The notes under the pieces are model-generated. The model was not told the DNA's origin, searched no databases, and saw only the letters and a program-made list of their open reading frames with translations. A stretch of DNA of 64,000 bases, taken from the NCBI GenBank assembly GCA_963707865.1, contig OY970175.1, positions 208,748 through 272,747 on the forward strand. The letters run 5' to 3'. Numbering within the stretch: position 1 is the first letter of the stretch; each line of letters opens with the position of its first letter. Positions 1 through 64,000 of this stretch are shown here, in pieces. Source of the stretch: an uncultured bacterium (GTDB taxonomy: Bacteria; Patescibacteriota; Minisyncoccia; UBA6257; 2-01-FULL-56-20). A program made the position numbers and the translations under genes.

Positions 1-589
1 GGATCCCGAAGAAGTGCGGCGCTCGTTCGGCATCGTGTTCCAGGACCCAAGCTTGGATGACGAACTGACCGCGAAGGAAAACATGGAATTCCATGGGATT
101 CTGTATAATGTTCCTGCGAAATTGCGCAAAGAGCGTGTTGAGCAGCTCATGAAGTTTGTTGAGCTGTGGGATCGGCGCGATAGTTTGGTCAAGGAATTTT
201 CCGGCGGCATGAAGCGGCGGTTGGAAATCGCGCGCGGTCTTCTACACCACCCAAAAGTGATATTTTTGGACGAGCCGACGCTCGGCCTTGATCCGCAGAC
301 GCGCAACCACATGTGGAGCTATCTACAGGATTTGAACAAAAAGGAAGGTATCACGGTTTTCTTCACGACGCACTATATGGAAGAAGCGGCGCGCATCGCA
401 GAGCGTATCGCGATTATTGACCACGGTGAGATTGTCGCGACCGGAAGCGCGCAGGAGCTCATGAAGCAGACGGGAACCCCTTCGCTTGAGGATGCATTCT
501 TGAAACTGACCGGCAACGTGATCCGCGAAGAGGAATCAAGCGCGGTTGACCGCTTGCGCACCCGTGCCCGCAGATGGGGGCGTCGATAG
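1..589 (+). CDS. ABC transporter ATP-binding protein (5'-partial; begins upstream of window)
   Basis: ABC signature/Walker B region 'LSGGMKRRLEIARGLLHHPKVIFLDEPTLGLDP', H-loop 'FTTHYMEE'; reading frame open from base 1. Confidence 0.85.
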   Translation, partial: DPEEVRRSFGIVFQDPSLDDELTAKENMEFHGILYNVPAKLRKERVEQLMKFVELWDRRDSLVKEFSGGMKRRLEIARGLLHHPKVIFLDEPTLGLDPQTRNHMWSYLQDLNKKEGITVFFTTHYMEEAARIAERIAIIDHGEIVATGSAQELMKQTGTPSLEDAFLKLTGNVIREEESSAVDRLRTRARRWGRR

Positions 590-616
590 TGAACCTGGTA
601 AGAAAATTATAAAAAA

Positions 617-1363
617 ATGAAAACAATCTACATAATGTGGCTCCGCGAATTGAAGCGATATTTCCGTTCAAAGTCGCGGATGATCGGTTCGCTCGGGCAG
701 CCGATTCTTTTCCTGCTCGCGCTCGGTTACGGCCTCGGCTCCGTTTTCCAGGCCGCGGGCGAAGGGAGTTATTTCCAGTTTTTGGTGCCCGGCATCGTTG
801 GCATGAGCATCATTTTCACCGCGATTTTTTCCGGCATCCAGCTCATTTGGGACCGGCAGTTCGGATTTTTGAAAGAGACGCTTGTGGCACCCGTGTCGCG
901 GCTGAACATCATGATCGGCCGCACGCTCGGCGGCGCGACCGTCGCGACATTCCAGGGGATCATCGTTTTCTTGATCTCCATGGCGTTCGGTTTCCGCCCG
1001 GATAATTGGTGGCTGGTCCCTGTCGCAATTATCTTTATGCTTCTCGTTGCGCTGCTTTTCACCGCGCTCGGCACCGGCATTGCGTCACTCCTTGAGGACA
1101 TGCAGGGCTTCCAACTCATCATGAACTTCCTTGTCATGCCTTTGTTCTTCCTGTCGGGAGCGCTCTTCCCGCTCTCCGGCCTGCCGGCCATCCTTGCCGG
1201 CCTCACGACGATTGATCCGCTCTCTTATGGTATTGACTCCTTCCGCGCGCTCCTCGTGAATACCACTCATTTCGGTCTCGGCATTGACTTCATTGTGCTT
1301 GCCGCAGTCACGATCGTGTTCTTGGGAGTCGGGAGTTATCTGTTCTCAAAGATTGAGGTATAA
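617..1363 (+). CDS. ABC-2 family transporter permease
   Basis: Immediately downstream of the ABC ATPase; ~6 predicted TM helices; ABC-2 type permease-like hydrophobic profile. Confidence 0.75.
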   Translation: MKTIYIMWLRELKRYFRSKSRMIGSLGQPILFLLALGYGLGSVFQAAGEGSYFQFLVPGIVGMSIIFTAIFSGIQLIWDRQFGFLKETLVAPVSRLNIMIGRTLGGATVATFQGIIVFLISMAFGFRPDNWWLVPVAIIFMLLVALLFTALGTGIASLLEDMQGFQLIMNFLVMPLFFLSGALFPLSGLPAILAGLTTIDPLSYGIDSFRALLVNTTHFGLGIDFIVLAAVTIVFLGVGSYLFSKIEV

Positions 1364-1370
1364 TTGAGAG

Positions 1371-2084
1371 ATGAAAGTGGAATGGAACAAAGTGACGTGG
1401 TATTCCAAGATCATCGCGCTTATTCTTTTTGTGGCGCTTCCCTTCATTGGATTTTGTTACGGTATCCGGTACGGGATGATCCTCCAGGGATCGCGCGATA
1501 TCGCGGCGCTCACACGCGAGAACGCCGCTACGAGCGTGAATTACTACGAAAACGTCTCCGCGTGGCAGATTGGCAATAGGACGGACGCCGGATTCTCCAT
1601 TGCATATCCGATTGATTTTGATACGAACGATATTTATGCAACGACGCTGTCCACTGACTGGCGGTTTGGCGTGGACGCGTCGCAGCAGGGCGTTCTTGCA
1701 TTCACGCTTGTGATCCCACGGGCTTTTGAGCCACAGACAAACTTTGCCGATGCAAAACTCACCGTGGGATATAGCGCGAACGGCGTTGCGGTTGCGCAGT
1801 GCCTTGTGCCGGGTCCGGCATCCGGCCCTTCAAACGCAACCTCCAGTACTGTGATAAATAATATCCAGTTTACCGTGCTCCATTTCACGGATGCGGGCGC
1901 AGGCAATTATTACGAAACGACAAGTTACCGGACGGTCCAGTCAGGGAAGTGCTGGGCAGTGGAATATACCATTCATTCGTCACAGATCGCGAACTATCCG
2001 GAATCCTACGGGTTGCATTCATTTGATCGAGCGATGGTCGCGGGCGTCCTTGACCGGATCGTGGGCACTTTCGCCTTTCGGTAA
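1371..2084 (+). CDS. Membrane-anchored hypothetical protein with conserved N-terminal motif M-x-x-EWNKVTWYS followed by a TM helix
   Basis: N-terminus 'MKVEWNKVTWYSKIIALILFVALPFIGF' is paralogous to N-terminus of ORF 47075..47443(-) 'MTIEWNKVTWYSRTLTIVVFIATFFIGF'; RBS-like gagag upstream. Confidence 0.6.
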   Translation: MKVEWNKVTWYSKIIALILFVALPFIGFCYGIRYGMILQGSRDIAALTRENAATSVNYYENVSAWQIGNRTDAGFSIAYPIDFDTNDIYATTLSTDWRFGVDASQQGVLAFTLVIPRAFEPQTNFADAKLTVGYSANGVAVAQCLVPGPASGPSNATSSTVINNIQFTVLHFTDAGAGNYYETTSYRTVQSGKCWAVEYTIHSSQIANYPESYGLHSFDRAMVAGVLDRIVGTFAFR

Positions 2085-2096
2085 AACAATGCTTCT

Positions 2097-2780
2097 ATGA
2101 AAAAAATAGGGCCTGTCGCCGTAATTATAGTGTTGATACTCGTAATCGCGTTTGGGGTCGGCCAGTTTTTTGCGCTTCCGGTTCAATCTCCGGCGGTGCC
2201 CTCTTCGCCCGGGGCGAATACCTCAACGCTCGCGCTTAGAACGCAAGTAATCACCTATATGCCTGCGACGCCCGCGAGTTCAACTCCAGTACAAGAAGGT
2301 TCATGCTGGACGAGTTCCATCGCGGCGCCTTTTCGGAGGGATGCGTGGCGGTGCGCGGTGGGGAATTCCATAAGCGATCCCTGTTTCCAAATTCCCGGAG
2401 GCACGAACCTTCTTTGCGGTGCAAATCCGGCGGTCCCCGATGCCACTTCTTCATTCGTTTTGAAGCTTACGAAATCACTTCCTGCGCCGGACAATATTCA
2501 AGGTTCCGTTCCCGCGAACTGGGCGTGGCTTATAAAGCTTGCGGACGGGACAGTGTGTTCTCCCTTCACTGGTACGTTCCCCATCGCGGAGGGCGGCGTT
2601 TCTGCGAGCTACGGTTGTGCTCCGAGAATTCCTGGCGGCGAAGGAGTCCTGATTTTTAACGATTTGAACGCCAGCACGAGCAAGTGGACGGCGGAGGTGG
2701 GAACGCTCTCTACCGTTACCTCTGGCTTGCCGACCGTGGTGGGAGAAACGACGGTACCAGTGGACAAAGTATGGCAGTAA
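2097..2780 (+). CDS. Hypothetical secreted/membrane-anchored Cys-containing protein
   Basis: N-terminal TM/signal 'MKKIGPVAVIIVLILVIAFGV'; co-directional and tightly spaced with upstream genes. Confidence 0.5.
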   Translation: MKKIGPVAVIIVLILVIAFGVGQFFALPVQSPAVPSSPGANTSTLALRTQVITYMPATPASSTPVQEGSCWTSSIAAPFRRDAWRCAVGNSISDPCFQIPGGTNLLCGANPAVPDATSSFVLKLTKSLPAPDNIQGSVPANWAWLIKLADGTVCSPFTGTFPIAEGGVSASYGCAPRIPGGEGVLIFNDLNASTSKWTAEVGTLSTVTSGLPTVVGETTVPVDKVWQ

Positions 2781-2792
2781 CGCTAACACAAG

Positions 2793-2810
2793 CCCCCGCC
2801 GGAGCGGGGG
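2793..2810. terminator. GC-rich hairpin (CCCCCGC-cgga-GCGGGGG) between convergent genes
   Basis: Perfect 7-bp inverted repeat with tetraloop between stop of 2097..2780(+) and stop of giant minus-strand gene; weak U-tract. Confidence 0.35.
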
Positions 2811-2838
2811 TCTGTGTGCCGCGTTTTACGCGCGCCCG

Positions 2839-5800
2839 TTACTGTGAGCAGAGTTGATTCAGAACTGATCGGGTCGCGGAACCTACATAACCATTGCCGG
2901 AAGTGAGGCCGTTCGGTGTGAGAATCTCATCAGCAAAGATGTTCTGGAAGATGATGACCGCATTCTTCGTGGCATCACCGAAGTAGGTGCTCTCATTGCC
3001 CGGTGAGCCCGCGCCGCTCTTTGCCACTTGCGTGAGGTTGCTCATATTCAGGACCGTCTGCAGCGACTTCACGTCAGCATCGTTCGTGCCCTGGTGCAGG
3101 TTCTTGTTGAACTGGGCCGAGCAGGAAGCGTCTTTGAGCTGTTGCGTGACTAGTTTTTTCTCAAGCGCGATCAGTTGCTGCGTCAAGCTCTGGAGAAGCT
3201 GGAGGAGTGTCCCTGGATTCGTCGTTGAAGCACCCAAGACCTGGCCACCGCCATTGCCCGTTGTGATCGTCGGTGGGTAGTAGCCACCGCTGCCACCGCC
3301 ACCACCACCGGAAGTCACGATCATGCTATTGCTGCTGGAATTACCGGAGGGTGGCGTCACACTGCCAGTAGTCGTCACGGCCATTTCATCTCCCACGCTC
3401 TCCGGCGAGCCTTGCGAAACAGAGCGGAGATAGTAGGTGGTACCCGGCGTGAGACCGGAAGCCGTCACGCTGTGGTCGGTTGTCGTTGCAGTGTCTTCGC
3501 TGGTGGAGCTCGCGTAGCCGTAGTTCGGCGCGTCTCCGAGCGTCGCATGTGAGACCGTGTCGTAGATCACGCGGCTCGTCGCCGGGTGGTCGGTCGTCCA
3601 CGTAAGCGTGATGGATGTGTCAGCGGCGTTTGTAGAAGTTTCATTTGAGATTACGGGTGCAGGAGGTACGAATGTTTCCGTGATGGCGCAGCTCACCGAA
3701 CCGCCTGCTATGATGCCGCTCCCGTCGTTGCAGTTACCGCTCGTCCCTGCGGAGTAGTTCGCAAGCGACGGGGGATTCACATGGAATGGGGTGTTCGCGT
3801 CAATCGTGACCGCTGTGCCGGACGCATCACCCGCGAAGGTGGACGTCGGGCTCGGGTGGCCGGCGATCACCGTGACCATGAAGTCAGAGGAGGTCGCGCT
3901 GCCGCCCGCAGAGTTATCAACAACGAGCGAGACGTTCAGGGTGCTCGTCGGCGTTGGAGGCAGTTGTGTGTACGTTATGGTGCAGCTGTACGAACTGCTT
4001 GCAGCCACCGTGCCGCTACAATCTCCCAAGGCACCGACGGTGTAGTCGTCCACCGCCGCGCCTGCAACCAAGAACACATCACCGTCATTCAAGGTCACTG
4101 GTCCTGCATATGGAGCGGTCGTACTGTTGACTGTGACCGAAGCCCCTGCTCCGAGAGGAGTCTCCGGAACGGTCACTGTGAGGGTTGAGGTGGCAAAGGA
4201 TCCGCCGCCACCGCCACCGCCACCACCACCACCGCCACCTGACGTGCCTTGTGTGTACGTTATGGTGCAGCTGTACGAACTGCTTGCAGCCACCGTGCCG
4301 CTACAATCTCCCAAGGCACCGACGGTGTAACCGTCCACCGCCGCGCCTGCAACCAAGAACACATCACCGTCATTCAAGGTCACCGGTCCTGCATATGGAG
4401 CGGTCGTACTGTTGACTGTGACCGAAGCCCCTGCTCCGAGAGGAGTCTCCGGAACGGTCACTGTGAGGGTTGAGGTGACGATTGGGTTCTCGCTGGGTGA
4501 GATGTTCACCTCCGTGCCATCATTCGCATTTGTCTGAATAGGAACATTGTAATGACTGTCGGTCACCGAGACATCAGATCCATTCGCGATCTCGAACTGG
4601 AAGTTCTTGCCCGGAGAACCGGCCACATCTGCGAACACTTGAACACTATTAACTCCGGTGATTAACGTGGCGGGAGTTCCTGATGCATCAAAGAAAGCGG
4701 TGTTGTCTTGGGCCACTGAAGTGAGCGTCTGTCCCACCTGCGTGCCATCAACTATCAGTTTCACGTTCTGAAGATCGCCGCTACTTGCGGAGCCGACCAC
4801 GCTGAAGCGAATGCTGTTTAAGAGGACGGGGCTGTTATAGACGGAGAAGTCCCACGCGCCGACAAGGTCATTCGTAGTGTTCACATTCAATGTGTCCCCG
4901 ATGGCAGACGAGGCGATCGTCAACTCTGCAAGCGATGGGTTCTCGTATGCCGACGCGTGAACCGTCAAGATATAGCTTGAACTCGCTATATTGCTTTGCA
5001 CGTTGTTGCCATTCACCGAGACGCTGACCGTTGAGCTGCCAACGTCGCCTATTTGCGGAGTGCCGCTCACCGTTGCGGTGTCGCCGGCGGTCGTCGAGGT
5101 TGCCCATGCCGGCAAGCCCGTGATCTGCCAGGTCAAGGTATCTACTGGGTCGGTCGAGGTTGCAACGATGGTTGCACTGTACGGGGTATCTGCGGTCGCC
5201 GTGTCAGGCGTGAGACCCGAGACGATCGTGATCGTTGGCGCAGCGTTCACCGAGATTGAGAAGTCCTGAGTCGTCGGGGTACTTGCCGGGTTCGCGCCCG
5301 TTGCGACCAAGCTTACCGTCGAGGAGCCAAGATTGATTACTCCTGGCGTACCGGAGATGGTCGCCGTGTCGCCGTTCGCGACAAACGATGTGATCCATGC
5401 AGGCAGCGGCGTTGAAGTGCTCAGAGTCAGGGTATCCGCCGGATTGGTTGAGGTGGCGGTGATCGTCGTCGCGTAGAGGACGCCAACCGTCGCGTCAGGA
5501 AGCGGCGAAGTTGTGACAAACGAGATTGCCGGAGCGGTGCTCACTGTGATCGTATCGATCAGAGAACCGACACTCGCGGCGTTCGAGGTGCTCGTTGCGT
5601 TCACATTCAGAATAATCGGGTCGGTCGTGGTCGGGGTGCCTGTGACGGTGAGCGTTGTCTCTGTTGAAGTGCTCGTGAAGCCGTCAGGCAGACCGGTTAT
5701 ATCGAAGACGAAAGTGTCCGTCGCATTGCTGTCGCTTGCCGTGAAGGTTTGGCTAAACGGCACGCCTACTTGAGCCACGTCAGGCGATGAGGTCGCGATC

Positions 5801-6191
5801 GTGACTGCGGGGGCATCGCTCACCGTGAGCGGATAGGTCTGCGTTACGGTGGTTGAAGCATTCGTCTCGTTTGTCGCAGTCACCGAGACCGTTGTTGAGG
5901 TCGCGGTCGTCGGAGTGCCGGAGATCGTGAGTGTGTTACCCGCTGGGATGCTCGCTATGCCATCCGGCAAACCGCTCACCGTCCAGTCAAAGACGCCGGG
6001 GTCGGTGGAAGAGACTGTGAGGGTCGCGCCCGCGTAGGGGACACCTACCGTCGCCGTGTCAGGCACCAAACCCGTGATCGTTACATCCGCGGAGTTCACG
6101 GTGATCACATAGGTCTGTGTCGTTGAAGCGCTGAATTGGTTGGAACCAGTCACAGTTACGTCGAAGGATCCCTGTTCAGCAATTGTAGGTG
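2839..6191 (-). CDS. Giant Thr/Ser-rich cell-surface protein with Ig-like repeat modules, poly-Gly linkers and C-terminal peptidoglycan-binding (PG_binding_1-like) domain; 5' end interrupted by IS3-family insertion
   Basis: Long minus-strand ORF (track 2839..6360). C-terminus has 'DADVKSLQTVLN...YFGDATKNAVIIFQN...G..G' matching the PG_binding_1 pattern. Repetitive 'TVTGTPTT/ATSTDP' modules. The ORF-track N-terminus (6192..6360) is read-through into the IS and is not genuine. Confidence 0.7.
3283..3311. repeat. GCC/ACC trinucleotide microsatellite encoding Gly run (GGGGGGSGG) inside the surface-protein gene
   Basis: gccaccgctgccaccgccaccaccaccgg. Confidence 0.7.
3965..4478. repeat. Near-identical tandem duplication (~230 bp x2) separated by a (GCC/ACC)n poly-Gly-coding tract (4203..4240) inside the surface-protein gene
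   Basis: Segments ~3965..4193 and ~4246..4478 are almost identical at nucleotide level (e.g. 'gaccgaagcccctgctccgagaggagtctccggaacggtcactgtgagggttgaggtg' at 4136 and 4421). The protein shows module 'TVPETPLGAGASVTVNSTTAPYAGPVTLNDGDVFLVAGAAVD(G/D)YTVGALGDCSGTVAASSSYSCTITYTQ' twice, joined by GTSGGGGGGGGGGGGGS. Confidence 0.85.
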
Positions 6192-6246
6192 TGACCTGGA
6201 CCCCATATATTAGACACAAAGGTCGAAAAGCATTTACCATTGTGTC

Positions 6247-6510
6247 ATGAGCAACAAAACAGGGCATCGGGTGCCGCAAGAAGTGAAGGCGGACATCCTC
6301 CGCCGCGTGAAGGAAGAAGGCGTTTCGGTCGCCCAGGCGGCCAAGGACCACGGCCTGCACGAGTCCACCATCTACAACTGGCTGGGCACCGGAGCTGTGG
6401 GCACTCCTTCGTGGGGCGAGTTCTCACGCCTGCAGAAGCAGAACAAAGAATTGTTTGAGGTGGTGGGCGAGCTCACCGTGAAGCTCTCCCAGGCCCAAAA
6501 AAAGTATTGA
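6247..6510 (+). CDS. IS3-family transposase OrfA (HTH DNA-binding subunit)
   Basis: 'VSVAQAAKDHGLHESTIYNWL' HTH; leucine-zipper-like C-terminus; ends at the A_AAA_AAG slippery heptamer (6498..6504). Confidence 0.85.
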   Translation: MSNKTGHRVPQEVKADILRRVKEEGVSVAQAAKDHGLHESTIYNWLGTGAVGTPSWGEFSRLQKQNKELFEVVGELTVKLSQAQKKY

Positions 6511-7289
6511 GCGAGAGGAGAAACAAGTCCGCCCTGGCAAAAGCCATGGGCGTTTCGCGAGCGAGCCTCTACTACGTGGCGAAACAACACGGGAAGGACT
6601 GGGCGCTCAAGATCCGGATGGAAGAGGTGCTGCAAGAACACCCCTCGTACGGATCGCGCCGCTTGGCTATCGCCCTTGGCATGAACCGCAAACGGACAAA
6701 GCGGGTGATGCGACTGTTCGGCGTGAGACCCTACCGCAGGAGAGGCAGGAAATATCGGAAATCAAAGGCAAAACGTACGTATCCGAACCTGCTCCTCGGC
6801 GTCTGCCCCTCGTATGCGAACCATGTCTGGGCGGCGGATTTCACGGAGATGGTCCAGCACGGCAAAAAGGTGTACGTGGCGACGATCATCGATCTCTTCA
6901 CGCGGCAGACGATGGGCCTTCACGTCGGAACGCGGAAAGGCGCGGCGCTCGTGATCCATGCATTGGCGAACGCCTTGTTCCACCACCCGCGGCCCACGAT
7001 CTTCCACTCGGACAACGGGAGAGAATATGAGGCAAAAGCGTTCATCGCGCTCCTTGAGGAATGGGGCATCACGATTTCACGGTCACGGCCGGGATGCCCG
7101 TGGGAGAACGGCTACCAGGAATCGTTCTACGACAAATTCAAAGTGGATTTCGGCGATCCAAACCGGTTCAGAACCTTGGGCGAGCTCGTGGCCGCGATCT
7201 ACCGCACGGTCTGGGAATACAACCATACCCGGATCCACTCCGCGCTCAAGATGCCGCCCGCGGTGTTTGCCGAGAAAATGGCGGCATGA
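6507..7289 (+). CDS. IS3-family transposase OrfB (DDE/rve integrase catalytic domain), expressed by -1 programmed frameshift from orfA
   Basis: rve-domain motifs 'WAADFTEM...YVATIIDLFTR', 'HSDNGREY', 'PWENGYQESFY'; in -1 frame relative to orfA overlapping at A_AAA_AAG. Confidence 0.85.
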   Translation: MSERRNKSALAKAMGVSRASLYYVAKQHGKDWALKIRMEEVLQEHPSYGSRRLAIALGMNRKRTKRVMRLFGVRPYRRRGRKYRKSKAKRTYPNLLLGVCPSYANHVWAADFTEMVQHGKKVYVATIIDLFTRQTMGLHVGTRKGAALVIHALANALFHHPRPTIFHSDNGREYEAKAFIALLEEWGITISRSRPGCPWENGYQESFYDKFKVDFGDPNRFRTLGELVAAIYRTVWEYNHTRIHSALKMPPAVFAEKMAA

Positions 7290-7328
7290 GGCAACAAAAA
7301 ACGGCGCAAAAAATCGCCGAACTACTGT

Positions 7329-7640
7329 CTAAAGAAAGGGGTCCTTTACAATGGCCGTGATCTGGCCCTGGATCGTGCTGGACAGGCTGCTCTTTTCGTC
7401 CGCGCTCAGACGTACCATGTCGTTCACGCGAGTGCCGAGCGCATTGAGCGCATTGAGCCGCCGCGTGATCTCTTGGTCCGCGCGGTTTTTCGCGCGCGCG
7501 ATAAGATTGGCAAGCCTTGTCGCGGCGCTCGTTCCAATCCCGGTCCCGCTTGAAGAGGCAGTTTGCGCAAGTGCGGGAAGTGCCGCGCCTGCCGTAAGCA
7601 GCGCCGTAAGCATCATTCCTGCGATAAATTTCTTATTCAT
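7329..7640 (-). CDS. Small secreted protein with signal peptide; stop codon lies inside the IS3 right inverted repeat (possible N-terminal fragment of the IS-disrupted surface-protein gene)
   Basis: 'MNKKFIAGMMLTALLTAGAALPALAQ' Sec signal; ORF terminates at TAG 7329..7331 within the IS terminal repeat (7326..7350). Confidence 0.45.
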   Translation of the reverse strand: MNKKFIAGMMLTALLTAGAALPALAQTASSSGTGIGTSAATRLANLIARAKNRADQEITRRLNALNALGTRVNDMVRLSADEKSSLSSTIQGQITAIVKDPFL

Positions 7641-7646
7641 GTTAGT

Positions 7647-7943
7647 TTAGAGCGATTGCTGGCTGACCGGCTGATCGTTCAATCCCTGGGCAATGTTTGC
7701 GGAGTCGGAAGCAAGGCCGTTCAATTCACCGTCTATTTGCGCGAGATCTTGGTTCAGATCGGCATTGGAATTGCCGCTCGTAAGCACGGGACCGCTCGTT
7801 GTCGTCGGTGCCGTTGGTTGCGGCGCGGAGGGAGCATATGCCGTGGAAGGGCTGCTGCTTTGGCTTCCCATCCACCACCAAACGCCGCCCACGATGAGAA
7901 CGAGAACTACCACGATAATGATAATCTTTGCTGTGTTTGACAT
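7647..7943 (-). CDS. Small membrane protein (single TM, Pro/Ser/Thr-rich extracellular tail)
   Basis: 'MSNTAKIIIIVVVLVLIVGGVWWWM' TM then low-complexity region; start chosen at internal Met (ORF track gives 7647..8021). Confidence 0.45.
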   Translation of the reverse strand: MSNTAKIIIIVVVLVLIVGGVWWWMGSQSSSPSTAYAPSAPQPTAPTTTSGPVLTSGNSNADLNQDLAQIDGELNGLASDSANIAQGLNDQPVSQQSL

Positions 7944-8040
7944 TGTTATTGACCTCTTGTCCGATTGTTTATCGACCTTTGCGCACTCCTCTATTATATA
8001 TACGTTTTTCTTTGAGGTCATGTTGCGTTATAATCACAGC

Positions 8041-9408
8041 ATGGATGCCGTACAAGGCATTTTGAATGCGGCGGGCCAAGTGTTTTGGTACGCGTGGTGG
8101 ATATGGATTCCCCTCGTTTTGTTCCCGCTTTTTGAGTCCACGTGGCTTTTTTGGCGGCAGCAGGTTTTCAAGCGCGAATTGGAATTCGTGCATTTGGAGA
8201 TCCGCATCCCGCGCGAGACGAAGAGAAGCCCGCGGGCGATGGAGCAGGTGCTCATGTCTATCCATAACCTTCGCAATGCACCGGCAGACCCGGAGGAAAA
8301 ATGGTGGGACGGTGAGGTCACGCGCTGGTACGCGCTGGAGTTGGTGAGCATTGGCGGAGAGATTCATCTGTACCTACGCGCGTGGAGAAAGCAAAAGGAG
8401 ATCATCCAGGCGGCGTTCTTTGCCCATTACCCCGATGTGGAGATCGTGGAAGTGGATGATTACATTGACCGGCTGCCTGCGAGCGTGGGAGAGATGTACA
8501 AGAGCGGTTACGACCTTTGGGGATCAGAGTTTACCCTTGCGCGTGAACCCGCGTATCCCATCAGGAGCTACGTGGATTTTGAATCACCGGACGAGGAAAA
8601 GCAGTTTGATCCCATGTCCACCTTCCTTGAGGTTCTCGGCAAGGTGAAGCGCGAGGAGATTTTGTGCGTTCAGTATCTCATCGTGCCGGCGAGCATGGAT
8701 TGGAGAGACAAGTATCAGTCCTTGGTTGAATCATTGCGCACGAGGAATCAGAAGATTGGTGCGGCGGGAGGAGCGAAGCACACCCTTGGGATGGAATTCC
8801 CGCACATCCTTCCCACGTTCCCGGTGAAAACGAGCGGAGAAGGTGAGGATGGCCTGCGCGTCCTTGGAAAGGCAATCATGACGCGGACGCCGGGCGAGAC
8901 CGATGTCCTCAAGGCAGTGGAAGAGAACCTTTCCTTCCCGCCGTTTAACACCCTTATTCGATTCGTCTATTTCTCGCCGAAGGAACTGTATTTTGACACG
9001 CTGCCGCGCCGCGGATTGACCGGCGCATTCAACCAATATGCCGCCGCTAACCTTAATTGGTTTACGCGGAACGAGGAAATCAGCACGAGGGTTAAGTTTT
9101 GGGACTTTCCGTACCTCTTTCCGAATGCGCGCCTTGATCGCAGAAAGAGCCGCGTGCTTGCGGACTATCGCGCGCGGGAAATCCCGCCGGAGACCTCAAT
9201 GGGAAAGGTTATCCGCTCAAAATTTTTGCACTGGGAGCACTCCCGCATGTTTCTCTTGAGCACGCGGTCGCTTGCGACGCTTTTTCATCCGCCGACCTAC
9301 CGCGTGATCACGGCGCCGCACATCAAACGGGTGGTGAGCAGGAAGGCAGGCGCGCCGGCTGGCCTTGCGATCTACGGCGGGGAAGAGGAGATGGAGAAAT
9401 TCAAATAA
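8041..9408 (+). CDS. Hypothetical membrane-anchored protein; first gene of the T4CP-like ATPase cluster
   Basis: N-terminal TM 'FWYAWWIWIPLVLFPLF'; translationally coupled to following genes (ATG overlaps stop at 9408). Start could be 8020 or 8041; ORF track gives 7693. Confidence 0.6.
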   Translation: MDAVQGILNAAGQVFWYAWWIWIPLVLFPLFESTWLFWRQQVFKRELEFVHLEIRIPRETKRSPRAMEQVLMSIHNLRNAPADPEEKWWDGEVTRWYALELVSIGGEIHLYLRAWRKQKEIIQAAFFAHYPDVEIVEVDDYIDRLPASVGEMYKSGYDLWGSEFTLAREPAYPIRSYVDFESPDEEKQFDPMSTFLEVLGKVKREEILCVQYLIVPASMDWRDKYQSLVESLRTRNQKIGAAGGAKHTLGMEFPHILPTFPVKTSGEGEDGLRVLGKAIMTRTPGETDVLKAVEENLSFPPFNTLIRFVYFSPKELYFDTLPRRGLTGAFNQYAAANLNWFTRNEEISTRVKFWDFPYLFPNARLDRRKSRVLADYRAREIPPETSMGKVIRSKFLHWEHSRMFLLSTRSLATLFHPPTYRVITAPHIKRVVSRKAGAPAGLAIYGGEEEMEKFK

Positions 9409-9878
9409 TGGCGATTATCATAATCATCAAGTGGATCTGCATTGTGATTACGATACTGCTTGGCGGGGGTTTTATCTTCGCGTTATATAAGGGCTGGTCG
9501 TATCACCCGCATTATGAATTGGAAAAACGGAAGGCAAAGAAAATACTTACTCTGCGCGATGCGGTGACGAAGGAACACTGGGAAACCATCGTGAGGACAT
9601 TCTCGCTTGGAACGCCGGAGGCCGCGCGGACGGCCGTCATTGAGGCGGATACGCTCGTGGATACGGTGCTCAAAAGCATGGAGATTCCCGGCCAGCACCT
9701 TGCCGACCGGCTGTCCAACTTGGAGCCGGAGGAGGTTGCATCGCTTGATCGGGTATGGCGGGCGCACCGCACGCGGAACGATCTTGTGCACACGCCGGGA
9801 TTTGCACTGACCGAGAAGGAGGCGCAGAAGACGCTCGAGGACTACGAGGCTTTTCTCAAAGATCTGGGAGTGTTATAA
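9408..9878 (+). CDS. Small membrane protein (one N-terminal TM helix)
   Basis: 'MAIIIIIKWICIVITILLGGGFIFALY'; TAATG overlap with upstream gene; 8 bp before downstream ATPase gene. Confidence 0.55.
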   Translation: MAIIIIIKWICIVITILLGGGFIFALYKGWSYHPHYELEKRKAKKILTLRDAVTKEHWETIVRTFSLGTPEAARTAVIEADTLVDTVLKSMEIPGQHLADRLSNLEPEEVASLDRVWRAHRTRNDLVHTPGFALTEKEAQKTLEDYEAFLKDLGVL

Positions 9879-9885
9879 CCACGCT

Positions 9886-11376
9886 ATGCCAAGAGCGGGA
9901 AAGATACAAATTATCAGATACGCGCCGCCGCCGCCCGAACTGCCAATTTACGGGCAGGTGGATCCGGCAGAGGTTTCTTTTATCGGCCGCACGAACTATG
10001 TGGCCCAGCTTGAAGAAAAAAAGTTTGTGTTCGGCATCAAGCGGCACGACCGGCGGCGCCACTTTTATATCGTCGGCAAAAGCGGCGTGGGGAAATCCAA
10101 GCTGCTTGAGCTCCTTATTCGCCAGGACATTGCATACGGCCACGGGATATGCCTTATGGATCCGCACGGCGATGTGATCGAGGCTGTCATGGATTTTGTT
10201 CCGGAGAATCGCGTGAACGACGTGGTGATCATAGACCCTACCGATATGGGCTACCCGGCTTCATTTAACCCGCTGCAGAACGTGGATCCCAGTTTTAAGC
10301 ACCAGCTTGCGCAAGGATTGATTGAAGTGATGGAGAAGCAATTCGGCGCGAACTGGACGCCGCGCCTGGAGCACGTGTTTCGCTTCACTGTACTCGCACT
10401 CCTTGATTATCCGCACGCCACGATGCGGGGGATGATCTCCATGCTTACGGACCGCAACTACCGGCAGAAGGTGGTGGAATATATAGAGGACGACATAGTC
10501 AAACGCTTCTGGGCAATCGAGTTCGCCGACTGGTCGGAAAAATTTGATACGGACGCGATTATCCCGCTTGTGAACAAACTCGGCCAGTTCCTCTCCGACC
10601 CGCTTTTGCGCAACATTTTCGGCCAGAAAGAGAACAGAATCAATCTTGAGGAATTGATGGAACAGAAAAAATTGATTTTTATTAATCTTTCCAAAGGACG
10701 CCTGGGCGAAGAAAATTCCAGTTTTTTGGGCGCGATGTTCATCACGAAAATCAAGCAGGCAGGCATGGCGCGCGCTTCCATACCCGAAAAGGACCGCCAC
10801 GATTTTTATCTTTATGTGGACGAGTTTCACAATCTTGTTACAGAAACGTTTGAGAACATTCTCTCCGAGGCGCGGAAATACGCGCTGTGTCTTACGATCA
10901 CGCATCAATACATGGGCCAGCTCTTGCCGCGCGTGCAAGCGGCGGTACTCGGGAATGTGGGGAGCATCATAATCTTCCGCGTCGGCGGCGAGGACGCGGT
11001 GCACCTGAAGCCAGAAATGGCGCCGATCTTTGACGTGAAAGACATGATCAACCTCGGTACGCAGGAATTCTTCATCAAAATGATGATTGACGGTGAAAGC
11101 TACGATCCCTTTTCCGCGGAGACGCTTAAGGTGCTGCCGCCGCCGCATCGCTCGTTCCGTAAGGAGATTCTGGAACAGTCCCGGAAGAAATATACCATCC
11201 CCGCCGACGCCGCGAAGAAGCTTATTCAAGAAGAGGAGGCCACCATTCTCCGCAGCGCCCAGGAAAAAGCTATTATTGAAGGCAAGGCGAGGGGCAGCGG
11301 GGCGGGCACGGCGGGCGCCGGCGGCGGAGCTAAAGAAGAAGCGGCCGTAGACAAGACCCCCGAGCCTTTGATATAA
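9886..11376 (+). CDS. TraD/VirD4/TrwB-like (type IV secretion coupling-protein family / HerA-FtsK superfamily) P-loop ATPase
   Basis: Walker A 'GKSGVGKS', 'MDPHGD', Walker B 'LYVDEFHNL', 'ITHQYMGQL'; low-complexity Gly/Ala C-terminal tail. Confidence 0.8.
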   Translation: MPRAGKIQIIRYAPPPPELPIYGQVDPAEVSFIGRTNYVAQLEEKKFVFGIKRHDRRRHFYIVGKSGVGKSKLLELLIRQDIAYGHGICLMDPHGDVIEAVMDFVPENRVNDVVIIDPTDMGYPASFNPLQNVDPSFKHQLAQGLIEVMEKQFGANWTPRLEHVFRFTVLALLDYPHATMRGMISMLTDRNYRQKVVEYIEDDIVKRFWAIEFADWSEKFDTDAIIPLVNKLGQFLSDPLLRNIFGQKENRINLEELMEQKKLIFINLSKGRLGEENSSFLGAMFITKIKQAGMARASIPEKDRHDFYLYVDEFHNLVTETFENILSEARKYALCLTITHQYMGQLLPRVQAAVLGNVGSIIIFRVGGEDAVHLKPEMAPIFDVKDMINLGTQEFFIKMMIDGESYDPFSAETLKVLPPPHRSFRKEILEQSRKKYTIPADAAKKLIQEEEATILRSAQEKAIIEGKARGSGAGTAGAGGGAKEEAAVDKTPEPLI

Positions 11377-11383
11377 TATAGGT

Positions 11384-11563
11384 ATGTTCGTGCACCCTGT
11401 CTTTTTTGTCATAGGCATTATTTTGGTTATTTATCTCATAGCGACTGATTTCCATGCGCATCGGCGCATCAAACATTTGGAAAAAACCGTGAGGAAGCTC
11501 GAGGGCATAAACGGGGTGGAACATTCAAAACCTCGCTGGGAGAAGAAGGAGGATCTCTCATAG
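11384..11563 (+). CDS. Possible small membrane protein (59 aa)
   Basis: ATG 11384 eight nt after ATPase stop; 'MFVHPVFFVIGIILVIYLIATDF' TM; not in ORF track (<60 aa). Confidence 0.3.
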   Translation: MFVHPVFFVIGIILVIYLIATDFHAHRRIKHLEKTVRKLEGINGVEHSKPRWEKKEDLS

Positions 11564-11613
11564 CCATAGCGCGCGCGACCAACACCCCGCATTAAAAAAT
11601 TATTAAAAACTGT

Positions 11614-11643
11614 TTGACAGTGCTGGCTGACCTGCACTATAAT
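11614..11643 (+). promoter_or_regulatory. Near-consensus sigma70-type promoter (TTGACA-18 nt-TATAAT) with A/T-rich UP-like element
   Basis: TTGACA 11614..11619, 18-nt spacer, TATAAT 11638..11643; upstream 'attaaaaaattattaaaaac'. Confidence 0.55.
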
Positions 11644-11651
11644 GAGAACGA

Positions 11652-12101
11652 TTATTGGGATTTCCCACCGATCCCCGCCTCGCAAGAGGCGGGGTGAATA
11701 TTTTTAAGGCCATAGGTGGTCGAGAGTGCGTCGGTGACTTTTGCGAACGATTCATCACTCAACGTTGTCAGCCTTTTTACAAGTCGCTTGCTATCAAAGG
11801 TTCTTATCTGGCTCAAAATTGCTGTATTAGTTTTGCCGCCCTGAGTTATCGGAAAATACCATCTGCCTTCTTTTGCCCGACTCGTGAGCGGGATGCCGAG
11901 AAATGAATTCGCGTTGAATTTTTTGAATATGATGACGGGGCGCGTGAACCGTTTGCCTTTGCCGTAAATCTCCACGCCGATGTTTATACCAATACTGCAC
12001 CACCAGATTTCGCCTTCCTTGAAAAGCGTTTTTGATGGCGCGCCGTGCAGTATTACTGCTGTTCGCCACCAGCCGATGAGTGTAAGAAAATATTGCAGCA
12101 T
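11652..12101 (-). CDS. PemK/MazF-family toxin-like endoribonuclease (orphan; no adjacent antitoxin ORF evident)
   Basis: Kid/PemK-like motifs 'GEIWW', 'GxExxGKxRFTRPVII', 'IPLTS', 'QIRTFDSKRL...L..L'; true start uncertain. Confidence 0.6.
   Translation of the reverse strand: MLQYFLTLIGWWRTAVILHGAPSKTLFKEGEIWWCSIGINIGVEIYGKGKRFTRPVIIFKKFNANSFLGIPLTSRAKEGRWYFPITQGGKTNTAILSQIRTFDSKRLVKRLTTLSDESFAKVTDALSTTYGLKNIHPASCEAGIGGKSQ
11673..11706 (+). terminator. Intrinsic terminator hairpin (9-bp GC stem, GCAA tetraloop) followed by T-rich tract, ~30 nt downstream of the promoter's predicted start
   Basis: CCCCGCCTC-gcaa-GAGGCGGGG then 'tgaatattttt'; U-tract only on plus strand. Confidence 0.55.
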
Positions 12102-12171
12102 ATCGCCACGTTACCACATCGCCCATTAAAATTTCATAAAATACAGGGCCTAAAAGAGGTATACTATTTAT

Positions 12172-13962
12172 ATGACAAGCGAGACCAAAATTTGCCAAAA
12201 TTGCAAGCAATCCTTCGCGATTGAGCCCGAGGATTTTGCGTTCTATGAGAAAATAAGAGTTCCGCCGCCGACATGGTGCCCGGAATGCCGGCTCGTGCGA
12301 AGACTGTTGTTTTTCAATGAGCGGACGATCTATAAACGCCCTTGCGCCCTTTGCGGGAAGGATTTTATGTCTCTTTTTCCCAAAGAGTCGCCATATACGG
12401 TGTATTGCGATGCTTGCTGGTGGTCTGACAAATGGGATCCGCTCTCTTACGGCAAGGAAGTGGATTTTTCGCGGCCGTTTCTTGAACAACTTCATGAACT
12501 CTTCCGGCAAGTGCCGCAAATCGGGCGGAACGTCATCACGTCCACGTTCGTAAACAGCGACTATTGCAACGCCGCGTCGTATCTCAAAAATTGCTATCTT
12601 ATTTTTAATTCCGACTACGACGAGGACTGTATGTTCAGCACCTATTTGGAACGGAGCAAGAGTTCGTTCGACCTTTATATGTGCGACCATTGCGAGCGGT
12701 GTTATGAGGGAAGCAACCTTTTGAAGGACTTCAATGTCCGGTGGTCGGACAACTGCAACGAATGCATAGACGTTTCTTTCTCCAAAAATTGCATTGGTTG
12801 TTCCCATTGTTTCGGCTGTGTGAACCTCCACCGCAAGCAGTATCACATCTGGAATCAGTCGTACTCAAAAGAGGAATATTTCAAAGAGACTGCGAAGTAC
12901 GATATTGGTTCGTTTCGTGCGGTGGAGGAGTTCAAGAAGCGGAGCCGCGAACTTTCCCTGCGCTATCCAAAAAAGTTTGCCGAAGGGTTCCATAATGAAA
13001 ACGTAAGCGGGGATTATGTGTATAACTCAAAAAATACGTTCTGGAGCGACGAAGTGGGCGATTGCCGCGATTGCAAATTCTGCCAGTTTCTTTTCCTTTT
13101 CCCGACGAGCGATGCCTACGATTACACCATGTGGGGCATCGCGGAGCGGATATATGAATGCATGGGGGCAGGCGGGGGCGCGCGAGACGTGAAGTTTTGC
13201 ACCAACACATGGACCGAGCATATGAATGTGGAATATTCCAGGGACGTGTTTCTCGCAAGCAGCGACCTCTTTGGTTGCATAGCACCCAAGAAGTACCGGT
13301 TTTGCATTTTGAACAAACAATATTCCGAGGGCGAGTACCGCGCGCTTCGCGGAAAAGTGATCGCCCACATGGACGCCATGCCGTATGTGGATAGAAAGGG
13401 ACGTGTCTATAAATACGGTGAATTCTTTCCGCCGGAATTGTCGCCGTTCGGCTACAACGAAACAATTGCCCAAGCGCACCGCCCCCTCACAAAAGACGAT
13501 ACAGAGAAAGCCGGATTTCTCTGGCACCATCTGGAAGCGACCACCTATCAGCCGACCGTGCGCGCGGAAGAGCTCCCTGACAATATCAAAGAAGTTGCCG
13601 ATTCGATTCTGACCGAAGTGATTGAGTGCGCGCATAAAGGAAATTGCATCGATCAATGTCCCGGCGCTTTCCGAATCACACCCCAAGAGCTTGCATTCTA
13701 CCGGCAATCGCTCATACCGCTGCCGCGCCTGTGCCACAATTGCCGCCATTACGCCCGCCTTTTTTATCACAATCCGATTCTGCGTTTGTTCAAAAGGAAA
13801 TGTCAGTGTGGCGGTAGCGACTCGGCAAATGGAGTTTATAAAAACGCAGCGACGCATTTCCACGGCACCGCGTCCTGCCCCAACGGGTTTGAAACCTCCT
13901 ATGCCCCCGATCGTTCTGAGATCGTGTATTGCGAGCAGTGCTACAACGCGGAGGTGGTGTAG
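12172..13962 (+). CDS. Cys-rich multi-zinc-ribbon repeat protein of unknown function (paralog 1)
   Basis: N-terminal 'CQNCK...PPPTWCPECR' and 'CALCGK...YCDACW' ribbons; many CxxC/NC repeats; C-terminal ribbon 'LCHNCR'. N-terminal ~80 aa and nucleotide sequence closely match ORF starting 62886. Confidence 0.8.
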   Translation: MTSETKICQNCKQSFAIEPEDFAFYEKIRVPPPTWCPECRLVRRLLFFNERTIYKRPCALCGKDFMSLFPKESPYTVYCDACWWSDKWDPLSYGKEVDFSRPFLEQLHELFRQVPQIGRNVITSTFVNSDYCNAASYLKNCYLIFNSDYDEDCMFSTYLERSKSSFDLYMCDHCERCYEGSNLLKDFNVRWSDNCNECIDVSFSKNCIGCSHCFGCVNLHRKQYHIWNQSYSKEEYFKETAKYDIGSFRAVEEFKKRSRELSLRYPKKFAEGFHNENVSGDYVYNSKNTFWSDEVGDCRDCKFCQFLFLFPTSDAYDYTMWGIAERIYECMGAGGGARDVKFCTNTWTEHMNVEYSRDVFLASSDLFGCIAPKKYRFCILNKQYSEGEYRALRGKVIAHMDAMPYVDRKGRVYKYGEFFPPELSPFGYNETIAQAHRPLTKDDTEKAGFLWHHLEATTYQPTVRAEELPDNIKEVADSILTEVIECAHKGNCIDQCPGAFRITPQELAFYRQSLIPLPRLCHNCRHYARLFYHNPILRLFKRKCQCGGSDSANGVYKNAATHFHGTASCPNGFETSYAPDRSEIVYCEQCYNAEVV

Positions 13963-13987
13963 CGAAGAAGGCCCGATAATTGTTGTT

Positions 13988-14938
13988 TCATGTCCGTACA
14001 TTTGTCCCCTCGATAGATTGAAGATATTCGACCGGCGTCTTTCCGGCAAGGGCAAGGTGAGGACAGATGGTATTGTACCAGGCACAGTAAGCGGCCTGTT
14101 TTTGTTTTGCCTCGGCCACGGTGCGGAACGCCACCTTGTTCCAGAACCGTTCCCGGTCGTTGCGGTGGGAACGTTCCACCTTGCCGTTCTGCGCGGGATG
14201 CCCGGGAGCGATGAGATAGTGGACCATCTTCTGTTTTGCGCAGGCGAGGTCGAACGGATGCAACCGCGGCTTCATGGGGTCAGCTGATTTCGGATATCCT
14301 ATGTAGCGATTCGTAAAGATGGATCCGTTGTCGGTCTTCACCGCACGGATGCGGAACGGTGCGGCCGCAATGACCCTTTCGAGAAACAGGATCGCGGTTC
14401 TCGTGGATTGTTCCTGGGTTACCCACAGATGCCGCCACCGGGTGCAGCAGTCGATCGCGGTGAACTGGTAGAGCCAGTTGCCCTTGAATTTCCTCACGTA
14501 GACGACGTCGATCTCCACCATCTCGCCGGGGAACGTGGCCGTCGGTTTCCACTTTTCCTTGGGCGTGAGACGCTTCTTCGTACGCGAGAGGCCTTCACGC
14601 TTCAATACTTTTGCAATGCCGCGTGCCGAGAGCCGCATGCCTTCGCGGGCGAGGAGGTGTACGAGCACGTCCGGACCGAGATCGGTCTCCGTTCTCATAG
14701 TCCGGATCTTTTTCACGATATCTCGCGAAAACTGTTTTGGGTGTGCGTGCGGCCTGCGCGATCTGGGCACGAGGGCGCTCGCCCCGCCACTGCGATATGC
14801 CGCCACCCAACGCTTCAGCGTACGGTATGAAAATGGTGCGTGGGCAGCAATGGCCTTGATGCTCATCTCTTTTTCAAGATGCGGCCTGATCCACCGCATT
14901 CGTTCCTCCGCTGCGTCTTTGGCAAGTGTTTGTGGCAT
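13988..14938 (-). CDS. IS481-family DDE transposase
   Basis: 'FTAIDCCTRW', 'VKTDNGSIF', 'PGHPAQNGKVERSH' rve/IS481 motifs; start taken at 'MPQTLAKD' (ORF track extends to 15073). Confidence 0.85.
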   Translation of the reverse strand: MPQTLAKDAAEERMRWIRPHLEKEMSIKAIAAHAPFSYRTLKRWVAAYRSGGASALVPRSRRPHAHPKQFSRDIVKKIRTMRTETDLGPDVLVHLLAREGMRLSARGIAKVLKREGLSRTKKRLTPKEKWKPTATFPGEMVEIDVVYVRKFKGNWLYQFTAIDCCTRWRHLWVTQEQSTRTAILFLERVIAAAPFRIRAVKTDNGSIFTNRYIGYPKSADPMKPRLHPFDLACAKQKMVHYLIAPGHPAQNGKVERSHRNDRERFWNKVAFRTVAEAKQKQAAYCAWYNTICPHLALAGKTPVEYLQSIEGTNVRT

Positions 14939-14980
14939 ATTCCCCAGCTTACGCTTCGAGGGGCCATATGTATGTGCAGA
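13992..14980 (-). mobile_element. IS481-family insertion sequence (copy A)
   Basis: Imperfect terminal inverted repeats 'TGTCCGTACATTTGTCCCCTCGA' (13992..14014) and 'TCGAGGGGCCATATGTATGTGCAGA' (14956..14980), ~18/23 matching; single DDE transposase inside. Confidence 0.8.
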
Positions 14981-15033
14981 GTACCTTGTTGACTGGCGAA
15001 ATCGCAGGAATCGTGGTATAATAGGAACAGAAC

Positions 15034-17022
15034 ATGGAGGAAGTTCCGGATAAAAACGTAATATATTTCGCACGAACCGATTTTCGCAATCAAGATCGGC
15101 TTTTTGGTATTAAGCGGAGCGACCGGCGCCAGCATATGTATGTCATAGGAAAAACCGGTACCGGCAAAAGCGCGCTCCTCAACAATATGGCCGTGCAGGA
15201 TATCGCGAACGGCGAGGGGCTTTGCGTGGTGGACCCGCATGGTGAGCTCGTGGAGGGGCTTATGAAAAGGATCCCGGAGGAACGGATGAAGGATGTCATC
15301 TATTTCAATCCGGCAGATACGGATTTTCACATCGGCTTCAACGTGCTGGAGCTGCCCGACCCAAAGTACAAGCACCTTGTGGCATCGGGACTCATGGGAA
15401 TTTTCACAAAGATTTGGGCGGGCGTCTGGTCGCCGCGCATGGAATACATTTTGAATAATTGCGTGCTCGCGCTCTTGGATACTCCGGGTTCCACGCTCCT
15501 CGGCATCCCTCGGCTTCTGACCGACAAAGATTACCGGCAGAAGATCATCGCGAACATAAAAGACCCCGTCGTGAAGGCGTTTTGGATCCACGAATTTGAA
15601 GGGTGGCAGGACCGGTTCAGGAACGAGGCCATCGCGCCGATACAGAACAAGGTGGGCCAATTCCTTTCCACCGCGCTTATCCGCAACATCGTCGGCCAAT
15701 CAAAGAGTACTGTGGACATTTTTGACGTGATGAACGAGGGAAAAATCTTCCTTGTGAATGTTTCCAAGGGTCGCATCGGGGAGGACAATTCTGCGCTCCT
15801 GGGCGCGATGCTTATCACGAAGATCCAGCTTTCGGCAATGGAGCGCGTGCGCGTCCCCGAGGACGAACGTGTGGACTTTTATCTTTATGTGGACGAGTTC
15901 CAGAACTTCGCCACGGATTCCTTCGCGGGCATCCTTTCCGAAGCGCGGAAGTACCGCCTGGATCTTATTCTCGCGCACCAATATATCGGCCAGCTCATCA
16001 CCGACACTTCGACGAGGGTGCGCGACGCGATCTTTGGTAACGTGGGAACAATGGTCACGTTCCGGGTGGGTGCTACCGATGCGGAGTTCCTGGAGAACGA
16101 GTTCACGCCTGAGTTCGTGATAGAAGACATCGTAAATCTTCCGAATTATTCCATCTATCTGAAGCTTATGGTGGACGGCGTGACGGCGCGCCCATTTTCC
16201 GCGGCCACGCTCCCCCCGCTTCAGGTGAAAACTTCCGCGATGGTAGAATCCGAGATCATCAGGATGTCACAGAAGCGCTACGCCCGGCCGCGCGAGGTCG
16301 TAGAGGAAGAGATCAATCGCTGGAGCGGCGTGATGGGACCGCCTGCGGCTACCAGTGCGGAAAAGAAAGGCGGAGATACGACGAGGTACGAAGCCGTATG
16401 TTCTTCATGCGGCAAGATGACGACGTTGCCGTTCGAGCCGACGCCGGGCCGGCCGGTGTATTGCCGCGATTGTTTGAAGAAAATAGAAGCAGGCGAACTT
16501 CAACCGATACGGGTGCCGCGCGCGTCAGTCGTACGCACGAGACCGCAGAAAAAATACGCAGATGATTTGAGTTATCTCGGCATTGAGTTCCCGGAGCAGG
16601 GAGCGCCGGCCGAGCTGCAGCCGGCGACGAGAAGGGCGCCGGTACCGGTGCGTCCCATGGGTTCCATGGATGGAAGGGGAGGGGCAGGAGCACCAATTTC
16701 CGGTTACGGGCCAAAAGCGGCCATGCCAACCTCTGTACCGGCCGCTGCGCCAGCCGCGCCGCCATCCGCCGAGCCGGCGGGGCGGACGCTTTCGCTATCT
16801 GAATTGAAATCGGCGGATCGGAGACCGAAGCTGAAGAAATCGCAACAACACGAGGAGATCAACATTTCCGAACTTCGGGAGGCAATCAAGGCATCATTGA
16901 GCGCAGATATCGGTGCGGGCTCCGCGCAGGCCGCCGAGGCGGAAAAAAGCGTCAGCGCTGACACCGATAAACGGGATGGCGAAGAAGACGGCAGCGACGA
17001 GGAGCGTGTGCGCCGCATTTGA
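15034..17022 (+). CDS. TraD/VirD4-like P-loop ATPase paralog with C-terminal CxxC-x17-CxxC zinc ribbon and long low-complexity acidic/Ala-Pro tail
   Basis: Walker A 'GKTGTGKS', 'VDPHGE', Walker B 'LYVDEFQNF', 'AHQYIGQL'; 'CSSCGKMTTLPFEPTPGRPVYCRDC'. Confidence 0.8.
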   Translation: MEEVPDKNVIYFARTDFRNQDRLFGIKRSDRRQHMYVIGKTGTGKSALLNNMAVQDIANGEGLCVVDPHGELVEGLMKRIPEERMKDVIYFNPADTDFHIGFNVLELPDPKYKHLVASGLMGIFTKIWAGVWSPRMEYILNNCVLALLDTPGSTLLGIPRLLTDKDYRQKIIANIKDPVVKAFWIHEFEGWQDRFRNEAIAPIQNKVGQFLSTALIRNIVGQSKSTVDIFDVMNEGKIFLVNVSKGRIGEDNSALLGAMLITKIQLSAMERVRVPEDERVDFYLYVDEFQNFATDSFAGILSEARKYRLDLILAHQYIGQLITDTSTRVRDAIFGNVGTMVTFRVGATDAEFLENEFTPEFVIEDIVNLPNYSIYLKLMVDGVTARPFSAATLPPLQVKTSAMVESEIIRMSQKRYARPREVVEEEINRWSGVMGPPAATSAEKKGGDTTRYEAVCSSCGKMTTLPFEPTPGRPVYCRDCLKKIEAGELQPIRVPRASVVRTRPQKKYADDLSYLGIEFPEQGAPAELQPATRRAPVPVRPMGSMDGRGGAGAPISGYGPKAAMPTSVPAAAPAAPPSAEPAGRTLSLSELKSADRRPKLKKSQQHEEINISELREAIKASLSADIGAGSAQAAEAEKSVSADTDKRDGEEDGSDEERVRRI

Positions 17023-17152
17023 CATTTATGATCAACGGAGTATGCTGAAAAAAATGAAACATTTCGCCCCAAAGTTTTACTTTTGGTTTAGCACGCAACC
17101 TCTCTCGAAGAAGGGGCACTTTGTTTAACCGCTCACGCACGATTTCCCAACA

Positions 17153-17188
17153 AACAACCTCTTCTTCGGAAGAGGTTGTTTCGTTCTG
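17153..17188 (+). terminator. Strong hairpin (12-bp perfect stem AACAACCTCTTC/GAAGAGGTTGTT, TTCG loop) with T-rich tail
   Basis: Perfect inverted repeat downstream of ATPase paralog gene. Confidence 0.5.
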
Positions 17189-17245
17189 ACGGTCCATCTT
17201 CCGAAATGTTCGTTGTCATAAAAATAAATCCTGGAGGAAATTGCC

Positions 17246-17500
17246 ATGAATATGGTAGAGATTACGAAGATAGCGGAGACGTGGGTGGAAAGCATACCAA
17301 ACGAGAGACGGCCATCAGCATGTGACTCTCTACAAAGATTCTTTCCGGTGACGCGGGAACAAAAAGCCTATGCGATGAAAGGGAGCGGATTTCCTTTGCC
17401 GGAATGCATTACGACAAAGGAAACTTCGGAAGGGGATTTTCTGCGATTTTGGACCGCAGCCCGAAAGATCCTTGAGAACGGCAACAGCGGTGGTTCATGA
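17246..17500 (+). CDS. Hypothetical protein (84 aa)
   Basis: ORF with RBS-like 'ggagga' upstream; followed by hairpin terminator. Confidence 0.4.
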   Translation: MNMVEITKIAETWVESIPNERRPSACDSLQRFFPVTREQKAYAMKGSGFPLPECITTKETSEGDFLRFWTAARKILENGNSGGS

Positions 17501-17512
17501 GAAACGTTTAAC

Positions 17513-17562
17513 CCCTGGCGCATGCAAGTGCACGATTGCACACCGCGCCAGGGGAGTTTTAT
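17513..17562 (+). terminator. Hairpin CCCCTGGCGC...GCGCCAGGGG followed by 'agttttattta'
   Basis: 10-bp inverted repeat with large loop, T-rich tail. Confidence 0.4.
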
Positions 17563-17610
17563 TTATGGGTGTATAATAGTGATAAAAGGTCGAAAACATA
17601 GACCACTTAC

Positions 17611-17901
17611 ATGGCGAAACAGGTCATTAAAAAGGGCGGGAAGCGCGAGCCGTTTCGGGCCGAAAAGTTGAAGAAGTCCATCCGCATGGCGTGTAAGGAT
17701 GCTCACTTGGGGTCGGTGCGTGCGAAGAGAGTAGTGACGAAAGTTGCCGGACCCGTCCTGCGCTTTGCGGCGAAACGGAAAGCGGTCAAGGTTGCGACGT
17801 TGCGGAAGAAAGTACTCGCAGGGTTGCGAAAGGTGGAGCCAGGCGCAGCGAAGGCATGGCTGCAGTACGAACGCCGGTATCGAGCCCGCAGGCGTCGGTA
17901 A
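17611..17901 (+). CDS. Small highly basic (Lys/Arg/Ala-rich) protein, possible nucleic-acid-binding
   Basis: 'MAKQVIKKGGKREPFRAEKLKK...RRYRARRRR'; preceded by TATAAT (17572..17577) and followed by canonical terminator. Confidence 0.5.
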   Translation: MAKQVIKKGGKREPFRAEKLKKSIRMACKDAHLGSVRAKRVVTKVAGPVLRFAAKRKAVKVATLRKKVLAGLRKVEPGAAKAWLQYERRYRARRRR

Positions 17902-17922
17902 TGGTCGTGCGACGGGTGCACC

Positions 17923-17951
17923 AAAAAACGGCGCCCATGCGCCGTTTTTTT
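17923..17951. terminator. Canonical bidirectional rho-independent terminator (AAAAAACGGCGC-ccat-GCGCCGTTTTTTT)
   Basis: A-tract, perfect GC stem, T-tract; between convergent genes 17611(+) and 17962..18843(-). Confidence 0.7.
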
Positions 17952-17961
17952 GATGGGACTT

Positions 17962-18843
17962 TTATTGCTCAAACCTGCTCCTAAAAAGATTCTGCAGATT
18001 TTGCAGTCGCCCAAAGAGTTGGTTCAAGCGGTTGCTGAATCCGTTTATACTGGAGCTCGTTATGCCGTTTTCGCTTTCGTTCCCGTTGTTCCCGCTACCT
18101 TCGTTCTTGCCGTTCTCTTTTCCCTTGCCGCCCAAAGGGCCATTGGGATTGCCGGATGGCGGTCCGGTCCGCAGAACGGTGATGCTGTAGTCCCGTACCA
18201 CATCCGCGTTCACGACTAGCGGGGAGCTTGTAGCAACCTGACCCGTAACGCCAAGCTGGTCGCCAGCTAAGAGCTGGCTCAAGCTGAACGTTCCGCCGCT
18301 ATTGCCTCCGCGGAGATAGAAATCCGGTCTTCGCCCGTTCGTGGAGCTTGAGACGTTCACTGTGTAGGTGATGCCCCACACTGTGCCCGTAAAGGAATTA
18401 CTGCCCACGCTTTGCACGATGAGATCGCGCGCAAGGAAGTTGCCGTTTGGACCAATTTGGAGCTGGGGCGAAAGATTGACCGAAACGTGTGTCGTTGTGG
18501 ACGATGTGCTGAAGTAGGTGATGGTCCCCGAGCATGAGCCGTTGGCCACGCTTGAAGAAGCATCCGTCACCCGCACCGATGCACTATAGGTGCTATTCGC
18601 CCCGTACGTTGCTGTGGTTGAGGTACTCGTGCTGCTCGCTACGCCCGCATCGCCCGACCAAAGGTAGGCGTAGGGAGCGACGCCGCCGCTCGCAGACGCC
18701 AACCAGGTTATGGTGTTGTTGGATACCGAAGCCGCGCACGTCGCTTGGAGCGCAGCCGTTTGGGCGCTCGCGAGGGATACGCCGACAATGATCGCAGCGA
18801 ACATAACAGTACCTGCCACGCCAATAATTAGTTTGTTGTTCAT
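17962..18843 (-). CDS. Secreted Ser/Thr/Gly-rich protein
   Basis: Signal peptide 'MNNKLIIGVAGTVMFAAIIVGVSLASAQ'; low-complexity extracellular-type composition. Confidence 0.6.
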   Translation of the reverse strand: MNNKLIIGVAGTVMFAAIIVGVSLASAQTAALQATCAASVSNNTITWLASASGGVAPYAYLWSGDAGVASSTSTSTTATYGANSTYSASVRVTDASSSVANGSCSGTITYFSTSSTTTHVSVNLSPQLQIGPNGNFLARDLIVQSVGSNSFTGTVWGITYTVNVSSSTNGRRPDFYLRGGNSGGTFSLSQLLAGDQLGVTGQVATSSPLVVNADVVRDYSITVLRTGPPSGNPNGPLGGKGKENGKNEGSGNNGNESENGITSSSINGFSNRLNQLFGRLQNLQNLFRSRFEQ

Positions 18844-18908
18844 GCAATTGAATATAAATCGACCTTTCCGTCTTGATTATACGGAGGTCCCGTTGATTAG
18901 TTACGTCC

Positions 18909-19268
18909 TTAACCGGTCAGTGGACCCACTTTTTCCTCTTCGTCTTTGTTCTCGCGGAATCCGCCGGCCTGGATACTCCACAGTTTTTGGTAAAGGCCGC
19001 CCTGTGTGAGAAGGTCGCGATGGTTGCCGTGGGCGACAACCTTCCCGTTCTCAATGACCACAATGCGGTCCATCTTCATGATGGTGGAAAGGCGATGGGC
19101 GATTACAATGACAGTCTTTCCTTTCATGAGCGTTTGGAGGGCATCCTGAATAAGGGCTTCGGATTCAGAGTCCAAACTTGACGTTGCCTCGTCCAAGACG
19201 AGGATAGGCGCGTTTTTGAGGATCGCACGGGCGATAGCCACCCTTTGGCGTTCGCCGCCAAAGCGCAC
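18909..19268 (-). pseudogene. Truncated ABC exporter ATP-binding protein (C-terminal ~120 aa only: signature, Walker B, H-loop)
   Basis: '[35 protein letters not shown]...VIAHRLSTI' (MsbA-like exporter NBD C-terminus). The frame is closed by a stop at 19281..19283; the Walker A region and the TMD are absent. The truncation point coincides with the low-GC island boundary. Confidence 0.7.
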
Positions 19269-19370
19269 AAACGGGACTCTCTAGGGCATTTGGGACTCGT
19301 TCGGTTTGACTAACATTACCCCTTACCAATGCCTTTGACTAAATTGAAAAATAGTTGTAAGGTTTAAAAT

Positions 19371-19742
19371 ATGCCTAAAATAATCACAAAACCTACGAGA
19401 ATCGAAGAAAATGGCGATAAAATCAAAATCGTTGAAGAGTATATTGGATTAGCCAATAGTAAGGATAAAAACGTTAGCATTGCTCATATGCGTGCCCCTA
19501 CGGGCTGGAAAGACCTCGGACAATGCCCAGAGTTTGATGAATTTACTATTGTTTTAAATGGTGTCTTACAGGTCGAATTTAAAGGGGGATCAATCGATAT
19601 TAAAGCTGGTCAAGCCGCGATAATGCACAAAGGCGAATGGGTTCGTTATAGCAGTTCGGACCCAGATGGGGTGGAATATATTTCTGTATGTATGCCAGCT
19701 TTTTCTCCTCAGAAGGTTCATAAAGATATTTTAATGCATTAG
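19371..19742 (+). CDS. Cupin-domain small protein
   Basis: ~120 aa beta-barrel-type sequence 'GEWVRYSSSDPDGVEYISVCMP'; first gene of island. Confidence 0.55.
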   Translation: MPKIITKPTRIEENGDKIKIVEEYIGLANSKDKNVSIAHMRAPTGWKDLGQCPEFDEFTIVLNGVLQVEFKGGSIDIKAGQAAIMHKGEWVRYSSSDPDGVEYISVCMPAFSPQKVHKDILMH

Positions 19743-19798
19743 CGTTAAGATAAAATGATAAAATCGGCGAGAATAGAAATAATTTTTACTTAATTTAT

Positions 19799-20878
19799 AT
19801 GTCTAAAAAATTAGAAACAATTTCATGGATTATAAACAGCAGGTGTAATTTGGAATGTTTGCATTGTTATACTAAATCTATCCAAGGCAAAGAACTAAGG
19901 CCGGATTACTCTGAAAAAGATATAGCACTGATGGCAAAAAATATTGGTAGTGTAAATCCTAAGGTTGTTATTATTTCCGGCGGAGAACCCTTAATAGATA
20001 AAGACTTGCTAATTTTTTTAAGAGAGGCCCGCAAAATCGCTTCTGAAGAGTTATGGCTTTGCACTAATGGAATGTTGCTTTCTGATGAATTTGTGGAACT
20101 CTTGAAGAAAAAAGGTGTAAACGGCATAACCTTGAGTCTGCGTCATCCAAATCCGATAAAAGAAGCAGAAATTTCTCAAAATAACGGGATTCATGGAAGG
20201 GTATTGAAAGCTATAAAAAAAATAGAGCGGGCAGGCATACGTGTCGTGCTTGAAATGACGATAATGAAATCAAATTGTGATAGCATTGATGATTTTATAG
20301 ACTTATGCGCTTGCAACAAAGTGGACACTATAATGTTTAAAAGATTTAGACCGATTGGCCGAGGAGAAGAAAATAATTTGGCATTATCAAAAACAAAAAA
20401 TAAACAAGTATTGCACCACATTTTTTTAAGGGCGAAAAGCAATCCAAAGCTAAATATAAGAGTGCATGATCCGTTGTATAGTTTAGAAATTTATGAGCAC
20501 TTTAAAAATAACAAAATAAAAACTAATGTTCCAGATTTTGATTTTTGTTCAAATATACAAACAGATGAAAATGAATCTCAGCGTTATTGGGGTTGCAGTG
20601 CAGGAATAGAATGGGTAGGCATAGACCCCCTTGGAAACGTCAGTCCATGTCCGCTTTTGTTGTATACGGGATTGGTTATCGGCAACATAAGAGAGAATAA
20701 ATTGTCAGAAATAATGAAAACATCTCCTGTCATAAAAGCATTGGAAGATGGCTATGAAAATGGGAAGTGCTCAAAGCGCAAGATTTGTGGCGGATGCCGG
20801 TCGCACGCCGCTGCAACAGGAAAGGGGTATCTTTCAAAAGATCCTATGTGTTTGCAAGAATGCGCAGAATGTTTTTAG
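19799..20878 (+). CDS. Radical SAM enzyme with C-terminal SPASM domain
   Basis: 'CNLECLHCY' CxxxCxxC; 'SGGEPL'; C-terminal Cys cluster 'CSAG...CP...CGGCRSHA...C..C'. Confidence 0.85.
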   Translation: MSKKLETISWIINSRCNLECLHCYTKSIQGKELRPDYSEKDIALMAKNIGSVNPKVVIISGGEPLIDKDLLIFLREARKIASEELWLCTNGMLLSDEFVELLKKKGVNGITLSLRHPNPIKEAEISQNNGIHGRVLKAIKKIERAGIRVVLEMTIMKSNCDSIDDFIDLCACNKVDTIMFKRFRPIGRGEENNLALSKTKNKQVLHHIFLRAKSNPKLNIRVHDPLYSLEIYEHFKNNKIKTNVPDFDFCSNIQTDENESQRYWGCSAGIEWVGIDPLGNVSPCPLLLYTGLVIGNIRENKLSEIMKTSPVIKALEDGYENGKCSKRKICGGCRSHAAATGKGYLSKDPMCLQECAECF

Positions 20879-20911
20879 TTAAACTGAACCTTATTTACCC
20901 TTGTTTATTAT

Positions 20912-22606
20912 ATGAAAAAAGAAATTGCCTCTCTTATAAAAGAAAAATTAAAATCAATAACAGATATAGATATAAATGAAGAAGAATTAGTCGGTAAAAT
21001 TGAAATACCACCCAATAAAGAATTGGGTGATTTTGCATTCCCATGTTTTTTTGTTGCTAAAAAGGTATCTATGAGTCCCCACACCTTAGCTCTTAAATTA
21101 AAAGAACTGTTTGCTGACGTTAGCGAGTTCAATGAGGTCAAGGTAATTGGTCCATATTTAAATTTATTTGTAGATAAGGTCAATTTTACTAAAAGAGTTT
21201 TGTCAGAAATTGATCAAAATTTTTCAACTACAATTTCTGATGCAAGTAAAAGAATTGTCATAGAATTTCCATCGCCAAATACTAATAAACCATTACATCT
21301 TGGACATTTAAGAAATATGGCAATAGGCGAATCACTAGCCAGAATATTGGAAAGTAATGGCAACAAGGTGTTTAGAGTTAATTTGTTTAACGATAGAGGG
21401 ATTCATATTTGTAAGTCGATGTTGGCTTATAAAAAATTTGGGGGGAATAAGGAACCAGACAAAAAACCAGATCATTTTGTTGGCGACTATTATATAAAAT
21501 TTAACGATCTCGCAAAAGAAAATGATAACTATAATAAAGAGGCGCAAGAAATGCTTCTTCAATGGGAAAGCGGTAATGAGGAGGTTAGATCTCTTTGGAG
21601 AAAAATGAACGCATGGGCGTATCAAGGACTTAAACAAACGTTCGAATTGTTCGGTATCAAGCATGATAAATATTATTATGAAAGTGAAATATTTAATCAC
21701 GCTAAAGAACTTGTTTTGGAAGGACTAAGATCGGGCGTTTTTAAAAAACGAGATGATGGTGCTGTAATTATGGACTTAACCGAAGATGGACTAGACGAAA
21801 AGGTGCTCTTGCGGCCAGATGGTACCACGGTTTACATGACCCAAGATTTATATCTGATAAAATTAAAAGATATGGATTATAACCCGGATAAATCCATTTA
21901 CATTGTTGGGAACGAACAAGATTATCACTTTAAAGTGCTATTCCTTATAGTAAAAAAAATGGGCTGGAAACAACAATTAAAGCATTTATCATATGGAATA
22001 GTAGCACTGCCAGAAGGTAGAATGAAATCACGGGAAGGCAATGTTGTGAACGCCGATGATTTAATAGAAACGGTTACACAGCTTGCAAAGAAAGAATGTG
22101 TTGATCGCAATAAGAATATCAGTAAAGATGAGCTAGAATATAGAAGTAAAAAAATCGCATTAGCCGCCATAAAATATACCCTACTTAAACCTAATATATT
22201 TAACGATATGGTTTTTGATCCCAAGAAGTCAATTAGCTTTGACGGAGATACTGGACCATATTTACTTTATTCTTATGCGCGCGCCTCTTCTATACTAGAA
22301 AAAAGCGAGACTGAAAACAAAAACCAATCCCAAGATATAAAGAGAATAGATGTTTATGAACACGAACTAGTTAAAAAAATTAGTAATTTCCATGAAATAA
22401 TAAAAAGTGCAGCAGATGAATTAAATCCTTCAATTGTTGCTCATTATTCCTTTGATTTAGCTAAAACATTTAATGAGTTTTATCACGCCTGTCCCGTACT
22501 AAAATCTGACAATGAGGATATTAGAATAAAATTAGTTAAGGCATTTTATGTCATCTTTAAAAAATCCCTTTATTTATTAGGTATAGATGCATTGGAAAAA
22601 ATGTAA
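20912..22606 (+). CDS. argS: Arginyl-tRNA synthetase (class I aaRS), full length, encoded inside the AT-rich island
   Basis: HIGH motif 'PLHLGHLRN', KMSK-type 'RMKSREGN', C-terminal anticodon-binding DALR-like region; 564 aa. Confidence 0.85.
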   Translation: MKKEIASLIKEKLKSITDIDINEEELVGKIEIPPNKELGDFAFPCFFVAKKVSMSPHTLALKLKELFADVSEFNEVKVIGPYLNLFVDKVNFTKRVLSEIDQNFSTTISDASKRIVIEFPSPNTNKPLHLGHLRNMAIGESLARILESNGNKVFRVNLFNDRGIHICKSMLAYKKFGGNKEPDKKPDHFVGDYYIKFNDLAKENDNYNKEAQEMLLQWESGNEEVRSLWRKMNAWAYQGLKQTFELFGIKHDKYYYESEIFNHAKELVLEGLRSGVFKKRDDGAVIMDLTEDGLDEKVLLRPDGTTVYMTQDLYLIKLKDMDYNPDKSIYIVGNEQDYHFKVLFLIVKKMGWKQQLKHLSYGIVALPEGRMKSREGNVVNADDLIETVTQLAKKECVDRNKNISKDELEYRSKKIALAAIKYTLLKPNIFNDMVFDPKKSISFDGDTGPYLLYSYARASSILEKSETENKNQSQDIKRIDVYEHELVKKISNFHEIIKSAADELNPSIVAHYSFDLAKTFNEFYHACPVLKSDNEDIRIKLVKAFYVIFKKSLYLLGIDALEKM

Positions 22607-22615
22607 AATTGATTT

Positions 22616-23680
22616 ATGCCTCATTGTAAAAAAAATTGTATTAGCTTATTCGTTACAAATCAATGCAATTTATCCTGCCGGTATTGTTATTGTGAGAAAA
22701 AATCGGAAAAGCAGTCTATCAATATTGATTTTGCTAAAGCGGGCATTAACGATTTTTATTTAAATTTCGGCCATATTTATTTGCGCCTTTTCGGTGATGG
22801 AGAGCCAACTTTAGAATTTAAAAAAATTAAGTCCATTATTTCGTTTGCAAGAAAAAAAGATAAAAATGCCATAATCGAATTACAAACCAATGGCTTTTTC
22901 CCTAAAAAAATTGCCGATTATATAACTAAAAACATAGATATTGTTTGGATATCTTGTGATGGAGTACCAGAAATTCAAAATTATTATAGGCCCACTATAA
23001 ATAATACCCCGACAAGCACGATTGTCGAAAAAAATATCCGTTATTTAACTAAAAAAATTAGGACGCTAGGAATCAGAATTACCATTGGCAATAAAAATGT
23101 AAAACGACAAAAAGAAATCATCGACTATTTCAAAGATCTAGGAGTAAAATATATCTATACGGATCTATTATTTAAGCCAATAAAAAATAAATTGGGTGTT
23201 GAAGGCACGAGTCCTTTAAATTATGCCAAGCAATTTATTGTTGCTAAAAAATATGCCGAACGAAACAATATTTTTTACGGCTCTTTTTTTGAAATAAATT
23301 TTGATGGTAAAACTGATATTCACTGCAGAGCATGCAATCCATCACCTCACCTAACTTCTGATGGGTATGTTACCTGCTGTGATATGGCTTATAACGGAAC
23401 GACCTTTCCCGTTATGGTATACGGAAAATACGATCCTAAAACCAAATCAATTGTTTATTACGAAGATAAAATAAAGGTAATTCAATCGAGGCGAGTTGAC
23501 AATATTCAAGAATGTAAAAATTGCGAAATTAGATATAACTGTGCTGGGGGTTGTTTGGGCGAAGCTCTTAATGAATCGGGATCCATTTTTAGTATTAAAA
23601 AAGAAAATTGCAGAGCAATTAAATTTCTCGCCAAGCGATTGCCTTTAAATAAAAAAAAATTACCAGTTTTTCATCCATAA
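22616..23680 (+). CDS. Radical SAM enzyme with SPASM domain
   Basis: 'CNLSCRYCY'; 'FGDGEPTL'; C-terminal 'CKNCEIRYNCAGGCLGEA...C'. Confidence 0.85.
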   Translation: MPHCKKNCISLFVTNQCNLSCRYCYCEKKSEKQSINIDFAKAGINDFYLNFGHIYLRLFGDGEPTLEFKKIKSIISFARKKDKNAIIELQTNGFFPKKIADYITKNIDIVWISCDGVPEIQNYYRPTINNTPTSTIVEKNIRYLTKKIRTLGIRITIGNKNVKRQKEIIDYFKDLGVKYIYTDLLFKPIKNKLGVEGTSPLNYAKQFIVAKKYAERNNIFYGSFFEINFDGKTDIHCRACNPSPHLTSDGYVTCCDMAYNGTTFPVMVYGKYDPKTKSIVYYEDKIKVIQSRRVDNIQECKNCEIRYNCAGGCLGEALNESGSIFSIKKENCRAIKFLAKRLPLNKKKLPVFHP

Positions 23681-23689
23681 TTTAAAGTA

Positions 23690-24589
23690 ATGAGAATATT
23701 GTATTTAGTAGCAACAAATAAATGTACCCTATCATGTAGCTATTGTTTTTATAATACGGGCCTTTCTAAAAAAAGTTTATCTGATATAAAAACAGAAAAA
23801 ATCTTAGGAAAAGTAAAGTCGCTCTCAAAATATTTTGATCATGTTATTTTTACTGGCGGAGAGGCATTGCTTATAAAGGATATATTTTTACTAGCTTCAG
23901 AGTTTAAAAAGAATAAAGTTAAAACAAGCATTATAACTAACGGAACTCTATTAACTCATGATATTTGTAACAAAATATCTTCTGTATTTGATAAGGTGTC
24001 CCTTTCTTTAGATTCTCTTGATTCAAAACTAAATGATCTAACTAGGGGAAAATCTTCTATTGTAAGAAATGGGTTGAATAATTTGTTAAACGTTAGGTCA
24101 GAAAGCCTTGAGATTGAAATAATACAGACAATTACGGCTGTAAATTATGAATCCATTGATGAGATGATAAAGTTTTGTAATGAAAAAAACATAAAACTTT
24201 GGCTTCCGCCAGTAGATTTAAATTATAATAACCCGTTTTCTCTTAAAAGATTAAATGCTGTTCAAGTGGATAAGTTAAAAAAAAATTTTAAAAGATGGAT
24301 TAAGTTTAAGTCCGGCAATGATAAAAAAGAACAAATTGCTTTAAGCGACTTTTTGAATAATATAGAAAGTTTATTGCAAGACAAATCGATACAGATTCCT
24401 TGCAAGATGGGAGTTGAAAATTTTGTGTTAGATCCTGATGGTAACATATATGCGTGTTTTTTTAGGAAAGATCTATTTTTTGGTAACTTATATAAAGATA
24501 AATTATCGCAAATAATGAAAAAAATTCCTGGAAAAGACATATTAAGCAATTGTGTTAGTTTGGGTTGTTTATCTTGTACAGATTTTTAA
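23690..24589 (+). CDS. Radical SAM enzyme (SPASM/twitch-like C-terminal Cys cluster)
   Basis: 'CTLSCSYCF'; 'FTGGEALL'; C-terminal 'CKMG...C...CVSLGCLSC'. Confidence 0.8.
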   Translation: MRILYLVATNKCTLSCSYCFYNTGLSKKSLSDIKTEKILGKVKSLSKYFDHVIFTGGEALLIKDIFLLASEFKKNKVKTSIITNGTLLTHDICNKISSVFDKVSLSLDSLDSKLNDLTRGKSSIVRNGLNNLLNVRSESLEIEIIQTITAVNYESIDEMIKFCNEKNIKLWLPPVDLNYNNPFSLKRLNAVQVDKLKKNFKRWIKFKSGNDKKEQIALSDFLNNIESLLQDKSIQIPCKMGVENFVLDPDGNIYACFFRKDLFFGNLYKDKLSQIMKKIPGKDILSNCVSLGCLSCTDF

Positions 24590-24598
24590 ATGAAAAAG

Positions 24599-24629
24599 GA
24601 TACCCAAGGACTGTAAAGGCGTGGGTATC
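24599..24629. terminator. Hairpin (GATACCCA...TGGGTATC) between convergent island genes
   Basis: 8-bp inverted repeat between 23690..24589(+) and 24660..25538(-). Confidence 0.4.
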
Positions 24630-24659
24630 TATATCCAACTCCGTGATAAATTTGTTTTT

Positions 24660-25538
24660 TTAACTATACTTTTCTATTTTTTTAAGATCTTTTTCTCGAT
24701 TTTGTGCAATCAAAATCTCTTTTAGTGTTGCGTTAAAGTTATCAAATAGGTTATTTTGAGTTAGTATTTCATTTTTATTTTTTTCGTTAGCAGTTATTAT
24801 TACTTCACCGTTTGGTCTAACGATTATTTCCGGGTTGACAGTGTCGTTTGCTTCGCGGGTAACTTTTATTTTTCCTGAAAATTTTTTCTTTAGTTTATCT
24901 ACTTTTTCATTAAAGTCAGATGTTTCAATTAGCATTGTATCTAAGATGGGATCGCTTTCTCCCTTTCCCAATCTTCGAATTTGGTATAGTTTCCAGATAC
25001 TTTCGTTTTCTCTTATTCTTTTTTCATAGTTTAGTTTTAGCAAGAGGTTTCCTATGTTTTCCAAGTCATCAAAGTTTTGTTTAAATACGCAGGTCCCGAT
25101 TTTTAGTTTTATTTGAGGATATTTTTCAAGTATGTACTTTATTGAACTTATTGATCTTTCAAATCCTCTTTTGCCACGCCGGAAATCTATTTCTGGGCTT
25201 GATGCTTCAAGTGAGATCGCGATTGTGTTTAGGTATAGAGCTACCTTCGGCATTAGTTTAATCAGATTCGCGCCGTTTGTTTGCAAAACAATGTCTAAGC
25301 CCAGTTCTTTTTTGGCATATTTTATGAATTCGTATATTTTTGGGACCAAGGTAGGTTCTCCTCCAGTTAGTATTATTTTGGTGAGTCCAAATAATCTTAG
25401 TTTTTTTATAGCCTGTTTAAAATCATTTAGAGGTCTGTTTTCGATTTCTATTGGTGGCCCCCAACAGCCTGGGCAGTTTGCATCGCAACTACTTGTTACC
25501 TCTAAGTGAACGACAGGAGTTATAGTTAATTTTTGCAT
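24660..25538 (-). CDS. Radical SAM enzyme (no obvious SPASM domain)
   Basis: 'CDANCPGCW' CxxxCxxC; 'TGGEPTL'. Confidence 0.8.
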   Translation of the reverse strand: MQKLTITPVVHLEVTSSCDANCPGCWGPPIEIENRPLNDFKQAIKKLRLFGLTKIILTGGEPTLVPKIYEFIKYAKKELGLDIVLQTNGANLIKLMPKVALYLNTIAISLEASSPEIDFRRGKRGFERSISSIKYILEKYPQIKLKIGTCVFKQNFDDLENIGNLLLKLNYEKRIRENESIWKLYQIRRLGKGESDPILDTMLIETSDFNEKVDKLKKKFSGKIKVTREANDTVNPEIIVRPNGEVIITANEKNKNEILTQNNLFDNFNATLKEILIAQNREKDLKKIEKYS

Positions 25539-25578
25539 AAATAATTAGTAAATTTATAAATATTTAATTTTGTTGGTT

Positions 25579-26247
25579 TCATTTGCAATATTTTTTTGAG
25601 TAATTGTTTATTTTTTTTAAAATGTCTGGGTTTATTGTATAGTGTTGAGCATATTTTTGAATTAGACGGCGGGAGTTTGTAATTGAGTAGAAAGGTATCT
25701 TAAAATCTTCGCGTATTGATTTTTCAACTGTTTTTCCGTCACTCCTTGTTTCTAATCGGTTGGTGATTGAAATAACTGCTTGAATTTTTACGTTGAGTTT
25801 TAGCAATAGTTTTATGCACTTTCTTAAAGAATTCCCCGTTGTTACATCATCTTCGATTAAAACAAATTTTAGATTTTTCGGTACTGGCGTTACTGAGTAG
25901 TGCGTTTCTTTTGCTTGATATTTTTTCGGGTGTGATCGAAGTACTATTTGTGGAACTGTTGAAGGTTTTTTGTAATTTATTAGTGTATTTAAAACAATAG
26001 CTATTGGTGTTCCGGTTTCGGGGACCCCTAAGTAAGCATCTGGCTTTAAATTATTCTTTTTTGTGTAGGCATAGATATGCCTACACAATTTTTTCAAAGA
26101 TTCGGAGTTTTTCATGCTGTTTCTGATGTCCACATCATAATAGCTGATTCTTCCAGACTTAAGTTTGATTGGTTTTTTATTTATTATTAAGCAATCGTTA
26201 TCTAAGAGAAACTTTTCAAATTTTTCTAGTTCGAACATAATTACCAT
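25579..26247 (-). CDS. Type I phosphoribosyltransferase, orotate-PRTase (PyrE)-like paralog
   Basis: 'LKSGRISYYDVD' (compare chromosomal PyrE 'LVSGRFSPWYANW') and PRPP-binding 'VLIEDDVTTGNSL'. Confidence 0.7.
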   Translation of the reverse strand: MVIMFELEKFEKFLLDNDCLIINKKPIKLKSGRISYYDVDIRNSMKNSESLKKLCRHIYAYTKKNNLKPDAYLGVPETGTPIAIVLNTLINYKKPSTVPQIVLRSHPKKYQAKETHYSVTPVPKNLKFVLIEDDVTTGNSLRKCIKLLLKLNVKIQAVISITNRLETRSDGKTVEKSIREDFKIPFYSITNSRRLIQKYAQHYTINPDILKKINNYSKKYCK

Positions 26248-26750
26248 TTATGAATGATTGTAAGGGAATTTACCTTTATTTATTGATAGATGTTTTGCAA
26301 GATATCTGATTGCTTTATGGAACTTCTGTAATATTACAATTTTATATTATCTTTTTATTTTTGTCAAATTAAAATTCAGCTCAACCTAAGGTTTTAAAAT
26401 TTTACTGAACATACTACCGCCTGGAAGGCGGCAGGTTCACCGAGCGGCCGTCAATTTGAAATTGACTGTTGTCTTCCACCGGTTCGCCCTCTTGCTCCTT
26501 GATGTAGTCCCTGTCGAAAGATGTTTCTGAAGAGAAGGTGAGTAAAACAATAACGAAATCGATTGGGCCACTATTAATCGAAGGGCCAGTGCTTTTCGAC
26601 CGCTTTCCGAAGAATGTCGCGTGTCTCTTGCCTTCCGCCAAGTTTTTCAATCTTATGAGAGAACCCTCTCCGATGAAGAAGTGAACGGAATAATGAACGA
26701 AGTAATTGCAGCGCTGGAAGGAAAGGGGTAGGAGGTGAGAAAGTAGCCAA

Positions 26751-26993
26751 TCACCCTTTAATTTCTATGGCTCTTCTTGGGCAGCTTCTCTCTGCCATCT
26801 TTAGACAGACCATAAACTTTTTGTTTGATGTGAGTGCGGGAGGCACGGTTCTACGAACCTTAATTCCATTTTCGCCATAGGAAAAGACTTCGGGGCATAT
26901 GCTTACGCACGTACCGCACTGAGCGCACTTGCGTTTGTGATAGACAATTTTCATTTGCTGTTGGCTTTGTTGCTTCTCGCCTGATAACGACAT
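26751..26993 (-). CDS. Single-cluster 4Fe-4S ferredoxin
   Basis: 'CAQCGTCVSICP' ... 'CP'; true start may be internal Met (MKIVYHKRKC). Confidence 0.65.
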   Translation of the reverse strand: MSLSGEKQQSQQQMKIVYHKRKCAQCGTCVSICPEVFSYGENGIKVRRTVPPALTSNKKFMVCLKMAERSCPRRAIEIKG

Positions 26994-27052
26994 TTTAAAA
27001 TGGAATCGTGCTATTGTATAGGATGAAAATAGTTCAACGCATGGCTGGCATG

Positions 27053-27970
27053 TTAAAGCACCGAGCGGAGAAGCGCCATCCGGACGTAGACGCCGTTCTT
27101 GGTCTGCCGGAAGTATGCCGCCCGCACGTCGTCATCCACTTCCTTTGCGATCTCATTCACGCGGGGCAGGGGATGCACGATGATGGCCTCCTTCTTTAGT
27201 ACGCGAAGCACTCCGCTGTCTATCGTGTATGAATCTTTTACCTTGTTATATTCTGCTTCCGATTGGAACCGTTCTTTTTGCACCCGCGTGACCGAAAGCA
27301 CATCGGTCTTCCCCGCGATTGTTTTGATATCCGCTGATTCCTCCAGTGGGATATTGTGCTCTTTGAGATATGCGACATATTCGTCGGGAAGCCGCAACTG
27401 CGGCGGCGTGACGCAATACACGCGCACGTTGCGGAAAAGGGGAAGAAGAAACGCGGTGGAGTGAACCGTGCGGCTGTAGCGCAGGTCGCCGACGAAGGTG
27501 ATCACAAGGTCATCCAATCTTCCGAGTTCCTTCTGGATGGTGTAGAGATCAAGGAGCGCCTGCGTGGGGTGTTCCTTGCTGCCATCGCCCGCGTTTATGA
27601 CAGGCACGGGTGAGGTGGATGCCATCCGTTCTGCGGCGCCCGCTTCGGGATGGCGAACGATGATTACGTTTGCATAGCCGCCGACCACGTGCGCCGTATC
27701 CTCCAGTGTTTCGCCTTTCTTCGCGGAAGAGAATTCCCCGGCGCTTTCGGCGGAGATGACATTGCCGCCGAGCTTGTACATCGCGGTTTCAAACGAGAAC
27801 CGAGTGCGCGTGCTCGGTTCGTAGAATATAGTAGCTGCAATCTTTCCGGCACATTCCGCAGAGAGCTTCCCTTCCTTGTCCCGCCCTTCCATTTCTCCCG
27901 CGGTCCGGAAGAGCTCTTCAAGAAGCGGTCGATCAAGGAATTGTTTTGCGCTTAAAATGTGCTTCATCAA
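27053..27970 (-). CDS. pyrB: Aspartate carbamoyltransferase catalytic subunit
   Basis: 'STRTRFSFE', 'HPTQALLDLYT', 'HPLPRVNEI'. Confidence 0.9.
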   Translation of the reverse strand: MMKHILSAKQFLDRPLLEELFRTAGEMEGRDKEGKLSAECAGKIAATIFYEPSTRTRFSFETAMYKLGGNVISAESAGEFSSAKKGETLEDTAHVVGGYANVIIVRHPEAGAAERMASTSPVPVINAGDGSKEHPTQALLDLYTIQKELGRLDDLVITFVGDLRYSRTVHSTAFLLPLFRNVRVYCVTPPQLRLPDEYVAYLKEHNIPLEESADIKTIAGKTDVLSVTRVQKERFQSEAEYNKVKDSYTIDSGVLRVLKKEAIIVHPLPRVNEIAKEVDDDVRAAYFRQTKNGVYVRMALLRSVL

Positions 27971-29223
27971 GAATTATTATATACCTTTCCGCCGACGATG
28001 TTGTGGATGACGCTGCCCGGGAACCTCATGCCCTCAAACGGCGACCAGCCGCACTTTGTTTTTAGATCTTCCTGTCGGACCGTCATGGGGAGGTCCGGAT
28101 TTATAATGGTGAATGAACCATAGTAGCCCTCCGCGATCACACCGAATCCCTTTCCATATTTTTTCGGGAGGTAGGGATTTACGAAATTGCCCGGGTTGAA
28201 CGCGGAAACGCGGGCGATGTCCTGTGGTGTGAATTTGTGCTCGCGCATGAGCCACGCCGTGAAGGGACCGTAGGTATCAAGATGCGGCATGCCGGAAGTG
28301 CCTTTCATTTTTTCTTCTTTTGTGTGCGGCGCATGATCGGTTGCAAGAAAATCAATGCCGCCCGTGCGCAGAAGCTCAATGAGCGCGTTTCGATCTGCGG
28401 GATTCGTACGCAGGGCCGGGTTTACCTGGAGCCAACGCCGCTTCTCGTCGCTCACCGACGCAGCGTCAAAATAAAGATGGTGCGGCGCGATCTCGCAGGT
28501 TACCGACACGCCGCGCTGTTTCGCCTCAATGATCTTCCGCACGGCGGAAAGCGTGGATGCATGGCATATTTTCCCCGCAAGATCGTATTTTTGAATGAGG
28601 GCGAGCGCAAAATCAACGGCGATGATTTCTGCCTCGGGCGAGCGGCGCAGTTCGTGCGTCGATTCGTGTTCGTGCGCCTTGAGCGCCGCGGGATCTTCGC
28701 AGTGGAAGCTAATATTTTGGCCGCGATAGTGCGCGAGGGACGCCTCCAACTCCTCTTGTGACGTAAAAAAGAGATCTCCCACCGACGGTCCCATGAAGAC
28801 CTTGTAGGGGACAGGGAACGAGAGCGGTTTTGTCTTTGGTCCAATGCCACCGTAGAGGACGACGGGCACAAGCGATCGCCCGGCAATCTTTTCCTTTTCG
28901 CGGTAACGTTCATCCGTTACGGGCGCCACGGGATTGTTCGGCATTTCGGCGAAGAACGTAACGCCGCCACGGATCGCCGCCTCTGATGCCGTTCGGAAGG
29001 TCTCTTTGTATGATTGCGTGCCGCCCGCGTCCTCGCGCGCATGCACGTGGATGTCGCCGAAGCCGGGGAAAATGAGGCAGCCCGTGGTGTCTATTTCCGA
29101 TTTTGATGGGCCCCGTGCACGGCTCACGTGCTCTATCAATCCTGTTGCGCGGTTCACGTCCACCCGCCCATCAAATTCTCCGTCGTGATTAATGAATTTT
29201 CCGTCCAAAACAAGCGCGTTCAT
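27967..29223 (-). CDS. pyrC: Dihydroorotase
   Basis: 'DIHVHAREDAGG', 'DHAPH'; overlaps pyrB by 4 nt. Confidence 0.9.
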   Translation of the reverse strand: MNALVLDGKFINHDGEFDGRVDVNRATGLIEHVSRARGPSKSEIDTTGCLIFPGFGDIHVHAREDAGGTQSYKETFRTASEAAIRGGVTFFAEMPNNPVAPVTDERYREKEKIAGRSLVPVVLYGGIGPKTKPLSFPVPYKVFMGPSVGDLFFTSQEELEASLAHYRGQNISFHCEDPAALKAHEHESTHELRRSPEAEIIAVDFALALIQKYDLAGKICHASTLSAVRKIIEAKQRGVSVTCEIAPHHLYFDAASVSDEKRRWLQVNPALRTNPADRNALIELLRTGGIDFLATDHAPHTKEEKMKGTSGMPHLDTYGPFTAWLMREHKFTPQDIARVSAFNPGNFVNPYLPKKYGKGFGVIAEGYYGSFTIINPDLPMTVRQEDLKTKCGWSPFEGMRFPGSVIHNIVGGKVYNNS

Positions 29224-30305
29224 TTGTTTTTTATGCCGACCGCTTCTTTGATAGACGAAAGGCCGTCCCGTTCAAGAAGTTTCACAAGGCCTTTTTTGAT
29301 TTTCTTTACAAGCCCCGGTCCTTCATAAACAAGGCCGGTATAGAGTTCCACAAGCGAGGCTCCCGCCTGTATTTTCTCATACGCATCCTCTGCCGAAAAG
29401 ATGCCGCCCACGCCCACGAGCGGAATGGTTCCGTGAGATCTTTTATAAAGATAGCGGATGATCTCGTTCGCGCGCTCCTGGAGGGGGCGCCCGCTTAATC
29501 CGCCGGCACCAAGGGCAGCCACTGCTGCCTCCGGGGTTCCAAGATTGACGCGGGCAACTGTCGTATTTGTCGCGATGATGCCGCTCGTGCCGGTTTCGCG
29601 GACGATGTCCACAACGTCGTCCAGCTGCCCCTCCGTGAGATCAGGCGCAATCTTCAAAAGGATCGGTTTTTGATTTTTCGCATCGCGGTTAAGTTTTTGC
29701 AGTACTTTCAAAAGTTTCATAAGGGCATCTTTTTCCTGCAATGCGCGAAGGCCCGGCGTATTGGGGGAGCTGACATTCACTGCGATGTAGTCGGCGAGGG
29801 GGGAAAGTGCGCGGAAGCATGTTTCGTAATCATCCACTGCGTTTTCGTTTGGCGTGACTTTGTTTTTGCCGATGTTCACACCAAGCACGCAGTCCCGTTT
29901 TCCCGCGCATGCCATAAGATTGTTTTTCGCCGTCTCAACGCCGTTCCCATTGAATCCCATCCGGTTGATGATCGCCCCATCTTTGGGAAGACGGAAAAGG
30001 CGCGGCTTGGGATTGCCCGCTTGGGGCCGCGGCGTGATGGTACCTACTTCAACGAATCCAAAGCCGAGCGCGGAGAGTGCGGGAACGATCTCGGCATTCT
30101 TGTCAAACCCTGCGGCAAGGCCGACGGGATTTTTGAACGAGAGACCAAAAACGTTCATACGGAGCCGCTCGTCCTCAAATGCGTAGAGAGACCTCAAAAT
30201 TTCGCGAAAAGGGGAATATCCGAAACCTCTTCCGAGTGCGTGGGCCCTCATATGCGACACTTCGGCATCCGGCAGAAAAAGGAATGGCCTCACGAGCTTA
30301 TACAT
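29220..30305 (-). CDS. pyrD: Dihydroorotate dehydrogenase
   Basis: 'GFDKNAEIVPALSALGFGFVEVGTITPRPQAGNPKPRLFRL'; FMN-binding C-terminus. Confidence 0.9.
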   Translation of the reverse strand: MYKLVRPFLFLPDAEVSHMRAHALGRGFGYSPFREILRSLYAFEDERLRMNVFGLSFKNPVGLAAGFDKNAEIVPALSALGFGFVEVGTITPRPQAGNPKPRLFRLPKDGAIINRMGFNGNGVETAKNNLMACAGKRDCVLGVNIGKNKVTPNENAVDDYETCFRALSPLADYIAVNVSSPNTPGLRALQEKDALMKLLKVLQKLNRDAKNQKPILLKIAPDLTEGQLDDVVDIVRETGTSGIIATNTTVARVNLGTPEAAVAALGAGGLSGRPLQERANEIIRYLYKRSHGTIPLVGVGGIFSAEDAYEKIQAGASLVELYTGLVYEGPGLVKKIKKGLVKLLERDGLSSIKEAVGIKNK

Positions 30306-30319
30306 GGGACAAGTGGATG

Positions 30320-31117
30320 TTATCGGAACGCATTGATGGCGTCCTTTAATTGCTTAGTTTCCCGTGCGGGATCTTTTGCAAAGATGATACCGCGGGAGGA
30401 GTTCACGATCATGCCTTTCTTCTTGGTGTTCAAGCCCGCCCTTACCATCTTTTCAATATCGCCGCCCTGGGGGCCCACGCCGGGCACGAGGAAGGTCATA
30501 TCTCCCATTAGCTTTCGGAGTGCCGCCATCTCTTCCGGATATGTCGCGCCCACGACGAGCAGGCAATTCCCGCTTTCGTTCCATTCGTCCCGTACCTTTT
30601 CCGCGATGATTTGCCACAACGGTTTCCCACCGATTGTGAGGTCCTGCACCTCGCGCGCCCCGGGGTTGGAAGTGCGGCAAAGGATAATGCACCCTTTGTC
30701 TTTTCGCTTAAGAAATGGCGCGAGCGGTTCCTTTCCGAGATAAGGAGAGAGCGTAACGGCATCAAAGCCGAACCAGTCAAAGAGCTCCCTTGCATACTGT
30801 TCGTTCGTGTTTACGGTGTCTCCGCGCTTGGCGTCGCAAATGGTCACGATATCAGGATAGTTTTTTTGTATATATTCCATGGTGAGCTTCAGTTCGCTCA
30901 TTCCCTCCTCGCCGCGAGATTCGTAAAATGCGATGTTCGGTTTGTAGGCGGCAACGTCCTGATGGGTAAGGTCAATAATATATTTGTTGAACGCAAACTG
31001 CGGGAATTTTTCCTTGTGGAAGGAGGCAGGGATCTGCTCAAAATCGGAATCCAACCCGACGCAGACAAGCGATTGCGCCGCGTCCGCGCGAAGGTTGTAC
31101 TTTTGAACCATATTCAT
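30320..31117 (-). CDS. pyrF: Orotidine 5'-phosphate decarboxylase (long, type 2 form)
   Basis: 'ICDAKRGD' and overall ODCase fold length. Confidence 0.85.
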   Translation of the reverse strand: MNMVQKYNLRADAAQSLVCVGLDSDFEQIPASFHKEKFPQFAFNKYIIDLTHQDVAAYKPNIAFYESRGEEGMSELKLTMEYIQKNYPDIVTICDAKRGDTVNTNEQYARELFDWFGFDAVTLSPYLGKEPLAPFLKRKDKGCIILCRTSNPGAREVQDLTIGGKPLWQIIAEKVRDEWNESGNCLLVVGATYPEEMAALRKLMGDMTFLVPGVGPQGGDIEKMVRAGLNTKKKGMIVNSSRGIIFAKDPARETKQLKDAINAFR

Positions 31118-31129
31118 GGAGTTGAGCGG

Positions 31130-31822
31130 TTAAAATTTCAGCGGCTGCTCGCCATATTTTTCAAATGCATTTTCCAGTTCCTTTTTTATAAAATCGCTCG
31201 GCTGGAGTTTGCGGAGCAGCTTGGGCAAAAACGCTTTTGCGTCCGTAAGGGCGTAATAGGGAATATTTTTTTCTTTGAGCGCCTGGGCGACCGTGGCGCC
31301 GTCGTCGCGCTTTTCGTTGCGGTGGGTAAGTGCGATGGCGGCGACAATGTTTACTTTTGCCTCAAGCAGGTCGTCCGCGGTTTTGAGCAGCGAGCCGCCA
31401 GTGGTGACGGCATCCTCCAAAACAATAGTTTTCCCCGAGGGAACGCCGACAAAGTGCCGGTCCTTGACTTCGCCGTGATCCTTCGGCTTGCCGCGGCCCA
31501 TTGCAAGCGGATACGACCGGGTTTTGTAATCCGGTTGCCCTTTCGCCCATTTGTATTGCGTGAGGACCCCGAGCTTCGTCGCGCCCTCCGGGACTCCGTA
31601 AAAACAATCGGGCGAGAGTCCCAAATCTTCCACAAAAGCGATCACGTAATCGGTGAGCTCGTCCATGGAGCGCACATCTCCGGCGACCGTCCGCCAGTTT
31701 GCATACCACGGAGAAAACCGCCCTGATACCAATTTGATCGGTGTCTCGTAAAATCCAGCCACGTCGTGCTCTAACATGAAGGCTTCAAACGCTTGTTGGT
31801 CAAAGTTGCGTCCACGGTCCAT
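31130..31822 (-). CDS. pyrE: Orotate phosphoribosyltransferase
   Basis: 'LVSGRFSPWY', 'IVLEDAVTTGGSL'; start at 'MDRGRNF' (ORF track extends to 31972). Confidence 0.85.
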   Translation of the reverse strand: MDRGRNFDQQAFEAFMLEHDVAGFYETPIKLVSGRFSPWYANWRTVAGDVRSMDELTDYVIAFVEDLGLSPDCFYGVPEGATKLGVLTQYKWAKGQPDYKTRSYPLAMGRGKPKDHGEVKDRHFVGVPSGKTIVLEDAVTTGGSLLKTADDLLEAKVNIVAAIALTHRNEKRDDGATVAQALKEKNIPYYALTDAKAFLPKLLRKLQPSDFIKKELENAFEKYGEQPLKF

Positions 31823-32220
31823 TGAACTAAGTATACAAAACTGGCGTAATTGCAAAAAGTTAGCACCAGGTGTAGTTTGCTTACAGGGGGTGTGCCATGA
31901 CAAGAGAAGAACGGAAAAAAGAGCAGCAAGTTGAGGCAAGGTTGCGGGAGCAACGCAGGGTAATGGAAGCATATTCTCAAGCAGTGGCCAATGGGGATTT
32001 CGCGAAAACCAAAGAGCTTGTTACGAAAGGTCTTGGGATAGGAATTTCACTTGGGCGTCTCCGATGAGATCTCAAGACTTTTACCTCGCCTTGGAATGCT
32101 CCCGAGTGGAAGGGCGGGCAATGGATATTTTCTCCACCTGCACCGCCCTCCAAACCTGAATTCACAAACACGTTGCGGATTGAGGTTTGGAAAGAATCGC
32201 ACAGAGAGAGTCGTCTTGGC

Positions 32221-35200
32221 TTATTTCTGTTTTCTCGTCCCAAGATACTCCTGCCAGGAGCGGATTGCGATGTCGCGGAGGCCGTAGGTCACACGGGCGC
32301 GAACAAAAGCTCTCGCAAGCTGGAGGTCGGTGAAGAGAGGAATATTGGTGTCCACGGCGGCGCGGCGGATGAGGTAGCCGTCGGTCCGCCGCAGGCGCGA
32401 TTCCTTGGAGTGATTTTCGTGATTGCTCACATTTACGACAAAAGCAATCTTTTTTTTCTGGATAAGTGCGAGCGCGTTCGGACTTTTCCCTTCGCTTACC
32501 TTATATATCCGCGTCGCACGGATGCCGCGATGATTGAGAAACTCGGTGGTGCCCTGGGTGGCATACAGGGTGAAACCATTTGTGGCGAGGGCCTTTGCCG
32601 ATTCCAGAAACTCCCTCTTATTGGACCCTCCGCCGAGCGAGACGAACGCGCTTTCCGCTTCGCTCAAGGGCATGCTCGCCGCGACGGAGGTAAGCAGCGC
32701 CTCTTCGAGATCGCGACCGAAGCAGGCAACCTCGCCAGTGGAGGCCATTTCCACATGGAGGACCGGGTCGGAACCCGGGAGACGGCCAAAGGAAAACTGC
32801 GGCGACTTTACGACTGCGTATTTGGGATAGTGAAGAGTGATGCTACGCGCATGCCCGTAGAATGCGTCCACGATCATGTCGGCAAAATTCACGCCGCTTG
32901 CTTTGCTGATGAAGGGAAACGTGCGGGATGCCCGTGCGTTGAGCTCTATCACGTATACTTTATTGTCTTTCACGAGACATTGCAGGTTGAAGGGGCCGGT
33001 GATGCGGAGCGCGCGGGCGAGTTTTACGGAAACGGTTTGGATCTCATTCGCGGTCTTTGCGTACACCTTCTGCGGCGGATAGACGATGGTGGCGTCGCCG
33101 GAGTGGACGCCCGCGTTCTCAATATGCTCGGCGATCGCGGAAACTTTGATAATTCCGTTCTGCGCGACCGCATCAAATTCTATTTCTTTTGCGCCGAGGA
33201 TGAATTTGGAGATTGTCACCGGGTGGTCATGGTTCAAAAGGATTGCGCGTTCCACGAATTGCTTGAGCTCCGCCGCGTCGGCACACACGCGCATGGCGCT
33301 TCCCGAGAGCACGTACGAGGGCCGGACAAGCACGGGATAGCCGACTTTCTCAGCGAAATGCGCGGCAGCTTTCACGGTAGTGAAGGTGTCCCACTCCGGC
33401 TGGGCGATTTTTAGCGAATCAAGCAGCGCCGAGAATTTGCTGCGATCTTCGGCGCGATCAATATCATGCGGGTTGGTGCCCATGATTGGCACATGGAGCG
33501 CCGATAATTTCTGAACAATATTATTAGGCGCCTGGCCGCCGACCGAAACCACGACCCCCGCCGCACGTTCAAATTCGTAAATGTCTGCAACCGATTCCAA
33601 GCTCACGTTTTCAAAATAGAGACGGTCGGAAATGTCGTAATCAGTGGAGACCGTCTCGGGATTGCAGTTTACGATCACTGCCCGCTTATCGTGTTTTTTG
33701 AGTGCGAGGGCAGTGTGCACTGCCGACCAGTCAAACTCTACCGAGGAGCCGATGTGATAAGGCCCCGAGCCAAGTACCATAACGCTCTTTTTGCCGAGTG
33801 GTGCGACGTCGTTGTGAAAACCATTATAAGTGAGATAGAGGTAGTTCGTCCGCGCGGGAACTTCGCCCGCGAGCGTGTCAATCTGAAACACCGACGGCAC
33901 GACGCGGAACCTTTTTCTCACCGCGCGGATCTGCATTTCGGCAGCTCCGCGAAGGTGGCCGATGCGCGAGTCGGAAAAGCCGAACTGTTTCGCGCGGAGA
34001 AGCTTGTCCTTCGTGAGCCCTCCGCCTTTTATTTCCTTTTCCGTCCGGACGATGTTCTGAATGCGATAAAGGAACCAGGGATCAATGCCCGTCAATTGGT
34101 AAATAGTTTTCGGTGAGATCCCGGCGCGAAGTCCCGCTGCGATCGCAAAGAGCCGGTGGGGGGTAGGTATCTTAAGGCGCCGCACGAGAGGGACGCTTGC
34201 TTCGCCCGGCACTTCGTCCGTCACGCCTTGGAGGTGAAGGTGGAGCATGCGGACTGCTTTTTGAATAGCCTCCTCAAATGTCCGCCCGATCGCCATCACT
34301 TCGCCCACCGATTTCATGGCACTCGTGATGGTCTCCTCGGCGCGCGCGAACTTGCTTATGTCCCAGCGGGGGATCTTCACGACCACATAGTCCAGCGCCG
34401 GTTCAAAGAACGACTGCGTCACTTTCGTGATCTGGTTCGGTATGTTGTGAAGAGCGTGGCCCAGGGCGAGCTTCGCCGCAACGTAGGCGAGGGGATAGCC
34501 GGTCGCCTTTGAGGCAAGCGCGGAAGACCGCGAGAGCCGCGCATTCACTTCAATCACATAGTAATCAAGCGATCCGTTCTTTGGTTTTGGATTCAGCGCA
34601 AACTGGACGTTGCACTCGCCGACGATCCCCAGGCTTTTCACGATTTTGATTGATGCCGCGCGCAGCTCGTGATACTCGGTGTTCGTAAGCGTCTGGCTCG
34701 GTGCGATGACGATGGAATCGCCGGTATGGATGCCCAAAGGATCCATGTTTTCCATATTGCAGACCGTAACGCAGTTATCATATTTGTCGCGCACCACTTC
34801 GTATTCAATTTCTTTATAATGATGCAGATATTTTTCAACCAGCACCTGCGGTGAGAGGGCAAGCGCTCCCGAAACAATGGTGCGGAGTTCTCGGCTGTTT
34901 TTTGCGACGCCGGACTTCTGTCCTCCGAGCGCGAAGGCTGCTCGCACCATAACCGGGAAGCCGACGGCTTTCGCGATATTTTCCGCTTCGCGGATACTCG
35001 TCGCTGCGCCTGAAGGTGGCACGGGGATGTTTATCCTTTTTAAATGATCGGCAAACTTTTTTCGGTCTTCCGTAAGGATGATGCTTTTAAGGGGCGAGCC
35101 CAGCACTTCAATGCCGTATTTTTTGAGGATGCCGCGCTCGCCAAGGCGCACGCCGCAGTTCAGGGCCGTTTGCCCGCCAAATGCGAGCGCGATGCCTTGC

Positions 35201-35454
35201 GGACGTTCTTTCTTGATTATTTTTTCCACGAAATAATCCGTGACTGGCAGGAAATAAATTTTGTCCGCGAGGAGCGGCGAGGTCTGGATCGTCGCAATGT
35301 TGGGATTCACGAGCACGGTCACAAGCCCCGCTTCCTTGAATGCTTTCATTGCCTGTGAGCCGGAGTAGTCAAATTCGCCCGCTTCGCCGATCTTGAGCGC
35401 GCCGGAGCCGAGTACCAGGACCTTCTTGATTTTCTTCTGATTTGTGCGCGCCAT
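32221..35454 (-). CDS. carB: Carbamoyl-phosphate synthase large subunit
   Basis: Two ATP-grasp repeats, 'VLVLGSGALKIGEAGEFDYSGSQA', MGS-like C-terminus; start at 'MARTNQKK'. Confidence 0.95.
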   Translation of the reverse strand: MARTNQKKIKKVLVLGSGALKIGEAGEFDYSGSQAMKAFKEAGLVTVLVNPNIATIQTSPLLADKIYFLPVTDYFVEKIIKKERPQGIALAFGGQTALNCGVRLGERGILKKYGIEVLGSPLKSIILTEDRKKFADHLKRINIPVPPSGAATSIREAENIAKAVGFPVMVRAAFALGGQKSGVAKNSRELRTIVSGALALSPQVLVEKYLHHYKEIEYEVVRDKYDNCVTVCNMENMDPLGIHTGDSIVIAPSQTLTNTEYHELRAASIKIVKSLGIVGECNVQFALNPKPKNGSLDYYVIEVNARLSRSSALASKATGYPLAYVAAKLALGHALHNIPNQITKVTQSFFEPALDYVVVKIPRWDISKFARAEETITSAMKSVGEVMAIGRTFEEAIQKAVRMLHLHLQGVTDEVPGEASVPLVRRLKIPTPHRLFAIAAGLRAGISPKTIYQLTGIDPWFLYRIQNIVRTEKEIKGGGLTKDKLLRAKQFGFSDSRIGHLRGAAEMQIRAVRKRFRVVPSVFQIDTLAGEVPARTNYLYLTYNGFHNDVAPLGKKSVMVLGSGPYHIGSSVEFDWSAVHTALALKKHDKRAVIVNCNPETVSTDYDISDRLYFENVSLESVADIYEFERAAGVVVSVGGQAPNNIVQKLSALHVPIMGTNPHDIDRAEDRSKFSALLDSLKIAQPEWDTFTTVKAAAHFAEKVGYPVLVRPSYVLSGSAMRVCADAAELKQFVERAILLNHDHPVTISKFILGAKEIEFDAVAQNGIIKVSAIAEHIENAGVHSGDATIVYPPQKVYAKTANEIQTVSVKLARALRITGPFNLQCLVKDNKVYVIELNARASRTFPFISKASGVNFADMIVDAFYGHARSITLHYPKYAVVKSPQFSFGRLPGSDPVLHVEMASTGEVACFGRDLEEALLTSVAASMPLSEAESAFVSLGGGSNKREFLESAKALATNGFTLYATQGTTEFLNHRGIRATRIYKVSEGKSPNALALIQKKKIAFVVNVSNHENHSKESRLRRTDGYLIRRAAVDTNIPLFTDLQLARAFVRARVTYGLRDIAIRSWQEYLGTRKQK

Positions 35455-35461
35455 GTTTTGG

Positions 35462-36511
35462 TTATCGTTGGCGGACATGTTCCAGGAAGTAATCAAAAAT
35501 CCAGCCCGTATCCAATGGACCCGGGCTTGCTTCTGGATGAAACTGTACGGACATAAAGGGCAAGCGCTCGTGGATCAGGCCCTCGTTTGTGCGGTCGTTC
35601 GCGTTCACGAACCACGGGCGGAAGCCGCGCGGGATCCTTTTCACGGCAAAGCCATGATTCTGGGTCGTGAGATACGAGCGGTTGGTGCCCACAAGCCGGC
35701 ATGGCTGGTTCTGGCCCCGGTGCCCGAACTTGAGCTTGTAGGTGGTACCGCCGGCGGCGAGTGCCAAGATTTGGTTGCCGAGGCAGATGCCCAGCATCGG
35801 CACTTTTCGGAGAAGCGCCTCGTGGACGTTCGCGATAGTGGCGCGGGCCATCATAGGATCGCCCGGGCCGTTTGAGATCACAATAGCGTCAAAGGCGGGC
35901 GCACCCTTTTTAAAGATCGGATAATTCCACGGCACGGTCGTAACCCGCACGCCGCGCGCGAGCAGATTGCGACGGATATTTTCCTTCGCGCCGCAATCAA
36001 CGAGCGCAATCGTTCGTTTGCCATTGCCTTCACGAAGGACTGTCTTTATAGAAACCTCGTTCACGAGGTTCCGCCGATTTGGATCCTCAAACGGAACGTT
36101 TTTTCCGTCGATCAAAATTTTCCCGATCATCGCGCCTTCTCCCCGTAACTTTTCTGCAAGCGCACGAGTGTCTTTTATCTCAAGCGCGGGCACCCCCTCG
36201 CGCCGAAGCCATTCGCCCAAGGTCATCATGCTTGTGGGATGCGACGGCGTATCAACATACTGTGATACTACGACGCCCGCCACCTGAACCCTTTTCGATT
36301 CCCAGTGTGTTTTGTCCGGCACACCGTAGTTTCCAAGCAGGGGATAGGTGAAAATAAGAATCTGACCCGCATAGGACGGGTCAGTGAGCGATTCCGGATA
36401 TCCGACCATGCCGGTCGTAAAAACAATTTCACCGGCAATGGAAATGGGCTTGCCGAAACTTGCCCCCTCAAAAACTATGCCGTCTTTGAAAACGAGTTTT
36501 CCGCGCTTCAT
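35462..36511 (-). CDS. carA: Carbamoyl-phosphate synthase small (glutaminase) subunit
   Basis: Class I GATase 'GICLGNQILA', 'FHPE'. Confidence 0.9.
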   Translation of the reverse strand: MKRGKLVFKDGIVFEGASFGKPISIAGEIVFTTGMVGYPESLTDPSYAGQILIFTYPLLGNYGVPDKTHWESKRVQVAGVVVSQYVDTPSHPTSMMTLGEWLRREGVPALEIKDTRALAEKLRGEGAMIGKILIDGKNVPFEDPNRRNLVNEVSIKTVLREGNGKRTIALVDCGAKENIRRNLLARGVRVTTVPWNYPIFKKGAPAFDAIVISNGPGDPMMARATIANVHEALLRKVPMLGICLGNQILALAAGGTTYKLKFGHRGQNQPCRLVGTNRSYLTTQNHGFAVKRIPRGFRPWFVNANDRTNEGLIHERLPFMSVQFHPEASPGPLDTGWIFDYFLEHVRQR

Positions 36512-36627
36512 ATAAATGGGCCATCAGCCCGTTCGTACTATTGTAGCAAATGGAGCTAAGCGCCGCTATGCCGGGGGCGTTGCCGGAGCGTTGAAACGCC
36601 TGCAGTGCGCACAAGCGGCAGTCGCTA

Positions 36628-37677
36628 TCATGACGCAACGTATTTCCCTTCGCGCGCAAGAGCCGTTTCCCGTATCCGTGCCGCAAATATTTTCTGGGCT
36701 TTTTCCTTGTCGGTGTCTTTGCCCACCCATGCGTCCATTGCGGGATCCTGCAAGACGCGGCTGTAGGAAAAAGAAAGTTGCCATGGATATTCTCCCGTCT
36801 TTGCCATTGCATTCAGAACAATCGCATTCAAATTCTCGGTTGCTTCGCGAGGGGATTGGCCTCCCGAGAGGAAGACAATGCCGGGAACTTCGGCCGGTAC
36901 CGAGGCCTTGAACGCGCGAAGTGTGGCATCCGCTACTTCCTGCGGCGTCGCGTGTACAGCCGATTCTTTCCCCGGGAGCGCCATACTGCTTTTTAGGATC
37001 ATGCCCTGGAGGGAGACGCGATACTTTTTGAGTGCGGCAAAGACCGTCGTGAGCGTTCGTACGATGGTCGCTTCGGATTGGGCGAGGGTGTGGACGCCCT
37101 CAATCAACACTTCTGGCTCCACGATGGGCACGAGCCCCGCTTCCTCCGAAAGCGCGGCATATTGCGCGACGAGATACGCATTCGCTTCAAGGCATTCTGC
37201 GGTGGGAATTCCATTCCCGATCTTTATAACTGCGCGCCACTTCGTGAACCGCGCACCCATTGCCGTGTATTCCTGAAGCCGCTCTGCAAGTCCCTCCAAC
37301 CCCTCCGTCACTTTCTCTTCGGGAGAGTTTGGAAGCGTGACCATCCCTTTGTCCACCTTGATCCCGACCGCGATGCCGCGCTTCGCGAGAACCTCGCGCA
37401 AGGGAGTGCCATCAGAAGCGTTTTGCCGGATGGTTTCGTCGTAGAGAATTACGCCGCCAAGGCCCTTCTCAATTTCCGGCGCGGTAAAGAGAAGTTCGCG
37501 CCATCGCCGCCGCATTTCTTCGTTTTGCGGGATGTTGCGCGCGGCAAGGCGCTTGTCGGCAGTGCCCGTACTCTCGTCCGCCGCAAGGATGCCTTTCCCT
37601 GGCGCAAGGAGGTGCGACACGGTTTCTTGAAGTGAGCGGGTGTCCATGTACTCAAGTATATCAAAGATAGCCCTCAA
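36628..37677 (-). CDS. fba: Fructose-bisphosphate aldolase, class I
   Basis: 'GKGILAADESTGT', 'IVLEP...' class I FBA pattern; start may be 37647 (MDTRSL). Confidence 0.85.
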   Translation of the reverse strand: MRAIFDILEYMDTRSLQETVSHLLAPGKGILAADESTGTADKRLAARNIPQNEEMRRRWRELLFTAPEIEKGLGGVILYDETIRQNASDGTPLREVLAKRGIAVGIKVDKGMVTLPNSPEEKVTEGLEGLAERLQEYTAMGARFTKWRAVIKIGNGIPTAECLEANAYLVAQYAALSEEAGLVPIVEPEVLIEGVHTLAQSEATIVRTLTTVFAALKKYRVSLQGMILKSSMALPGKESAVHATPQEVADATLRAFKASVPAEVPGIVFLSGGQSPREATENLNAIVLNAMAKTGEYPWQLSFSYSRVLQDPAMDAWVGKDTDKEKAQKIFAARIRETALAREGKYVAS

Positions 37678-37796
37678 AGAAATCAGCCGCTCATCGCCGC
37701 TACCATCGCTGCTACCTAGCTTTATTTAGCGCTGTGTCGAACCATGCGGCCGCCCCCTTGCCCTCCGACGCATTGACCCTCCTCAAATTTTTTGTC

Positions 37797-37830
37797 TTGA
37801 CTTGAGTAAACCGGCGGTGAGACGTATAAT
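37797..37830 (+). promoter_or_regulatory. Candidate promoter of cold-shock gene (TTGACT ... TATAAT), long 5' UTR
   Basis: TTGACT 37797..37802 and TATAAT 37825..37830 but spacer 22 nt (non-optimal); ~170-nt leader before csp ATG. Confidence 0.3.
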
Positions 37831-37998
37831 GAAAATGATAAAGAAATGAGAGGCGGCAAAAAAACAAAAATCAAGCGCAATCGGAAAGCGCGGCCAAAGT
37901 TTAATAGTCGGATTGTTTTCCCATCAGAAAGAAGGAGATGATACAGGAACTAAGAGATCTAGTCGAATTTCTAGTGTAGAAAACAAAATAACAAAAAC

Positions 37999-38196
37999 AT
38001 GAAAGGAACTATCAAAAGACTTACGGAGAAGGGGTTCGGATTTATTGCTCGCGAAGGCGAGACAAAAGACCTCTTCTTTCACTCGAACGAGTTGAGGGGC
38101 GTTACCTTCGATGAACTTAAGGTTGGCGATGCCGTCACCTTCGAGGTCGCCCAGAGCGACAAGGGCCCGAACGCCACGAACGTTACGCGCGCATAA
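37999..38196 (+). CDS. cspA: Cold-shock protein (CspA family)
   Basis: 'KGFGFI' RNP1 and 'DLFFH' RNP2-like motifs; 65 aa. Confidence 0.9.
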   Translation: MKGTIKRLTEKGFGFIAREGETKDLFFHSNELRGVTFDELKVGDAVTFEVAQSDKGPNATNVTRA

Positions 38197-38235
38197 CGCA
38201 TTGGTTTTACAAAAGACCGCCGCAGAGAACCGGCG

Positions 38236-38263
38236 GTTTTTTTAGTATCCGCAATTAAGTGGT
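38236..38263. terminator. Rho-independent terminator (ACCGCCG-loop-CGGCGGT + T6)
   Basis: Perfect 7-bp GC stem followed by TTTTTT, 40 nt after csp stop. Confidence 0.65.
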
Positions 38264-38274
38264 AGCATTAGGAC

Positions 38275-38546
38275 CTCCGTCCTCGTTCCGTTCAGTGGCC
38301 GATCTTATTCTTCCAATCAACTCTTCGGTTGAGGTGCTAGGATCGTATTCCACATTCAGATCCTCGGCGATGGACCTTAACTTCTCCAATGCTCCCGGGC
38401 TGCCGTTCGTCGCGAGGGATTGAAGATATTCAAAATCAGGCTGGCCGTGCTCGTTGAGCTAGTCTTCCCTTTCTTCAACCGCTCCCTCGCTCGATGCGTT
38501 AGCCTTATCCGTAAAATCCTTGTTATAACCGTCGCTTTGTGCCATA
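38275..38546 (-). pseudogene. Small Rho_N/SAP-like domain protein gene with an in-frame TAG (38460..38462) after codon 28
   Basis: 'MAQSDGYNKDFTDKANASSEGAVEERED*LNEHGQPDFEYLQSLATNGSPGALEKLRSIAEDLNVEYDPSTSTEELIGRIRSA...' is one frame that continues 68 codons past the amber stop. Confidence 0.35.
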
Positions 38547-38877
38547 GAGCTCAATTATACCCCTTTCGATAATAAAAGAATCTCTTGCCCCCATATGCAC
38601 TTATCCTACCAGAGTTGGCTGTGTGACCCAGTTGCGGAACGCCCAGATGTCAACCTTTGAGGGATTCTTTGAGGGTCGGGTTTGGAAATTTTTTGACCCG
38701 TCCCAGTTAAAGGCATTTCGGGCAATAATTGGATAAAGAGCGGAATTGAGAGATAGGCAAGAACCACAAGGTAAAGGAGCCAGATCGGAGAATCCTGATG
38801 AGATACTTTGAGATATAAAATAAGGGGTCGATTTACCGCCACGTTGACATAATAGGGGGAGGGAGTATTATGGGGAT

Positions 38878-39150
38878 ATGGATGCAAAGATAAAAAGGCG
38901 AAGCCTGCATCGCGCCAAAATCCTTGAGGGGCAGATGAAGGGGCTTACCAAGACCATTGAAAGCGAGAAATACTGCGTTGACCTCTTGCTGCAATCGCTC
39001 TCTATCCAGCAATCGTTGAAAAGCCTCAGCGGCTTGCTTCTTGAGAACCACATTCGAACGCATGTGAAACATCAGCTCCGCAATCCGAAACAAGAAGACA
39101 AAGCGGTCGCGGAGCTCCTTAAAATCTTCACCCTCTCAAATAAGTTATGA
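38878..39150 (+). CDS. csoR: CsoR/RcnR-family metal-sensing transcriptional repressor
   Basis: 'KYCVDLLLQ' and His residues in the DUF156 pattern; 90 aa. Confidence 0.7.
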   Translation: MDAKIKRRSLHRAKILEGQMKGLTKTIESEKYCVDLLLQSLSIQQSLKSLSGLLLENHIRTHVKHQLRNPKQEDKAVAELLKIFTLSNKL

Positions 39151-39563
39151 ACAAGGTCGCCGTTCAAATAATGTTCCCAATCATCATCATGGCCGTCGTC
39201 GCGACGGCGATCTTCGGCTTCTCGGTGATGAGCGAGCCGGGGCACATGATGGCAGGATGTTTCGGGTCTGTGCCCGGCGGGAGCTGCTCGATGCTTTCCC
39301 CGATCGAACATTTCGCGGCGCACCTCCATGCGTTTCAGAGCATCTCCACGGCGGTGGTTCAGGCATCTTCGCTGCTTGCTGCTCTTCTCCTTCTCACGCT
39401 TGCGGCGCTTTTCTTGGCCATCAAACAGATCGCCGATCCGCAAAGAGATTTCGCCGTGCGACAGAGGGATGATTTCATATCGCCCCAACACCTTCAGCTT
39501 GTGCGATGGATCGCGCTTCATGAAAAGAGTGACCCGTCCTTTGCCCGTGCCATGAATAGTTAG
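39147..39563 (+). CDS. Membrane protein with Cys motifs (GCFGSVPGGSC), likely metal-related
   Basis: Two TM segments; overlaps csoR stop (ATGA). Confidence 0.5.
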   Translation: MNKVAVQIMFPIIIMAVVATAIFGFSVMSEPGHMMAGCFGSVPGGSCSMLSPIEHFAAHLHAFQSISTAVVQASSLLAALLLLTLAALFLAIKQIADPQRDFAVRQRDDFISPQHLQLVRWIALHEKSDPSFARAMNS

Positions 39564-39642
39564 CGAAAACCCTTCGCTTCTTGTTCATGGCATAAACCGC
39601 TCGCACGCGGTTTTTTCGTCCGTAAATTCATCACACAAAGCA

Positions 39643-40137
39643 ATGAATACAAAAACAATCATTATTATCGTCCTCATCGCCGTCGCCGTGCTCGGATTCA
39701 TGGTATGGGGATACGGCAGAATGGCCGGGCCGACGCAGGCCCAGCTCAGCGAAAAGAGCTCGCTTACCGCAGCCGAGACATTCCACGACTTTGGCACGAT
39801 CTCAATGGCGAACGGCAAGGTGGATCACATGTTCCAGATAACGAATCCGACTGGCGGGGACATCACGATCAACAACCTCCAGACATCGTGCATGTGCACG
39901 ACGGCCTACATCGTGGACGGCAGTTCTAAAGAAGGCCCGTTCGGCATGCCTGGCATGGGGGGCGCGACGGCAGCCAACGATGTCATTCCCGCCCACGGCA
40001 CGCAGAGCATTGACGTCGTCTTTGATCCTGCGGCCCACGGCCCCGCTGGCGTGGGAAACATTGATCGTTTTATCTATGCGACCGAAGAGAACGGCGGGAC
40101 GCTCCAACTTGAAATCAAAGCAGTCGTGACCCCATAG
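39643..40137 (+). CDS. DUF1573-like membrane-anchored protein
   Basis: N-terminal TM; 'FQITNPTGGDITINNLQTSCMCTTA' resembles DUF1573 consensus. Confidence 0.55.
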   Translation: MNTKTIIIIVLIAVAVLGFMVWGYGRMAGPTQAQLSEKSSLTAAETFHDFGTISMANGKVDHMFQITNPTGGDITINNLQTSCMCTTAYIVDGSSKEGPFGMPGMGGATAANDVIPAHGTQSIDVVFDPAAHGPAGVGNIDRFIYATEENGGTLQLEIKAVVTP

Positions 40138-40142
40138 CCCCC

Positions 40143-40922
40143 ATGAAACGATTTCTCATAACATTGGGGACTGTTGCCCTTGCGATCGCGGGCATCGTAT
40201 TCCTCCAGCACAGCCCGTTCGTCAGTTCGTTCCTTTGGAATGTGAGCAACAAGGGCTCGTGGCTTCTGCCGCTCGTTCTCGTGGCAGCGCTCCTCGACAG
40301 CGTACACCCGTGCTCGTTCTCGATCCTCCTCATCACGATTGCGTTCCTCTTCGGGATGCAGATGGAACGGAAGAAAATCCTACAGATCGGCGGCGTCTAC
40401 ATCGCGGGCATCTTCGCGGCATACTTCCTGATCGGCCTCGGCATCCTTCACGCGCTTGTGCTCTTCAACGTACCGCATTTCATGGGCAAGCTCGGCGCGG
40501 TGCTGCTCATTGCCTTCGGCTTGATTAATATCGTGAATGAGTTCTTTCCGCAGTTCCCGATAAAACTCCAACTGCCCGCCGCCGCGCATCGGAGCATGGC
40601 CAAGCTCATGAACCGGGCATCAGTTCTCGCGGCGTTCGGGTTGGGACTCCTTGTAGGCGCGTGCCAGTTCCCGTGCATGGGCGGGCCATACCTTATGGTC
40701 ATCGGACTCCTGCACGACAAAATGACCTACTTCGCCGGATTCGGATATCTTGCGCTTTATAACCTTATCCTCATCCTCCCGCTCATCGTCGTGCTCTGGA
40801 TCGCGTCGGACAAGATTGTCGTCCTCAAGGCGCAGGAATGGAAAAAGGAAAAAACAAAGGGCGTGAGATTGTGGGCCGGGATCATCATGATCATTCTCGG
40901 TTTCTTCATCTTCTGGCTCTAA
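40143..40922 (+). CDS. ccdA: CcdA/DsbD-family thiol-disulfide transmembrane protein
   Basis: Six TM helices; 'DSVHPCSFSIL' and second TM Cys 'GACQFPCMG'. Confidence 0.7.
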   Translation: MKRFLITLGTVALAIAGIVFLQHSPFVSSFLWNVSNKGSWLLPLVLVAALLDSVHPCSFSILLITIAFLFGMQMERKKILQIGGVYIAGIFAAYFLIGLGILHALVLFNVPHFMGKLGAVLLIAFGLINIVNEFFPQFPIKLQLPAAAHRSMAKLMNRASVLAAFGLGLLVGACQFPCMGGPYLMVIGLLHDKMTYFAGFGYLALYNLILILPLIVVLWIASDKIVVLKAQEWKKEKTKGVRLWAGIIMIILGFFIFWL

Positions 40923-40934
40923 CCAACAAAAACC

Positions 40935-41426
40935 ATGGATAAAAAACCAACATTAGAGGAGTTTCTCGGTAAGGTAGAATCCTTCAAAGAAAAGGCGGGC
41001 GTGGATCTTTCGACGACGGAAGACCTGAGCATCGCCGTCATGAACCTCGTGAGCTTAGAAGAGCATTTCTTCTTCACGGCTGCCAAAACCAAGAAGGACG
41101 AATACTTCGATACGGTCCAAGAGATTCGCGCGTTAAGAAAAGAGTTCCTTGCGCAGCTCATGCCGAATAACGAAGGCGAAACGTGGTGCATTGCAAAGCA
41201 TCTTTTGGCAGCGACGATGCGCCTTACCGAGGTCGGCAACAAACTGCAATCCGAAGGAGAAAAGAAAAAGGCAAAGCAGACTTTCGAGGGGGCATATAAA
41301 GTGTATTCGCTTTTCTGGGCGCTCAAGTTGAAGTTGATCAAAGGTCAAAATATAAAGGAGGCGGCAAAGAGCAGCTCAACGGTTGAGGATCTGGTGAACA
41401 AGCTCGCCGATTGCTGCGATGAATAA
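40935..41426 (+). CDS. Hypothetical protein (163 aa)
   Basis: ORF in operon context. Confidence 0.45.
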   Translation: MDKKPTLEEFLGKVESFKEKAGVDLSTTEDLSIAVMNLVSLEEHFFFTAAKTKKDEYFDTVQEIRALRKEFLAQLMPNNEGETWCIAKHLLAATMRLTEVGNKLQSEGEKKKAKQTFEGAYKVYSLFWALKLKLIKGQNIKEAAKSSSTVEDLVNKLADCCDE

Positions 41427-42357
41427 CATGGAAAACGAAAATCAGACGGAAATCAAAAGCAGCGGCAACGGCATCATTATCGGCAGCGCGATGATCGCCG
41501 CCGCGCTCCTTATCTTTTCCGGCGTCCAGCTGTATATCGCGAGGATCTCTCCGAGATCCGTAACGGCGGAAACTGCTGCCGTCCCGGCGAATCAAAACAT
41601 CAACGCGTTGCAGGAGGAAGTGATACCGGCGAATGGCATCGTCTTGCCCGTTACGTGGGGCGATCTCGGAAAACAGATGGTTCAAGCGGGAGTCATCGAT
41701 GAAGCGCAGTTCGCGGTGCTCTACGCGGAGCGGGGCGGACTACCGCAGGACATGAAAGCGCTGCTCGATTCGCCGAATAACGGGCAGATCACAATAACAT
41801 CGCAGAACTCCGGCATTCTCCTCAATCTCTTGTGGGCGTTGGGCCTCGGCAACAAGAACCCGATTCTTGAAAGCGGGCCGATGCAGAACCCGCAATACGG
41901 CGGCGCGGGGAACTTCGCCTCGACGGGCGGGTGGACGCTCGCTCAGGGCAAAGCGATGGCCCACTACGACGCGCACCAGTTCGTGACGCTCACGCCAAGC
42001 GAGCAGTCGCTCGTGGAAAGCGTCGCGAAGAACATCTACCGTCCGTGCTGCGGCAACTCGGTGTATTTCCCCGATTGTAACCACGGCATGGCGATGCTCG
42101 GCCTGCTTGAACTCATGGCTTCGCAGGGCGCGTCGGAGGACCAGATGTACGAAACCGCGCTCGCGGTGAACTCATATTGGTTCCCCGACAACTACCTGAC
42201 CATAGCGCAATACTTGCAGGGCAAAGGCATTGATTGGAAAACGGTAAATCCAAAAGACATTTTGGCAGCCAACTTCTCAAGCGCACAGGGATACTCGCAG
42301 ATCGTCGCGCAAACGCAGCCCGTGCAGAACAAATCGTCGGGCGGATGCGGGGTATAA
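41419..42357 (+). CDS. Membrane-anchored hypothetical protein with Cys motif (RPCCGNSVYFPDCNHG)
   Basis: N-terminal TM; stop overlaps start of P-type ATPase (TAATG). Confidence 0.5.
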   Translation: MNNMENENQTEIKSSGNGIIIGSAMIAAALLIFSGVQLYIARISPRSVTAETAAVPANQNINALQEEVIPANGIVLPVTWGDLGKQMVQAGVIDEAQFAVLYAERGGLPQDMKALLDSPNNGQITITSQNSGILLNLLWALGLGNKNPILESGPMQNPQYGGAGNFASTGGWTLAQGKAMAHYDAHQFVTLTPSEQSLVESVAKNIYRPCCGNSVYFPDCNHGMAMLGLLELMASQGASEDQMYETALAVNSYWFPDNYLTIAQYLQGKGIDWKTVNPKDILAANFSSAQGYSQIVAQTQPVQNKSSGGCGV

Positions 42358-44489
42358 TGAAACCCATGGACCATATGAACCGCGAAAACGCGAAAACATA
42401 TACCTGCCCGATGCACCAGGGAGTAGTTCAGGACCATCCCGGGCTGTGCCCCGAATGTGGAATGAACCTTATTCCCGCAAAGCCCCAAAAATCAAAGATG
42501 CAGATTGATCACGGCGGGCATGGCACCGCATCCTTCGACAAACACGAAGGCCACAGCACGAACATCTTCAGAACGAAGTTCTGGGTGAGTTTGGTGTTGA
42601 GTATCCCGCTCGTGCTGTATTCGGACATGACGCAGGCGATTTTCCATTGGAGCGCGCCCGCGTTCCCGGGATTGGTCTACATACAGTTCGTCCTCGCCTC
42701 AATCGTTTTCCTCTACGGCGGATGGGTTTTCATTGCAAGCGCGTGGCGCGAACTTAAGGCGCACTTGCCCGGCATGATGACACTGATCGCGCTTGCGATC
42801 ACGACGGCATATGCGTGGAGCGTCTACGCCGTTCTTGCGAGCCGGAGCGATACGCTCTTTTGGGAGCTTGCCACGTTGATTACGATCATGCTTCTTGGGC
42901 ATTGGATTGAGATGCGGGCGGTGGGCGGTGCCCAGAGCGCATTGAAAGAACTCTCGAAACTCCTGCCGGACACGGCGGAGGTCGTGCGGGGAGACCGCAC
43001 GGAGGTTGTCCCACTCGCCGAACTTCGCGAAGGCGATATCGTCCTCGTGAAGCCGGGCGGAAAGATCGCTGCGGATGGCGAAATCGTTGAAGGCGAATCA
43101 TCTGTTGATGAGTCGCTCGCGACGGGTGAATCGAAACCGGTTACGAAACAAAAAGGAAGCGCGGTTATCGCTGGCACGGTGAACGGCGACGGAGCACTCA
43201 AAATAAAAGTGACGAAGATCGGAGAGCATACGTTCCTTGCGGGGGTGATGCGGCTTGTCGCCGAAGCGCAATCATCGAAGTCGCGCCTGCAGGTGCTTTC
43301 TGACCGCGCGGCGTTCTACCTTACGCTGGTCGCCGTTGGGGCGGGCGTTATTACGGTCATCGCGTGGATCGCGGCGGGAGGCGGGACCGCATTCGCCATT
43401 GAACGGCTTGTCGCGGTCCTCGTGATCGCGTGTCCGCACGCTCTGGGACTCGCCGTGCCGCTCGTTGCATCCATCTCCACGACCAAGGCCGCCAAGAATG
43501 GGTTCCTCGTGAAACAGCGGCTTGCCCTCGAGGCCGCGCGGAACGTTGACGTGGTTCTTTTTGACAAGACAGGTACGCTCACGAAAGGCGAATACGGCGT
43601 AACGGATGTATGGCCGATCGGCGTGAAAGACAAACACGAGGTTATTCAGCTTGCCGCATCGGTTGATGCGTATTCCGAGCATCCGGTCGCGAAGGCCATC
43701 GTCGCCTATGCGCGTGCTGAAAACATTCCGCTTGCCGATATCAAGGACTTCGCGCGGATCCCCGGCAAGGGTTCGCAGGCGCGGATAGGCGAGGCGGTAG
43801 TCGTCATTGGAGGCGCGGGCGTGGTTGAAGGGAAAAATGTTTCGTTGCCTGGCGAGATTGCAGCGGAACACAAAAAGGGCAAGACGATCATCTATGTGCT
43901 TCGCGACGGTACGCTTGTGGGTGTACTTGCCCTTGCGGACATCATTCGTGACGAATCGCGCGAGGCGATCAAAACGCTGAAAGGCATGGGAGTTGACGTC
44001 GCCATGATCACGGGCGACGCGGACGATGTGGCAGCGTGGGTGGCGGGGGAGTTGGGTATAAAAGAGTATTTTGCGCGAGTTTTGCCTAGTGAGAAATCGG
44101 AAAAGGTAAAATTACTGCAGTCAAAAGGAAAACGAGTCGCGATGGTGGGGGATGGAATAAATGACGCGCCCGCGCTCACACAGGCGGAGCTTGGTATCGC
44201 AATCGGCGCAGGGACGAATGTGGCGATCGAATCAGCCGGTATTATTCTTGTAAAGAATGATCCGAGGGACATCCCAAAGATCATTACACTTTCGCGCCTT
44301 ACCTACGCGAAGATGATGCAAAATCTCTTCTGGGCCGCAGGTTACAACGTGGTCGCCATCCCGCTTGCTGCGGGAGTACTTGCTTCGCGCGGCGTATTGC
44401 TTTCACCCGCCTTGGGAGCAGTCTTCATGTCCCTGAGCACGGTGATCGTTGCCGCGAATGCGATGCTATTGCGCCGAAAGGAATTATAA
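42357..44489 (+). CDS. P1B-type heavy-metal (copper) translocating ATPase, CPH-motif subclass
   Basis: N-terminal 'CPMHQGVVQDHPGLCPECGM' metal-binding domain, 'CPH' in TM6, 'DKTGTLT', 'GDGINDAP'. Confidence 0.9.
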   Translation: MKPMDHMNRENAKTYTCPMHQGVVQDHPGLCPECGMNLIPAKPQKSKMQIDHGGHGTASFDKHEGHSTNIFRTKFWVSLVLSIPLVLYSDMTQAIFHWSAPAFPGLVYIQFVLASIVFLYGGWVFIASAWRELKAHLPGMMTLIALAITTAYAWSVYAVLASRSDTLFWELATLITIMLLGHWIEMRAVGGAQSALKELSKLLPDTAEVVRGDRTEVVPLAELREGDIVLVKPGGKIAADGEIVEGESSVDESLATGESKPVTKQKGSAVIAGTVNGDGALKIKVTKIGEHTFLAGVMRLVAEAQSSKSRLQVLSDRAAFYLTLVAVGAGVITVIAWIAAGGGTAFAIERLVAVLVIACPHALGLAVPLVASISTTKAAKNGFLVKQRLALEAARNVDVVLFDKTGTLTKGEYGVTDVWPIGVKDKHEVIQLAASVDAYSEHPVAKAIVAYARAENIPLADIKDFARIPGKGSQARIGEAVVVIGGAGVVEGKNVSLPGEIAAEHKKGKTIIYVLRDGTLVGVLALADIIRDESREAIKTLKGMGVDVAMITGDADDVAAWVAGELGIKEYFARVLPSEKSEKVKLLQSKGKRVAMVGDGINDAPALTQAELGIAIGAGTNVAIESAGIILVKNDPRDIPKIITLSRLTYAKMMQNLFWAAGYNVVAIPLAAGVLASRGVLLSPALGAVFMSLSTVIVAANAMLLRRKEL

Positions 44490-44602
44490 AATCTATGCCT
44501 AGTTCTAAGTCCAGAACCCGTACCGGATTTTAAATTTAGAACCGACGATTGAGAGGACAGTAAAATGACGCTCTCCGGTCTCCCACGATACTGCGCTGAC
44601 TG

Positions 44603-44628
44603 TGGCTGCGGGGTTTGGATTCGAACCG
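44603..44628 (-). repeat. Degenerate 3'-end fragment of a tRNA (T-loop through acceptor-CCA), similar to the 3' end of tRNA-Gln at 48990..49060; putative att-site remnant
   Basis: Minus strand 'GGTTCGAATCCAAACCCCGCAGCCA' vs tRNA-Gln 3' end 'GGTTCGAATCCAAGCCCGGCAGCA'; no matching 5' half so not a functional tRNA. Confidence 0.5.
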
Positions 44629-44821
44629 TGTGGGTCGCCCCGTTACCCTCGGCATTTGATTTTCCTTGATTTATCTATATGCCGCGGAGTAACCCTCGCC
44701 CCTACGAAGAGAGCCGTAGTGGCGGCATATCCTCTCTCCCTCCATCGCTGGTTGTCTACCCTAGAGAAGAAGAACCGCTGAAACAATCAGCGATTTTTCT
44801 TCTATCTCGCCCTGCCCTCTT

Positions 44822-47008
44822 TCACTTCACCGTCAACGTGACGCTGGTTGTGCTCGAAAGCGAACCGCTCGTTCCTTTTATAGTAAGCACGTAAGTACCT
44901 GTAGGCGTTCTGAAACCGACATTGACCCTAAGCGTAGAAGAGGACTTGGTAGGATTCGTACTGAAGCTTACGCTTGTGCCGGAAGGAAGTCCGCTAACAG
45001 AGAGGGTTACCGATCCGGTAAATCCTCCTGCGGGGGTCACGGTAACCTTATAGCTTCCGCTTCTCCCACGAGAAACGCTAAGCGATGATGGGCTCGCCGA
45101 AAGTGAGAAGCTTTGTGCGGATTGTTTTACGAGCGTTGCTGTCGCCGTGTGTGTCAGGGCACCGCTTACGCCGGTAATAGTAATCGGATACGATCCGGGA
45201 ATTGTCGTCGAACTCACTGTTATCGACAACGCCGATGAGCTGCCACTTGCCGGGTTAGGATTGAAGCTGCCTACCGTTCCTGCGGGAAGGCCGCTTACGG
45301 ACAGCGCAACCGCCGAGCTAAATCCTCCACTCTGAGCAATGGTGATCGCATAATTCGCCGTCCCCCCTGCGGCTGGCACTGTCATCGAAGCAGGACTAAC
45401 CGAGAGGGAGAAATCAGGCGTGGAGACGATAAGAGTTGCGGTCGCCGTATGCGAGAGTAAACCACTCGTCCCAGTAATAGTCAAAAGATAGGTGTCAGTG
45501 GGCGTGGTGGAGGCGGTGCTCACTATCATAGCGGAAGAACCGGGAGCGGTCACTGATGGCGGATTGAAGCTCGCCGTGGCACCCGTCGGCAACCCGCTCA
45601 CGCTAAACGTAACCGTTCCGGTGAATCCTACTAATGGCGTGGCGGTGACGGTGTAACTGGTGCTTGTCCCCGTTAGTACTGTTTGAGAGGATGGGGTAAC
45701 GGCAACAGTGTAGTCGGGCGTAGGATAGAAAGCGGTTGTTCCTTTAGGAGTGCCTAAACCGGTTGGACCATCGTAGCCTACCTGTGCAGTACAGAGATAA
45801 CTGCCGCCACAAGAACCGTTACTCCCCGTGGTTATATCATTCAGGTTAGAAGAATTACCATAGGTATAAGGCAGTGAATTAGCCATAACGCCGCTCGGAA
45901 CTCCGTGCAAGGTATATACCGCAGCGACGAAGGGGGATGATAGGCTTGTTCCACCTACTTGGACCCAACCGCCATAGCCATAGCTATCATAGACCGCGGC
46001 ACCGGTCGCCGGATCGGCATCGGCCGAAACGTCATTTATGGTTCGATAAGCGCAAGATGGATCGTGCTGCCAGGTAGGTTTCGCTTCCTGCTGCGTACTG
46101 CAGCCGCTGCCAGTTCCGCCGTATTGATTGTTCCAAACGCTCTCACTTAGGTAGGAATTGCCACTCAGCAACAAGGTCGTTCCGCCAACTGCGGTCACGT
46201 ATTGTGAGGCCGCTGGATAGAGAGTCCCGTAACCGCTATCTCCCGCGCTGAAAGTGAAAGCGACGCCAGTCTTGTTAAAGTGGCTGTCGTAGGCTGCCTC
46301 GCCGGAGAATTCACTTCCACCCCAAGAGCCGGATACCGCGGTCGCGTTATTCGCCACAGCCGTGTCTATTGCCGTAAGTAAATCGGTGAAACTGTTTGAA
46401 TTTGCTTCAACGAGGAGGATGCTGCAGTTCTCACAAGTTGCATGAGCAATCTCAACGTCGAGCGAGATTTCAAGAGCCCAGGATGAGTTTGGTGACGGCA
46501 AAGGAGAAGTACTTCCGTTCTGGTTCATTTTTTCAAAACAAGCCGACGTAGAAGTGGCGATTGAGCCGCTACAGGTCGGCAGCTGAGAGATGCCATAGGT
46601 CGAGCTGTAGGTACTGAGATCACTCGCGATATTCGGGTCATCATAAGCGTCAACGATGGCAATTACCGGCGGCAGAGCTGAAGTGGATGATCCGGTAAGA
46701 TCGTAGGCTCCAAGAAACTGGGCTGGGCCGTAACCGATCGGCAACGCATTAGCTTTTACCCTGCCGCTTGAATCTACGACTACCCTGGCAGTACAGGCAA
46801 CATTGCCTCCCGTAGCGACATCACACACTCTTTTATTCTGCACCTGTGAAATTTCAGCGAGTTTGTCTTTGACCATTTGTTGGAATTGGTCCTGGGTGCC
46901 CCTGAACCAATCTGGTCGAGTCTCGGCATGGACGATAGAGGCGCTTCCGATCAAAGCAGCGGTGCTGATGAATACGACTGAAACTATGAATTTATTTATT
47001 CTAGTCAT
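44822..47008 (-). CDS. Secreted S53 (sedolisin/kumamolisin-like) serine peptidase with three C-terminal Ig-like repeat domains
   Basis: Signal peptide; 'AIVDAYDDPNIASDL', 'WALEISLDVE' (E..D), 'SAGDSGY', 'GGTSLSSPFVAAV' catalytic Ser; repeated ~90-aa 'SVSGLP.G...F....TGTSG.L..T' modules. Confidence 0.7.
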   Translation of the reverse strand: MTRINKFIVSVVFISTAALIGSASIVHAETRPDWFRGTQDQFQQMVKDKLAEISQVQNKRVCDVATGGNVACTARVVVDSSGRVKANALPIGYGPAQFLGAYDLTGSSTSALPPVIAIVDAYDDPNIASDLSTYSSTYGISQLPTCSGSIATSTSACFEKMNQNGSTSPLPSPNSSWALEISLDVEIAHATCENCSILLVEANSNSFTDLLTAIDTAVANNATAVSGSWGGSEFSGEAAYDSHFNKTGVAFTFSAGDSGYGTLYPAASQYVTAVGGTTLLLSGNSYLSESVWNNQYGGTGSGCSTQQEAKPTWQHDPSCAYRTINDVSADADPATGAAVYDSYGYGGWVQVGGTSLSSPFVAAVYTLHGVPSGVMANSLPYTYGNSSNLNDITTGSNGSCGGSYLCTAQVGYDGPTGLGTPKGTTAFYPTPDYTVAVTPSSQTVLTGTSTSYTVTATPLVGFTGTVTFSVSGLPTGATASFNPPSVTAPGSSAMIVSTASTTPTDTYLLTITGTSGLLSHTATATLIVSTPDFSLSVSPASMTVPAAGGTANYAITIAQSGGFSSAVALSVSGLPAGTVGSFNPNPASGSSSALSITVSSTTIPGSYPITITGVSGALTHTATATLVKQSAQSFSLSASPSSLSVSRGRSGSYKVTVTPAGGFTGSVTLSVSGLPSGTSVSFSTNPTKSSSTLRVNVGFRTPTGTYVLTIKGTSGSLSSTTSVTLTVK

Positions 47009-47074
47009 TTTGTATGTTTTTGATCGACGTTATATCAATTAACATCATAACATCTCAGGGGTTGTTCCGCAATC

Positions 47075-47443
47075 TTAGAGAGGTACCGCTTGTCCGGTAG
47101 GTACGCAAACCCTAGGTGACTGTTGACCCGCTATTATCGGCCCGGGCTGCATACACGAATAACCGGCGGGGCAACCACTATTATTCTTGCAGATCAGCAT
47201 ACCATTGTAATGGGTCGCGTTCGGCGGCGCTGTCTTGGTAGTTCCATTTTTTGAGGTCTGACTTGTACTCGCCACAGTGTTGGATGTCGATGTTGATCGC
47301 GCAGCAGTCAAGGGCAGGGCGGAATAATCTTTAGCCTGCTGATAGAGGGAGCCGAATTTGAATCCGATGAAGAACGTCGCGATAAAAACTACTATCGTGA
47401 GGGTCCTCGAGTACCACGTTACTTTATTCCATTCGATAGTCAT
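47075..47443 (-). CDS. Small membrane protein sharing N-terminal EWNKVTWYS+TM motif with ORF 1371..2084
   Basis: 'MTIEWNKVTWYSRTLTIVVFIATFFIGF'; C-terminal Cys-rich 'CKNNSGCPAGYSCM'. Confidence 0.6.
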   Translation of the reverse strand: MTIEWNKVTWYSRTLTIVVFIATFFIGFKFGSLYQQAKDYSALPLTAARSTSTSNTVASTSQTSKNGTTKTAPPNATHYNGMLICKNNSGCPAGYSCMQPGPIIAGQQSPRVCVPTGQAVPL

Positions 47444-47545
47444 CTATTTATATTAGATCTTTTTGCGACTGTATCTTATGAACTTAGATTATAGCACGAA
47501 CCATATCTGCTCCATACGTGAGCCTTTCCAAGCCTTGTAGGGTGC

Positions 47546-48907
47546 TTGACTTCCTTGACTGTGGCGGCACCCTTGTCCTTGATGAATACAAACCAAGGGT
47601 TGATGGGGGCCGCGACCCAACAAAAAGTGCCGGCTTCCATAAAGGTCAGATATTGCCTGTACGCGAGAAAAAGCAGCGAGCAGGACGAGCGTCAGGCGCT
47701 TTCCATCGAGAGTCAGGTAAAGGAGATGAAGCAGATCGCGGAACGCGAGGAACTGGATGTCGCGGAGATACGGCAGGAAAGCCATTCAGCAAAGAACTCC
47801 GGAGGACGTCCGGTGTTCAACAAAATCCTTGATGACGTGAGGAACGGCACGTTCAACGGTATCCTCACTTGGGCACCCGATCGCTTGAGCCGCAATGCTG
47901 GGGATTTGGGAAAGCTCGTTGATCTTATGGACCAAGGCCTGCTCGTGGGCATCCGTACCTTCGGGCAGAAATTTGCCAATACCCCGAACGAAAAGTTCTT
48001 GCTCATGATATTATGTTCACAGGCGAAGCTTGAAAACGACAATAAAGGTCAAAATGTGATGCGTGGCCTCCGGGCGAGGGTCGAGACCGGCCTCTGGCCG
48101 GGCAAAGCTCCGTTGGGATATCTGAACCAGATGCTGCGGGACAAGAAATGCGAAGTCATCGTGGACAAGAAGCGGGCGCCCGTCGTGAGGCTGATTTTCA
48201 AAAAAGCGGGCGAGGGCTGGAGCGGGAGAAAGATCTACCGCTGGCTGAAGGACGAGAAGCAGTTTAGAACCCGCGGCGACAAATCTCTTAGCCTGAGCGG
48301 TATCTACCGCGTTCTCACGAGCCCCTTCTTCTATGGCATGCTGGAATTTCCCAGAAAGAGCGGAAACTGGTATCAAGGGAAACATCAACCGCTCATCTCT
48401 GAGGAACTTTTCCGAAATGTGCAACTTCAGCTGAAACGCGAGGAAACGAGGAGAAAAGCAAGCGAGTTCGCTTTCACCAAACTCATTGCCTGCGGCATCT
48501 GCGGATCGCACATCATCGCCGAGCAGAAATTCGTCAAAAGAAAAGACGGCACGACCACCCGCTGTGTCTATTATGGATGTAGCAGATCAAAAGACCGTTC
48601 CTGCAAGAACCACTACATGAAAGAGGACGATTTCATGGCCAAGATCGCTGACATCATCGATGCGGTGAAGCTCAACGAACTGGGCGTCGCGATGCAGTGC
48701 GAGGAGGAGATCAAGCGGCTGAGGAACTTATCGACAGTAATGGGCGTAGAGGGGACTCACGGCATTGACCTGGAAAAGATCAATGTCAAAACCTACGCAA
48801 AGCACCTTCTCAAGAACGGCAGCTCGTCTGAAAAGAGAATTCTCCTTTCGCATCTCCGGAGCATGCTGATATACAAGAACAAAACGATTGAAGTTGCAGG
48901 TGAGTAA
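47546..48907 (+). CDS. Large serine recombinase (resolvase/invertase catalytic domain + recombinase domain + zinc ribbon)
   Basis: 'YARKSSEQDERQALSIESQ' catalytic Ser region; 'CGICGSHI...CVYYGCS' zinc ribbon; true start likely internal (~47600). Confidence 0.85.
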   Translation: MTSLTVAAPLSLMNTNQGLMGAATQQKVPASIKVRYCLYARKSSEQDERQALSIESQVKEMKQIAEREELDVAEIRQESHSAKNSGGRPVFNKILDDVRNGTFNGILTWAPDRLSRNAGDLGKLVDLMDQGLLVGIRTFGQKFANTPNEKFLLMILCSQAKLENDNKGQNVMRGLRARVETGLWPGKAPLGYLNQMLRDKKCEVIVDKKRAPVVRLIFKKAGEGWSGRKIYRWLKDEKQFRTRGDKSLSLSGIYRVLTSPFFYGMLEFPRKSGNWYQGKHQPLISEELFRNVQLQLKREETRRKASEFAFTKLIACGICGSHIIAEQKFVKRKDGTTTRCVYYGCSRSKDRSCKNHYMKEDDFMAKIADIIDAVKLNELGVAMQCEEEIKRLRNLSTVMGVEGTHGIDLEKINVKTYAKHLLKNGSSSEKRILLSHLRSMLIYKNKTIEVAGE

Positions 48908-48989
48908 TAAAAATATTTAACCAACGAGGCCCTGCGGGTCGCAAAAGAACCTCATATTACGAGAACACGCCGATAGAAAAAAGTCAATG

Positions 48990-49060
48990 CTGCCGGGCTT
49001 GGATTCGAACCAAGATGACGACTTCCAGAGAGTCGCATCCTACCATTAGATGACCCGGCA
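48990..49060 (-). tRNA. tRNA-Gln (anticodon CUG)
   Basis: Minus strand 'TGCCGGG TC ATCT AATGGTA GGAT G CGACT CTCTGGA AGTCG TCAT CTTGG TTCGAAT CCAAG CCCGGCA G'; U1-A72 pair as in bacterial tRNA-Gln; CCA not encoded. Confidence 0.85.
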
Positions 49061-49126
49061 ATGTCGCAACCGTACCACCGTGCTGCGGTTGCGTTTCCTA
49101 TAATATAACAAAAATCCCTCGGGCGT

Positions 49127-50227
49127 CTATAGATTCTCAATGATCGTGATCTCAAGCGGCACGATCGCGAAGGGCGAGTACCGCATTTCGGCGTACGCGC
49201 GGATAAGGGATTTGATGAACTTCACGAGGAATGCGGCGTCGGCGGGCGCAGCAAGTTTCTTCACTGCCGCGATCTCGTCGCGTGTGAGCTCCTTTTCAAA
49301 AATTTTATCAAGCGAAGGGTTCACTTTGAGGGAGAGCACCTTTCGCAGATAGTGGATAAGGTCTCTCGCGAACTGCACGAGGTTATATCCTTCGTCGGTG
49401 AGGAGCGAAACGTAGGCAAGCGCGCCCTTCGCATCCTTCGCGAGTATGAGTGCGGCAAGCTCATGGATTTTCTTGAGGCCGGTACGGCCCGTCACGCGTT
49501 CCACGGTCGCGAGGTCGATGTGTGTTGCGAGAGACGCGATCTGGTCCAGGAGCGAGATGGCGTCGCGGAGACTTCCTTCACCTGCCGCCGCAATGAGTTC
49601 CAGTGCCGGTTCGTCGATTCCTATTTTTTCCCCTTTCGCGATCGCCGCGAGCATTTCCATGATATGGGTTTTAGAGATCTTTTTGAAGGTGAACCGTTGT
49701 GCGCGCGAGGTGATCGTGGCCGGCAGTTTTTCGTACTCAGTCGTTGCAAGCACGATCACCGCGTGGCGCGGCGGTTCCTCCAATGTTTTCAAAAGCGCGT
49801 TGAAGGCGAAGCCAGTCAGCGAATGCGCTTCATCAATGATGTACACCTTGTGGGCGGCCGTGGCGGGGGAGGTGCGGATGCTCTCGCGCAAATTGCGGAT
49901 CTCGTCAATGCCGCGGTTGGAGGCAGCATCTATTTCAATCACGTCAAACGAGTTCTGCGTGTCTATCTCGCGGCATTCGCGACACTCATTGCACGGTTCG
50001 CCGAGTTTCGCGAACTCAGGGTCGCCCCGCCGTTTTTCGCAGTTGAGAAGCTTTGCCAAGAGCCGCGCCGTGGTCGTTTTCCCCGTCCCGCGCGGCCCGT
50101 GGAAGATATACGCTTGCCCCAAACGCCCCGCTTTCGCGGCGTTTTTGAGGATCAACATGTTCGTTTCCTGTCCGAGAACCTCGTCCAGTTTTTTGGGGCG
50201 ATACTTTCGGTAGAGCGCTTGTGCCAT
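49127..50227 (-). CDS. dnaX: DNA polymerase III subunit gamma/tau (short form)
   Basis: 'GPRGTGKTT', zinc module 'CNECRECRE', 'IIDEAHSLT', sensor-2 'GSLRDAISLLDQ'. Confidence 0.9.
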   Translation of the reverse strand: MAQALYRKYRPKKLDEVLGQETNMLILKNAAKAGRLGQAYIFHGPRGTGKTTTARLLAKLLNCEKRRGDPEFAKLGEPCNECRECREIDTQNSFDVIEIDAASNRGIDEIRNLRESIRTSPATAAHKVYIIDEAHSLTGFAFNALLKTLEEPPRHAVIVLATTEYEKLPATITSRAQRFTFKKISKTHIMEMLAAIAKGEKIGIDEPALELIAAAGEGSLRDAISLLDQIASLATHIDLATVERVTGRTGLKKIHELAALILAKDAKGALAYVSLLTDEGYNLVQFARDLIHYLRKVLSLKVNPSLDKIFEKELTRDEIAAVKKLAAPADAAFLVKFIKSLIRAYAEMRYSPFAIVPLEITIIENL

Positions 50228-50289
50228 TTACGAAAATTATAGGCAATCCCGTTGATTTCGGCAATTTTTTTCCATATGATGGAAGAGAC

Positions 50290-51702
50290 ATGAAATTGAT
50301 ATCAGGAGTCGTCTTTATTTGCGTTATTCTTGCCGCAGCATTTTTTTTATCCTTTTCTTCAAACAATGTCGCAGTGAACCCCGCGACCAGCGCCGATATC
50401 GCAGGCGTCGTGACGTCCAGAACGAACGGAACGGCGGCCCTTTCCGCAACGTCTTCAGCGTCTTCCAGCCCGCTTCTTAGAGAATCGGAGGCGCCACAAC
50501 TACCTCCCAACGTGGCCGCCGCATCGTCTGCAGGTGGGGATGACATCGCTCCCCAGCCGAAGCTCGCAAACCCTCCTTCTATAGTGAAGGGAATTTATTT
50601 GACCGCGTGGGTTGCGGGATCTCCCGGCAGGGTGCAATCAATCATCAATCTTCTTAAGAGTACCGGTCTCAATGCGGTCGTCATTGACCTCAAAGATTAT
50701 TCCGGCTACGTCTCGTACGCGATGGACGTGCCGCAGGTGAAGGCGTCCGGTGCGGAGAGCGAGATCCGCATTGCGCGTCCGAACGCGCTCATCAAAGAAC
50801 TGCACGACAACGGCATTTACGCGATCGGCCGCATCACCGATTTTCAGGATCCGATCCTTGCGAAGGCACATCCGGAGTGGGCGCTGCGCAATAAGACAAC
50901 GGGCGGCGTTTGGAAGGACAATAACGGGCTTGCGTGGATGGATCCCGCCGCGACCCCCGTGTGGGATTATCTCGCCACAATCGCGAGTGACGCCTTTGGC
51001 CGCGGCTTTGACGAAATTCAATTTGACTACATTCGTTTCGCCTCTGACGGATCGCTTGGCAATATTTCCTATCCATATTGGAATGGGAAGACGCCCATGG
51101 CGACCGTGATTGCCGACTATTTCAAATTCCTGCGCGCGCAATTCCCGAACGAAAAACTCTCCGCCGACCTCTTCGGGCTTTCAACGATCAATAACGATGA
51201 CCTTGGCATCGGCCAGGTCATCCAAAGCGCCTACGAATATTTTGATTACGTGTCGCCGATGGTTTACCCATCCCATTATGCAAGTAGATTTTTGGGATAT
51301 AAAAGCCCCGCTTCGTATCCGTACCAAGTGATCAGTTATTCGCTTACACATGCGATCGCAAAGCTTGTAGCGATGGGGAATAGCAATTCAACTATCGCGA
51401 CTGCAACGGGCACCACGACCAGCACCACTACAACCAGTACTACCGCCAGTACCACCGCAACCAGCACGAAGGCGGCAGCGCACTCGCCATTCAATCTCGG
51501 CTATATCCCGCAGACAAAGCTCCGCCCGTGGCTTCAGGATTTTGACCTGTACGGCGTGCCGTACACGCCCCAAATGGTCGCGCTTGAAAAGCATGCGGTT
51601 TACGATACGTTGGATACCACGACCACGAGCCAGTACTACGGTGGCTGGCTTCTGTGGGATGCCGCGAACAGCTACACCGCCGCGGACCTCGGGGCGGAAT
51701 AA
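50290..51702 (+). CDS. Membrane-anchored putative glycoside-hydrolase-like TIM-barrel protein (GHL/DUF4015-type)
   Basis: N-terminal TM; 'GIYLTAWVAGSP...NAVVIDLKDYSGYVSY...MDP' pattern typical of DUF4015; start at 50290 (ORF track 50221). Confidence 0.55.
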   Translation: MKLISGVVFICVILAAAFFLSFSSNNVAVNPATSADIAGVVTSRTNGTAALSATSSASSSPLLRESEAPQLPPNVAAASSAGGDDIAPQPKLANPPSIVKGIYLTAWVAGSPGRVQSIINLLKSTGLNAVVIDLKDYSGYVSYAMDVPQVKASGAESEIRIARPNALIKELHDNGIYAIGRITDFQDPILAKAHPEWALRNKTTGGVWKDNNGLAWMDPAATPVWDYLATIASDAFGRGFDEIQFDYIRFASDGSLGNISYPYWNGKTPMATVIADYFKFLRAQFPNEKLSADLFGLSTINNDDLGIGQVIQSAYEYFDYVSPMVYPSHYASRFLGYKSPASYPYQVISYSLTHAIAKLVAMGNSNSTIATATGTTTSTTTTSTTASTTATSTKAAAHSPFNLGYIPQTKLRPWLQDFDLYGVPYTPQMVALEKHAVYDTLDTTTTSQYYGGWLLWDAANSYTAADLGAE

Positions 51703-51706
51703 AGTC

Positions 51707-52456
51707 ATGCCGTACGAAATCAAAACGGAACAGTTCAGTGGACCACTTGAGAAACTTCTGGAACTTATTGAAGCCGAGAAGTTAGGGGTAAGTGAGGTGA
51801 GCCTGGCGAAGGTCACTGATGGCTTTTTGAAATACCTTGAACGGTTCCGGCAAGGCGGGGGAGAGGGCGAGGAGAAATTCCGCGTGGACTTGCGCGTCCT
51901 AGCCGACTTTATCTCTGTCGCAAGCAAGCTCATTTTTTTGAAGTCAAAGCATCTTTTGCCTGGGCTTGCGCTTATGGAGGATGAGGAAACGGACATCAAA
52001 GAATTGGAAGAACGCTTGAGGCGGTACCAGGCGCTGAAGCCGGTACTGAAACATTTCAATAAGCTTTGGCGCGAAAGCCACCGTTCCTACAGCCGGCCGT
52101 ACTTTTTGGGGCGCGGGACGGGGCTTGCCGCGGGACAGAAGGTCTTCTACCCGGGCGACAATTTGGATACGCCCACGCTCCAGGCGGGGCTTCTCAAAAT
52201 CTTTGAAATCGTAAAAACCTATGCCTTTGAAACGGAAACCATCAAAGAAAAGATCATTACGCTTGAAGAGAAGATTTCCGAAGTGCTCAACCGCGTCAAA
52301 GCCGAGGGCGACCTGCAATTCCGACGGCTTTCGGGTGAAAAATCGCGCTCGGAAATGATCGTGCTCTTCCTCGCGATTCTCCACCTCGCGCGCGAACAGC
52401 TCATCCTTCTTGAGCAAATAGATAATTTTTCTGATATAATGGTCAAGAAAAAATGA
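51707..52456 (+). CDS. scpA: Segregation and condensation protein A
   Basis: 'FSGPLEKLLELIEAEKL', C-terminal winged helix; start at MPYEIK (ORF track 51542). Confidence 0.85.
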   Translation: MPYEIKTEQFSGPLEKLLELIEAEKLGVSEVSLAKVTDGFLKYLERFRQGGGEGEEKFRVDLRVLADFISVASKLIFLKSKHLLPGLALMEDEETDIKELEERLRRYQALKPVLKHFNKLWRESHRSYSRPYFLGRGTGLAAGQKVFYPGDNLDTPTLQAGLLKIFEIVKTYAFETETIKEKIITLEEKISEVLNRVKAEGDLQFRRLSGEKSRSEMIVLFLAILHLAREQLILLEQIDNFSDIMVKKK

Positions 52457-53067
52457 GTGACGCGCCCGATCAGAAATTAGCTTCCTTGGAAGCGCTGCTT
52501 TTCATTCACGGCGAACCGCTTTCGTATAAAAAGATAGAGTCGGTATTAAATTTGAAGAAGGGCGAAGCCGAATCGCTCGCGGAGGAATTAAAAAAGCATT
52601 TGGAAACGCCGGAGCGGGGATTGCATTTGGTCGCGGATAAAGAAAAGATCCAGCTCGCGACAAAGCCCGCATTTGGCAAGCTTTTGGAGGACTTTGTGAA
52701 AGACGAGCTTACGGAAGAACTCACGCCGGCGTCGCTTGAGGCGCTTTCCATCGTGGCGTATCTCGGTCCCATCTCGCGCGCGAAATTGGAATATCTGCGC
52801 GGGGTGAATTCCATCGTGATCTTGAGAAGTTTGATGATCCGCGGGCTCATAGAGCGCCTGCCGGATCCCGAGCACCCCTCCGGATTCCTGTACCGGCCGA
52901 CGTTTGAACTTATGAAACATCTCGGCATTGCCGCAGAAAAAGACCTGCCGGAGTACGAAAGATTCCAAGAGCTTTTGAAAATCTTTGAAACGCAAAACGT
53001 GGCGGGACCGGTGCCGACCGAACCGGCATCGCCAATCTCGCCTCCGGAACAACCAACCCATGAATAA
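52453..53067 (+). CDS. scpB: Segregation and condensation protein B
   Basis: 'LEALLFIHGEPLSYKKIESVL' ... 'LEALSIVAYLGPISRAKLEYLRGV'; overlaps scpA stop. Confidence 0.85.
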   Translation: MSDAPDQKLASLEALLFIHGEPLSYKKIESVLNLKKGEAESLAEELKKHLETPERGLHLVADKEKIQLATKPAFGKLLEDFVKDELTEELTPASLEALSIVAYLGPISRAKLEYLRGVNSIVILRSLMIRGLIERLPDPEHPSGFLYRPTFELMKHLGIAAEKDLPEYERFQELLKIFETQNVAGPVPTEPASPISPPEQPTHE

Positions 53068-54103
53068 CACCTTCGCAAAATTTGCGTTTTTGGTCGTCGT
53101 GATCGGTGCGGTGCTGTTTTCAAAGATGATGTATCCGGCGGCCGCTCCCGCTGCGAACCTTGCTTCAGCGAACAATGTGATACGAGGGAACGCTTCAAGT
53201 GCGGTGCCAATGTTCATTTTGCCTTCTGCCGCCGTCACTGCCCACGGTGCGAGCGGCGTCGGTAGTGTGGGTGATGTGGAAAGCGACACCCAAGCCAAAG
53301 CGGACGTTCCCAAAATGAACACTCCCGCAGCGAACATTCCCGCGATACTTTCCGGGCAGAGCGCTCCGCCGCCTGTGCTCACGGACGCGGCATCGCTCGT
53401 CGCCGATCTTACGAGCGGGACATCGTTTGCATCGGCAAACGGCGATGCGCGGTGGCCGACCGCCTCTATCGCAAAGCTTATGACCGCGACCGTTGTGGAA
53501 GACAAACTCAATGTGGCGACCGCGACCGCGACTGCGATCACCATCACCGAAAATATGTTCGCGGCCGACGTGACCGAGCAGGCGCTCGTGGTCGGCGGCA
53601 GGTATGCGGTATCCGATTTGTTGCGCGCCATATTGCTTCCCTCGTCCAACGTCGCTGCGGAAGCGCTCGCATCGTTCTACGGCAGAGAAGCATTCCTTGC
53701 GGAGATGAACGCGCGCGCCGCGGTATGGGGAATGAACAATACCCATTTTGACGACCCCTCCGGCATTTCCGCGGGCGACGAATCCACCGCGAACGACCTT
53801 TTGAAGCTCGCAGAGAAGTTATATGCCGATTATCCGCAGATTCTTCGGATTACAAGAACTCCGCAGGCCACCATTACCGAGGAGAATTCTGGAAAGAAAA
53901 TCTTATTGAAAAGTATCAATGAGTTCGCGGGCGATGCGGATTTCGTCGGCGGGAAGACCGGCTATACCGATCAGGCGGATGGCAACCTTCTCTCGGTGTT
54001 CCGCAACGGCGGGAAGCCGCTCGTCGTCATTGTCCTGGGGAGTAGCGCTCGCTTTGACGATACGAAAGCGTTGTATGATTGGTATAAAGCAAATTTCAAG
54101 TAA
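53060..54103 (+). CDS. D-alanyl-D-alanine carboxypeptidase (S11, PBP5/6-like)
   Basis: SxxK 'SIAKLMT', SxN 'SSN', 'KTG'; N-terminal TM; start at MNNTFAKF. Confidence 0.75.
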   Translation: MNNTFAKFAFLVVVIGAVLFSKMMYPAAAPAANLASANNVIRGNASSAVPMFILPSAAVTAHGASGVGSVGDVESDTQAKADVPKMNTPAANIPAILSGQSAPPPVLTDAASLVADLTSGTSFASANGDARWPTASIAKLMTATVVEDKLNVATATATAITITENMFAADVTEQALVVGGRYAVSDLLRAILLPSSNVAAEALASFYGREAFLAEMNARAAVWGMNNTHFDDPSGISAGDESTANDLLKLAEKLYADYPQILRITRTPQATITEENSGKKILLKSINEFAGDADFVGGKTGYTDQADGNLLSVFRNGGKPLVVIVLGSSARFDDTKALYDWYKANFK

Positions 54104-54109
54104 TACTGC

Positions 54110-55168
54110 ATGAGCATACTGGTTACGCAAACAATAAGGGTTCTTGTGCTTTCGGCGATCGCATTCACGGTGGCGCTTTTTATTACGCCTGCCTGGTACC
54201 GATTTCTCAAACGGCGGCATTTTGACAAGCAGATCCGCGAGGAGGCCGACGCACCAGTGTTCTACGAATTGCACAAGAAGAAAGCCGGAACGCCGACCGG
54301 CGGCGGTGTCATTATCTGGGGCACCGTGATCGGCCTCGCTGCAATTTTCGGCATCCTAAACAGACTGTTTGACGGCCGCGTGTGGCACTATCTGAACTTC
54401 ATCAATCGTGCGGAAACCTACTTGCCACTCGCCGCACTCATGGGCGCCGCACTCCTGGGCCTACTGGACGATTGGTTGGGGGCACTACGGGCCGGCGGCG
54501 GGTCCGGCGGGGGATTAAAAGTCCGCCAGAAATCCGTTCTGTATCTCGCGATCGCGCTCGTGGGCGCATGGTGGTTCTATTTCCGTCTTGGCTGGGATGT
54601 TATCACGGTGCCCTTCCTCGGCAACTACCAGATTGGCTGGTGGTACATTCCCATTTTCATTTTCATTATTTTCGCGAGCGCGTTTTCCGCGAACGAAACG
54701 GATGGCTTGGACGGCCTTCTGGGCGGCGTGTCACTCTTCGCATTCGTCGCGCTCACGACCGTTGCTTTCGTTCTCCACCGTTACGACCTCGCGGCGTTTG
54801 GAGGAATGATGGTTGGCGCTCTCCTCGCATTCCTTTGGAACAACATTTACCCGGCGAAGTTCATCATGGGCGACACCGGCTCAATGTCTCTCGGTATCAC
54901 GATCGGCGTGATCGCAATGCTTACGAACACCGCACTCCTCCTCCCGTTCTTCGCGATCATCCTCGTCATAGAATCCCTTTCCGTCATTGTCCAGATAGCC
55001 TCAAAAAAACTCCGCGGCGGCAAAAAGATATTCCGCTCCACGCCTATCCACCACCACTTTGAAGCACTCGGTTGGCCCGAATCGCAGGTCACCATGCGCT
55101 TCTGGATCATCTCCGCTATCTTCTGCGCGCTCGGGCTCGTCATTTTCTTCCTCTCGGTGGCGACATAG
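54110..55168 (+). CDS. mraY: Phospho-N-acetylmuramoyl-pentapeptide transferase
   Basis: 'NETDGLDGL', 'MGDTGS', 10 TM helices. Confidence 0.9.
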   Translation: MSILVTQTIRVLVLSAIAFTVALFITPAWYRFLKRRHFDKQIREEADAPVFYELHKKKAGTPTGGGVIIWGTVIGLAAIFGILNRLFDGRVWHYLNFINRAETYLPLAALMGAALLGLLDDWLGALRAGGGSGGGLKVRQKSVLYLAIALVGAWWFYFRLGWDVITVPFLGNYQIGWWYIPIFIFIIFASAFSANETDGLDGLLGGVSLFAFVALTTVAFVLHRYDLAAFGGMMVGALLAFLWNNIYPAKFIMGDTGSMSLGITIGVIAMLTNTALLLPFFAIILVIESLSVIVQIASKKLRGGKKIFRSTPIHHHFEALGWPESQVTMRFWIISAIFCALGLVIFFLSVAT

Positions 55169-55188
55169 GGTGAAAGGGTGTTTTCTGT

Positions 55189-55386
55189 TTGTATGTTGAT
55201 ATAAGTGGCAGTTTATGGTATGAGGACAATGGGAAGGAGGTTCCCATGACTACTCTTTTTGGTGAGCAAAAACAGCCGCGCCGCGAAAAATGGCAACTCG
55301 TCCTCGGCATCCTATTGGCGGCAGCGATCATCGTCGGCGCTTGCCTCCTTGCAATCACACACGTTGCGCATCACGCGGCGAGGTAG
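55189..55386 (+). CDS. Possible small membrane protein
   Basis: 'WQLVLGILLAAAIIVGACLLAI' TM; weak. Confidence 0.3.
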   Translation: MYVDISGSLWYEDNGKEVPMTTLFGEQKQPRREKWQLVLGILLAAAIIVGACLLAITHVAHHAAR

Positions 55387-55512
55387 GGAAGTATCTCCGG
55401 GTTGTGGCGCCCCAATCCGGAGAAAATAATCATTAGGGCGCCTTTTAATTTTGCTGCGCTGCAACGAGACAAGTTGACACTCCGCTTTTTTCTTTGTTAT
55501 ACTGTGTTTCAT

Positions 55513-56325
55513 ATGCCAGAAGAGGCCTTGATGTATCCCTCGGAAGCTTCCCGCGAGATGATTGACGCGGGAGTTTTCTATGGACGGAAAAAGAGCAAAA
55601 CGAATCCGAAGATGCGGCAGTTTGTTCTTGCGAACCGCGCCGGGATTGAGATTATCAATCTTCAGAAAACAAGTGATGCATTGGACGTGGCGCTCGGCTT
55701 CATAAAAGAAAAAATGCGCGGGAATTGCCTTGCGCTCTTTGTGGGTACCGAGCCGGCGGCCGAGGCATCTATCGTGCGCCTCGCAAAAAAGTTTAACTTT
55801 CCCTACGTGACCTATCGCTGGGTGGGCGGCGCGATCACGAACTTCAAGATCATCGCAAAACGGATTGAATATCTCAAAAAACTGCGCAGCGATTTTGCGT
55901 CGGGCGCCCTTGAAAAGTACACCAAGAAAGAGCGGCTGGAGCTTGAACGCGAGATGAAACGTTTGGAGGAGTTGATGGGCGGCTTGGAGAACCTTTCGCG
56001 CGAGCCGGATTTTCTGATCATGGTGGATCCGATCATGCACCATACGGCGCTCCGCGAAGCGCGGCGCAAAAAGATCCCGGTCGTCGCGTTTGCGAACGTG
56101 GACGCCGATCCGGATGATATTGACTACCTCGTGCCGGGCAACGACAAGGCGAAGAAAAGCATTGAATGGTTTTTTGAGAAGGTGGAAAAGGCGATGGACG
56201 AGGGGATTGCTGTGCGGACGGCGGCGCCTCCACCGCCCGCACCTGCACCCGTTGCGGAGGCAGGAGCAACGATAGCGGCGCAGCAAGAGCCGCCCACGCC
56301 CAAACCAGAAGGGGCGAGCGTATAA
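55513..56325 (+). CDS. rpsB: 30S ribosomal protein S2
   Basis: 'MIDAGVFYGRKKSKTNPKMRQFV', 'VGTEPAA', Ala/Pro-rich C-terminal tail; start 55513 or 55531. Confidence 0.9.
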   Translation: MPEEALMYPSEASREMIDAGVFYGRKKSKTNPKMRQFVLANRAGIEIINLQKTSDALDVALGFIKEKMRGNCLALFVGTEPAAEASIVRLAKKFNFPYVTYRWVGGAITNFKIIAKRIEYLKKLRSDFASGALEKYTKKERLELEREMKRLEELMGGLENLSREPDFLIMVDPIMHHTALREARRKKIPVVAFANVDADPDDIDYLVPGNDKAKKSIEWFFEKVEKAMDEGIAVRTAAPPPPAPAPVAEAGATIAAQQEPPTPKPEGASV

Positions 56326-56333
56326 TCAAAGAT

Positions 56334-56795
56334 ATGAGCAACAAGAAAGAGGTAACCGCCGAGACGGTGCAAACCTTGCGTGAAGCGACGGGCGCGGGCG
56401 TGATGGATTGCCGCAGGGCGCTCCTTGAGGCGCACGGCGACTTTGATGCGGCGAAAAAGATCATCCAGGAAAAGGGACTTTCAAAAGTTGAGAAGCGCGC
56501 GGGCAGGGCGACTGGTGCCGGCCTCGTACATTCTTATGTACATGGCGGTCGCATCGGCGTTTTGGTGGATCTCCGCGCCGAGACGGATTTTGTGGTCCGC
56601 TCCGAGCCGTTCCAAAAGCTTATTCACGAACTTGCGATGCAGATCGCAGCCGCGGCGCCCGCGAACGTGGAGGAGCTCCTCGCGCAGCCGTACATCAAGG
56701 ATGAATCGCGCACTGTGAAGGACATCGTGAACGACGTGATCGCGAAGGTAGGGGAGAACATCACCGTAAACCAGTTCTCGCGGATTGAGGTATAA
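56334..56795 (+). CDS. tsf: Elongation factor Ts (short form)
   Basis: UBA-like N-terminus 'TVQTLREATGAGVMDCRRALLEAHGDFDAA'; 'LVHSYVHGGRIGVLV'. Confidence 0.85.
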   Translation: MSNKKEVTAETVQTLREATGAGVMDCRRALLEAHGDFDAAKKIIQEKGLSKVEKRAGRATGAGLVHSYVHGGRIGVLVDLRAETDFVVRSEPFQKLIHELAMQIAAAAPANVEELLAQPYIKDESRTVKDIVNDVIAKVGENITVNQFSRIEV

Positions 56796-56812
56796 GAGTA
56801 TAATAGAAAGCG

Positions 56813-57151
56813 ATGGCAATGTTCATTTTCACAAGCGTTTTGATGATCTCGCTTTCGGCGATGCTTTATCTTATGGTCCGCGCCCTGCCGCGGATCGTGG
56901 AAGAGCCGCCTACCGAGAAACCCGGCTTGCTTGACCGCTGGGTGCATTCCCAGCTGCCGGAAAAATTTGACGCGGCTCTGAACGGTTTTCTTTTGAAGGT
57001 CCTGCGGCGGCTGAAAGTGTTGATGCTAAAAATTGACAACGGTCTAAGCAAGCGCTTGGAAAAGGTAAAGCCGGAGGACAACGGCAAAAAGCCGAACATT
57101 GATTTTAAGGAAATTGCGGGGCAGAATAAGGAAGGCGAAAGCGCTCAATAA
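56813..57151 (+). CDS. Hypothetical membrane protein
   Basis: N-terminal TM 'MAMFIFTSVLMISLSAMLYLMV'. Confidence 0.45.
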   Translation: MAMFIFTSVLMISLSAMLYLMVRALPRIVEEPPTEKPGLLDRWVHSQLPEKFDAALNGFLLKVLRRLKVLMLKIDNGLSKRLEKVKPEDNGKKPNIDFKEIAGQNKEGESAQ

Positions 57152-57154
57152 AAC

Positions 57155-57239
57155 GCGCAGGTGACGGAGAGGCCAATCGTAGCACGCTGTAAACGTGCCG
57201 CCCTTTCGGGCTACGCAGGTTCGAATCCTGCCCTGCGCA
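57155..57239 (+). tRNA. tRNA-Tyr (anticodon GUA), type II long variable arm
   Basis: Acceptor GCGCAGG/CCTGCGC, D-loop 'GGCCAA', anticodon loop CTGTAAA, variable arm CGCCCTTTCGGGCTAC, T-arm GCAGGTTCGAATCCTGC; 85 nt. Confidence 0.85.
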
Positions 57240-57301
57240 CAAAAAAGAAAAGCCCAGCGCCAGAGCGCGGGGCTTTCGTAGGAAATCAGAAAATTGCGAA
57301 C

Positions 57302-57619
57302 CTACCGAAGGAGATAAACAATCATGCCTCCGACAAAGACCACAAGGGTTGTGCAGACGTACCCACTGCTGAAACCCATAAACCATGTTTCCCCGTTGGT
57401 ATGATAGGTGAACCAACGACGCAGATGTGTGTCGTAGTCTCGCCCGGATTCGCTCATGACCGCGTTGGCGAAGCAGATGATAATTGTTAGAAGCACCAGG
57501 AAAACTTCGAGCATCTCGTACACCCGTTCACTGAGCCGATGGGCTAAAAGCAAGGCAACTGCGGCAAGGAGACCCGCCAAAATTCCCGAGAGAGTGGGGT
57601 GTTTCTGTATCCAAGTCAT
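57302..57619 (-). CDS. Hypothetical membrane protein (3 TM)
   Basis: Hydrophobic segments; located between tRNA-Tyr and IS481 copy. Confidence 0.45.
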   Translation of the reverse strand: MTWIQKHPTLSGILAGLLAAVALLLAHRLSERVYEMLEVFLVLLTIIICFANAVMSESGRDYDTHLRRWFTYHTNGETWFMGFSSGYVCTTLVVFVGGMIVYLLR

Positions 57620-57895
57620 GACATCCTCCTTATAGGATTAAAACGCCAAAGAGCTTTGAGGTCGTCGTCTCCAGCACGATTCCTCACCTGAAATTTCTAT
57701 CCGGCGATACAAGACTCAAGTGCTACTGAACCGCAAATTCTGTTTAGAATCCGGCCACTTGGTAGAACTTTACCCTGCGAATATTATAATCCATTGGATA
57801 TCATTTGTCAAGCATAAGAAAAACAGGCCTGTTTTGGGCTAAAAGCCAAAATTGTTCGAAAATCGTCCAGGCCCGTGCACAGTCAAATGTTTTAG

Positions 57896-58885
57896 GCACA
57901 CACATATGGCGGACTAGGTTTTGAACTCGGCAAGCGCTTCGTTCGGCGTCTTGCCATTCAGGCCACAGTGTTCAAGGTTGTTGTACTCAGTATTCCACCA
58001 TCGTACCCTTTGGCGCAAATCCTTTGCCGAAGCAAATGTTGTTTCGTGGTAGAGCGTTCTCTGGTCCGACCCATGCGAGCGTTCGACCTTGCCGTTCTGC
58101 GCGGGCTTCCCCGGATCGATGAGGTAGTGCACGATGCCGCGTTCGGCGCAGAAGCGGTCCAAAGCGTGTTGATGGGCAGGCGAAAGATCCGCCCGCTTGT
58201 ACGTGCCCGTGTACCGGTTGGTGAAGGTCGCATGGTTGTCCGTCTTCACGCCGGTGATCCGATATTCAAATCGCCGGATGACATCCGCAAGAAAGAGGAG
58301 GGTGTTCTGCGTGGACTCTTCCTCGAAAATCCGGAGGTAGCGCCAGCGGGAGGCACAATCGATCGCCGTATATTGAAAATATGCACGTCCCGCAACGGTT
58401 CCCGGCACATGCTTCACGTCGATCTCCATGAGGTCGCCAGGCTTCCAGGTGGCTTTGATATATTTGTACGTGATCTTTTTGGTACGATACTTCCGCACGA
58501 GCCTTTCTGTCTTCAAGATTTTTCCGATGGTGCGCTCATGGATATGGATGCCCACCTTTTCGAGCTTCCAATGCAGTTTGAGCGCGCAGACCTTTCTCTT
58601 CTTGCGCAACGCGATGATTGCTTCCTTGATGCTGATCGGTGTTTCCTTGGGCGAGGTCTTCGGCCGGGTGGAACGCGGTTCAAGCGCTGATTCACCGCCA
58701 CGCCGGTATGCCTGCAGCCACCGCTCCAAGGTCCGCTTCCCATACGGAAACACCTTCATCACTTCGGTGGTGCTTGTGCGACCTTTTACAATGGGTTCCA
58801 CCCACCGCACCCGCTCTTGTTTGATATTCTCAGCCATATGGATCGACATTCCCCGATTGTACGGGAGTCCGCCATATGTGTGTGC
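57896..58885 (-). mobile_element. IS481-family insertion sequence (copy B, different element from copy A)
   Basis: Perfect 20-bp terminal inverted repeats 'GCACACACATATGGCGGACT' (57896..57915) / 'AGTCCGCCATATGTGTGTGC' (58866..58885). Confidence 0.85.
57914..58837 (-). CDS. IS481-family DDE transposase
   Basis: 'YTAIDCASRW', 'VKTDNHATF', 'PGKPAQNGKVERSH'. Confidence 0.85.
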   Translation of the reverse strand: MAENIKQERVRWVEPIVKGRTSTTEVMKVFPYGKRTLERWLQAYRRGGESALEPRSTRPKTSPKETPISIKEAIIALRKKRKVCALKLHWKLEKVGIHIHERTIGKILKTERLVRKYRTKKITYKYIKATWKPGDLMEIDVKHVPGTVAGRAYFQYTAIDCASRWRYLRIFEEESTQNTLLFLADVIRRFEYRITGVKTDNHATFTNRYTGTYKRADLSPAHQHALDRFCAERGIVHYLIDPGKPAQNGKVERSHGSDQRTLYHETTFASAKDLRQRVRWWNTEYNNLEHCGLNGKTPNEALAEFKT

Positions 58886-58937
58886 ACATTACCTCAAGCA
58901 TTTGCATTCTTCTCCAAATCTGTTACAGTAATTTCCA

Positions 58938-60200
58938 ATGAGGCGGCATCCGGGCCTTTTTTTGACGATTATCATTCTCGTCGCGATTGCGGCGGGATTT
59001 TTCGTCTATCCGAAGTGGATTGGTTCGCAGTGGCAGCCATGGCACCTGGGGTTGGACCTCGTGGGGGGCAGCCATTTGGTCTACCAAATTGACCTTTCAA
59101 AAGTGGCGGCAGCGGACCAGGACTCCGTCGTGCAGGGGCTCCGCGACGTGATTGAAAAACGCGTGAATCTTTTTGGTGTGAGCGAACCACAAGTATATAC
59201 CGCGCAGACGGGGAACCAGGCGCAGCTTATTATTGATCTCGCGGGCGTGAAGAATGTGAGCGATGCGATCAACCAAATCGGCCAGACGCCGCTTTTGGAT
59301 TTCCGCGAGGTGGAGCAGAACGGTTCAACCACGCAATATGTGTATACGAACCTCACCGGTGAATACGTGACGGGCGCGCAGCTGAATTTCAACCAAACGA
59401 CCGGCGCGGCGGAGGTGCAGGTCTCATTCAACGATCAGGGCGCGCAGATTTTCGCCAAGATCACGGCGGCCAACGTCGGGAAACCTTTGGCGATTTTTTT
59501 GGATAATAATCTGATTGAGGCGCCCGTGGTGCAAGAAGCGATTCCGAACGGCAAGGCGGTCATCAGCGGCAATTTCACGGTGGATAGCGCCCGCACGCTC
59601 GTGGAACGCTTCAACGCTGGCGCACTGCCTGCGCCCATTACGCTCATTAACCAGCAGACGGTAAGCCCCACGCTCGGCGCCGATTCACTGCGGAAGGTGA
59701 TTGTGGCGGGCATCGCAGGAACGCTCCTTGTAATTCTTTTCATGCTTTTTTACTACCGGCTGCTCGGCCTTTTCGCCGCATTTGCGCTCATCATTTACAT
59801 TGCGCTCACGCTCGGAGTCTTCAAAATTATTCCCATTACCTTAAGCTTGTCCGGACTTGCGGGATTTATTCTTACGATCGGCATGGCGGTAGACGCAAAT
59901 ATCCTTATTTTTGAACGTATTAAAGAAGAATTAAAGAGGGGACTGCCAAAGTCGTCCGCCATAGAAGAAGGATTCCGGCGTGCGTGGCCGTCCATCAGGG
60001 ACTCCAACACGTCCACTATCATCACCGCGATCATCCTGTATTATTTCACCTCAAGTTTCGTGCAGGGCTTCGCTTTGACGCTCCTTCTCGGTGTCATCGT
60101 AAGTTTGTTCAGCGCCATCACGACCACGCGCCTCTTCCTTCGCGCATTTTTGAAGGACACGAAACCATCGCAGCCGTCGCCCAAGCCCGCCACCACATAA
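58938..60200 (+). CDS. secD: Protein translocase subunit SecD
   Basis: Periplasmic domain followed by 6 TM; 'LPAPITLINQQTVSPTLGADSL'. Confidence 0.9.
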   Translation: MRRHPGLFLTIIILVAIAAGFFVYPKWIGSQWQPWHLGLDLVGGSHLVYQIDLSKVAAADQDSVVQGLRDVIEKRVNLFGVSEPQVYTAQTGNQAQLIIDLAGVKNVSDAINQIGQTPLLDFREVEQNGSTTQYVYTNLTGEYVTGAQLNFNQTTGAAEVQVSFNDQGAQIFAKITAANVGKPLAIFLDNNLIEAPVVQEAIPNGKAVISGNFTVDSARTLVERFNAGALPAPITLINQQTVSPTLGADSLRKVIVAGIAGTLLVILFMLFYYRLLGLFAAFALIIYIALTLGVFKIIPITLSLSGLAGFILTIGMAVDANILIFERIKEELKRGLPKSSAIEEGFRRAWPSIRDSNTSTIITAIILYYFTSSFVQGFALTLLLGVIVSLFSAITTTRLFLRAFLKDTKPSQPSPKPATT

Positions 60201-60201
60201 T

Positions 60202-61101
60202 ATGCTCAACATCGTCGGCCGCAAAAAAATTTGGTTTACGCTGTCCGGCATTCTTGTCGGCTTGGCGCTTTTGGCCATCGCATTCTACGGTTTTAAGCAA
60301 AGTGCGGAATTCTTGGGCGGCTCCCTTTGGGAATTCAAAATTCCAGCGAACCAGCCGTCACTTTCCGATGTGCAGGACTTTTTTGCGAACGATCTCACGA
60401 TCAATGGCGCGGAGATAACGCTTGACACCACAAACCAATCCTTCATCGCGCGTTTCAATATCGTAGACGAAGCGACCCACGAACGGTATTTGGGCATGCT
60501 GCAAAATAAGTGGCCGTCGTTCACCGAGTTGAGTTTCTCGTCCATCGGCCCTACGGTCGGCGCGAGCTTGAAGAAAAATGCGCTCATTGCGATCGGACTT
60601 GTCCTCGTCGGCATCTCACTCTATATTGCCTTCGCTTTCCGAAAGGCGTCGCGGCCCGTGAGTTCGTGGAAATATGGATGGGTTACGCTCCTTACACTCT
60701 TCCACGATGTTTCCATTCCGGCGGGATTACTCGCGGTGCTTGGACGCTTTAAGGGGGTGGAGATTGACACGAATTTCATCGTGGCGTTGCTTGTCGTGAT
60801 GGGCTTTTCGGTACATGACACCATCGTCGTGTTTGACCGCATCCGCGAGAATCTGATCACGCATCGCGGGAAATCCAGCTTCACCACTATTGTGAACGAC
60901 AGCGTGAATCAGACACTCGCACGGTCAATAAACACGTCCCTCACGTTGATCCTCGTGCTTCTCGCGCTCTATTTCGTGGGCCCTGCGGATCTTCGATACT
61001 TCATTCTTACTCTTCTCGTGGGGGTGACCACCGGCATCTATTCTTCCATCTTTATCGCCAGTCCCGCCCTCGTGCTTTTGAAGCCGAGGGGTGTGGATTA
61101 A
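60202..61101 (+). CDS. secF: Protein translocase subunit SecF
   Basis: 'FLGGSLWEF', 'LFHDVSIPAG', 'VVFDRIREN'. Confidence 0.9.
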   Translation: MLNIVGRKKIWFTLSGILVGLALLAIAFYGFKQSAEFLGGSLWEFKIPANQPSLSDVQDFFANDLTINGAEITLDTTNQSFIARFNIVDEATHERYLGMLQNKWPSFTELSFSSIGPTVGASLKKNALIAIGLVLVGISLYIAFAFRKASRPVSSWKYGWVTLLTLFHDVSIPAGLLAVLGRFKGVEIDTNFIVALLVVMGFSVHDTIVVFDRIRENLITHRGKSSFTTIVNDSVNQTLARSINTSLTLILVLLALYFVGPADLRYFILTLLVGVTTGIYSSIFIASPALVLLKPRGVD

Positions 61102-61139
61102 CGTGCTTGCTAAAAAGATACTGATAAGTTATAATAACC

Positions 61140-62174
61140 TTGATGACTTTGGCAGTAAAAATTGTTGATGTGGCGCTCGCGAACCTAAAGCCTCGCCAGA
61201 AAGAGGTGCTTGAGGCGCGTTTTGGTTTGGCCAAGGAGGGGGAGGGGGAAACCCTTGCCGCGATCGGTGATCGGCTAAAGGTAACGCGGGAGCGCGTGCG
61301 GCAGATAGAATCAAGCGGCATCACGCTTGCGAAAGCGAATATCTTGAAGAGTCCCGACGCGACGGCGTTCTTGGACAAAGTGAAGAAGTATCTTGCGACC
61401 CGCGGCGGCGCGGCAAAGAAACCCGACGTGCTCCAGTATGCGGCAACGCTCGCGAAGGGAGTACGCGAAAGCCAACTTGATTTTCTTGCCACGGTTTCGG
61501 GTGCGTTCAAGGTGTACCATGAAGACAACGATTTTATCCCATTTTATTATGCAGGCGACAAAGAGCTCAAAGAAACAAAAGCGTTTGTGGAAGGATGGGT
61601 AAACTTCTTGAATGCGCACAAGGAAAAAATACTCGGCGGGACGTACGCGACCCAACTCGCGAGCTTTGTGAAAACGAGGGCGATCGGCGATGCCGTTGCG
61701 GAAAATTACCTGAGCGTGGCAAAACATATCCATAAGAATCCCTACGGCGACGTAGGACTTCGCGATTGGGCGGAGATCCGTCCGATGACCGTACGCGACA
61801 AGATCTATCTTGTTTTGAAAAAGCACGGCGAGCCGCTGCACTTTGAGGATATCGCGCGCCATATCAATAAGGTGAACTTTGACGAGCAGGAAGCGCTCGC
61901 GCCGACCGTGCACAATGAACTGATCAAAGACGACCGGTTTGTTTTGGTTGGGCGCGGCATGTACGGCCTCCGCGAACACGGGTATGAGCCGGGTACCGCA
62001 CGCGAGGTGATCGCGAAAGTTTTGAAGAGTGCAGGTCCGCTCCGCCCGACGGACGTCGTGACGCATGTGAACAAGCAGCGCTTCTTCAAACCGAACACGA
62101 TCCTCATTAATTTGCAGAATCGTAACTTCTTTGAGCGGCTGCCCGACGGGAGGTACCGCGTCCGCGAAGCATAA
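61140..62174 (+). CDS. Sigma-70 region 4-like HTH DNA-binding domain protein with uncharacterized C-terminal domain
   Basis: 'QKEVLEARFGL...TLAAIGDRLKVTRERVRQIESSGI'. Confidence 0.6.
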   Translation: MMTLAVKIVDVALANLKPRQKEVLEARFGLAKEGEGETLAAIGDRLKVTRERVRQIESSGITLAKANILKSPDATAFLDKVKKYLATRGGAAKKPDVLQYAATLAKGVRESQLDFLATVSGAFKVYHEDNDFIPFYYAGDKELKETKAFVEGWVNFLNAHKEKILGGTYATQLASFVKTRAIGDAVAENYLSVAKHIHKNPYGDVGLRDWAEIRPMTVRDKIYLVLKKHGEPLHFEDIARHINKVNFDEQEALAPTVHNELIKDDRFVLVGRGMYGLREHGYEPGTAREVIAKVLKSAGPLRPTDVVTHVNKQRFFKPNTILINLQNRNFFERLPDGRYRVREA

Positions 62175-62185
62175 CGCAGCATAAC

Positions 62186-62851
62186 GTGCGGTTCCACATC
62201 CTTACGATCTTCCCTGACATCTTTGATTCCTATCTCAAGGAATCTTTTTTGAAAAAAGCGCAGGAGAAGGGGCTTATTAAAATTACGCCGCACAACCTGC
62301 GCGACTTCACGAGCGACAAGCATAGGAAGGTGGACGACCGGCCGTTCGGCGGTGGGCCGGGGATGGTTTTGAAAGTGGAACCGATCCATAAGGCGGTTTG
62401 CGCGATTGCCCAAAAGTCCCGCGTTGCCTCACGCAAGCGGCGGGTTGTTTTGTTTTCGCTCCGCGGGAAGAAACTTGACGCGAAGGTCTCGCGCCGGCTC
62501 GCAAAGTACGACGAGCTCGTTTTGATCTGCGGCCGCTACGAAGGCGTGGACGAACGGGTAGTGCAGCATATCGCCGACGAGGAGATTTCAATAGGGGATT
62601 ACGTGCTCTCCGGCGGCGAACTCCCTGCGCTCGTCCTTATGGAATCTGTGTGCCGTTTCATCCCCGGTTTTTTGGGAAAACAGGAATCACTGGAGGAGTT
62701 CAAAGGTTCTTATCCTGCATACACGCGGCCGGAGGCTTTTGTTGCGAAGGGGAATGGTGCGAAAAGGAAAGCGCAAAAGTGGAGCGTGCCGAAAGTGCTC
62801 TTGTCCGGCGACCATAAAAAGATCGCAGAGTGGCGCCGTAGGAAACAGTAA
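62186..62851 (+). CDS. trmD: tRNA (guanine37-N1)-methyltransferase
   Basis: 'ILTIFPD', 'GGGPGMV', 'CGRYEGVDERV', 'ISIGDYVLSGGELPAL'. Confidence 0.9.
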   Translation: MRFHILTIFPDIFDSYLKESFLKKAQEKGLIKITPHNLRDFTSDKHRKVDDRPFGGGPGMVLKVEPIHKAVCAIAQKSRVASRKRRVVLFSLRGKKLDAKVSRRLAKYDELVLICGRYEGVDERVVQHIADEEISIGDYVLSGGELPALVLMESVCRFIPGFLGKQESLEEFKGSYPAYTRPEAFVAKGNGAKRKAQKWSVPKVLLSGDHKKIAEWRRRKQ

Positions 62852-62885
62852 GTGGCACCCGCTCCCGTTCTGCTAGAATAAGAGC

Positions 62886-64000
62886 ATGGATCAGGAAATA
62901 CGGGTTTGCCAGAATTGCAAAAACCAGCTCGCGATTGAGCCGGAGGATTTTCAATTCTACGAGAAGATGCAGGTCCCGCCGCCGACGTGGTGCCCGGAAT
63001 GCCGGTTCATAAGGCGCCTTACGTTACGGAATGAGCGAAGTTTGTACAAGCGGAAATGCGACCTCTGCGGACAGGAAAAAATAATGCAGTTTAGTCCTCG
63101 GTCGCCCTTCACCGTCTATTGCAAAGAATGTTGGTTGAGCGATCGGTGGGACGCCTCCGCGCATGCGAAAGAATTTGATTTTTCAAAGCCCCTTTTTGCA
63201 CAGTTCTTTGAACTGTTGCGTGCTGTGCCGCGGCTCGGGATTGTCCATCAAGGAACGATCGTAGATAGTCAGTATACAAACCGCGTGAGCAATTTAAAAA
63301 ACTGCTATCTTATCTACGGCAGTAATTTTGACGAAAACTGCATGTACGGCACATGGTTTAATAACTCCAAAGATTCGATGGACGGACTCTCAGTGCAGAA
63401 ATCGGAACAATGTTATGAATGCATTGACTGCTTTGAATCACACAAGCTCCTTTACTCTCAAGAATGCACGGCATGCAGCAATTCGTACTTTCTCTTTAAC
63501 TGCCGCAACTGCGAGAGTTGCTTTGGTTGCACGAATTTGAGAAACAAGAGTTATTGCGTGTTTAACAAGCAACATACCAAAGAAGAATATCAAAAGATCG
63601 TCGCCGGATTCAATCTCGGGAGCCGAACAATGCGTGATGCGCTGAAGCTCAAGTTCCTAACAGAAAAAACAAAGTATGTTGTCCCCGCCCTCGTGGAACA
63701 CCATAGCAAGAACGTATCGGGAAACTGGATAGAGGAATCAAAAAATGTTGCCGAAGGGTTTAGCTGCCGGAAGGTTGAGGACGGAAAATACCTCTACGGA
63801 CTCGTAGAATCCAAGGATGTCATGGATTACTCCTTCTGGGGGCGCGCCACAGAACTGGTCTATGATTCAGTGAACATCGGTTATCAGGCCTCAAGTATCC
63901 GCTTCAGCAATGAAGTATGGGATCAAGTAACCGATGCGACATATGTATTCAACTGCCACAACGCCCATGACCTTTTTGGATGCGTTGGATTAAGAGGGAA
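62886..64000 (+). CDS. Cys-rich multi-zinc-ribbon repeat protein (paralog 2; 3'-partial, runs off window)
   Basis: 'MDQEIRVCQNCKNQLAIEPEDFQFYEKMQVPPPTWCPECRF...' with strong protein and DNA similarity to 12172..13962 N-terminus; open to end of window. Confidence 0.75.
   Translation, partial: MDQEIRVCQNCKNQLAIEPEDFQFYEKMQVPPPTWCPECRFIRRLTLRNERSLYKRKCDLCGQEKIMQFSPRSPFTVYCKECWLSDRWDASAHAKEFDFSKPLFAQFFELLRAVPRLGIVHQGTIVDSQYTNRVSNLKNCYLIYGSNFDENCMYGTWFNNSKDSMDGLSVQKSEQCYECIDCFESHKLLYSQECTACSNSYFLFNCRNCESCFGCTNLRNKSYCVFNKQHTKEEYQKIVAGFNLGSRTMRDALKLKFLTEKTKYVVPALVEHHSKNVSGNWIEESKNVAEGFSCRKVEDGKYLYGLVESKDVMDYSFWGRATELVYDSVNIGYQASSIRFSNEVWDQVTDATYVFNCHNAHDLFGCVGLRG

What the first reader, a model, noticed from the sequence alone, without database searches (positions are those of the whole stretch)
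2839..7640. IS3-family element inserted into the 5' region of a giant cell-surface protein gene
The minus-strand surface-protein ORF has no genuine N-terminus: its first ~55 codons in the ORF track are read-through into the IS left end. On the far side of the IS, a minus-strand ORF (7640→7329) encodes a Sec signal peptide plus ~75 aa and runs into a stop codon located inside the IS right inverted repeat. The simplest reading is one ancestral gene (signal peptide ... Ig-like repeats ... PG-binding C-terminus) split by the IS. The IS itself is canonical: orfA and orfB, an A_AAA_AAG -1 frameshift heptamer, and TG...CA imperfect inverted repeats.
Basis: partly seen in the sequence, partly recalled or inferred. 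Interest (0 to 1): 0.55.

Follow-up and report, generated by a model that had tools for sequence, protein, structure and literature searches.

The report
Insertion sequence between two truncated genes
A real, intact IS3-family insertion sequence lies between the front third of a small conserved secreted-protein gene and the back part of an unrelated giant surface-protein gene, so it marks an ordinary IS-associated deletion and not one gene split in two.

Summary
A 1159-bp IS3-family element occupies 6192..7350. It has orfA, orfB, an A_AAA_AAG -1 frameshift site, a DDE triad and imperfect TG...CA inverted repeats. Both neighbouring minus-strand ORFs run into it.

The interpretation of one ancestral gene split by the IS does not hold.
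- The signal-peptide ORF (7640->7351) is the first 97 codons of a conserved stand-alone gene. Its 267 collected homologues have a median length of 277 aa and a maximum of 415 aa. In 33 related loci the gene sits directly after the same upstream partner gene.
- The remaining ~170 codons of that gene are absent from the whole window.
- The giant ORF's own sequence starts at about residue 62 of a ~95-aa Ig-like repeat. It aligns from residue 1275 of its best homologue (1948 aa).
- There is no target-site duplication (GTG|IS|ATG). Directly joined flanks are out of frame.
- Relatives keep the same neighbours but have no giant gene between them.

The best reading is an IS insertion plus an adjacent deletion, or recombination between two IS copies. 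This removed the 3' part of the small gene and the 5' part of the giant gene, leaving both as pseudogenes. This is ordinary genome decay in a probable Paceibacterota genome and is of low interest.

The parts
6192..7350 (+). IS3-family insertion sequence, 1159 bp, apparently intact
   Evidence: The ends were fixed by homology to L001 and to 81 multi-copy relatives. Pfam and NCBIfam hits support the family.
6192..6216 (+). Left terminal inverted repeat (TGACCTGGACCCCATATATTAGACA)
   Evidence: It matches the right repeat at 17 of 25 positions. The core pair was found (I6). The sequence is unique in the window.
7326..7350 (+). Right terminal inverted repeat, ending ...TTTACA
6247..6510 (+). orfA, 87 aa, helix-turn-helix
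   Evidence: HTH_Tnp_1 E=5.5e-9.
6498..6504 (+). A_AAA_AAG programmed -1 frameshift heptamer. Slippage here gives a 347-aa OrfAB fusion.
   Evidence: The heptamer is in register with the orfA codons, and orfB is in the -1 frame. The same motif sits at the same place in the L001 copy.
6507..7289 (+). orfB, DDE (rve) catalytic domain. The triad is D198, D256 and E292 in OrfAB numbering.
   Evidence: rve E=3.7e-22. transpos_IS3 scores 205.6 bits against a cut-off of 160.
7351..7640 (-). 5' remnant (96 2/3 codons: signal peptide plus the first helices) of a conserved ~270-290 aa secreted helical protein gene. The IS truncates it.
   Evidence: Homologues continue for about 170 more residues, and that part has no match anywhere in the window.
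7329..7350 (-). IS-encoded tail (..KDPFL) and TAG stop that terminate the truncated small ORF
2839..6191 (-). 3' remnant (about 1117 codons plus stop) of a giant surface-protein gene. It contains Ig-like He_PIG-type repeats, an fn3/PAP-N-like domain and a C-terminal PG_binding_1-like domain. It has no start codon or signal peptide of its own.
   Evidence: It starts at about residue 62 of a 95-aa repeat and aligns from residue 1275 of P0003.
6192..6360 (-). Spurious ORF extension: antisense read-through of the giant frame into the IS left end (about 56 codons). It is not a native N-terminus.
   Evidence: This stretch lies inside the IS as delimited.
7647..8021 (-). Upstream partner gene (up124; small membrane-anchored protein). 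It directly precedes the small helical-protein gene in 33 of the related loci.
2097..2780 (+). Convergent neighbour p227. With p237 (1371-2084) and the ABC permease p248 (617-1363), it flanks the complete small gene in relatives.
2793..2810 (.). G+C-rich hairpin between the convergent stop codons of p227 and the giant gene. It is a likely bidirectional terminator.

Best explanation
An intact IS3-family insertion sequence (6192-7350) sits at a deletion junction between two different, co-oriented genes.

- On one side is the first 97 codons of a conserved ~270-290 aa secreted helical protein gene.
- On the other side is the last ~1117 codons of a lineage-specific giant Ig-repeat / peptidoglycan-binding surface-protein gene.

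Inferred history: the giant gene lay in the variable slot between the small gene and the convergent p227-p237-ABC cluster. The IS inserted into one of the two genes. Then either an IS-promoted adjacent deletion or homologous recombination with a second, directly oriented copy in the other gene removed what lay between. The lost DNA comprised about 170 codons of the small gene, the intergenic region, and the giant gene's promoter, signal peptide and an unknown number of N-terminal repeats.

Both genes are now pseudogenes. The small one encodes a 103-aa stub ending in IS sequence. The giant one has no native start or export signal.

Shown: the IS anatomy, truncation of two unrelated genes, absence of a TSD, and synteny in relatives. 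Inferred: the ancestral adjacency of the two genes and the exact deletion mechanism.
For: 1. IS identity and exact ends.
2. The N-terminal fragment belongs to a small-protein family. An exhaustive search gave 219 hits at E<=0.001, almost all 250-295 aa, all matching at their N-terminal ~100 aa. A profile search gave 452 hits, and the top 120 are all 226-325 aa. A pooled blastp gave 267 members with a median of 277 aa and a maximum of 415 aa.
3. In alignment A1 the fragment ends at ...QGQITAI, where every homologue continues MNxLQAQI...SSLKxDIQSITKSYRIF....
4. The missing ~170 aa have no tblastn match anywhere in the 64-kb window.
5. The giant ORF's native sequence begins at the TPT of a GTP motif, about residue 62 of a ~95-aa repeat. 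It aligns from residue 1275 of the 1948-aa best homologue P0003.
6. The flanks read GTG|IS|ATG, so there is no TSD. Among relatives of this IS, 7 of 81 copies have a direct repeat of 3 bp or more, mostly exactly 3 bp.
7. Native flank lengths are 290 + 3353 nt = 3643 nt, which leaves remainder 1 when divided by 3. A direct join, or a join after removing 3 bp, is therefore out of frame.
8. Synteny: 33 loci have up124 directly followed by a complete small gene. Eight loci have the small gene followed by the convergent p227/p237/p248 cluster, and in six of these the two stop codons are only 73-118 bp apart. No giant-protein hit occurs in any of the 55 metagenome loci.
9. The closest relative, L132 (p248 93% identical), has about 6 kb of other genes in the same interval. 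This shows the interval is a variable slot.
10. IS3-family (IS150) adjacent deletions that lack TSDs are documented experimentally (PMC11708052).
Against: - No genome close enough to show the pre-deletion state (small gene followed by an intact giant gene) was found, so the ancestral adjacency is inferred.
- Absence of a TSD is only weak evidence by itself, because most relatives' copies (66 of 81) also lack one.
- Only one IS copy is visible in the window, so the two-copy recombination route cannot be checked.
- The 1117-codon remnant is still a perfectly open frame. This requires either a recent event or some residual selection.
Confidence: 0.72

Rival explanations
1. One reading: one ancestral gene (signal peptide ... 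Ig repeats ... PG-binding C-terminus) was split by a simple IS insertion.
For: - Both ORFs are on the minus strand, and both run into the IS.
- Removing the IS plus 4 bp gives one open frame.
- The giant gene needs a signal peptide, and the upstream fragment has one.
Against: - One third of all possible excisions give an open frame.
- There is no 4-bp or other duplication at the true ends.
- All 267 collected homologues of the fragment are small proteins (median 277 aa, maximum 415 aa), and the fragment stops one third of the way through them.
- The giant ORF starts two thirds of the way into an Ig-like repeat.
- Relatives have a complete small gene at this exact syntenic position and no giant gene.
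Confidence: 0.03
2. Assembly collapse: the real genome has two directly oriented IS copies, one in the small gene and one in the giant gene. The assembler merged them and dropped the intervening segment, so the deletion exists only in silico.
For: - The source appears to be a metagenome-derived contig of 898,885 bp.
- A collapsed repeat would also give mismatched flanks and no TSD.
- An independent Logan assembly of run ERR10755942 yields only a ~1-kb contig at this locus.
Against: - Nothing in the window shows a second copy.
- No fragment of the missing small-gene 3' part from the source contig appeared in the family search (top 120 only).
- Even if this model is true, two separate genes are interrupted, so the one-gene model still fails.
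Confidence: 0.1
3. Imported fragment: the IS together with adjacent DNA (the 3' part of a giant gene from elsewhere or from another strain) replaced the 3' part of the small gene by IS-mediated or illegitimate recombination. In this model the giant gene was never intact at this locus.
For: - Six of the eight syntenic relatives that carry the p227 cluster have no room for any gene between the small gene and p227.
- The segment has somewhat higher G+C (56-61% against 53-55% in the flanks).
- Relatives of the IS occur in other phyla, so the IS has moved horizontally.
Against: - There is no second IS end or solo inverted repeat at the distal boundary near 2839.
- The giant gene's stop is followed by a normal hairpin, and then by p227's stop, like a native convergent pair.
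- The closest relative, L132, shows that this interval naturally holds variable genes, including one with a domain 46% identical to giant residues 739-844.
- The higher G+C can be explained by the Thr/Ala/Gly-rich composition of the protein.
Confidence: 0.12

Closest known systems
IS3-family insertion sequences (IS911, IS150, IS2 as studied models)
   Same: - orfA (HTH) and orfB (DDE/rve) lie in the 0 and -1 frames, with an A_AAA_AAG slippery heptamer.
- There is a DD(35)E-type triad.
- The terminal inverted repeats are imperfect, about 25 bp long, and end TG...CA.
- NCBIfam transpos_IS3 scores above its cut-off.
   Different: - At 1159 bp it is short for the family (my recollection is that most members are about 1.2-1.55 kb; this was not checked).
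- OrfB is at most 36% identical to annotated IS3 transposases in the plasmid collection. The closest named one is ISMesi1-like at 33.5%.
- This copy has no TSD.
IS150 'IS-del' events (adjacent deletions) in the E. coli long-term evolution experiment (PMC11708052)
   Same: An IS3-family element sits at a deletion junction with no target-site duplication, and the flanking genes are truncated.
   Different: In that study the earlier insertion and the later deletion were observed over time. Here only the end state is seen, in an uncultured CPR-type genome, so the order of events and the size of the deletion are inferred.
Multi-copy relatives of this IS in Terriglobia / Candidatus Acidiferrales MAGs, and one copy in a Candidatus Saccharibacteria MAG (L001-L073)
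   Same: OrfB is 73-77% identical and the DNA 72-75% identical. The architecture and the terminal sequences are the same (TG[A/C]CC[T/C]GGAC...TTTAGACA).
   Different: Those copies are 1145 bp long (1166 bp in L001). The Terriglobia copy that was checked lacks an exact AAAAAAG heptamer. They occur in dozens of copies per genome.
Giant Ig-repeat surface proteins with He_PIG repeats and a PG_binding_1-like domain (for example P0003, 1948 aa)
   Same: The He_PIG-type repeats are 44% identical, and the C-terminal ~130 aa are 66% identical in the tblastn match to P0003's locus.
   Different: The window's copy lacks everything equivalent to P0003 residues 1-1274, including the signal peptide. P0003 sits in an unrelated genomic context.

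Membership tests
IS3 family insertion sequence | Two consecutive ORFs: orfA with an HTH, and orfB with a DDE/rve domain in the -1 frame | tested here: met
   - orfA 6247-6510 hits HTH_Tnp_1 (E=5.5e-9).
- orfB 6507-7289 hits rve (E=3.7e-22).
- The start coordinates leave remainders 1 and 0 on division by 3, so orfB is in the -1 frame.
IS3 family insertion sequence | Programmed -1 frameshift motif (A AAA AAG type) in the orfA/orfB overlap, producing OrfAB | tested here: met
   The heptamer at 6498-6504 is in register with the orfA codons. The fusion reads through as a 347-aa protein. The motif is conserved in L001. Frameshifting itself was not tested.
IS3 family insertion sequence | Catalytic DDE triad with about 35 residues between the second D and E | tested here: met
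   The motifs AADFT, HSDNG and QESFY give D198, D256 and E292. The D-E spacing is 36.
IS3 family insertion sequence | Curated family model scored above its cut-off | tested here: met
   NCBIfam NF033516 transpos_IS3 scores 205.6 bits against a cut-off of 160 on OrfB alone.
IS3 family insertion sequence | Imperfect terminal inverted repeats ending 5'-TG...CA-3' | tested here: met
   The repeats match at 17 of 25 positions. The TG at 6192 and the CA at 7350 are confirmed by 81 related copies.
IS3 family insertion sequence | Short (typically 3-4 bp) target-site duplication flanking the copy | tested here: not met
   The flanks are ...GTAGGTG | IS | ATGGCCG..., and no direct repeat of 2-5 bp is present. 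This is a property of this copy's history and does not disqualify the element. Only 7 of 81 related copies keep a direct repeat of 3 bp or more.
   The upstream flank is the N-terminal third of a 260-305 aa protein family. The downstream flank starts at about residue 62 of an Ig-like repeat.
   The IS is 1159 bp, so frame closure requires removal of 1 or 4 extra bases. No such duplication exists. Removing 0, 2, 3 or 5 bp leaves the flanks out of frame. One third of arbitrary excisions give an open frame.
   Relatives have a complete stand-alone small gene between up124 and p227, and no giant gene.
He_PIG (PF05345) Ig-like repeat surface protein | Pfam He_PIG match at gathering score | tested here: inconclusive
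   He_PIG scores E=7e-4 and 20.4 bits against a cut-off of 24. However, most homologues carry PF05345, and the internal repeats align with one another.
PG_binding_1 (PF01471) peptidoglycan-binding domain | Pfam match at gathering score in the C-terminal ~100 aa | tested here: inconclusive
   The match scores 21.0 bits against a cut-off of 23, E=3.9e-4. Homologues P0038, P0058 and P0086 carry PF01471.
Small secreted helical protein family of Paceibacterota (no Pfam model) | Full-length ~260-305 aa protein: signal peptide plus a conserved RADQEITRR...SSLKxDIQSITKSYRIF...PDNG core | tested here: not met
   Only residues 1-97 are present, 41-63% identical to family members. The conserved C-terminal two thirds are absent from the window. 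The gene is therefore a truncated member, that is, a pseudogene.

The most novel reading that the evidence does not exclude
The IS may record recent DNA exchange between ultra-small CPR bacteria (this probable Paceibacterota genome and a Saccharibacteria MAG) and soil or peat Acidobacteriota (Terriglobia / Acidiferrales). Those genomes carry dozens of copies whose transposase is 73-77% identical. If this reflects physical association, the IS would be a marker pointing to Acidobacteriota as hosts of these episymbionts. Loss of a giant surface adhesin-like protein and a conserved secreted protein could then be a host-range or attachment change in this strain.
Probability: 0.08. Interest if true: 0.45.

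Novelty: new member of a known kind. Interest (0 to 1): 0.15.

Why it matters
Mostly it matters for annotation. The 1173-aa ORF and the 103-aa ORF should both be labelled pseudogene remnants of two different genes. They should not be merged into one "interrupted surface protein".

The locus also gives a clean natural example, in a streamlined CPR-type genome, of an IS3-family element at a TSD-less deletion junction. It shows that the interval next to a conserved secreted-protein gene pair is a variable slot for large surface proteins. None of this changes current understanding of insertion sequences or of these organisms.

Tried and rejected
- In-silico excision over all boundaries 6170-6214 x 7325-7374: 673 combinations give an open frame, which is one third of the total. 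The test has no discriminating power.
- Exact-protein look-ups found nothing on record for orfA, the 103-aa and 94-aa forms of the fragment, the two forms of up124, and p248. The source genome is not in the gene-position index, so other IS copies and IS-free alleles could not be sought that way.
- The word-indexed protein search with the 97-aa fragment returned only the self hit, P0001. The exhaustive HMMER search was needed to find relatives.
- blastn of the IS against the plasmid collection gave no match.
- The genome-contig scan did not return the source genome, so other copies in the same genome remain unknown.
- The context of the best giant-protein homologue, P0003, is unrelated and gave no synteny information.
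- A search for a second IS end or solo inverted repeat in the window found none.
- An inversion or translocation between distant IS copies was rejected. Such an event would leave the small gene's 3' part next to p227, or would break the up124...p227 synteny, and neither is seen.
- The G+C profile is only mildly elevated across the giant gene and the IS, so it is not decisive.


Full report
**Observation.**
- On the plus strand, orfA (6247-6510, 87 aa) hits the transposase HTH family HTH_Tnp_1.
- orfB (6507-7289, 260 aa from its first TTG) hits the rve integrase core. It also scores 205.6 bits against NCBIfam transpos_IS3, whose cut-off is 160.
- orfB lies in the -1 frame relative to orfA.
- The heptamer A_AAA_AAG sits at 6498-6504, in register with the orfA codons. 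Slippage there gives a 347-aa OrfAB with D198, D256 and E292.
- The window holds a single copy of the element.

**Exact ends of the IS.**
- A scan of one genome per species found no identical copy. It did find a 75%-identical copy in a Candidatus Saccharibacteria MAG (L001), whose similarity to the window runs exactly over 6191-7350.
- It also found dozens of copies in Terriglobia / Candidatus Acidiferrales MAGs, 72-73% identical in DNA and 73-75% in OrfB.
- In 81 distinct full copies the flanking DNA diverges immediately outside TG...CA.
Its terminal repeats match at 17 of 25 positions.
- The giant ORF's listed start (6360) and its first ~56 codons lie inside the IS. The signal-peptide ORF ends at a TAG (7331-7329) inside the right repeat.

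**The frame test.**
- I tried every excision with a left boundary at 6170-6214 and a right boundary at 7325-7374. One third of them give a single open frame, so an open frame is expected by chance.
- With the true ends the native flanks are 290 nt (7640-7351) and 3353 nt (6191-2839), 3643 nt in total. That leaves remainder 1 on division by 3.
- The frames therefore join only if 1 or 4 further bases are removed.
- The flanks read ...GTAGGTG|IS|ATGGCCG... and carry no duplication of any length from 2 to 5 bp.
- Among the related copies, 7 of 81 have a direct repeat of 3 bp or more. About 1.3 would be expected by chance, and six of the seven are exactly 3 bp. The usual duplication for this element is therefore probably 3 bp, which would not close the frame here.

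**What the upstream fragment is.**
- The word-indexed search found only the fragment's own record, on an 898,885-bp contig.
- An exhaustive HMMER search of 1.84 billion representative proteins gave 219 hits at E<=0.001. Almost all are 250-295 aa, and each matches the fragment with its own N-terminal ~100 residues.
- In the alignment, the fragment (signal peptide, then ...RADQEITRRLNALNALGTRVNDMVRLSADEKSSLSSTIQGQITAI) stops where every homologue continues with MNxLQAQI...SSLKxDIQSITKSYRIFxLVIPQG... for about another 170 residues.
- A profile search with 16 full-length relatives plus the window's own fragment found 452 members. The top 120 are all 226-325 aa, and some are labelled Candidatus Paceibacterota.
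- Across the 267 pooled members that match the fragment, the median length is 277 aa and the maximum is 415 aa. None is a giant protein.
- tblastn with 12 family members finds only 7640-7341 in the window. The missing two thirds are nowhere else in the 64 kb.
- The family has no Pfam or NCBIfam model.

**What the giant ORF is.**
- Its native part starts TPTIAEQGSFDVTVTGSN.... This aligns with the GTPT...V.VTAT... segment that closes each of the four following ~95-aa repeats. The gene therefore begins at about residue 62 of a repeat.
- BLASTP aligns residue 1 of the remnant with residue 1275 of the best homologue, P0003. That 1948-aa protein has a signal peptide, more repeats and a polysaccharide-deacetylase domain upstream.
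- The Ig-like (He_PIG) and PG_binding_1 assignments are just below Pfam's cut-offs here, but homologues support them.
- A junction that fused a helical domain cut at one third to the last third of an Ig repeat is not a plausible native protein.

**Synteny.**
- A metagenome scan with the family alignment returned 55 loci.
- Wherever the ORF is complete, it is 191-305 aa, and mostly 260-305 aa.
- In 33 loci a homologue of the window's upstream gene (7647-8021) directly precedes it.
- In 8 loci it is followed by the convergent p227-p237-ABC-permease cluster that lies at 617-2780 in the window. In six of these, only 73-118 bp separate the two stop codons.
- No locus has any match to the giant protein, and the downstream genes differ widely between loci.
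- The closest relative is L132, whose ABC permease is 93% identical. It has the partner gene, a complete 257-aa small gene, about 6 kb of other genes, and then the p227 cluster. One stretch in that 6 kb is 46% identical to residues 739-844 of the giant protein.
- The interval between the small gene and p227 is therefore a variable slot. The window's giant gene is most simply its lineage-specific occupant.

**Mechanism.**
- The IS sits exactly between two truncated, unrelated, co-oriented genes and has no TSD. Both outer neighbours keep their ancestral positions. This is the signature of a deletion with the IS at its junction.
- It could have arisen in two ways. One is an insertion followed by an IS-promoted adjacent deletion. 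The other is recombination between two directly oriented copies, one in each gene.
- IS150, also an IS3-family element, produced 14 such TSD-less deletion junctions in three lines of the E. coli long-term evolution experiment (PMC11708052).
- An inversion or translocation between distant copies would leave the small gene's 3' part beside p227 or would break the synteny. Neither is seen.
- The lost DNA was at least ~0.5 kb of the small gene, plus the intergenic region, plus the giant gene's promoter, signal peptide and at least 60 codons. If the gene resembled P0003, the loss would run to several kb.
- The remnant is still one open frame of 1117 codons, and the IS is intact. This suggests a recent event.
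- Two rivals cannot be excluded without reads. One is that an assembler collapsed two real IS copies. The other is that the giant-gene fragment arrived together with the IS. Under either rival, the one-gene reading still fails.

**Verdict.** The IS identification is right, including its ends. The claim that one gene was split is not supported. This is a new, unnamed member of the IS3 family, at most 36% identical to annotated transposases in the plasmid collection. It sits at an ordinary IS-associated deletion that inactivated two genes in a probable Paceibacterota (CPR) genome. Interest is low.

Noticed in passing
L002-L073 (Terriglobia / Candidatus Acidiferrales MAGs) and L001 (Candidatus Saccharibacteria MAG): Relatives of this IS are 73-77% identical in OrfB and 72-75% identical in DNA, and they occur in other phyla. 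Two or three Acidobacteriota MAGs carry dozens of 1145-bp copies. 66 of the 81 distinct copies have no flanking direct repeat at all, and only 7 have one of 3 bp or more. That fraction of copies without a TSD is unusually high.
   Followed up: partly
window 7647-8021 and 7351-7640 (minus strand); L075-L126: The small membrane-anchored protein (up124) and the ~270-aa secreted helical protein form a tightly conserved gene pair. The pair is seen in 33 of 55 loci, and the helical protein has more than 450 family members. Neither protein has a Pfam or NCBIfam model. Their function is unknown.
   Followed up: partly
window 3964-4477: There is a 285-bp (95-codon) in-frame tandem duplication inside the giant gene remnant: 1.8 copies with 98% matches. 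A run of 13 glycine codons lies at about 4202-4239. This points to recent repeat expansion in the gene before or around its truncation.
   Followed up: no
window 9886-11376 and 15034-17022: Two genes encode TrwB/VirD4-like type IV coupling-protein ATPases (TrwB_AAD_bind, T4SS-DNA_transf). The second also has a treble-clef zinc finger. The region next to the finding looks like a type IV secretion or DNA-transfer cluster.
   Followed up: no
L132:15531-15857 (minus strand); also p248 at L132:18203-18948: The variable slot of the closest relative holds a stretch 46% identical to residues 739-844 of the giant protein, on the opposite strand. The p248 homologue there is split into two frames, which suggests indel errors in that long-read assembly.
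   Followed up: no
window 7693-9408 (+) against 7647-8021 (-): The 571-aa plus-strand ORF overlaps the conserved minus-strand up124 gene by about 330 bp. The homology in L075 starts at residue 116, so its real start is probably near 8030-8040. It would then be divergent from up124.
   Followed up: no
L133 (Logan assembly of run ERR10755942) = window 1982-2962: An independent assembly of a public sequencing run contains a contig 100% identical to the junction between p227 and the 3' end of the giant gene. The same strain is therefore present in that run, and its reads could test the IS junctions.
   Followed up: partly

What the first reader, a model, noticed from the sequence alone, without database searches (positions are those of the whole stretch)
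8041..17022. Two paralogous TraD/VirD4-like ATPases with dedicated membrane partners, an orphan MazF-like toxin, a Cys-rich zinc-ribbon protein and an IS481 insertion
Genes 8041 (about 455 aa, N-terminal TM), 9408 (156 aa, TM) and 9886 (496 aa, T4CP/HerA-FtsK-like ATPase) are translationally coupled. A second ATPase paralog at 15034 (662 aa) has the same motifs (Walker A 'GK(S/T)G(V/T)GKS', 'DPHG', 'VDEF(H/Q)N', 'HQY(M/I)GQL'). It also carries an extra C-terminal CxxC-x17-CxxC zinc ribbon and a long acidic/Ala-Pro tail. No relaxase, VirB4 or pilin genes are present in the window. These may therefore be non-conjugative uses of the coupling-protein fold, such as DNA uptake, surface or host interaction, or defence. 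An IS481 lies immediately upstream of the second paralog and could affect its expression.
Basis: partly seen in the sequence, partly recalled or inferred. Interest (0 to 1): 0.65.

Follow-up and report, generated by a model that had tools for sequence, protein, structure and literature searches.

The report
Conserved coupling-ATPase operon of Paceibacteria
The two TraD/VirD4-like ATPases belong to a chromosomal gene cluster, with membrane-anchor, HEPN-domain and zinc-finger partner proteins, that nearly all surveyed relatives (Paceibacteria/Parcubacteria, ultra-small bacteria) keep at one genomic position, so it looks like an uncharacterised housekeeping membrane motor and not a plasmid-transfer leftover.

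Summary

In 80 species-level Patescibacteria genomes the order SecD-SecF-sigma4/HARE-HTH protein | DUF8128 - small TM protein - ATPase1 - [Cys-rich protein]x1-5 - ATPase2 | TrmD recurs almost unchanged.

- **Conservation:** ATPase1 is the most conserved gene there, at median 80% identity against 55-77% for SecD.
- **8041 product:** Pfam DUF8128. It has an aromatic TM anchor and a cytoplasmic domain whose only PDB fold matches are VirB4/TrwK.
- **9408 product:** a membrane-anchored HEPN domain with a conserved RNxxxH motif.
- **Missed gene:** a 59-aa TM microprotein at 11384-11563.
- **Cys-rich protein:** one member of a huge family with no Pfam model. It shares the treble-clef zinc finger with the ATPase2 tail.
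- **Local additions:** MazF and the IS elements. ATPase2 keeps its own conserved promoter downstream of the IS.

No VirB4 or relaxase lies nearby in any genome examined.

Best reading: a type-IV-coupling-complex-like motor made of T4CPs that lack a transmembrane domain, plus separate membrane tethers and adaptors. Its substrate and channel are unknown. I rate it a new variant of a known kind.

The parts
8029..8034 (+). TATAAT -10 box 6 nt upstream of the DUF8128 start codon. Probable promoter of the operon, giving a leaderless or very short leader.
   Evidence: Read directly from the sequence. The same TATAAT-type box lies 6-20 nt upstream of the start codon in relatives L005, L007-L011 and L014. 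No such box precedes ATPase1.
8041..9408 (+). DUF8128 protein (455 aa). It has an N-terminal aromatic-rich TM anchor (residues 13-31), an alpha/beta cytoplasmic domain with a VirB4-N-terminal-domain-like fold (suggestive only), and a conserved disordered C-terminal tail (426-455).
   Evidence: Precomputed Pfam PF26449 on homologs. There are 2,429 50%-identity cluster representatives at E<=1e-3. The ten looked up that carried a name were all Patescibacteria/Parcubacteria or unclassified 'bacterium' MAGs. AF2 model pLDDT 79.6, pTM 0.75. The top 14 Foldseek PDB hits are all TrwK/VirB4, E 5e-6 to 3.5e-3, but TM-scores are only 0.22-0.33. hhalign against VirB4 N-terminal domains was negative. TM energetics.
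9408..9878 (+). Single-pass membrane protein with a cytoplasmic HEPN (Swt1-like) domain. It carries a conserved RNxxxH motif (R123, N124, H128).
   Evidence: TM at residues 1-30. 12 of 31 orthologs hit Pfam HEPN_Swt1 (best E 8.5e-5) and others hit HEPN_RiboL-PSP, HEPN_Cthe2314 or DUF4145. The window's own copy gives no HEPN hit. R123, N124 and H128 are conserved in 73, 70 and 67 of 75 sequences. It lies immediately downstream of DUF8128 in 78 of 79 loci.
9886..11376 (+). ATPase1: a VirD4/TrwB-family (T4CP) P-loop ATPase without a transmembrane domain. It has a conserved N-terminal tail (MPxxGKIQIIKYAPPPPELPIYGQ).
   Evidence: Pfam and NCBIfam hits. Best PDB sequence match of the family profile is TrwB (E 4e-6), then DotL (0.03), with no VirB4. 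No hydrophobic segment. Median identity to orthologs is 80% (range 59-95%), above SecD at 55-77%. N-terminal tail conservation.
11384..11563 (+). 59-aa single-pass TM microprotein, 7 nt after the ATPase1 stop.
   Evidence: ORF. TM at residues 1-26. Homologous 57-64-aa ORFs with the same TM plus an 'LH.R.K.LE..V.RLEG' motif sit at the same position in L005, L007, L008, L009, L012, L014, L019, L022, L029, L033 and L036. It is a called gene in L001.
11652..12101 (-). MazF/PemK-like toxin gene without a recognisable antitoxin. A lineage-specific insert, not part of the conserved cluster.
   Evidence: Pfam PemK_toxin 51 bits. Present at this position only in the closest relatives L005 and L006 (63% identity, against about 90% for flanking genes) and absent from the other loci. 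No antitoxin ORF found.
12172..13962 (+). Cys-rich protein 1 (596 aa, 37 Cys). Treble-clef/zinc-ribbon pairs at both ends flank a duplicated Cys-rich central region. It is one member of the paralog arrays that follow ATPase1.
   Evidence: Over 7,600 homologs and no Pfam family. 15-16 of 36 members weakly hit zf_Tbcl_2 or zf_Tbcl. AF2 model pLDDT 80.5, pTM 0.81, with no whole-fold match in PDB or BFVD. Arrays of 1-4 or more copies lie within 10 kb downstream of the operon in 36 of 45 loci. A TATACT box lies at 12160-12165.
13991..14978 (-). IS481-family insertion sequence (transposase 13988 to about 14938, minus strand), inserted into the short spacer between the Cys-rich gene and ATPase2.
   Evidence: NCBIfam transpos_IS481 above cut-off. 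Inverted repeats. The non-IS spacer that remains (28 + 55 bp) matches the natural 70-90 bp spacer in L012.
15014..15022 (+). Extended -10 promoter element TGgTATAAT, 11 nt upstream of the ATPase2 start codon and retained downstream of the IS.
   Evidence: Read directly from the sequence. TATAAT/TATAGT-type boxes lie 6-11 nt upstream of the ATPase2 start in about a dozen of the 19 relatives printed, including L012, L026, L028, L037, L040, L044, L047, L051, L063 and L069.
15034..17022 (+). ATPase2: a paralogous TMD-less T4CP-family ATPase with a C-terminal CxxC-x17-CxxC treble-clef zinc finger (nt 16384-16482), a conserved 'LGIEF' motif and an Ala/Pro-rich then acidic tail.
   Evidence: 70% identical over residues 5-629 to the Ryanbacteria ortholog, so it is intact. 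The ATPase2 type is the one paired directly with DUF8128 in distant lineages L097 and L098 and in L011 and L077. Tail composition. Motif conservation.
58938..62851 (+). SecD, SecF, a sigma70-region-4/HARE-HTH protein (61140-62174) and TrmD (62186-62851). These are the ancestral flanks of the cluster and are directly joined here.
   Evidence: Pfam. In most of the 80 genomes, and in nearly every locus with enough upstream sequence, SecD-SecF-p344 lies immediately upstream of DUF8128. TrmD follows ATPase2 wherever ATPase2 was within reach (L004).
62886..64000 (+). Cys-rich protein 2 (partial, runs off the window). A paralog 41% identical to Cys-rich 1, left at the ancestral site next to TrmD.
   Evidence: Direct-repeat family D2, translation and blastp.
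6247..7289 (+). IS3-family element (OrfA-like 6247-6510, OrfB 6507-7289) about 750 bp upstream of the operon, near the left breakpoint of synteny with the closest relative.
   Evidence: NCBIfam transpos_IS3 205.6 bits against a cut-off of 160. Nucleotide synteny with L005 runs only from about 7999 to about 12290.

Best explanation
The region is the Paceibacteria version of a type IV coupling complex, encoded as a chromosomal, vertically inherited housekeeping cluster.

Shown:
- A promoter-proximal operon encodes (i) DUF8128, a membrane-anchored protein with a large cytoplasmic alpha/beta domain, (ii) a single-pass HEPN-domain protein, (iii) ATPase1, a VirD4/TrwB-family ATPase that lacks the usual transmembrane domain, and (iv) a 59-aa TM microprotein.
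- This operon is followed by arrays of zinc-finger Cys-rich paralogs and by ATPase2. ATPase2 has a C-terminal extension carrying the same zinc-finger type.
- The gene set and order are conserved in most of the 80 species-level genomes examined.

Inferred:
- The soluble ATPases form hexameric motors that DUF8128, the HEPN protein and the microprotein hold at the membrane. This replaces the missing T4CP transmembrane domain, as TraI does for TraJ of pIP501.
- The HEPN dimer, the ATPase2 zinc-finger/acidic tail and the Cys-rich proteins act as substrate-recruiting adaptors (compare VBP-VirD4 and DotL-DotM-DotN), or the Cys-rich proteins are themselves cargo.
- The VirB4-N-terminal-domain-like domain of DUF8128 lets the motor dock on the VirB3/VirB6/VirB8-type platform of the relaxase-less Patescibacteria T4SS encoded elsewhere. 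The motor then energises export of a macromolecule, either protein or nucleoprotein/nucleic acid.

MazF and the IS elements are later, local insertions.
For: - Family assignment of both ATPases.
- No TM segment in either ATPase, against TM anchors in the three small partners.
- Tight gene packing: 1-nt overlap and 7-nt spacers. Only DUF8128 has a promoter-like box.
- Co-occurrence: 78 of 79 and 63 of 67 loci. The DUF8128 + ATPase pair persists in lineages where DUF8128 is only 26-29% identical.
- The module moved as a unit in the window's lineage.
- ATPase1 is more conserved than SecD, SecF and TrmD.
- HEPN assignment and motif.
- Shared zf_Tbcl_2 domain between ATPase2 and the Cys-rich family.
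- DUF8128 fold matches VirB4/TrwK only.
- Literature. T4CPs lacking a TMD work with small membrane partners (PMC7434980). The HEPN protein VBP recruits substrate to VirD4 as a dimer (PMC3953389). Among 3,035 Patescibacteria genomes, 2,918 have T4CP homologs (about 2 per genome), only 148 of 5,713 homologs lie near virB4, and the T4SS clusters mostly lack relaxases (PMC12102498). The S. epibionticum T4SS cluster has no recognisable coupling protein (PMC10633639).
Against: - No physical or genetic link to any T4SS gene was seen in about 80 neighbourhoods.
- The published survey found T4CP homologs in more genomes (2,918) than VirB4 (2,417).
- The T4CP homolog of S. epibionticum was dispensable while its T4SS was essential. 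That organism belongs to a different class.
- The DUF8128-VirB4 similarity rests on Foldseek alone, with TM-scores of 0.22-0.33. A profile-profile comparison with VirB4 N-terminal domains found nothing.
- The module contains no polytopic channel protein, and no substrate is identified.
- The intact RNxxxH motif suggests the HEPN domain may be a catalytic RNase and not a passive adaptor.
- Zinc-loaded Cys-rich proteins are odd secretion cargo.
Confidence: 0.45

Rival explanations
1. Autonomous split VirB3/VirB4-like translocase. DUF8128 (TM + VirB4-NTD-like domain) plus the adjacent ATPase reproduce the domain order of VirB3-VirB4 in two polypeptides. They would form a T4SS-independent housekeeping membrane motor, importing or exporting nucleic acid or protein through a pore made by the oligomerised single-pass helices or through another channel such as SecYEG/SecDF or ComEC.
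For: - Gene order TM-NTD-like protein then ATPase is universal, and the pair is the minimal conserved core.
- The only fold matches are VirB4.
- VirB3-VirB4 fusions exist on IncX-type plasmids (annotations).
- Fixed position next to SecD-SecF in most of the 80 genomes.
- More genomes carry the T4CP than VirB4.
- Conservation exceeds SecD.
- The HEPN domain and zinc fingers are nucleic-acid-associated domain types.
- A 57%-identical ATPase sits between lysis genes (holin, M23 peptidase) and nuclease genes on a phage-like contig without DUF8128.
Against: - The ATPases are VirD4/TrwB-type, not VirB4-type, by every profile.
- hhalign of DUF8128 against VirB4 N-terminal domains was negative.
- Foldseek TM-scores are low.
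- There is no polytopic membrane protein in the module.
- Synteny with SecDF and TrmD may only reflect a stable backbone.
Confidence: 0.2
2. DNA motor for chromosome handling or DNA uptake. The ATPases would act like FtsK/SpoIIIE (segregation at the septum) or like a competence translocase. The zinc-finger proteins and the upstream sigma4/HARE-HTH protein would be DNA-binding accessory factors.
For: - T4CPs are the sister family of FtsK, and TrwB is the best PDB sequence match.
- Housekeeping-level conservation and chromosomal context.
- Zinc ribbons and HTH neighbours.
- A phage-like contig carries a relative next to PLD and PD-(D/E)XK nucleases.
Against: - No FtsK_SpoIIIE or FtsK-gamma domain hit.
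- Nothing links the module to comEC or division genes in the neighbourhoods seen.
- Presence or absence of FtsK in these genomes could not be checked.
- Arrays of 4-5 large Cys-rich paralogs are not explained.
Confidence: 0.12
3. Conflict or defence system. A membrane HEPN RNase would be regulated by P-loop ATPases (compare PrrC/RloC-type ATPase-HEPN effectors), with MazF and variable Cys-rich sensors.
For: - HEPN domain with an intact RNxxxH motif.
- MazF adjacent in three close genomes.
- Weak PADLOC hits of the ATPases to mad8 and HerA.
- The Cys-rich copies differ between close relatives.
Against: - The locus sits at the same position in most of the 80 genomes and is inherited vertically.
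- ATPase1 is 59-95% identical across the class, more than SecD. That is the opposite of the patchy, fast-evolving pattern of defence islands.
- No system-level PADLOC match.
- DUF8128 is absent from 2.9 million viral contigs.
- MazF is absent from all but the closest relatives.
Confidence: 0.05

Closest known systems
TraJ/TraI of pIP501, the 'T4CP lacking TMD' subfamily (PMC7434980)
   Same: A VirD4-family ATPase without a transmembrane domain is encoded next to a small membrane protein that is thought to supply the membrane anchor.
   Different: - pIP501 TraJ/TraI lie inside a 15-gene conjugative tra operon with a relaxase and VirB4.
- Here the genes are chromosomal, present across the class and have no tra neighbours.
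- The partners are different families (DUF8128, HEPN-TM, a 59-aa protein).
- There are two ATPase paralogs.
- Homology of the partners to TraI was not tested.
Legionella Dot/Icm type IV coupling complex (DotL-DotM-DotN-IcmSW). Composition recalled from my own knowledge; DotL was the second PDB sequence hit at E 0.03.
   Same: A T4CP ATPase works with a membrane partner that has a cytoplasmic domain, and with small zinc-binding adaptor proteins attached to a C-terminal extension of the ATPase.
   Different: - DotL has its own TMD.
- No sequence or fold match of DUF8128 to DotM, or of the Cys-rich proteins to DotN, was seen.
- The Cys-rich proteins are about 600 aa and occur in arrays of up to 5 or more.
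VBP-VirD4 of Agrobacterium (PMC3953389)
   Same: A HEPN-domain protein acts with a VirD4-type coupling protein. Dimeric VBP binds both substrate and VirD4.
   Different: - VBP is soluble and carries an N-terminal nucleotidyltransferase-like part.
- Here the HEPN domain is membrane-anchored, keeps an RNxxxH catalytic-type motif, and is translationally coupled to the ATPase gene.
VirB3-VirB4 (TrwM-TrwK of R388; PDB 7o42, 7o43, 8rtb, 8rtd)
   Same: The order TM anchor, N-terminal alpha/beta domain, RecA-like ATPase is the same. The DUF8128 model's only significant PDB fold hits are TrwK chains.
   Different: - The ATPase here is a separate polypeptide of the VirD4/TrwB type.
- There is no sequence-profile similarity to VirB4 N-terminal domains.
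- TM-scores are low.
T4CP homologues counted in Patescibacteria by Quinonero-Coronel et al. 2025 (PMC12102498)
   Same: Almost certainly the same ATPases: about 2 per genome, rarely near virB4, and 'exaptation cannot be ruled out'.
   Different: In the passages read, that study does not describe the partners (DUF8128, HEPN-TM, microprotein, Cys-rich arrays), the fixed SecDF/TrmD context or the conservation level. Nothing in the searchable library mentions DUF8128.

Membership tests
VirD4/TrwB-type type IV coupling protein (T4CP) | P-loop NTPase with Walker A/B and profile match to the T4CP nucleotide-binding and all-alpha domains | tested here: met
   TrwB_AAD_bind scores 40.2 and 44.2 bits (cut-off 20.5) and T4SS-DNA_transf 33.2 and 24.3 bits (cut-off 20.1). 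The core Walker A residues and the DEF residues of Walker B are invariant in 23 sequences. TrwB is the best PDB hit.
VirD4/TrwB-type type IV coupling protein (T4CP) | N-terminal transmembrane domain | tested here: not met
   Neither ATPase has a hydrophobic 19-residue window. The N-termini are conserved soluble tails.
VirD4/TrwB-type type IV coupling protein (T4CP) | Genetic association with a relaxase and/or a VirB4-based mating-pair-formation system | tested here: not met
   None in the window. None within about 10 kb in the six loci with called genes and Pfam annotation, and no TrwK-like tblastn hit in any of the fetched Patescibacteria loci. The rest of the genome could not be searched.
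VirD4/TrwB-type type IV coupling protein (T4CP) | Reaches NCBIfam equivalog cut-offs (TraD, CD1115-type VirD4) | tested here: not met
   Best score is conju_CD1115 at 55.6 bits against a cut-off of 250. SXT_TraD scores 41.8-45.5 against 366.
VirD4/TrwB-type type IV coupling protein (T4CP) | Hexameric, DNA-stimulated ATPase that recruits substrates to a T4SS channel | not testable with these tools
   Needs biochemistry or genetics.
T4CP lacking TMD with a small membrane partner (TraJ/TraI pIP501 type) | TMD-less T4CP encoded next to a small membrane protein | tested here: met
   (78 of 79 and 63 of 67 loci).
T4CP lacking TMD with a small membrane partner (TraJ/TraI pIP501 type) | Embedded in a conjugative tra operon | tested here: not met
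   Chromosomal housekeeping context between SecDF/p344 and TrmD.
VirB4 (N-terminal domain) | Fold similarity to the VirB4/TrwK N-terminal domain | tested here: inconclusive
VirB4 (N-terminal domain) | Sequence-profile similarity to VirB4 N-terminal domains (CagE_TrbE_VirB) | tested here: not met
   hhalign of A1 against 12 MPF_T VirB4 N-terminal domains gave probability 0.5%. No Pfam hit for 33 members. No PDB sequence hit.
HEPN superfamily (Swt1-like) | Conserved Rx4-6H motif | tested here: met
   RNxxxH: R123 in 73 of 75, N124 in 70 of 75, H128 in 67 of 75 orthologs.
HEPN superfamily (Swt1-like) | Profile match to a HEPN family | tested here: inconclusive
   12 of 31 orthologs hit HEPN_Swt1 (best E 8.5e-5), and 5 more hits go to other HEPN families. 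The window's own copy has no HEPN hit at E<=10.
HEPN superfamily (Swt1-like) | Four-helix HEPN fold, dimer and RNase activity | not tested
MazF/PemK type II toxin-antitoxin | PemK/MazF toxin domain | tested here: met
   51 bits against a cut-off of 23.1.
MazF/PemK type II toxin-antitoxin | Adjacent cognate antitoxin gene | tested here: not met
   Only 70 bp lie upstream. No plausible small ORF in operon arrangement.
IS481 family insertion sequence | DDE transposase reaching the IS481 equivalog cut-off, with terminal inverted repeats | tested here: met
   239.2 bits against 224. 23-bp inverted repeats with 18 matches. The target-site duplication is not clear.
Known anti-phage defence systems (PADLOC) | System-level match of several components | tested here: not met
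   Only the ATPases hit mad8 and HerA, at E 1e-5 to 4e-12. DUF8128, the 59-aa protein, MazF and the Cys-rich protein have no hit.

The most novel reading that the evidence does not exclude
DUF8128 plus its ATPase is a third, deep-branching lineage of the VirB4/VirD4 ATPase radiation: a split VirB3-VirB4-like architecture with a VirD4-type motor. It has become an autonomous, probably essential, housekeeping translocase of Paceibacteria. A membrane-tethered HEPN RNase and arrays of zinc-finger proteins select or process a nucleic-acid or nucleoprotein substrate exchanged with the host.
Probability: 0.15. Interest if true: 0.85.

Novelty: new variant of a known kind. Interest (0 to 1): 0.62.

Why it matters
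Paceibacteria (Parcubacteria) are among the most diverse and least understood bacteria, and how they exchange material with hosts is an open question.

- **Scale and conservation:** this cluster takes up 1% or more of an approximately 0.9-Mb genome. Its ATPase is more conserved than SecD. It sits at one chromosomal position in most of the 80 surveyed species-level genomes.
- **What is uncharacterised:** three of its protein families have no functional annotation. These are DUF8128, the HEPN-TM protein, and the Cys-rich family with more than 7,600 homologs.
- **What it offers:** a concrete candidate for the 'missing' coupling apparatus of the relaxase-less Patescibacteria T4SS, or alternatively a new kind of membrane motor. 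Either way it gives defined targets for genetics, proteomics and structure prediction.

Tried and rejected
- **Local Pfam and NCBIfam scans of the 8041 product.** No hit. The local library lacks PF26449, which appears only in precomputed annotations.
- **Sequence searches of PDB.** The DUF8128 profile and ATPase1 alone gave nothing.
- **Profile-profile test of DUF8128 against VirB4 N-terminal domains.** I built A4 from 12 plasmid VirB4 N-terminal domains. The result was negative. These were proteobacterial MPF_T VirB4s only; Gram-positive or Patescibacteria VirB4 and TrsD could not be obtained.
- **Cys-rich protein.** No whole-fold match in PDB or BFVD (only local zinc-ribbon matches).
- **RNA_pol_Rpb5_N hit of the 156-aa protein.** E 0.0018, below cut-off. 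Rejected as a short helical similarity overlapping the HEPN motif region.
- **Cas11e PADLOC hit of the same protein.** E 2e-4. Rejected as helical-bundle noise.
- **'Candidatus Saccharibacteria' labels on many loci.** Not taken as evidence for Saccharimonadia. These are generic names on third-party MAGs whose proteins are 45-63% identical to Minisyncoccia and Parcubacteria ones.
- **Look-up of the source contig via the identical protein P0121.** Failed. The rest of the 899-kb genome could not be inspected for virB4, ftsK or comEC.
- **Direct repeats flanking the IS481.** A possible TTGTTG was noticed on reading the ends, but it is not in register with the inverted repeats, so I make no claim.

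Full report
**What is in the window**

The window is chromosomal DNA of a Patescibacteria (Minisyncoccia/Paceibacteria) genome. The closest relatives are the MAG JBEKRC010000002 and the complete 888-kb chromosome OY970382.1, whose DUF8128 ortholog is 87-89% identical. The rest of the window carries housekeeping genes: carA/carB, pyrD, aldolase, dnaX, SecDF, TrmD and ArgRS. Pfam scans of about 40 of the larger ORFs, and tblastn with TrwK, found no T4SS component.

**Checking the observation**

- Both ATPases pass the Pfam cut-offs for TrwB_AAD_bind and T4SS-DNA_transf. They fall far short of every NCBIfam equivalog cut-off for TraD or VirD4.
- They are 44% identical, E 1e-136. The core residues of the Walker A, DPHG, VDEF and HQY motifs are invariant across 23 orthologs of both types.
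- A profile of the family finds TrwB (E 4e-6) and DotL (0.03) in the PDB, but no VirB4.
- Neither ATPase has a hydrophobic segment.
- ATPase2 carries a CxxC-x17-CxxC treble-clef finger (zf_Tbcl_2, E 2.5e-15). This domain type has been shown to bind zinc in Methanosarcina small proteins (PMC12704099).
- MazF (PemK_toxin) and the IS481 transposase are confirmed. The IS spans about 13991-14978 between 23-bp imperfect inverted repeats.

**The cluster is conserved, and larger than described**

Homologs of the 8041 product carry Pfam PF26449 (DUF8128) and are 45-65% identical across Parcubacteria lineages. A profile search finds 2,429 cluster representatives. The ten looked up that carried a name were all Patescibacteria/Parcubacteria or unclassified 'bacterium' MAGs.

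I fetched the locus from 80 species-representative genomes and mapped the window's proteins onto them:

| Feature | Loci with the feature |
|---|---|
| 156-aa protein directly after DUF8128 | 78 of 79 |
| T4CP ATPase within 1.3 kb (61 of ATPase1 type) | 63 of 67 |
| At least one Cys-rich paralog within 10 kb | 36 of 45 (mode 4 copies) |
| ATPase2 within 10 kb, usually at the far end of the Cys-rich array | 14 of 45 |

Upstream, SecD-SecF and a sigma70-region-4/HARE-HTH protein precede DUF8128 in most genomes. TrmD follows ATPase2.

Median identity to the window's proteins:

| Protein | Identity |
|---|---|
| ATPase1 | 80% (median) |
| ATPase2 | 70% (median) |
| DUF8128 | 50% (median) |
| 156-aa protein | 42% (median) |
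| Cys-rich proteins | 42% (median) |
| SecD | 55-77% (range) |
| TrmD | 52-68% (range) |

In two distant lineages, where DUF8128 is only 26-29% identical, the pair DUF8128 plus an ATPase2-type ATPase is still adjacent. There it lacks the HEPN protein and the Cys-rich genes. That pair is therefore the ancestral core.

**New details on the parts**

1. **DUF8128.** It has an aromatic-rich TM anchor (residues 13-31, Wimley-White -19.6 kcal/mol). The AF2 model is confident (pLDDT 79.6, pTM 0.75) and shows alpha/beta domains and a conserved disordered C-tail. Its top 14 Foldseek PDB hits are all TrwK/VirB4 of R388 (E 5e-6 to 3.5e-3), and the next hits are unrelated at E > 0.01. TM-scores are only 0.22-0.33. 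A profile-profile comparison with 12 VirB4 N-terminal domains was negative. I treat the VirB4-NTD resemblance as suggestive, not established.
2. **The 156-aa protein.** It is a single-pass membrane protein with a HEPN domain. 12 of 31 orthologs hit HEPN_Swt1, and the RNxxxH motif is about 90% conserved or better at each of its three positions.
3. **A 59-aa TM microprotein (11384-11563).** It follows ATPase1 after 7 nt and is conserved in 11 other genomes. In many other genomes a CutA1 gene sits there instead.
4. **The Cys-rich protein.** It belongs to a family with more than 7,600 homologs and no Pfam model. 15-16 of 36 members weakly match zf_Tbcl and zf_Tbcl_2, the finger type found in ATPase2. 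Its confident AF2 model (pLDDT 80.5, pTM 0.81) has no whole-fold match in PDB or BFVD. A second paralog starts at 62886.

**Transcription units and the IS**

TATAAT-type boxes lie 6-11 nt upstream of the start codons of DUF8128 (8029-8034), Cys-rich 1 (12160-12165) and ATPase2 (TGgTATAAT, 15014-15022). Equivalent boxes occur in relatives. None precedes the 156-aa gene or ATPase1, which are packed with a 1-nt overlap and 7-nt spacers. The operon is therefore DUF8128, HEPN-TM, ATPase1 and the microprotein. ATPase2 has its own promoter and is probably leaderless.

The IS481 sits in what is naturally a 70-90-bp spacer, and it leaves the ATPase2 promoter intact. It could still block read-through from upstream.

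**Rearrangement in this lineage**

In the window, SecD-SecF-p344 is joined directly to TrmD and Cys-rich 2 (58.9-64 kb), while the module lies 50 kb away. Nucleotide synteny with OY970382.1 covers only about 7999-12290. The module has also lost its SecDF context in L005, L007 and L008. An IS3 (6.2-7.3 kb), the IS481, and a second IS481-like gene (57914-58849) lie at or near the junctions. The operon therefore moved as a unit, which argues for functional cohesion.

MazF is found only in the three closest genomes, at 63% identity against about 90% for its flanks.

**Interpretation**

The architecture parallels known type IV coupling complexes:
- T4CPs without a TMD that rely on small membrane proteins, such as TraJ/TraI of pIP501 (PMC7434980).
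- A HEPN-domain recruiter that binds VirD4, namely VBP (PMC3953389).
- Zinc-binding adaptors on a T4CP C-terminal extension, as in DotL-DotN (from my own knowledge).

A published survey found about 2 T4CP homologs per Patescibacteria genome, almost never near virB4, alongside a relaxase-less chromosomal T4SS (PMC12102498). Nothing in the searchable literature mentions DUF8128.

I therefore favour a membrane-tethered coupling motor that feeds the Patescibacteria T4SS. In this model DUF8128 is the docking element. Confidence is 0.45.

What this model does not explain:
- There is no linkage to T4SS genes.
- More genomes have the T4CP than have VirB4.
- Conservation is at housekeeping level.
- The HEPN motif looks catalytically intact.

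These points keep three rivals alive:
- An autonomous split VirB3/VirB4-like translocase (0.20).
- A DNA-handling motor (0.12).
- Defence (0.05), which is disfavoured by universal synteny, by the lack of any system-level PADLOC match, and by the absence of DUF8128 from 2.9 million viral contigs.

A 57%-identical ATPase2-like gene lies between lysis and nuclease genes on a phage-like contig (holin, M23 peptidase, PLD and PD-(D/E)XK nucleases). This hints that the ATPase clade can act on DNA.

**Verdict**

- The 'non-conjugative use' idea is partly supported.
- The specific function remains unknown.
- The finding is a new variant of a known kind: a TMD-less T4CP with dedicated partners. It is embedded in a previously undescribed, class-wide conserved cluster.

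Noticed in passing
window 58938-64000 compared with 8041-17022: The ancestral site of the cluster (SecD-SecF-sigma4/HARE-HTH protein ... TrmD) is 'empty' here. p344 is joined directly to TrmD and a second Cys-rich paralog, while the module lies 50 kb away. IS3 (6247-7289), IS481 (13991-14978) and an IS481-like gene (57914-58849, 76% identical over 89 nt) sit at or near the junctions, which suggests IS-mediated rearrangement.
   Followed up: partly
window 8029-8034, 12160-12165, 15014-15022; loci: TATAAT-type -10 boxes lie only 6-11 nt upstream of start codons, and this is conserved in relatives. It implies leaderless or near-leaderless mRNAs for these genes. The SD-like AGGA upstream of ATPase2 would then lie outside the transcript.
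   Followed up: partly
window about 20000-26300: A low-GC island (31-34% against about 54%). It contains arginyl-tRNA synthetase (20912-22606), four radical-SAM genes, two of them with SPASM domains (19799-20878, 22616-23680, 23690-24589, 24660-25538 minus strand), and a phosphoribosyltransferase. It is probably horizontally acquired. An essential aaRS inside it is odd.
   Followed up: no
window 47546-48907 and 48989-49060: A large serine recombinase (Resolvase + Recombinase + Zn_ribbon_recom) lies next to tRNA-Gln. This may be the edge of an integrated element.
   Followed up: no
loci L021, L028, L037, L041, L043, L046, L047, L049, L051, L052, L055, L056, L058, L059, L062, L065, L066, L070, L073-L075, L081; L004 11863-12171: In many genomes a 101-aa CutA1 (divalent-cation tolerance, PII-like) gene directly follows ATPase1 or sits inside the cluster. 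This is a recurrent neighbour of a cluster full of zinc-binding proteins.
   Followed up: no
L099 (IMGVR_UViG_3300015370_000561) 4956-6254: A 432-aa ATPase 57% identical to ATPase2 lies on a phage-like contig between a holin, an M23 peptidase, a PLD-family nuclease and a PD-(D/E)XK nuclease, with no DUF8128. Two more viral contigs (L100, L101) carry relatives at 45-46% identity to ATPase2 (39% to ATPase1).
   Followed up: partly
window 11652-12101; L005 13696-14145; L006 15491-15940: The orphan MazF has been kept at the same spot in three related genomes but is only 63% identical, while flanking genes are about 90% identical. This suggests relaxed or diversifying selection on a toxin with no visible antitoxin.
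   Followed up: partly
window 2839-6360 minus strand: A 1173-aa repetitive Thr/Ser-rich surface-type protein. It has a 99% identical 229-nt direct repeat (3964-4192 and 4249-4477), poly-Gly tracts and a C-terminal peptidoglycan-binding-like end.
   Followed up: no
window 27053-36511 minus strand: A cluster of de novo pyrimidine genes: dihydroorotase-like amidohydrolase, dihydroorotate dehydrogenase, and the carbamoyl-phosphate synthase large and small chains. This is notable in a phylum usually described as lacking nucleotide biosynthesis.
   Followed up: no
L008 11877-13519: The ATPase1 ortholog is recovered in two overlapping tblastn pieces (residues 1-210 and 193-496) separated by about 100 nt. 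This may be a frameshift, a small insertion or an assembly error in that MAG.
   Followed up: no

Follow-up and report, generated by a model that had tools for sequence, protein, structure and literature searches.

A conserved convergent small RNA gene, probably the antidote of a MazF-like toxin, in Patescibacteria

Here, we analysed a MazF/PemK-like toxin gene of an uncultured member of the Patescibacteria together with a small RNA (sRNA) gene predicted to lie antisense to its 3′ end, in a window (the whole stretch of DNA that was analysed) of 64,000 nucleotides. The same toxin/sRNA pairing was found again in ~100 related loci, mostly from tiny uncultured Patescibacteria, which makes the sRNA, most likely, the antidote of the toxin. 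Both its transcription and its antitoxin function are inferred here from sequence and its conservation. The locus would constitute a compact two-gene toxin/RNA-antitoxin module of ~530 bp (11591..12116), the components of which are listed in Table 1.

Table 1. Components of the predicted toxin/sRNA module, in coordinates of the window
Feature	Position	Strand	Details
A/T-rich UP-like element	11591..11609	+	ATTAAAAAATTATTAAAAA; ATTAAAA(A) occurs twice, at a distance of 11 nt, 5′ of the sRNA promoter
sRNA promoter	-35, 11614..11619; -10, 11638..11643	+	TTGACA, 18-nt spacer, TATAAT; 12/12 consensus match
Predicted sRNA, ~56 nt	11650..11705	+	Probable start 7-8 nt past the -10; probable 3′ end at the U run
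5′ hairpin 1	11656..11667	+	4 bp, UGGG / AUUU loop / CCCA; pairs U11656-A11667 to G11659-C11664
Intrinsic terminator	11673..11705	+	9-bp stem 11673..11694, GCAA loop, U run 11701..11705
MazF/PemK-family toxin gene	11652..12101	-	149 aa; MazF domain residues 28-127, nt 11721..12020
C-terminal read-through extension	11652..11705	-	KNIHPASCEAGIGGKSQ plus stop; antisense translation of the sRNA gene
Putative toxin promoter	12108..12116	-	Extended -10 type, TGgTAACGT; the ATG at 12101 follows at a distance of 6 nt

The toxin ORF matches the Pfam family PemK_toxin (PF02452) over residues 28-127 with 51 bits (cut-off 23.1; E=1.9e-13), which bears out the sequence-only reading of this minus-strand ORF as MazF-like, and its sequence also matches solved MazF structures (E=2e-5). 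In the alignment with Bacillus subtilis MazF, residues R54 and T73 fall on R25 and T48, the catalytic residues of that protein. Among 28 homologues, R54-P55 is invariant and L72-T73 nearly so, reproducing the RP and T-T/S-Q motifs; to judge by the alignment, the catalytic Arg and Thr are retained. An AlphaFold model computed from the 28-sequence alignment reached a mean pLDDT of 59, and, given this low confidence, the Foldseek search with the model carries little weight with regard to an SH3-like barrel of the MazF/CcdB type, its top matches all being MazF or CcdB, albeit weak ones (E ~1e-3, TM 0.3-0.5). The N-terminus comprises an additional helix of ~27 residues that is absent from canonical MazF, whereas the alignment to canonical MazF stops at residue 132, where most of the homologues end; at residues 135-149, pLDDT drops below 50 in the predicted structure. 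The contig index holds no record of the exact toxin protein sequence, and neither NCBIfam nor PADLOC includes a family for it.

Upstream of the toxin start, a TAnnnT hexamer is found at a distance of 4-9 nt (mode 6) in 49 of 71 loci, compared with 25 of 71 in a control window, and a Shine-Dalgarno-like motif precedes the start in only 12 of the 71. In the window, the position of the putative extended -10 element, only 6 nt before the ATG, implies that the monocistronic toxin mRNA is leaderless. On the minus strand, no terminator was seen for the toxin gene, and no U run follows the hairpin. The module is tiny (~530 bp) and self-contained.

On the plus strand, the sequence-only reading had placed a TTGACA-18 nt-TATAAT promoter preceded by an A/T-rich UP-like element, and both are present where they had been described. 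Perfect TTGACA-N16-19-TATAAT sites number 2 in the 64 kb analysed, whereas shuffled sequence would be expected to contain 0.01, so that the promoter is beyond chance; in the alignment, ~13 of the closest loci keep the UP-like element as ATTAAAAAATCATTAAAAAC. The reported GC hairpin with a GCAA tetraloop was confirmed as well (CCCCGCCTC-GCAA-GAGGCGGGG; 9 pairs, 8 of them G-C). The T-rich tail attributed to this hairpin exists, but not directly after the stem: the sequence 3′ of the stem is TGAATATTTTT, the U run begins 5-6 nt later, and this gap may weaken termination. Plus-strand transcripts that arrive from the ORF at 11384..11563 may be terminated here as well. To the predicted transcript with a terminator hairpin, the sequence features of which are confirmed here, we add, as a refinement, a second, smaller hairpin (hairpin 1) near the 5′ end, so that the predicted sRNA consists, in order, of a short 5′ tail, the 4-bp hairpin 1, a linker of 3-5 nt and the intrinsic terminator.

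A fold prediction, which the sequence-only reading had proposed as a check, gave -26 kcal/mol for the 61-nt RNA (z = -3.5), with an equally good fold in 1 of 200 shuffles. By itself, however, the terminator pattern has no significance, given 12 terminator-like sites in 6 kb against 7.5 expected. The Rfam 15 covariance models yielded no match at the sRNA element at gathering score in a search of the whole window, and none at the element at E<=10 in 11400..12400 on either strand (a chance bxd_1 match fell elsewhere in this stretch); at the sRNA in 7 other loci and 4 plasmid loci, no match was obtained at E<=10 either. The sRNA is a new RNA family, without an Rfam match. A tRNA/tmRNA search detected nothing close to the locus.

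The toxin subfamily is present in at least 343 species-level genomes (tblastn), mostly Patescibacteria. For comparison, we used a set consisting of the window and 80 homologous loci (622 kb). Searches with nhmmer and a MAFFT alignment revealed conservation of the whole module at the 3′ end of mazF-like genes. A covariance model of the RNA, R1, built without the promoter, has its sole match in the window at 11644..11709 (79.7 bits, E=5e-17). In the entire 622 kb, R1 has 73 matches, including second paralogues in L032 and L063; every one of these is antisense to a mazF-like gene, at its 3′ end, and none was found away from such genes. About 70 of the 80 homologous loci contain an R1 match, and most of the others display the same layout by eye, lending support to the earlier suggestion that a cis-antisense sRNA would control an orphan MazF-like toxin. 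A sigma-70-type promoter, although outside the model, occupies a fixed position upstream of ~70 of the 73 matches, with conserved hexamers and a variable spacer; the opposite-strand promoter and terminator, for which examination of homologous loci had been advised, are thus conserved.

Covariation analysis, also advised, shows that both hairpins covary across the 73 sequences. Hairpin 1, the most conserved part of the sRNA (consensus UUUGGGRUUACCCAC), alternates between UGGG/CCCA, CGGG/CCCG and UGGC/GCCA, its outer pair being U-A in 45 sequences, C-G in 17 and U-G in 2, and the terminator stem contains double changes at 9 of 9 pairs. For the two hairpins together, 92% of the cells are paired, compared with 41-59% in slid controls, and double changes occur at 12 of 13 pairs; the covariation score was equalled in 0 of 500 shuffles, and RNAalifold independently predicts the same two hairpins. 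Moreover, G·U/U·G pairs far outnumber A·C/C·A pairs (44 versus 12 overall; 7 versus 1 in hairpin 1), which points to selection on the plus-strand RNA. On this comparative evidence, the sRNA element is a conserved gene rather than a chance motif. A search of viral contigs found no copy of the sRNA pattern.

The relative placement of the two genes varies. The sequence-only reading held the transcript to be fully complementary to the last ~18 codons of the toxin gene; this is true of the window, where the sRNA lies wholly inside the toxin ORF (11652..11705), but is not the general design. In most relatives, the mazF stop codon falls in the U-tail region of the sRNA gene, the overlap comprises only 4-12 nt of the model match, including some flank past the U run, and the sRNA resides in the presumed 3′ UTR. 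Thus, the 18-codon overlap in the window is a derived read-through extension rather than an ancestral state. Two tandem sRNA copies, each with its own promoter, were found in L015 and L065 only. Where paralogous modules coexist in one genome (L008/L009 and the two L032 copies), they share hairpin 1 and differ in the terminator.

MazF and PemK are textbook type II toxins, neutralised by the proteins MazE and PemI, respectively, and the toxins of the MazEF, PemIK and Kis-Kid systems have in common with the one described here the PF02452 domain with the catalytic Arg and Thr. By contrast, no co-oriented MazE/PemI protein, whether of the AbrB or the RHH type, is encoded beside the present toxin, which further differs from those of type II systems in its extra N-terminal helix and its monocistronic, apparently leaderless mRNA. 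In the window, the interval that separates the toxin gene from the divergent 12172 gene contains no MazE-like ORF, as had been stated from the sequence, and none is conserved over the 81 loci. Indeed, when all flanking ORFs of at least 60 aa from the 81 loci were clustered, no protein family was shared by more than 8 loci, which argues that there is no MazE; within this comparison, the sRNA is the only conserved partner of this mazF-like subfamily. The alternative previously offered, namely, that the RNA is a leader or attenuator for the 12172 gene, finds no support, because members of that gene family are neighbours in just 3 of the 80 homologous loci, not counting the window, and it is mazF that the RNA accompanies throughout.

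The fate of degraded modules follows the same line. An RNA-seeded metagenome scan returned 30 stretches, 4 of which are chance pattern matches and 26 real RNA genes; among the latter, 22 face an intact convergent mazF, 1 lies at a contig end, and 3, representing 2 distinct sequences, are accompanied only by a 3′ remnant of mazF. Likewise, the sRNA and its promoter are kept in L005, where the toxin gene carries a nonsense codon at Trp81, and in L020, where it is frameshifted. As far as these sequences go, it is the toxin that decays first while the RNA is kept, and toxin pseudogenes with a retained RNA gene conform to the usual decay pattern of toxin-antitoxin pairs.

With slightly better than even confidence, we interpret the sRNA as an RNA antitoxin of a MazF-family RNase that probably acts in a type I-like fashion on the 3′ end of the toxin mRNA. 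On the minus strand, the MazF/PemK endoribonuclease would be produced from a weak extended -10 promoter via a leaderless mRNA, and on the plus strand, the strong near-consensus promoter, assisted by the UP-like element, would drive the ~56-nt RNA. Because the toxin strand lacks a terminator of its own, transcription of the toxin mRNA would continue across the RNA gene, and the mRNA would contain the entire complement of the sRNA, within the last 18 codons in the window and within the 3′ UTR in most relatives; in these relatives, the sRNA would be complementary to the toxin mRNA only if that mRNA reads through. The abundant sRNA would then pair with the 3′ region of the toxin mRNA and lower toxin expression, possibly through duplex-dependent cleavage or decay of the mRNA or through convergent-transcription interference, in the manner of the Gram-positive convergent type I systems and of Campylobacter CjrA. 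Pairing with the 5′ end of the toxin mRNA was not detected: the cognate energy of -9.60 kcal/mol is matched by shuffled sequences (-9.61 kcal/mol), and non-cognate pairs are no worse. Given the lack of 5′-end complementarity and a leaderless mRNA with no ribosome-binding site to mask, repression would be exerted from the 3′ end only. Two observations temper this scheme. Hairpin 1 is the most conserved part even outside the coding region, which is not explained by a purely cis-antisense mechanism, and geometry alone does not give the sign of regulation, since the effect of the antisense RNA aMEF on mazEF expression in E. coli is stimulation, not repression (PMC8749433).

The preferred, type I-like reading has parallels among known systems. 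On plasmid pVir of Campylobacter jejuni 81-176, a 77-nt sRNA, CJpv3 (31119->31043), was detected by Northern blotting (Dugar et al. 2013, PMC3656092, Table S12). CJpv3 abuts the stop codon of a PemK/MazF-like gene, pVir0047, to which it is convergent, as is the sRNA to the toxin gene in the present locus; across the MazF core, the pVir0047 protein shares 39% identity with our toxin, the N-terminal extension is likewise present, and no protein antitoxin is annotated alongside. CJpv3 has its own promoter and a terminator hairpin 6 nt beyond the toxin stop codon. It differs, however, in its length of 77 nt and its three hairpins, and resembles our sRNA neither in sequence nor in hairpin 1, the scores of R1 in the pVir locus staying at noise level (11.8 bits at most); the pVir module also differs in its Campylobacterota host, its plasmid location and its extended -10 promoter. 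A type I system, CjrA/CjpT, with CjrA as an antisense sRNA antitoxin, is reported for the same strain (Shen et al. 2016, as cited in PMC10470494), and this pair may be the same as CJpv3/pVir0047. Plasmid homologues from Helicobacter and Nitratiruptor show the same convergent layout, with RNAs that differ in length and number of hairpins.

Among the convergent type I systems with a 3′ overlap are txpA/RatA and bsrG/SR4 of B. subtilis and fst/RNAII of the E. faecalis par locus. Such systems also combine convergent genes, an RNA that complements the toxin mRNA at its 3′ end, and a strong RNA promoter opposite a weaker toxin promoter, and repress through duplex formation followed by RNase III cleavage or mRNA decay, which is what we propose here. 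Unlike the toxin of the present module, a MazF-family RNase of ~130-150 aa, their toxins are small hydrophobic membrane peptides; their RNAs measure 100-220 nt rather than ~56 nt, and the apparently leaderless mRNA here leaves no ribosome-binding site to remodel. SymE of E. coli has an AbrB/MazE fold, and its antisense RNA, SymR, overlaps the 5′ end and the ribosome-binding site, not the 3′ end. SymE/SymR is a type I system in which a cis-encoded sRNA represses a soluble RNA-cleaving toxin (PMC1891008). As in our module, the toxin is a soluble RNA-cleaving protein and not a membrane peptide, but the protein to which SymE is related is the antitoxin MazE rather than MazF.

Weinberg et al. reportedly described, in 2017, the Rfam ‘pemK’ RNA motif next to pemK genes in Bacillota. 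This is comparable as a structured RNA beside PemK-family genes without an obvious antitoxin; no Rfam covariance model, that of the pemK motif included, matches the sRNA element. A Brevibacillus plasmid homologue of the toxin (28% identity), considered as a route to this motif, proved uninformative, as neither the motif nor a clear convergent RNA was found there. In full-text searches of the literature, no account of a MazF-family toxin paired with a convergent RNA turned up for Patescibacteria.

In type III systems (ToxIN, CptIN and TenpIN), an RNA antitoxin is paired with an endoribonuclease toxin, and the fold of ToxN resembles that of Kid/MazF. The antitoxins of these systems are tandem repeats of 34-36 nt that lie upstream on the same strand, with a terminator between them and the toxin gene, and are processed by the toxin. 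By analogy, the sRNA might bind the MazF-like protein and block its RNase site as a pseudo-substrate or decoy, a mode we regard as unlikely although worth weighing, and a mixed type I/III action is conceivable. Recognition would be by hairpin 1 and the linker, the antisense position being merely a compact form of linkage. Like type III antitoxins, the sRNA has conserved structured elements that could bind a protein: the sequence and shape of hairpin 1 are kept across proteins that are only 40-60% identical, in the majority of loci this hairpin lies beyond the stop codon and is free of coding constraint, and such sequence conservation is needless for cis-antisense pairing. The paralogous modules that have hairpin 1 but not the terminator in common, the tandem RNA copies in some loci and the Kid/MazF-like fold of ToxN fit the same idea. 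However, the RNA here is single and unrepeated, with no tandem processed repeats, and is encoded antisense to the toxin gene and downstream of it rather than upstream on its strand, and the toxin itself matches PemK_toxin. Furthermore, the Campylobacterota keep the convergent layout with an entirely different RNA sequence, which favours geometry over an RNA-protein code, although co-evolution could explain this as well. Only tentatively do we picture hairpin 1 and the linker as a pseudo-substrate lodged in the active-site groove, to which the N-terminal helix specific to this family might contribute; the sRNA would then be a single-copy, convergent antitoxin of a type III-like or hybrid type I/III kind.

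A less probable possibility, and a distinctly doubtful one, is that the sRNA is a linked regulator and not an antitoxin, which would tune or stimulate the toxin, stabilise the 3′ end of its mRNA, or act in trans on other targets and simply be carried along with the mazF-like gene. The stimulatory aMEF RNA of E. coli provides a precedent, and the conserved single-stranded and hairpin sequences could seed trans targets. Nevertheless, in no instance was the RNA found separated from a mazF-like gene or what is left of one, an RNase with an intact active site and no other conserved partner needs a neutraliser, and toxin pseudogenes retain the RNA gene. Finally, it is very improbable that there is no RNA gene at all, the hairpin being the terminator of the plus-strand operon that ends at 11563 (the ORF 11384..11563, whose transcript it could end, stops 110 nt before it) or a bidirectional one serving mazF too, the promoter being fortuitous or belonging to the 12172 gene, and hairpin 1 being a palindromic DNA operator of the kind that can mimic covariation, because the promoter/hairpin 1/terminator cassette follows mazF-like genes into unrelated contexts, G·U pairs prevail over A·C pairs, the hairpin is not followed by a U run on the minus strand (on which ground it was also rejected as mazF's own terminator), and the 12172 family is so rarely a neighbour; the comparative data have largely refuted this reading already.

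The analysis presented here delineates a whole MazF subfamily without a protein partner, accompanied consistently by nothing but a convergent RNA gene of ~55 nt. If this RNA is the antitoxin, the boundaries between type I, II and III systems would be set by the partner and not by the fold of the toxin, and it would be a mistake to regard the ‘orphan’ MazF genes of metagenome-assembled genomes as solitary toxins. In that case, the sRNA would also be among the first well-supported regulatory small RNAs of Patescibacteria, a gain for the sRNA catalogue of this group given that no Rfam family matches it. Should the RNA instead act by binding the protein, it would be the first RNA antitoxin directed at a protein from a canonical family of type II toxins, would provide a mechanistic bridge between MazF and ToxN, and would be widespread in the reduced genomes of Patescibacteria.

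Comparison of homologous loci indicates that the predicted ~56-nt plus-strand RNA at the 3′ end of the mazF-like toxin gene (11650..11705) is encoded by a conserved gene. The promoter with its A/T-rich, UP-like stretch and the 9-bp GC stem with a GCAA loop, from which the sequence-only reading had proposed this small RNA (sRNA), are indeed present on the plus strand (see table), and perfect TTGACA-N16-19-TATAAT sites number 2 in the 64-kb window, versus 0.01 expected. Folding, suggested at the same time as a check, agrees: a 61-nt RNA starting at 11650 forms two hairpins, the first of 4 bp (hairpin 1, 11656..11667) and the second being the terminator stem, at -26 kcal/mol (z = -3.5). The minus strand contains the same stems without a U run behind them. 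Rfam and ARAGORN searches of the locus gave no match.

Features of the toxin-sRNA module in the window and sRNA genes retained beside toxin remnants
Feature	Position	Strand	Details
MazF/PemK-like toxin ORF, 149 aa	11652..12101	-	Pfam PemK_toxin, E=1.9e-13, residues 28-127
Putative toxin -10 box, TGgTAACGT	12116..12108	-	6 nt before ATG at 12101
A/T-rich stretch upstream of sRNA promoter	11591..11609	+	ATTAAAAAATTATTAAAAA
sRNA promoter	TTGACA 11614..11619; TATAAT 11638..11643	+	18-nt spacer
sRNA terminator hairpin	11673..11694	+	9 bp, 8 G-C, GCAA loop, then TGAATATTTTT
Intact sRNA beside truncated toxin 3′ stump, metagenome stretch L086	3149-3212
Intact sRNA beside truncated toxin 3′ stump, metagenome stretch L091	6960-7024		L100 identical in sequence

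From 343 relatives of the toxin, we fetched 80 species-level genomic loci. An nhmmer search with 11600..11712 gave matches in ~20 of these at E<=0.02 and weaker ones in another dozen, without exception opposite to a mazF-like gene, at its 3′ end. The aligned loci share, in order, an A/T-rich UP-like block, a conserved -35, a 16-18-nt spacer of differing sequence, a conserved -10, ~8 variable nt, the block AUUwUUGGGAUUwCCCACCGmnCCCCGCC, a loop whose length differs between loci, the 3′ stem arm and a U run. A covariance model of the transcribed part only, built from 20 sequences with the promoter left out, was run on both strands of the window and the 80 loci, 622 kb in total. Each of its 73 matches lies at the 3′ end of a mazF-like gene, on the antisense strand, including the two seemingly misplaced ones (L032, L063), which lie behind second mazF paralogues; the single match in the window spans 11644..11709 (79.7 bits). 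The opposite-strand promoter and terminator are thus a shared property of homologous loci: ~70 of the 73 matches have a sigma-70-type promoter upstream, whose -10 ends no more than one or two nucleotides from the position where the model begins, and 62 score 10-12 out of 12. In most loci lacking a match, a promoter, small hairpin and terminator are still visible by eye. Two loci carry the sRNA gene twice in tandem behind one mazF-like gene, each copy with a separate promoter (L015, 1817-1885 and 1917-1981; L065, 4364-4426 and 4484-4550).

The stems covary, as the sequence-only reading had suggested checking. In a MAFFT alignment of the 20 sequences, 91% of cells pair and 9 of 13 pairs show double changes, values reached by 0 of 500 shuffles, whereas slid controls are 50-60% paired. 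In the 73-sequence alignment, which was fitted to the covariance model and hence leans toward its pairing, pairing reaches 92% of cells, against 41-59% in slid controls, and double changes occur in 12 of 13 pairs (165 cells). RNAalifold independently predicts the same two hairpins, and hairpin 1 alternates between UGGG/CCCA, CGGG/CCCG and UGGC/GCCA. Because G·U/U·G combinations exceed A·C/C·A (44 versus 12 over all pairs, 7 versus 1 in hairpin 1 alone), the selected strand is the one antisense to mazF, and what is under selection is RNA, not a DNA palindrome.

The sRNA gene is also the only conserved neighbour of the toxin gene, given that clustering of all flanking ORFs from 81 loci produced no family present in more than 8. 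No MazE-like ORF lies between the toxin gene and the divergent gene at 12172, just as had been read from the sequence. Conversely, when metagenomes were scanned for the RNA pattern alone, 30 stretches were returned, 22 of them with an intact convergent mazF-like gene adjoining; 1 is cut by a contig end, 4 are chance pattern matches without a match to the model, and 3 (2 distinct sequences) hold a genuine RNA gene beside only a short mazF 3′ remnant. Elsewhere, a toxin whose nearly invariant Trp81 codon has become a stop (TGG to TGA; L005) and a frameshifted one (L020) retain sRNA and promoter. Toxin-antitoxin pairs usually decay by loss of the toxin with the partner retained.

The toxin homologues in the protein alignment all come from Patescibacteria-like metagenome-assembled genomes. 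The family conserves R54-P55 and T73, aligned with catalytic R25 and T48 of B. subtilis MazF, and has an N-terminal helix of ~27 extra residues according to alignment and predicted structure. A TAnnnT hexamer, often TGnTAnnnT, lies 4-9 nt (mode 6) upstream of the toxin start in 49 of 71 loci, versus 25 of 71 for a control window, and a Shine-Dalgarno-like motif precedes only 12 of 71; the toxin mRNA is probably leaderless, in the window and across the family. Just upstream of the toxin -10 box lies a TTTTAAT heptamer (~12125..12131), and ATTAAAA occurs twice, 11 nt apart, in the UP-like element; these three copies, kept in the closest relatives (L001-L012, L017, L020), may be nothing more than A/T promoter elements, or else sites for some DNA-binding regulator.

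The extent of complementarity varies. The model match and the toxin ORF overlap by 4-12 nt in most loci, with the stop codon in the U-tail region, its complement being the conserved CUA or UCA behind the sRNA stem; in ~15 loci, the window included, that stop has been lost, and the ORF extends across the entire RNA gene (42-61 nt) and finishes near the sRNA 5′ end. Accordingly, some homologues end in 'HPAS..(variable)..AGIGG(KSQ)', whereas others stop ~17 residues earlier without this tail, which is an antisense translation of the hairpin and flanks, with the loop as its variable part. This pointed to conservation of the nucleic acid rather than of the peptide. Since canonical MazF aligns to the window toxin only up to residue 132 and the tail beyond is predicted to be disordered, the complementarity to the last 18 codons, although real in the window, is a derived extension. 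At loci of either overlap class the layout leaves no space for a terminator on the toxin strand, and none is seen, so that the toxin mRNA should carry the full complement of the sRNA.

Comparable modules occur in Campylobacterota, whose mazF-like genes we found by tblastn against plasmids. On pVir of C. jejuni 81-176, the mazF-like gene (30634..31038, plus strand) faces CJpv3, a 77-nt minus-strand sRNA (31119->31043) listed between pVir0047 and pVir0048 in orientation '><>' and as seen on Northern blot (Dugar et al., PMC3656092 Table S12). In the pVir sequence, a TTGATT-17-TATAAT promoter ends 7 nt before the 5′ end of CJpv3, and 6 nt separate the toxin stop from a CCCCGTC..GAGCGGGG hairpin. 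Plasmid homologues of Helicobacter suis and Nitratiruptor share this layout: in each, an extended -10 promoter precedes an RNA of two or three hairpins whose terminator borders on the toxin stop. These plasmid RNAs have no sequence in common with the Patescibacteria RNA; the Campylobacter and Patescibacteria modules are probably homologous. In strain 81-176, antisense sRNA CjrA is described as the antitoxin of a type I system (PMC10470494, citing Shen et al. 2016); our guess is that CjpT is the pVir MazF-like protein. A Sulfurovum MAG (L042) has a convergent TTGACT..TATAAT promoter downstream of its mazF-like match (4001-4306), but its RNA differs, with two direct repeats of AATGACAACTTCATT ahead of the terminator, a pattern that recalls repeat-type (type III) RNA antitoxins.

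The module lies in a possibly mobile region, flanked by a TraD/VirD4-like coupling ATPase (9886..11376), with genes of no assigned function upstream (region 7693..11376), and by an IS481-type transposase gene on the minus strand (13988..15073). The divergent gene (12172..13962, plus strand) encodes a cysteine-rich protein of 596 aa with numerous CxxC pairs and no Pfam or NCBIfam match. Besides the window, its family adjoins the module in L001, L002 and L025, with one paralogue on each side in L002. Over the stop of the T4SS-coupling-protein-like gene, a near-perfect TAGACA-18-TATAAT promoter with TG (11348..11377, plus strand) stops 6 nt short of the ATG of a plus-strand ORF encoding a hydrophobic 59-aa product (11384..11563), the leaderless arrangement also proposed for mazF. 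Transcription of this ORF would continue into the sRNA terminator. The only other perfect promoter of the window, TTGACA-N17-TATAAT (57783..57811, minus strand), precedes a leader of ~155 nt (to ~57620) without Rfam match and a 105-aa membrane-protein ORF (57619..57302) followed by a terminator-like hairpin beside tRNA-Tyr; the leader could be a riboswitch or small RNA.

We are highly confident that this is a genuine RNA gene with a functional link to the toxin, and consider it likely that the sRNA neutralises or represses the toxin; as to how, we lean slightly toward antisense action as its main mode. The strong RNA promoter, the weaker toxin promoter, the guaranteed 3′ complementarity and the Campylobacter precedent favour a type I-like antitoxin that would act from the 3′ end to reduce toxin mRNA or toxin expression. 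No complementarity to the mRNA 5′ end was found, and a leaderless mRNA offers no ribosome-binding site for the sRNA to mask. The proposal that a cis-antisense RNA controls the toxin thus gains a conserved, linked RNA, but type I-like antisense action leaves unexplained the strong conservation of hairpin 1 where there is no coding constraint. This is the main argument for direct protein recognition, most simply by the toxin itself, in a type III-like or mixed system; protein binding as the main mode we consider rather unlikely.

The MazF toxin and the convergent RNA antitoxin are already known kinds. As far as the literature and Rfam searched here show, the new elements are an RNA family that is conserved and covaries, a toxin ORF that reads through into the RNA gene, a toxin mRNA that is probably leaderless, and the near-universal pairing of this RNA with a MazE-less MazF subfamily across Patescibacteria.
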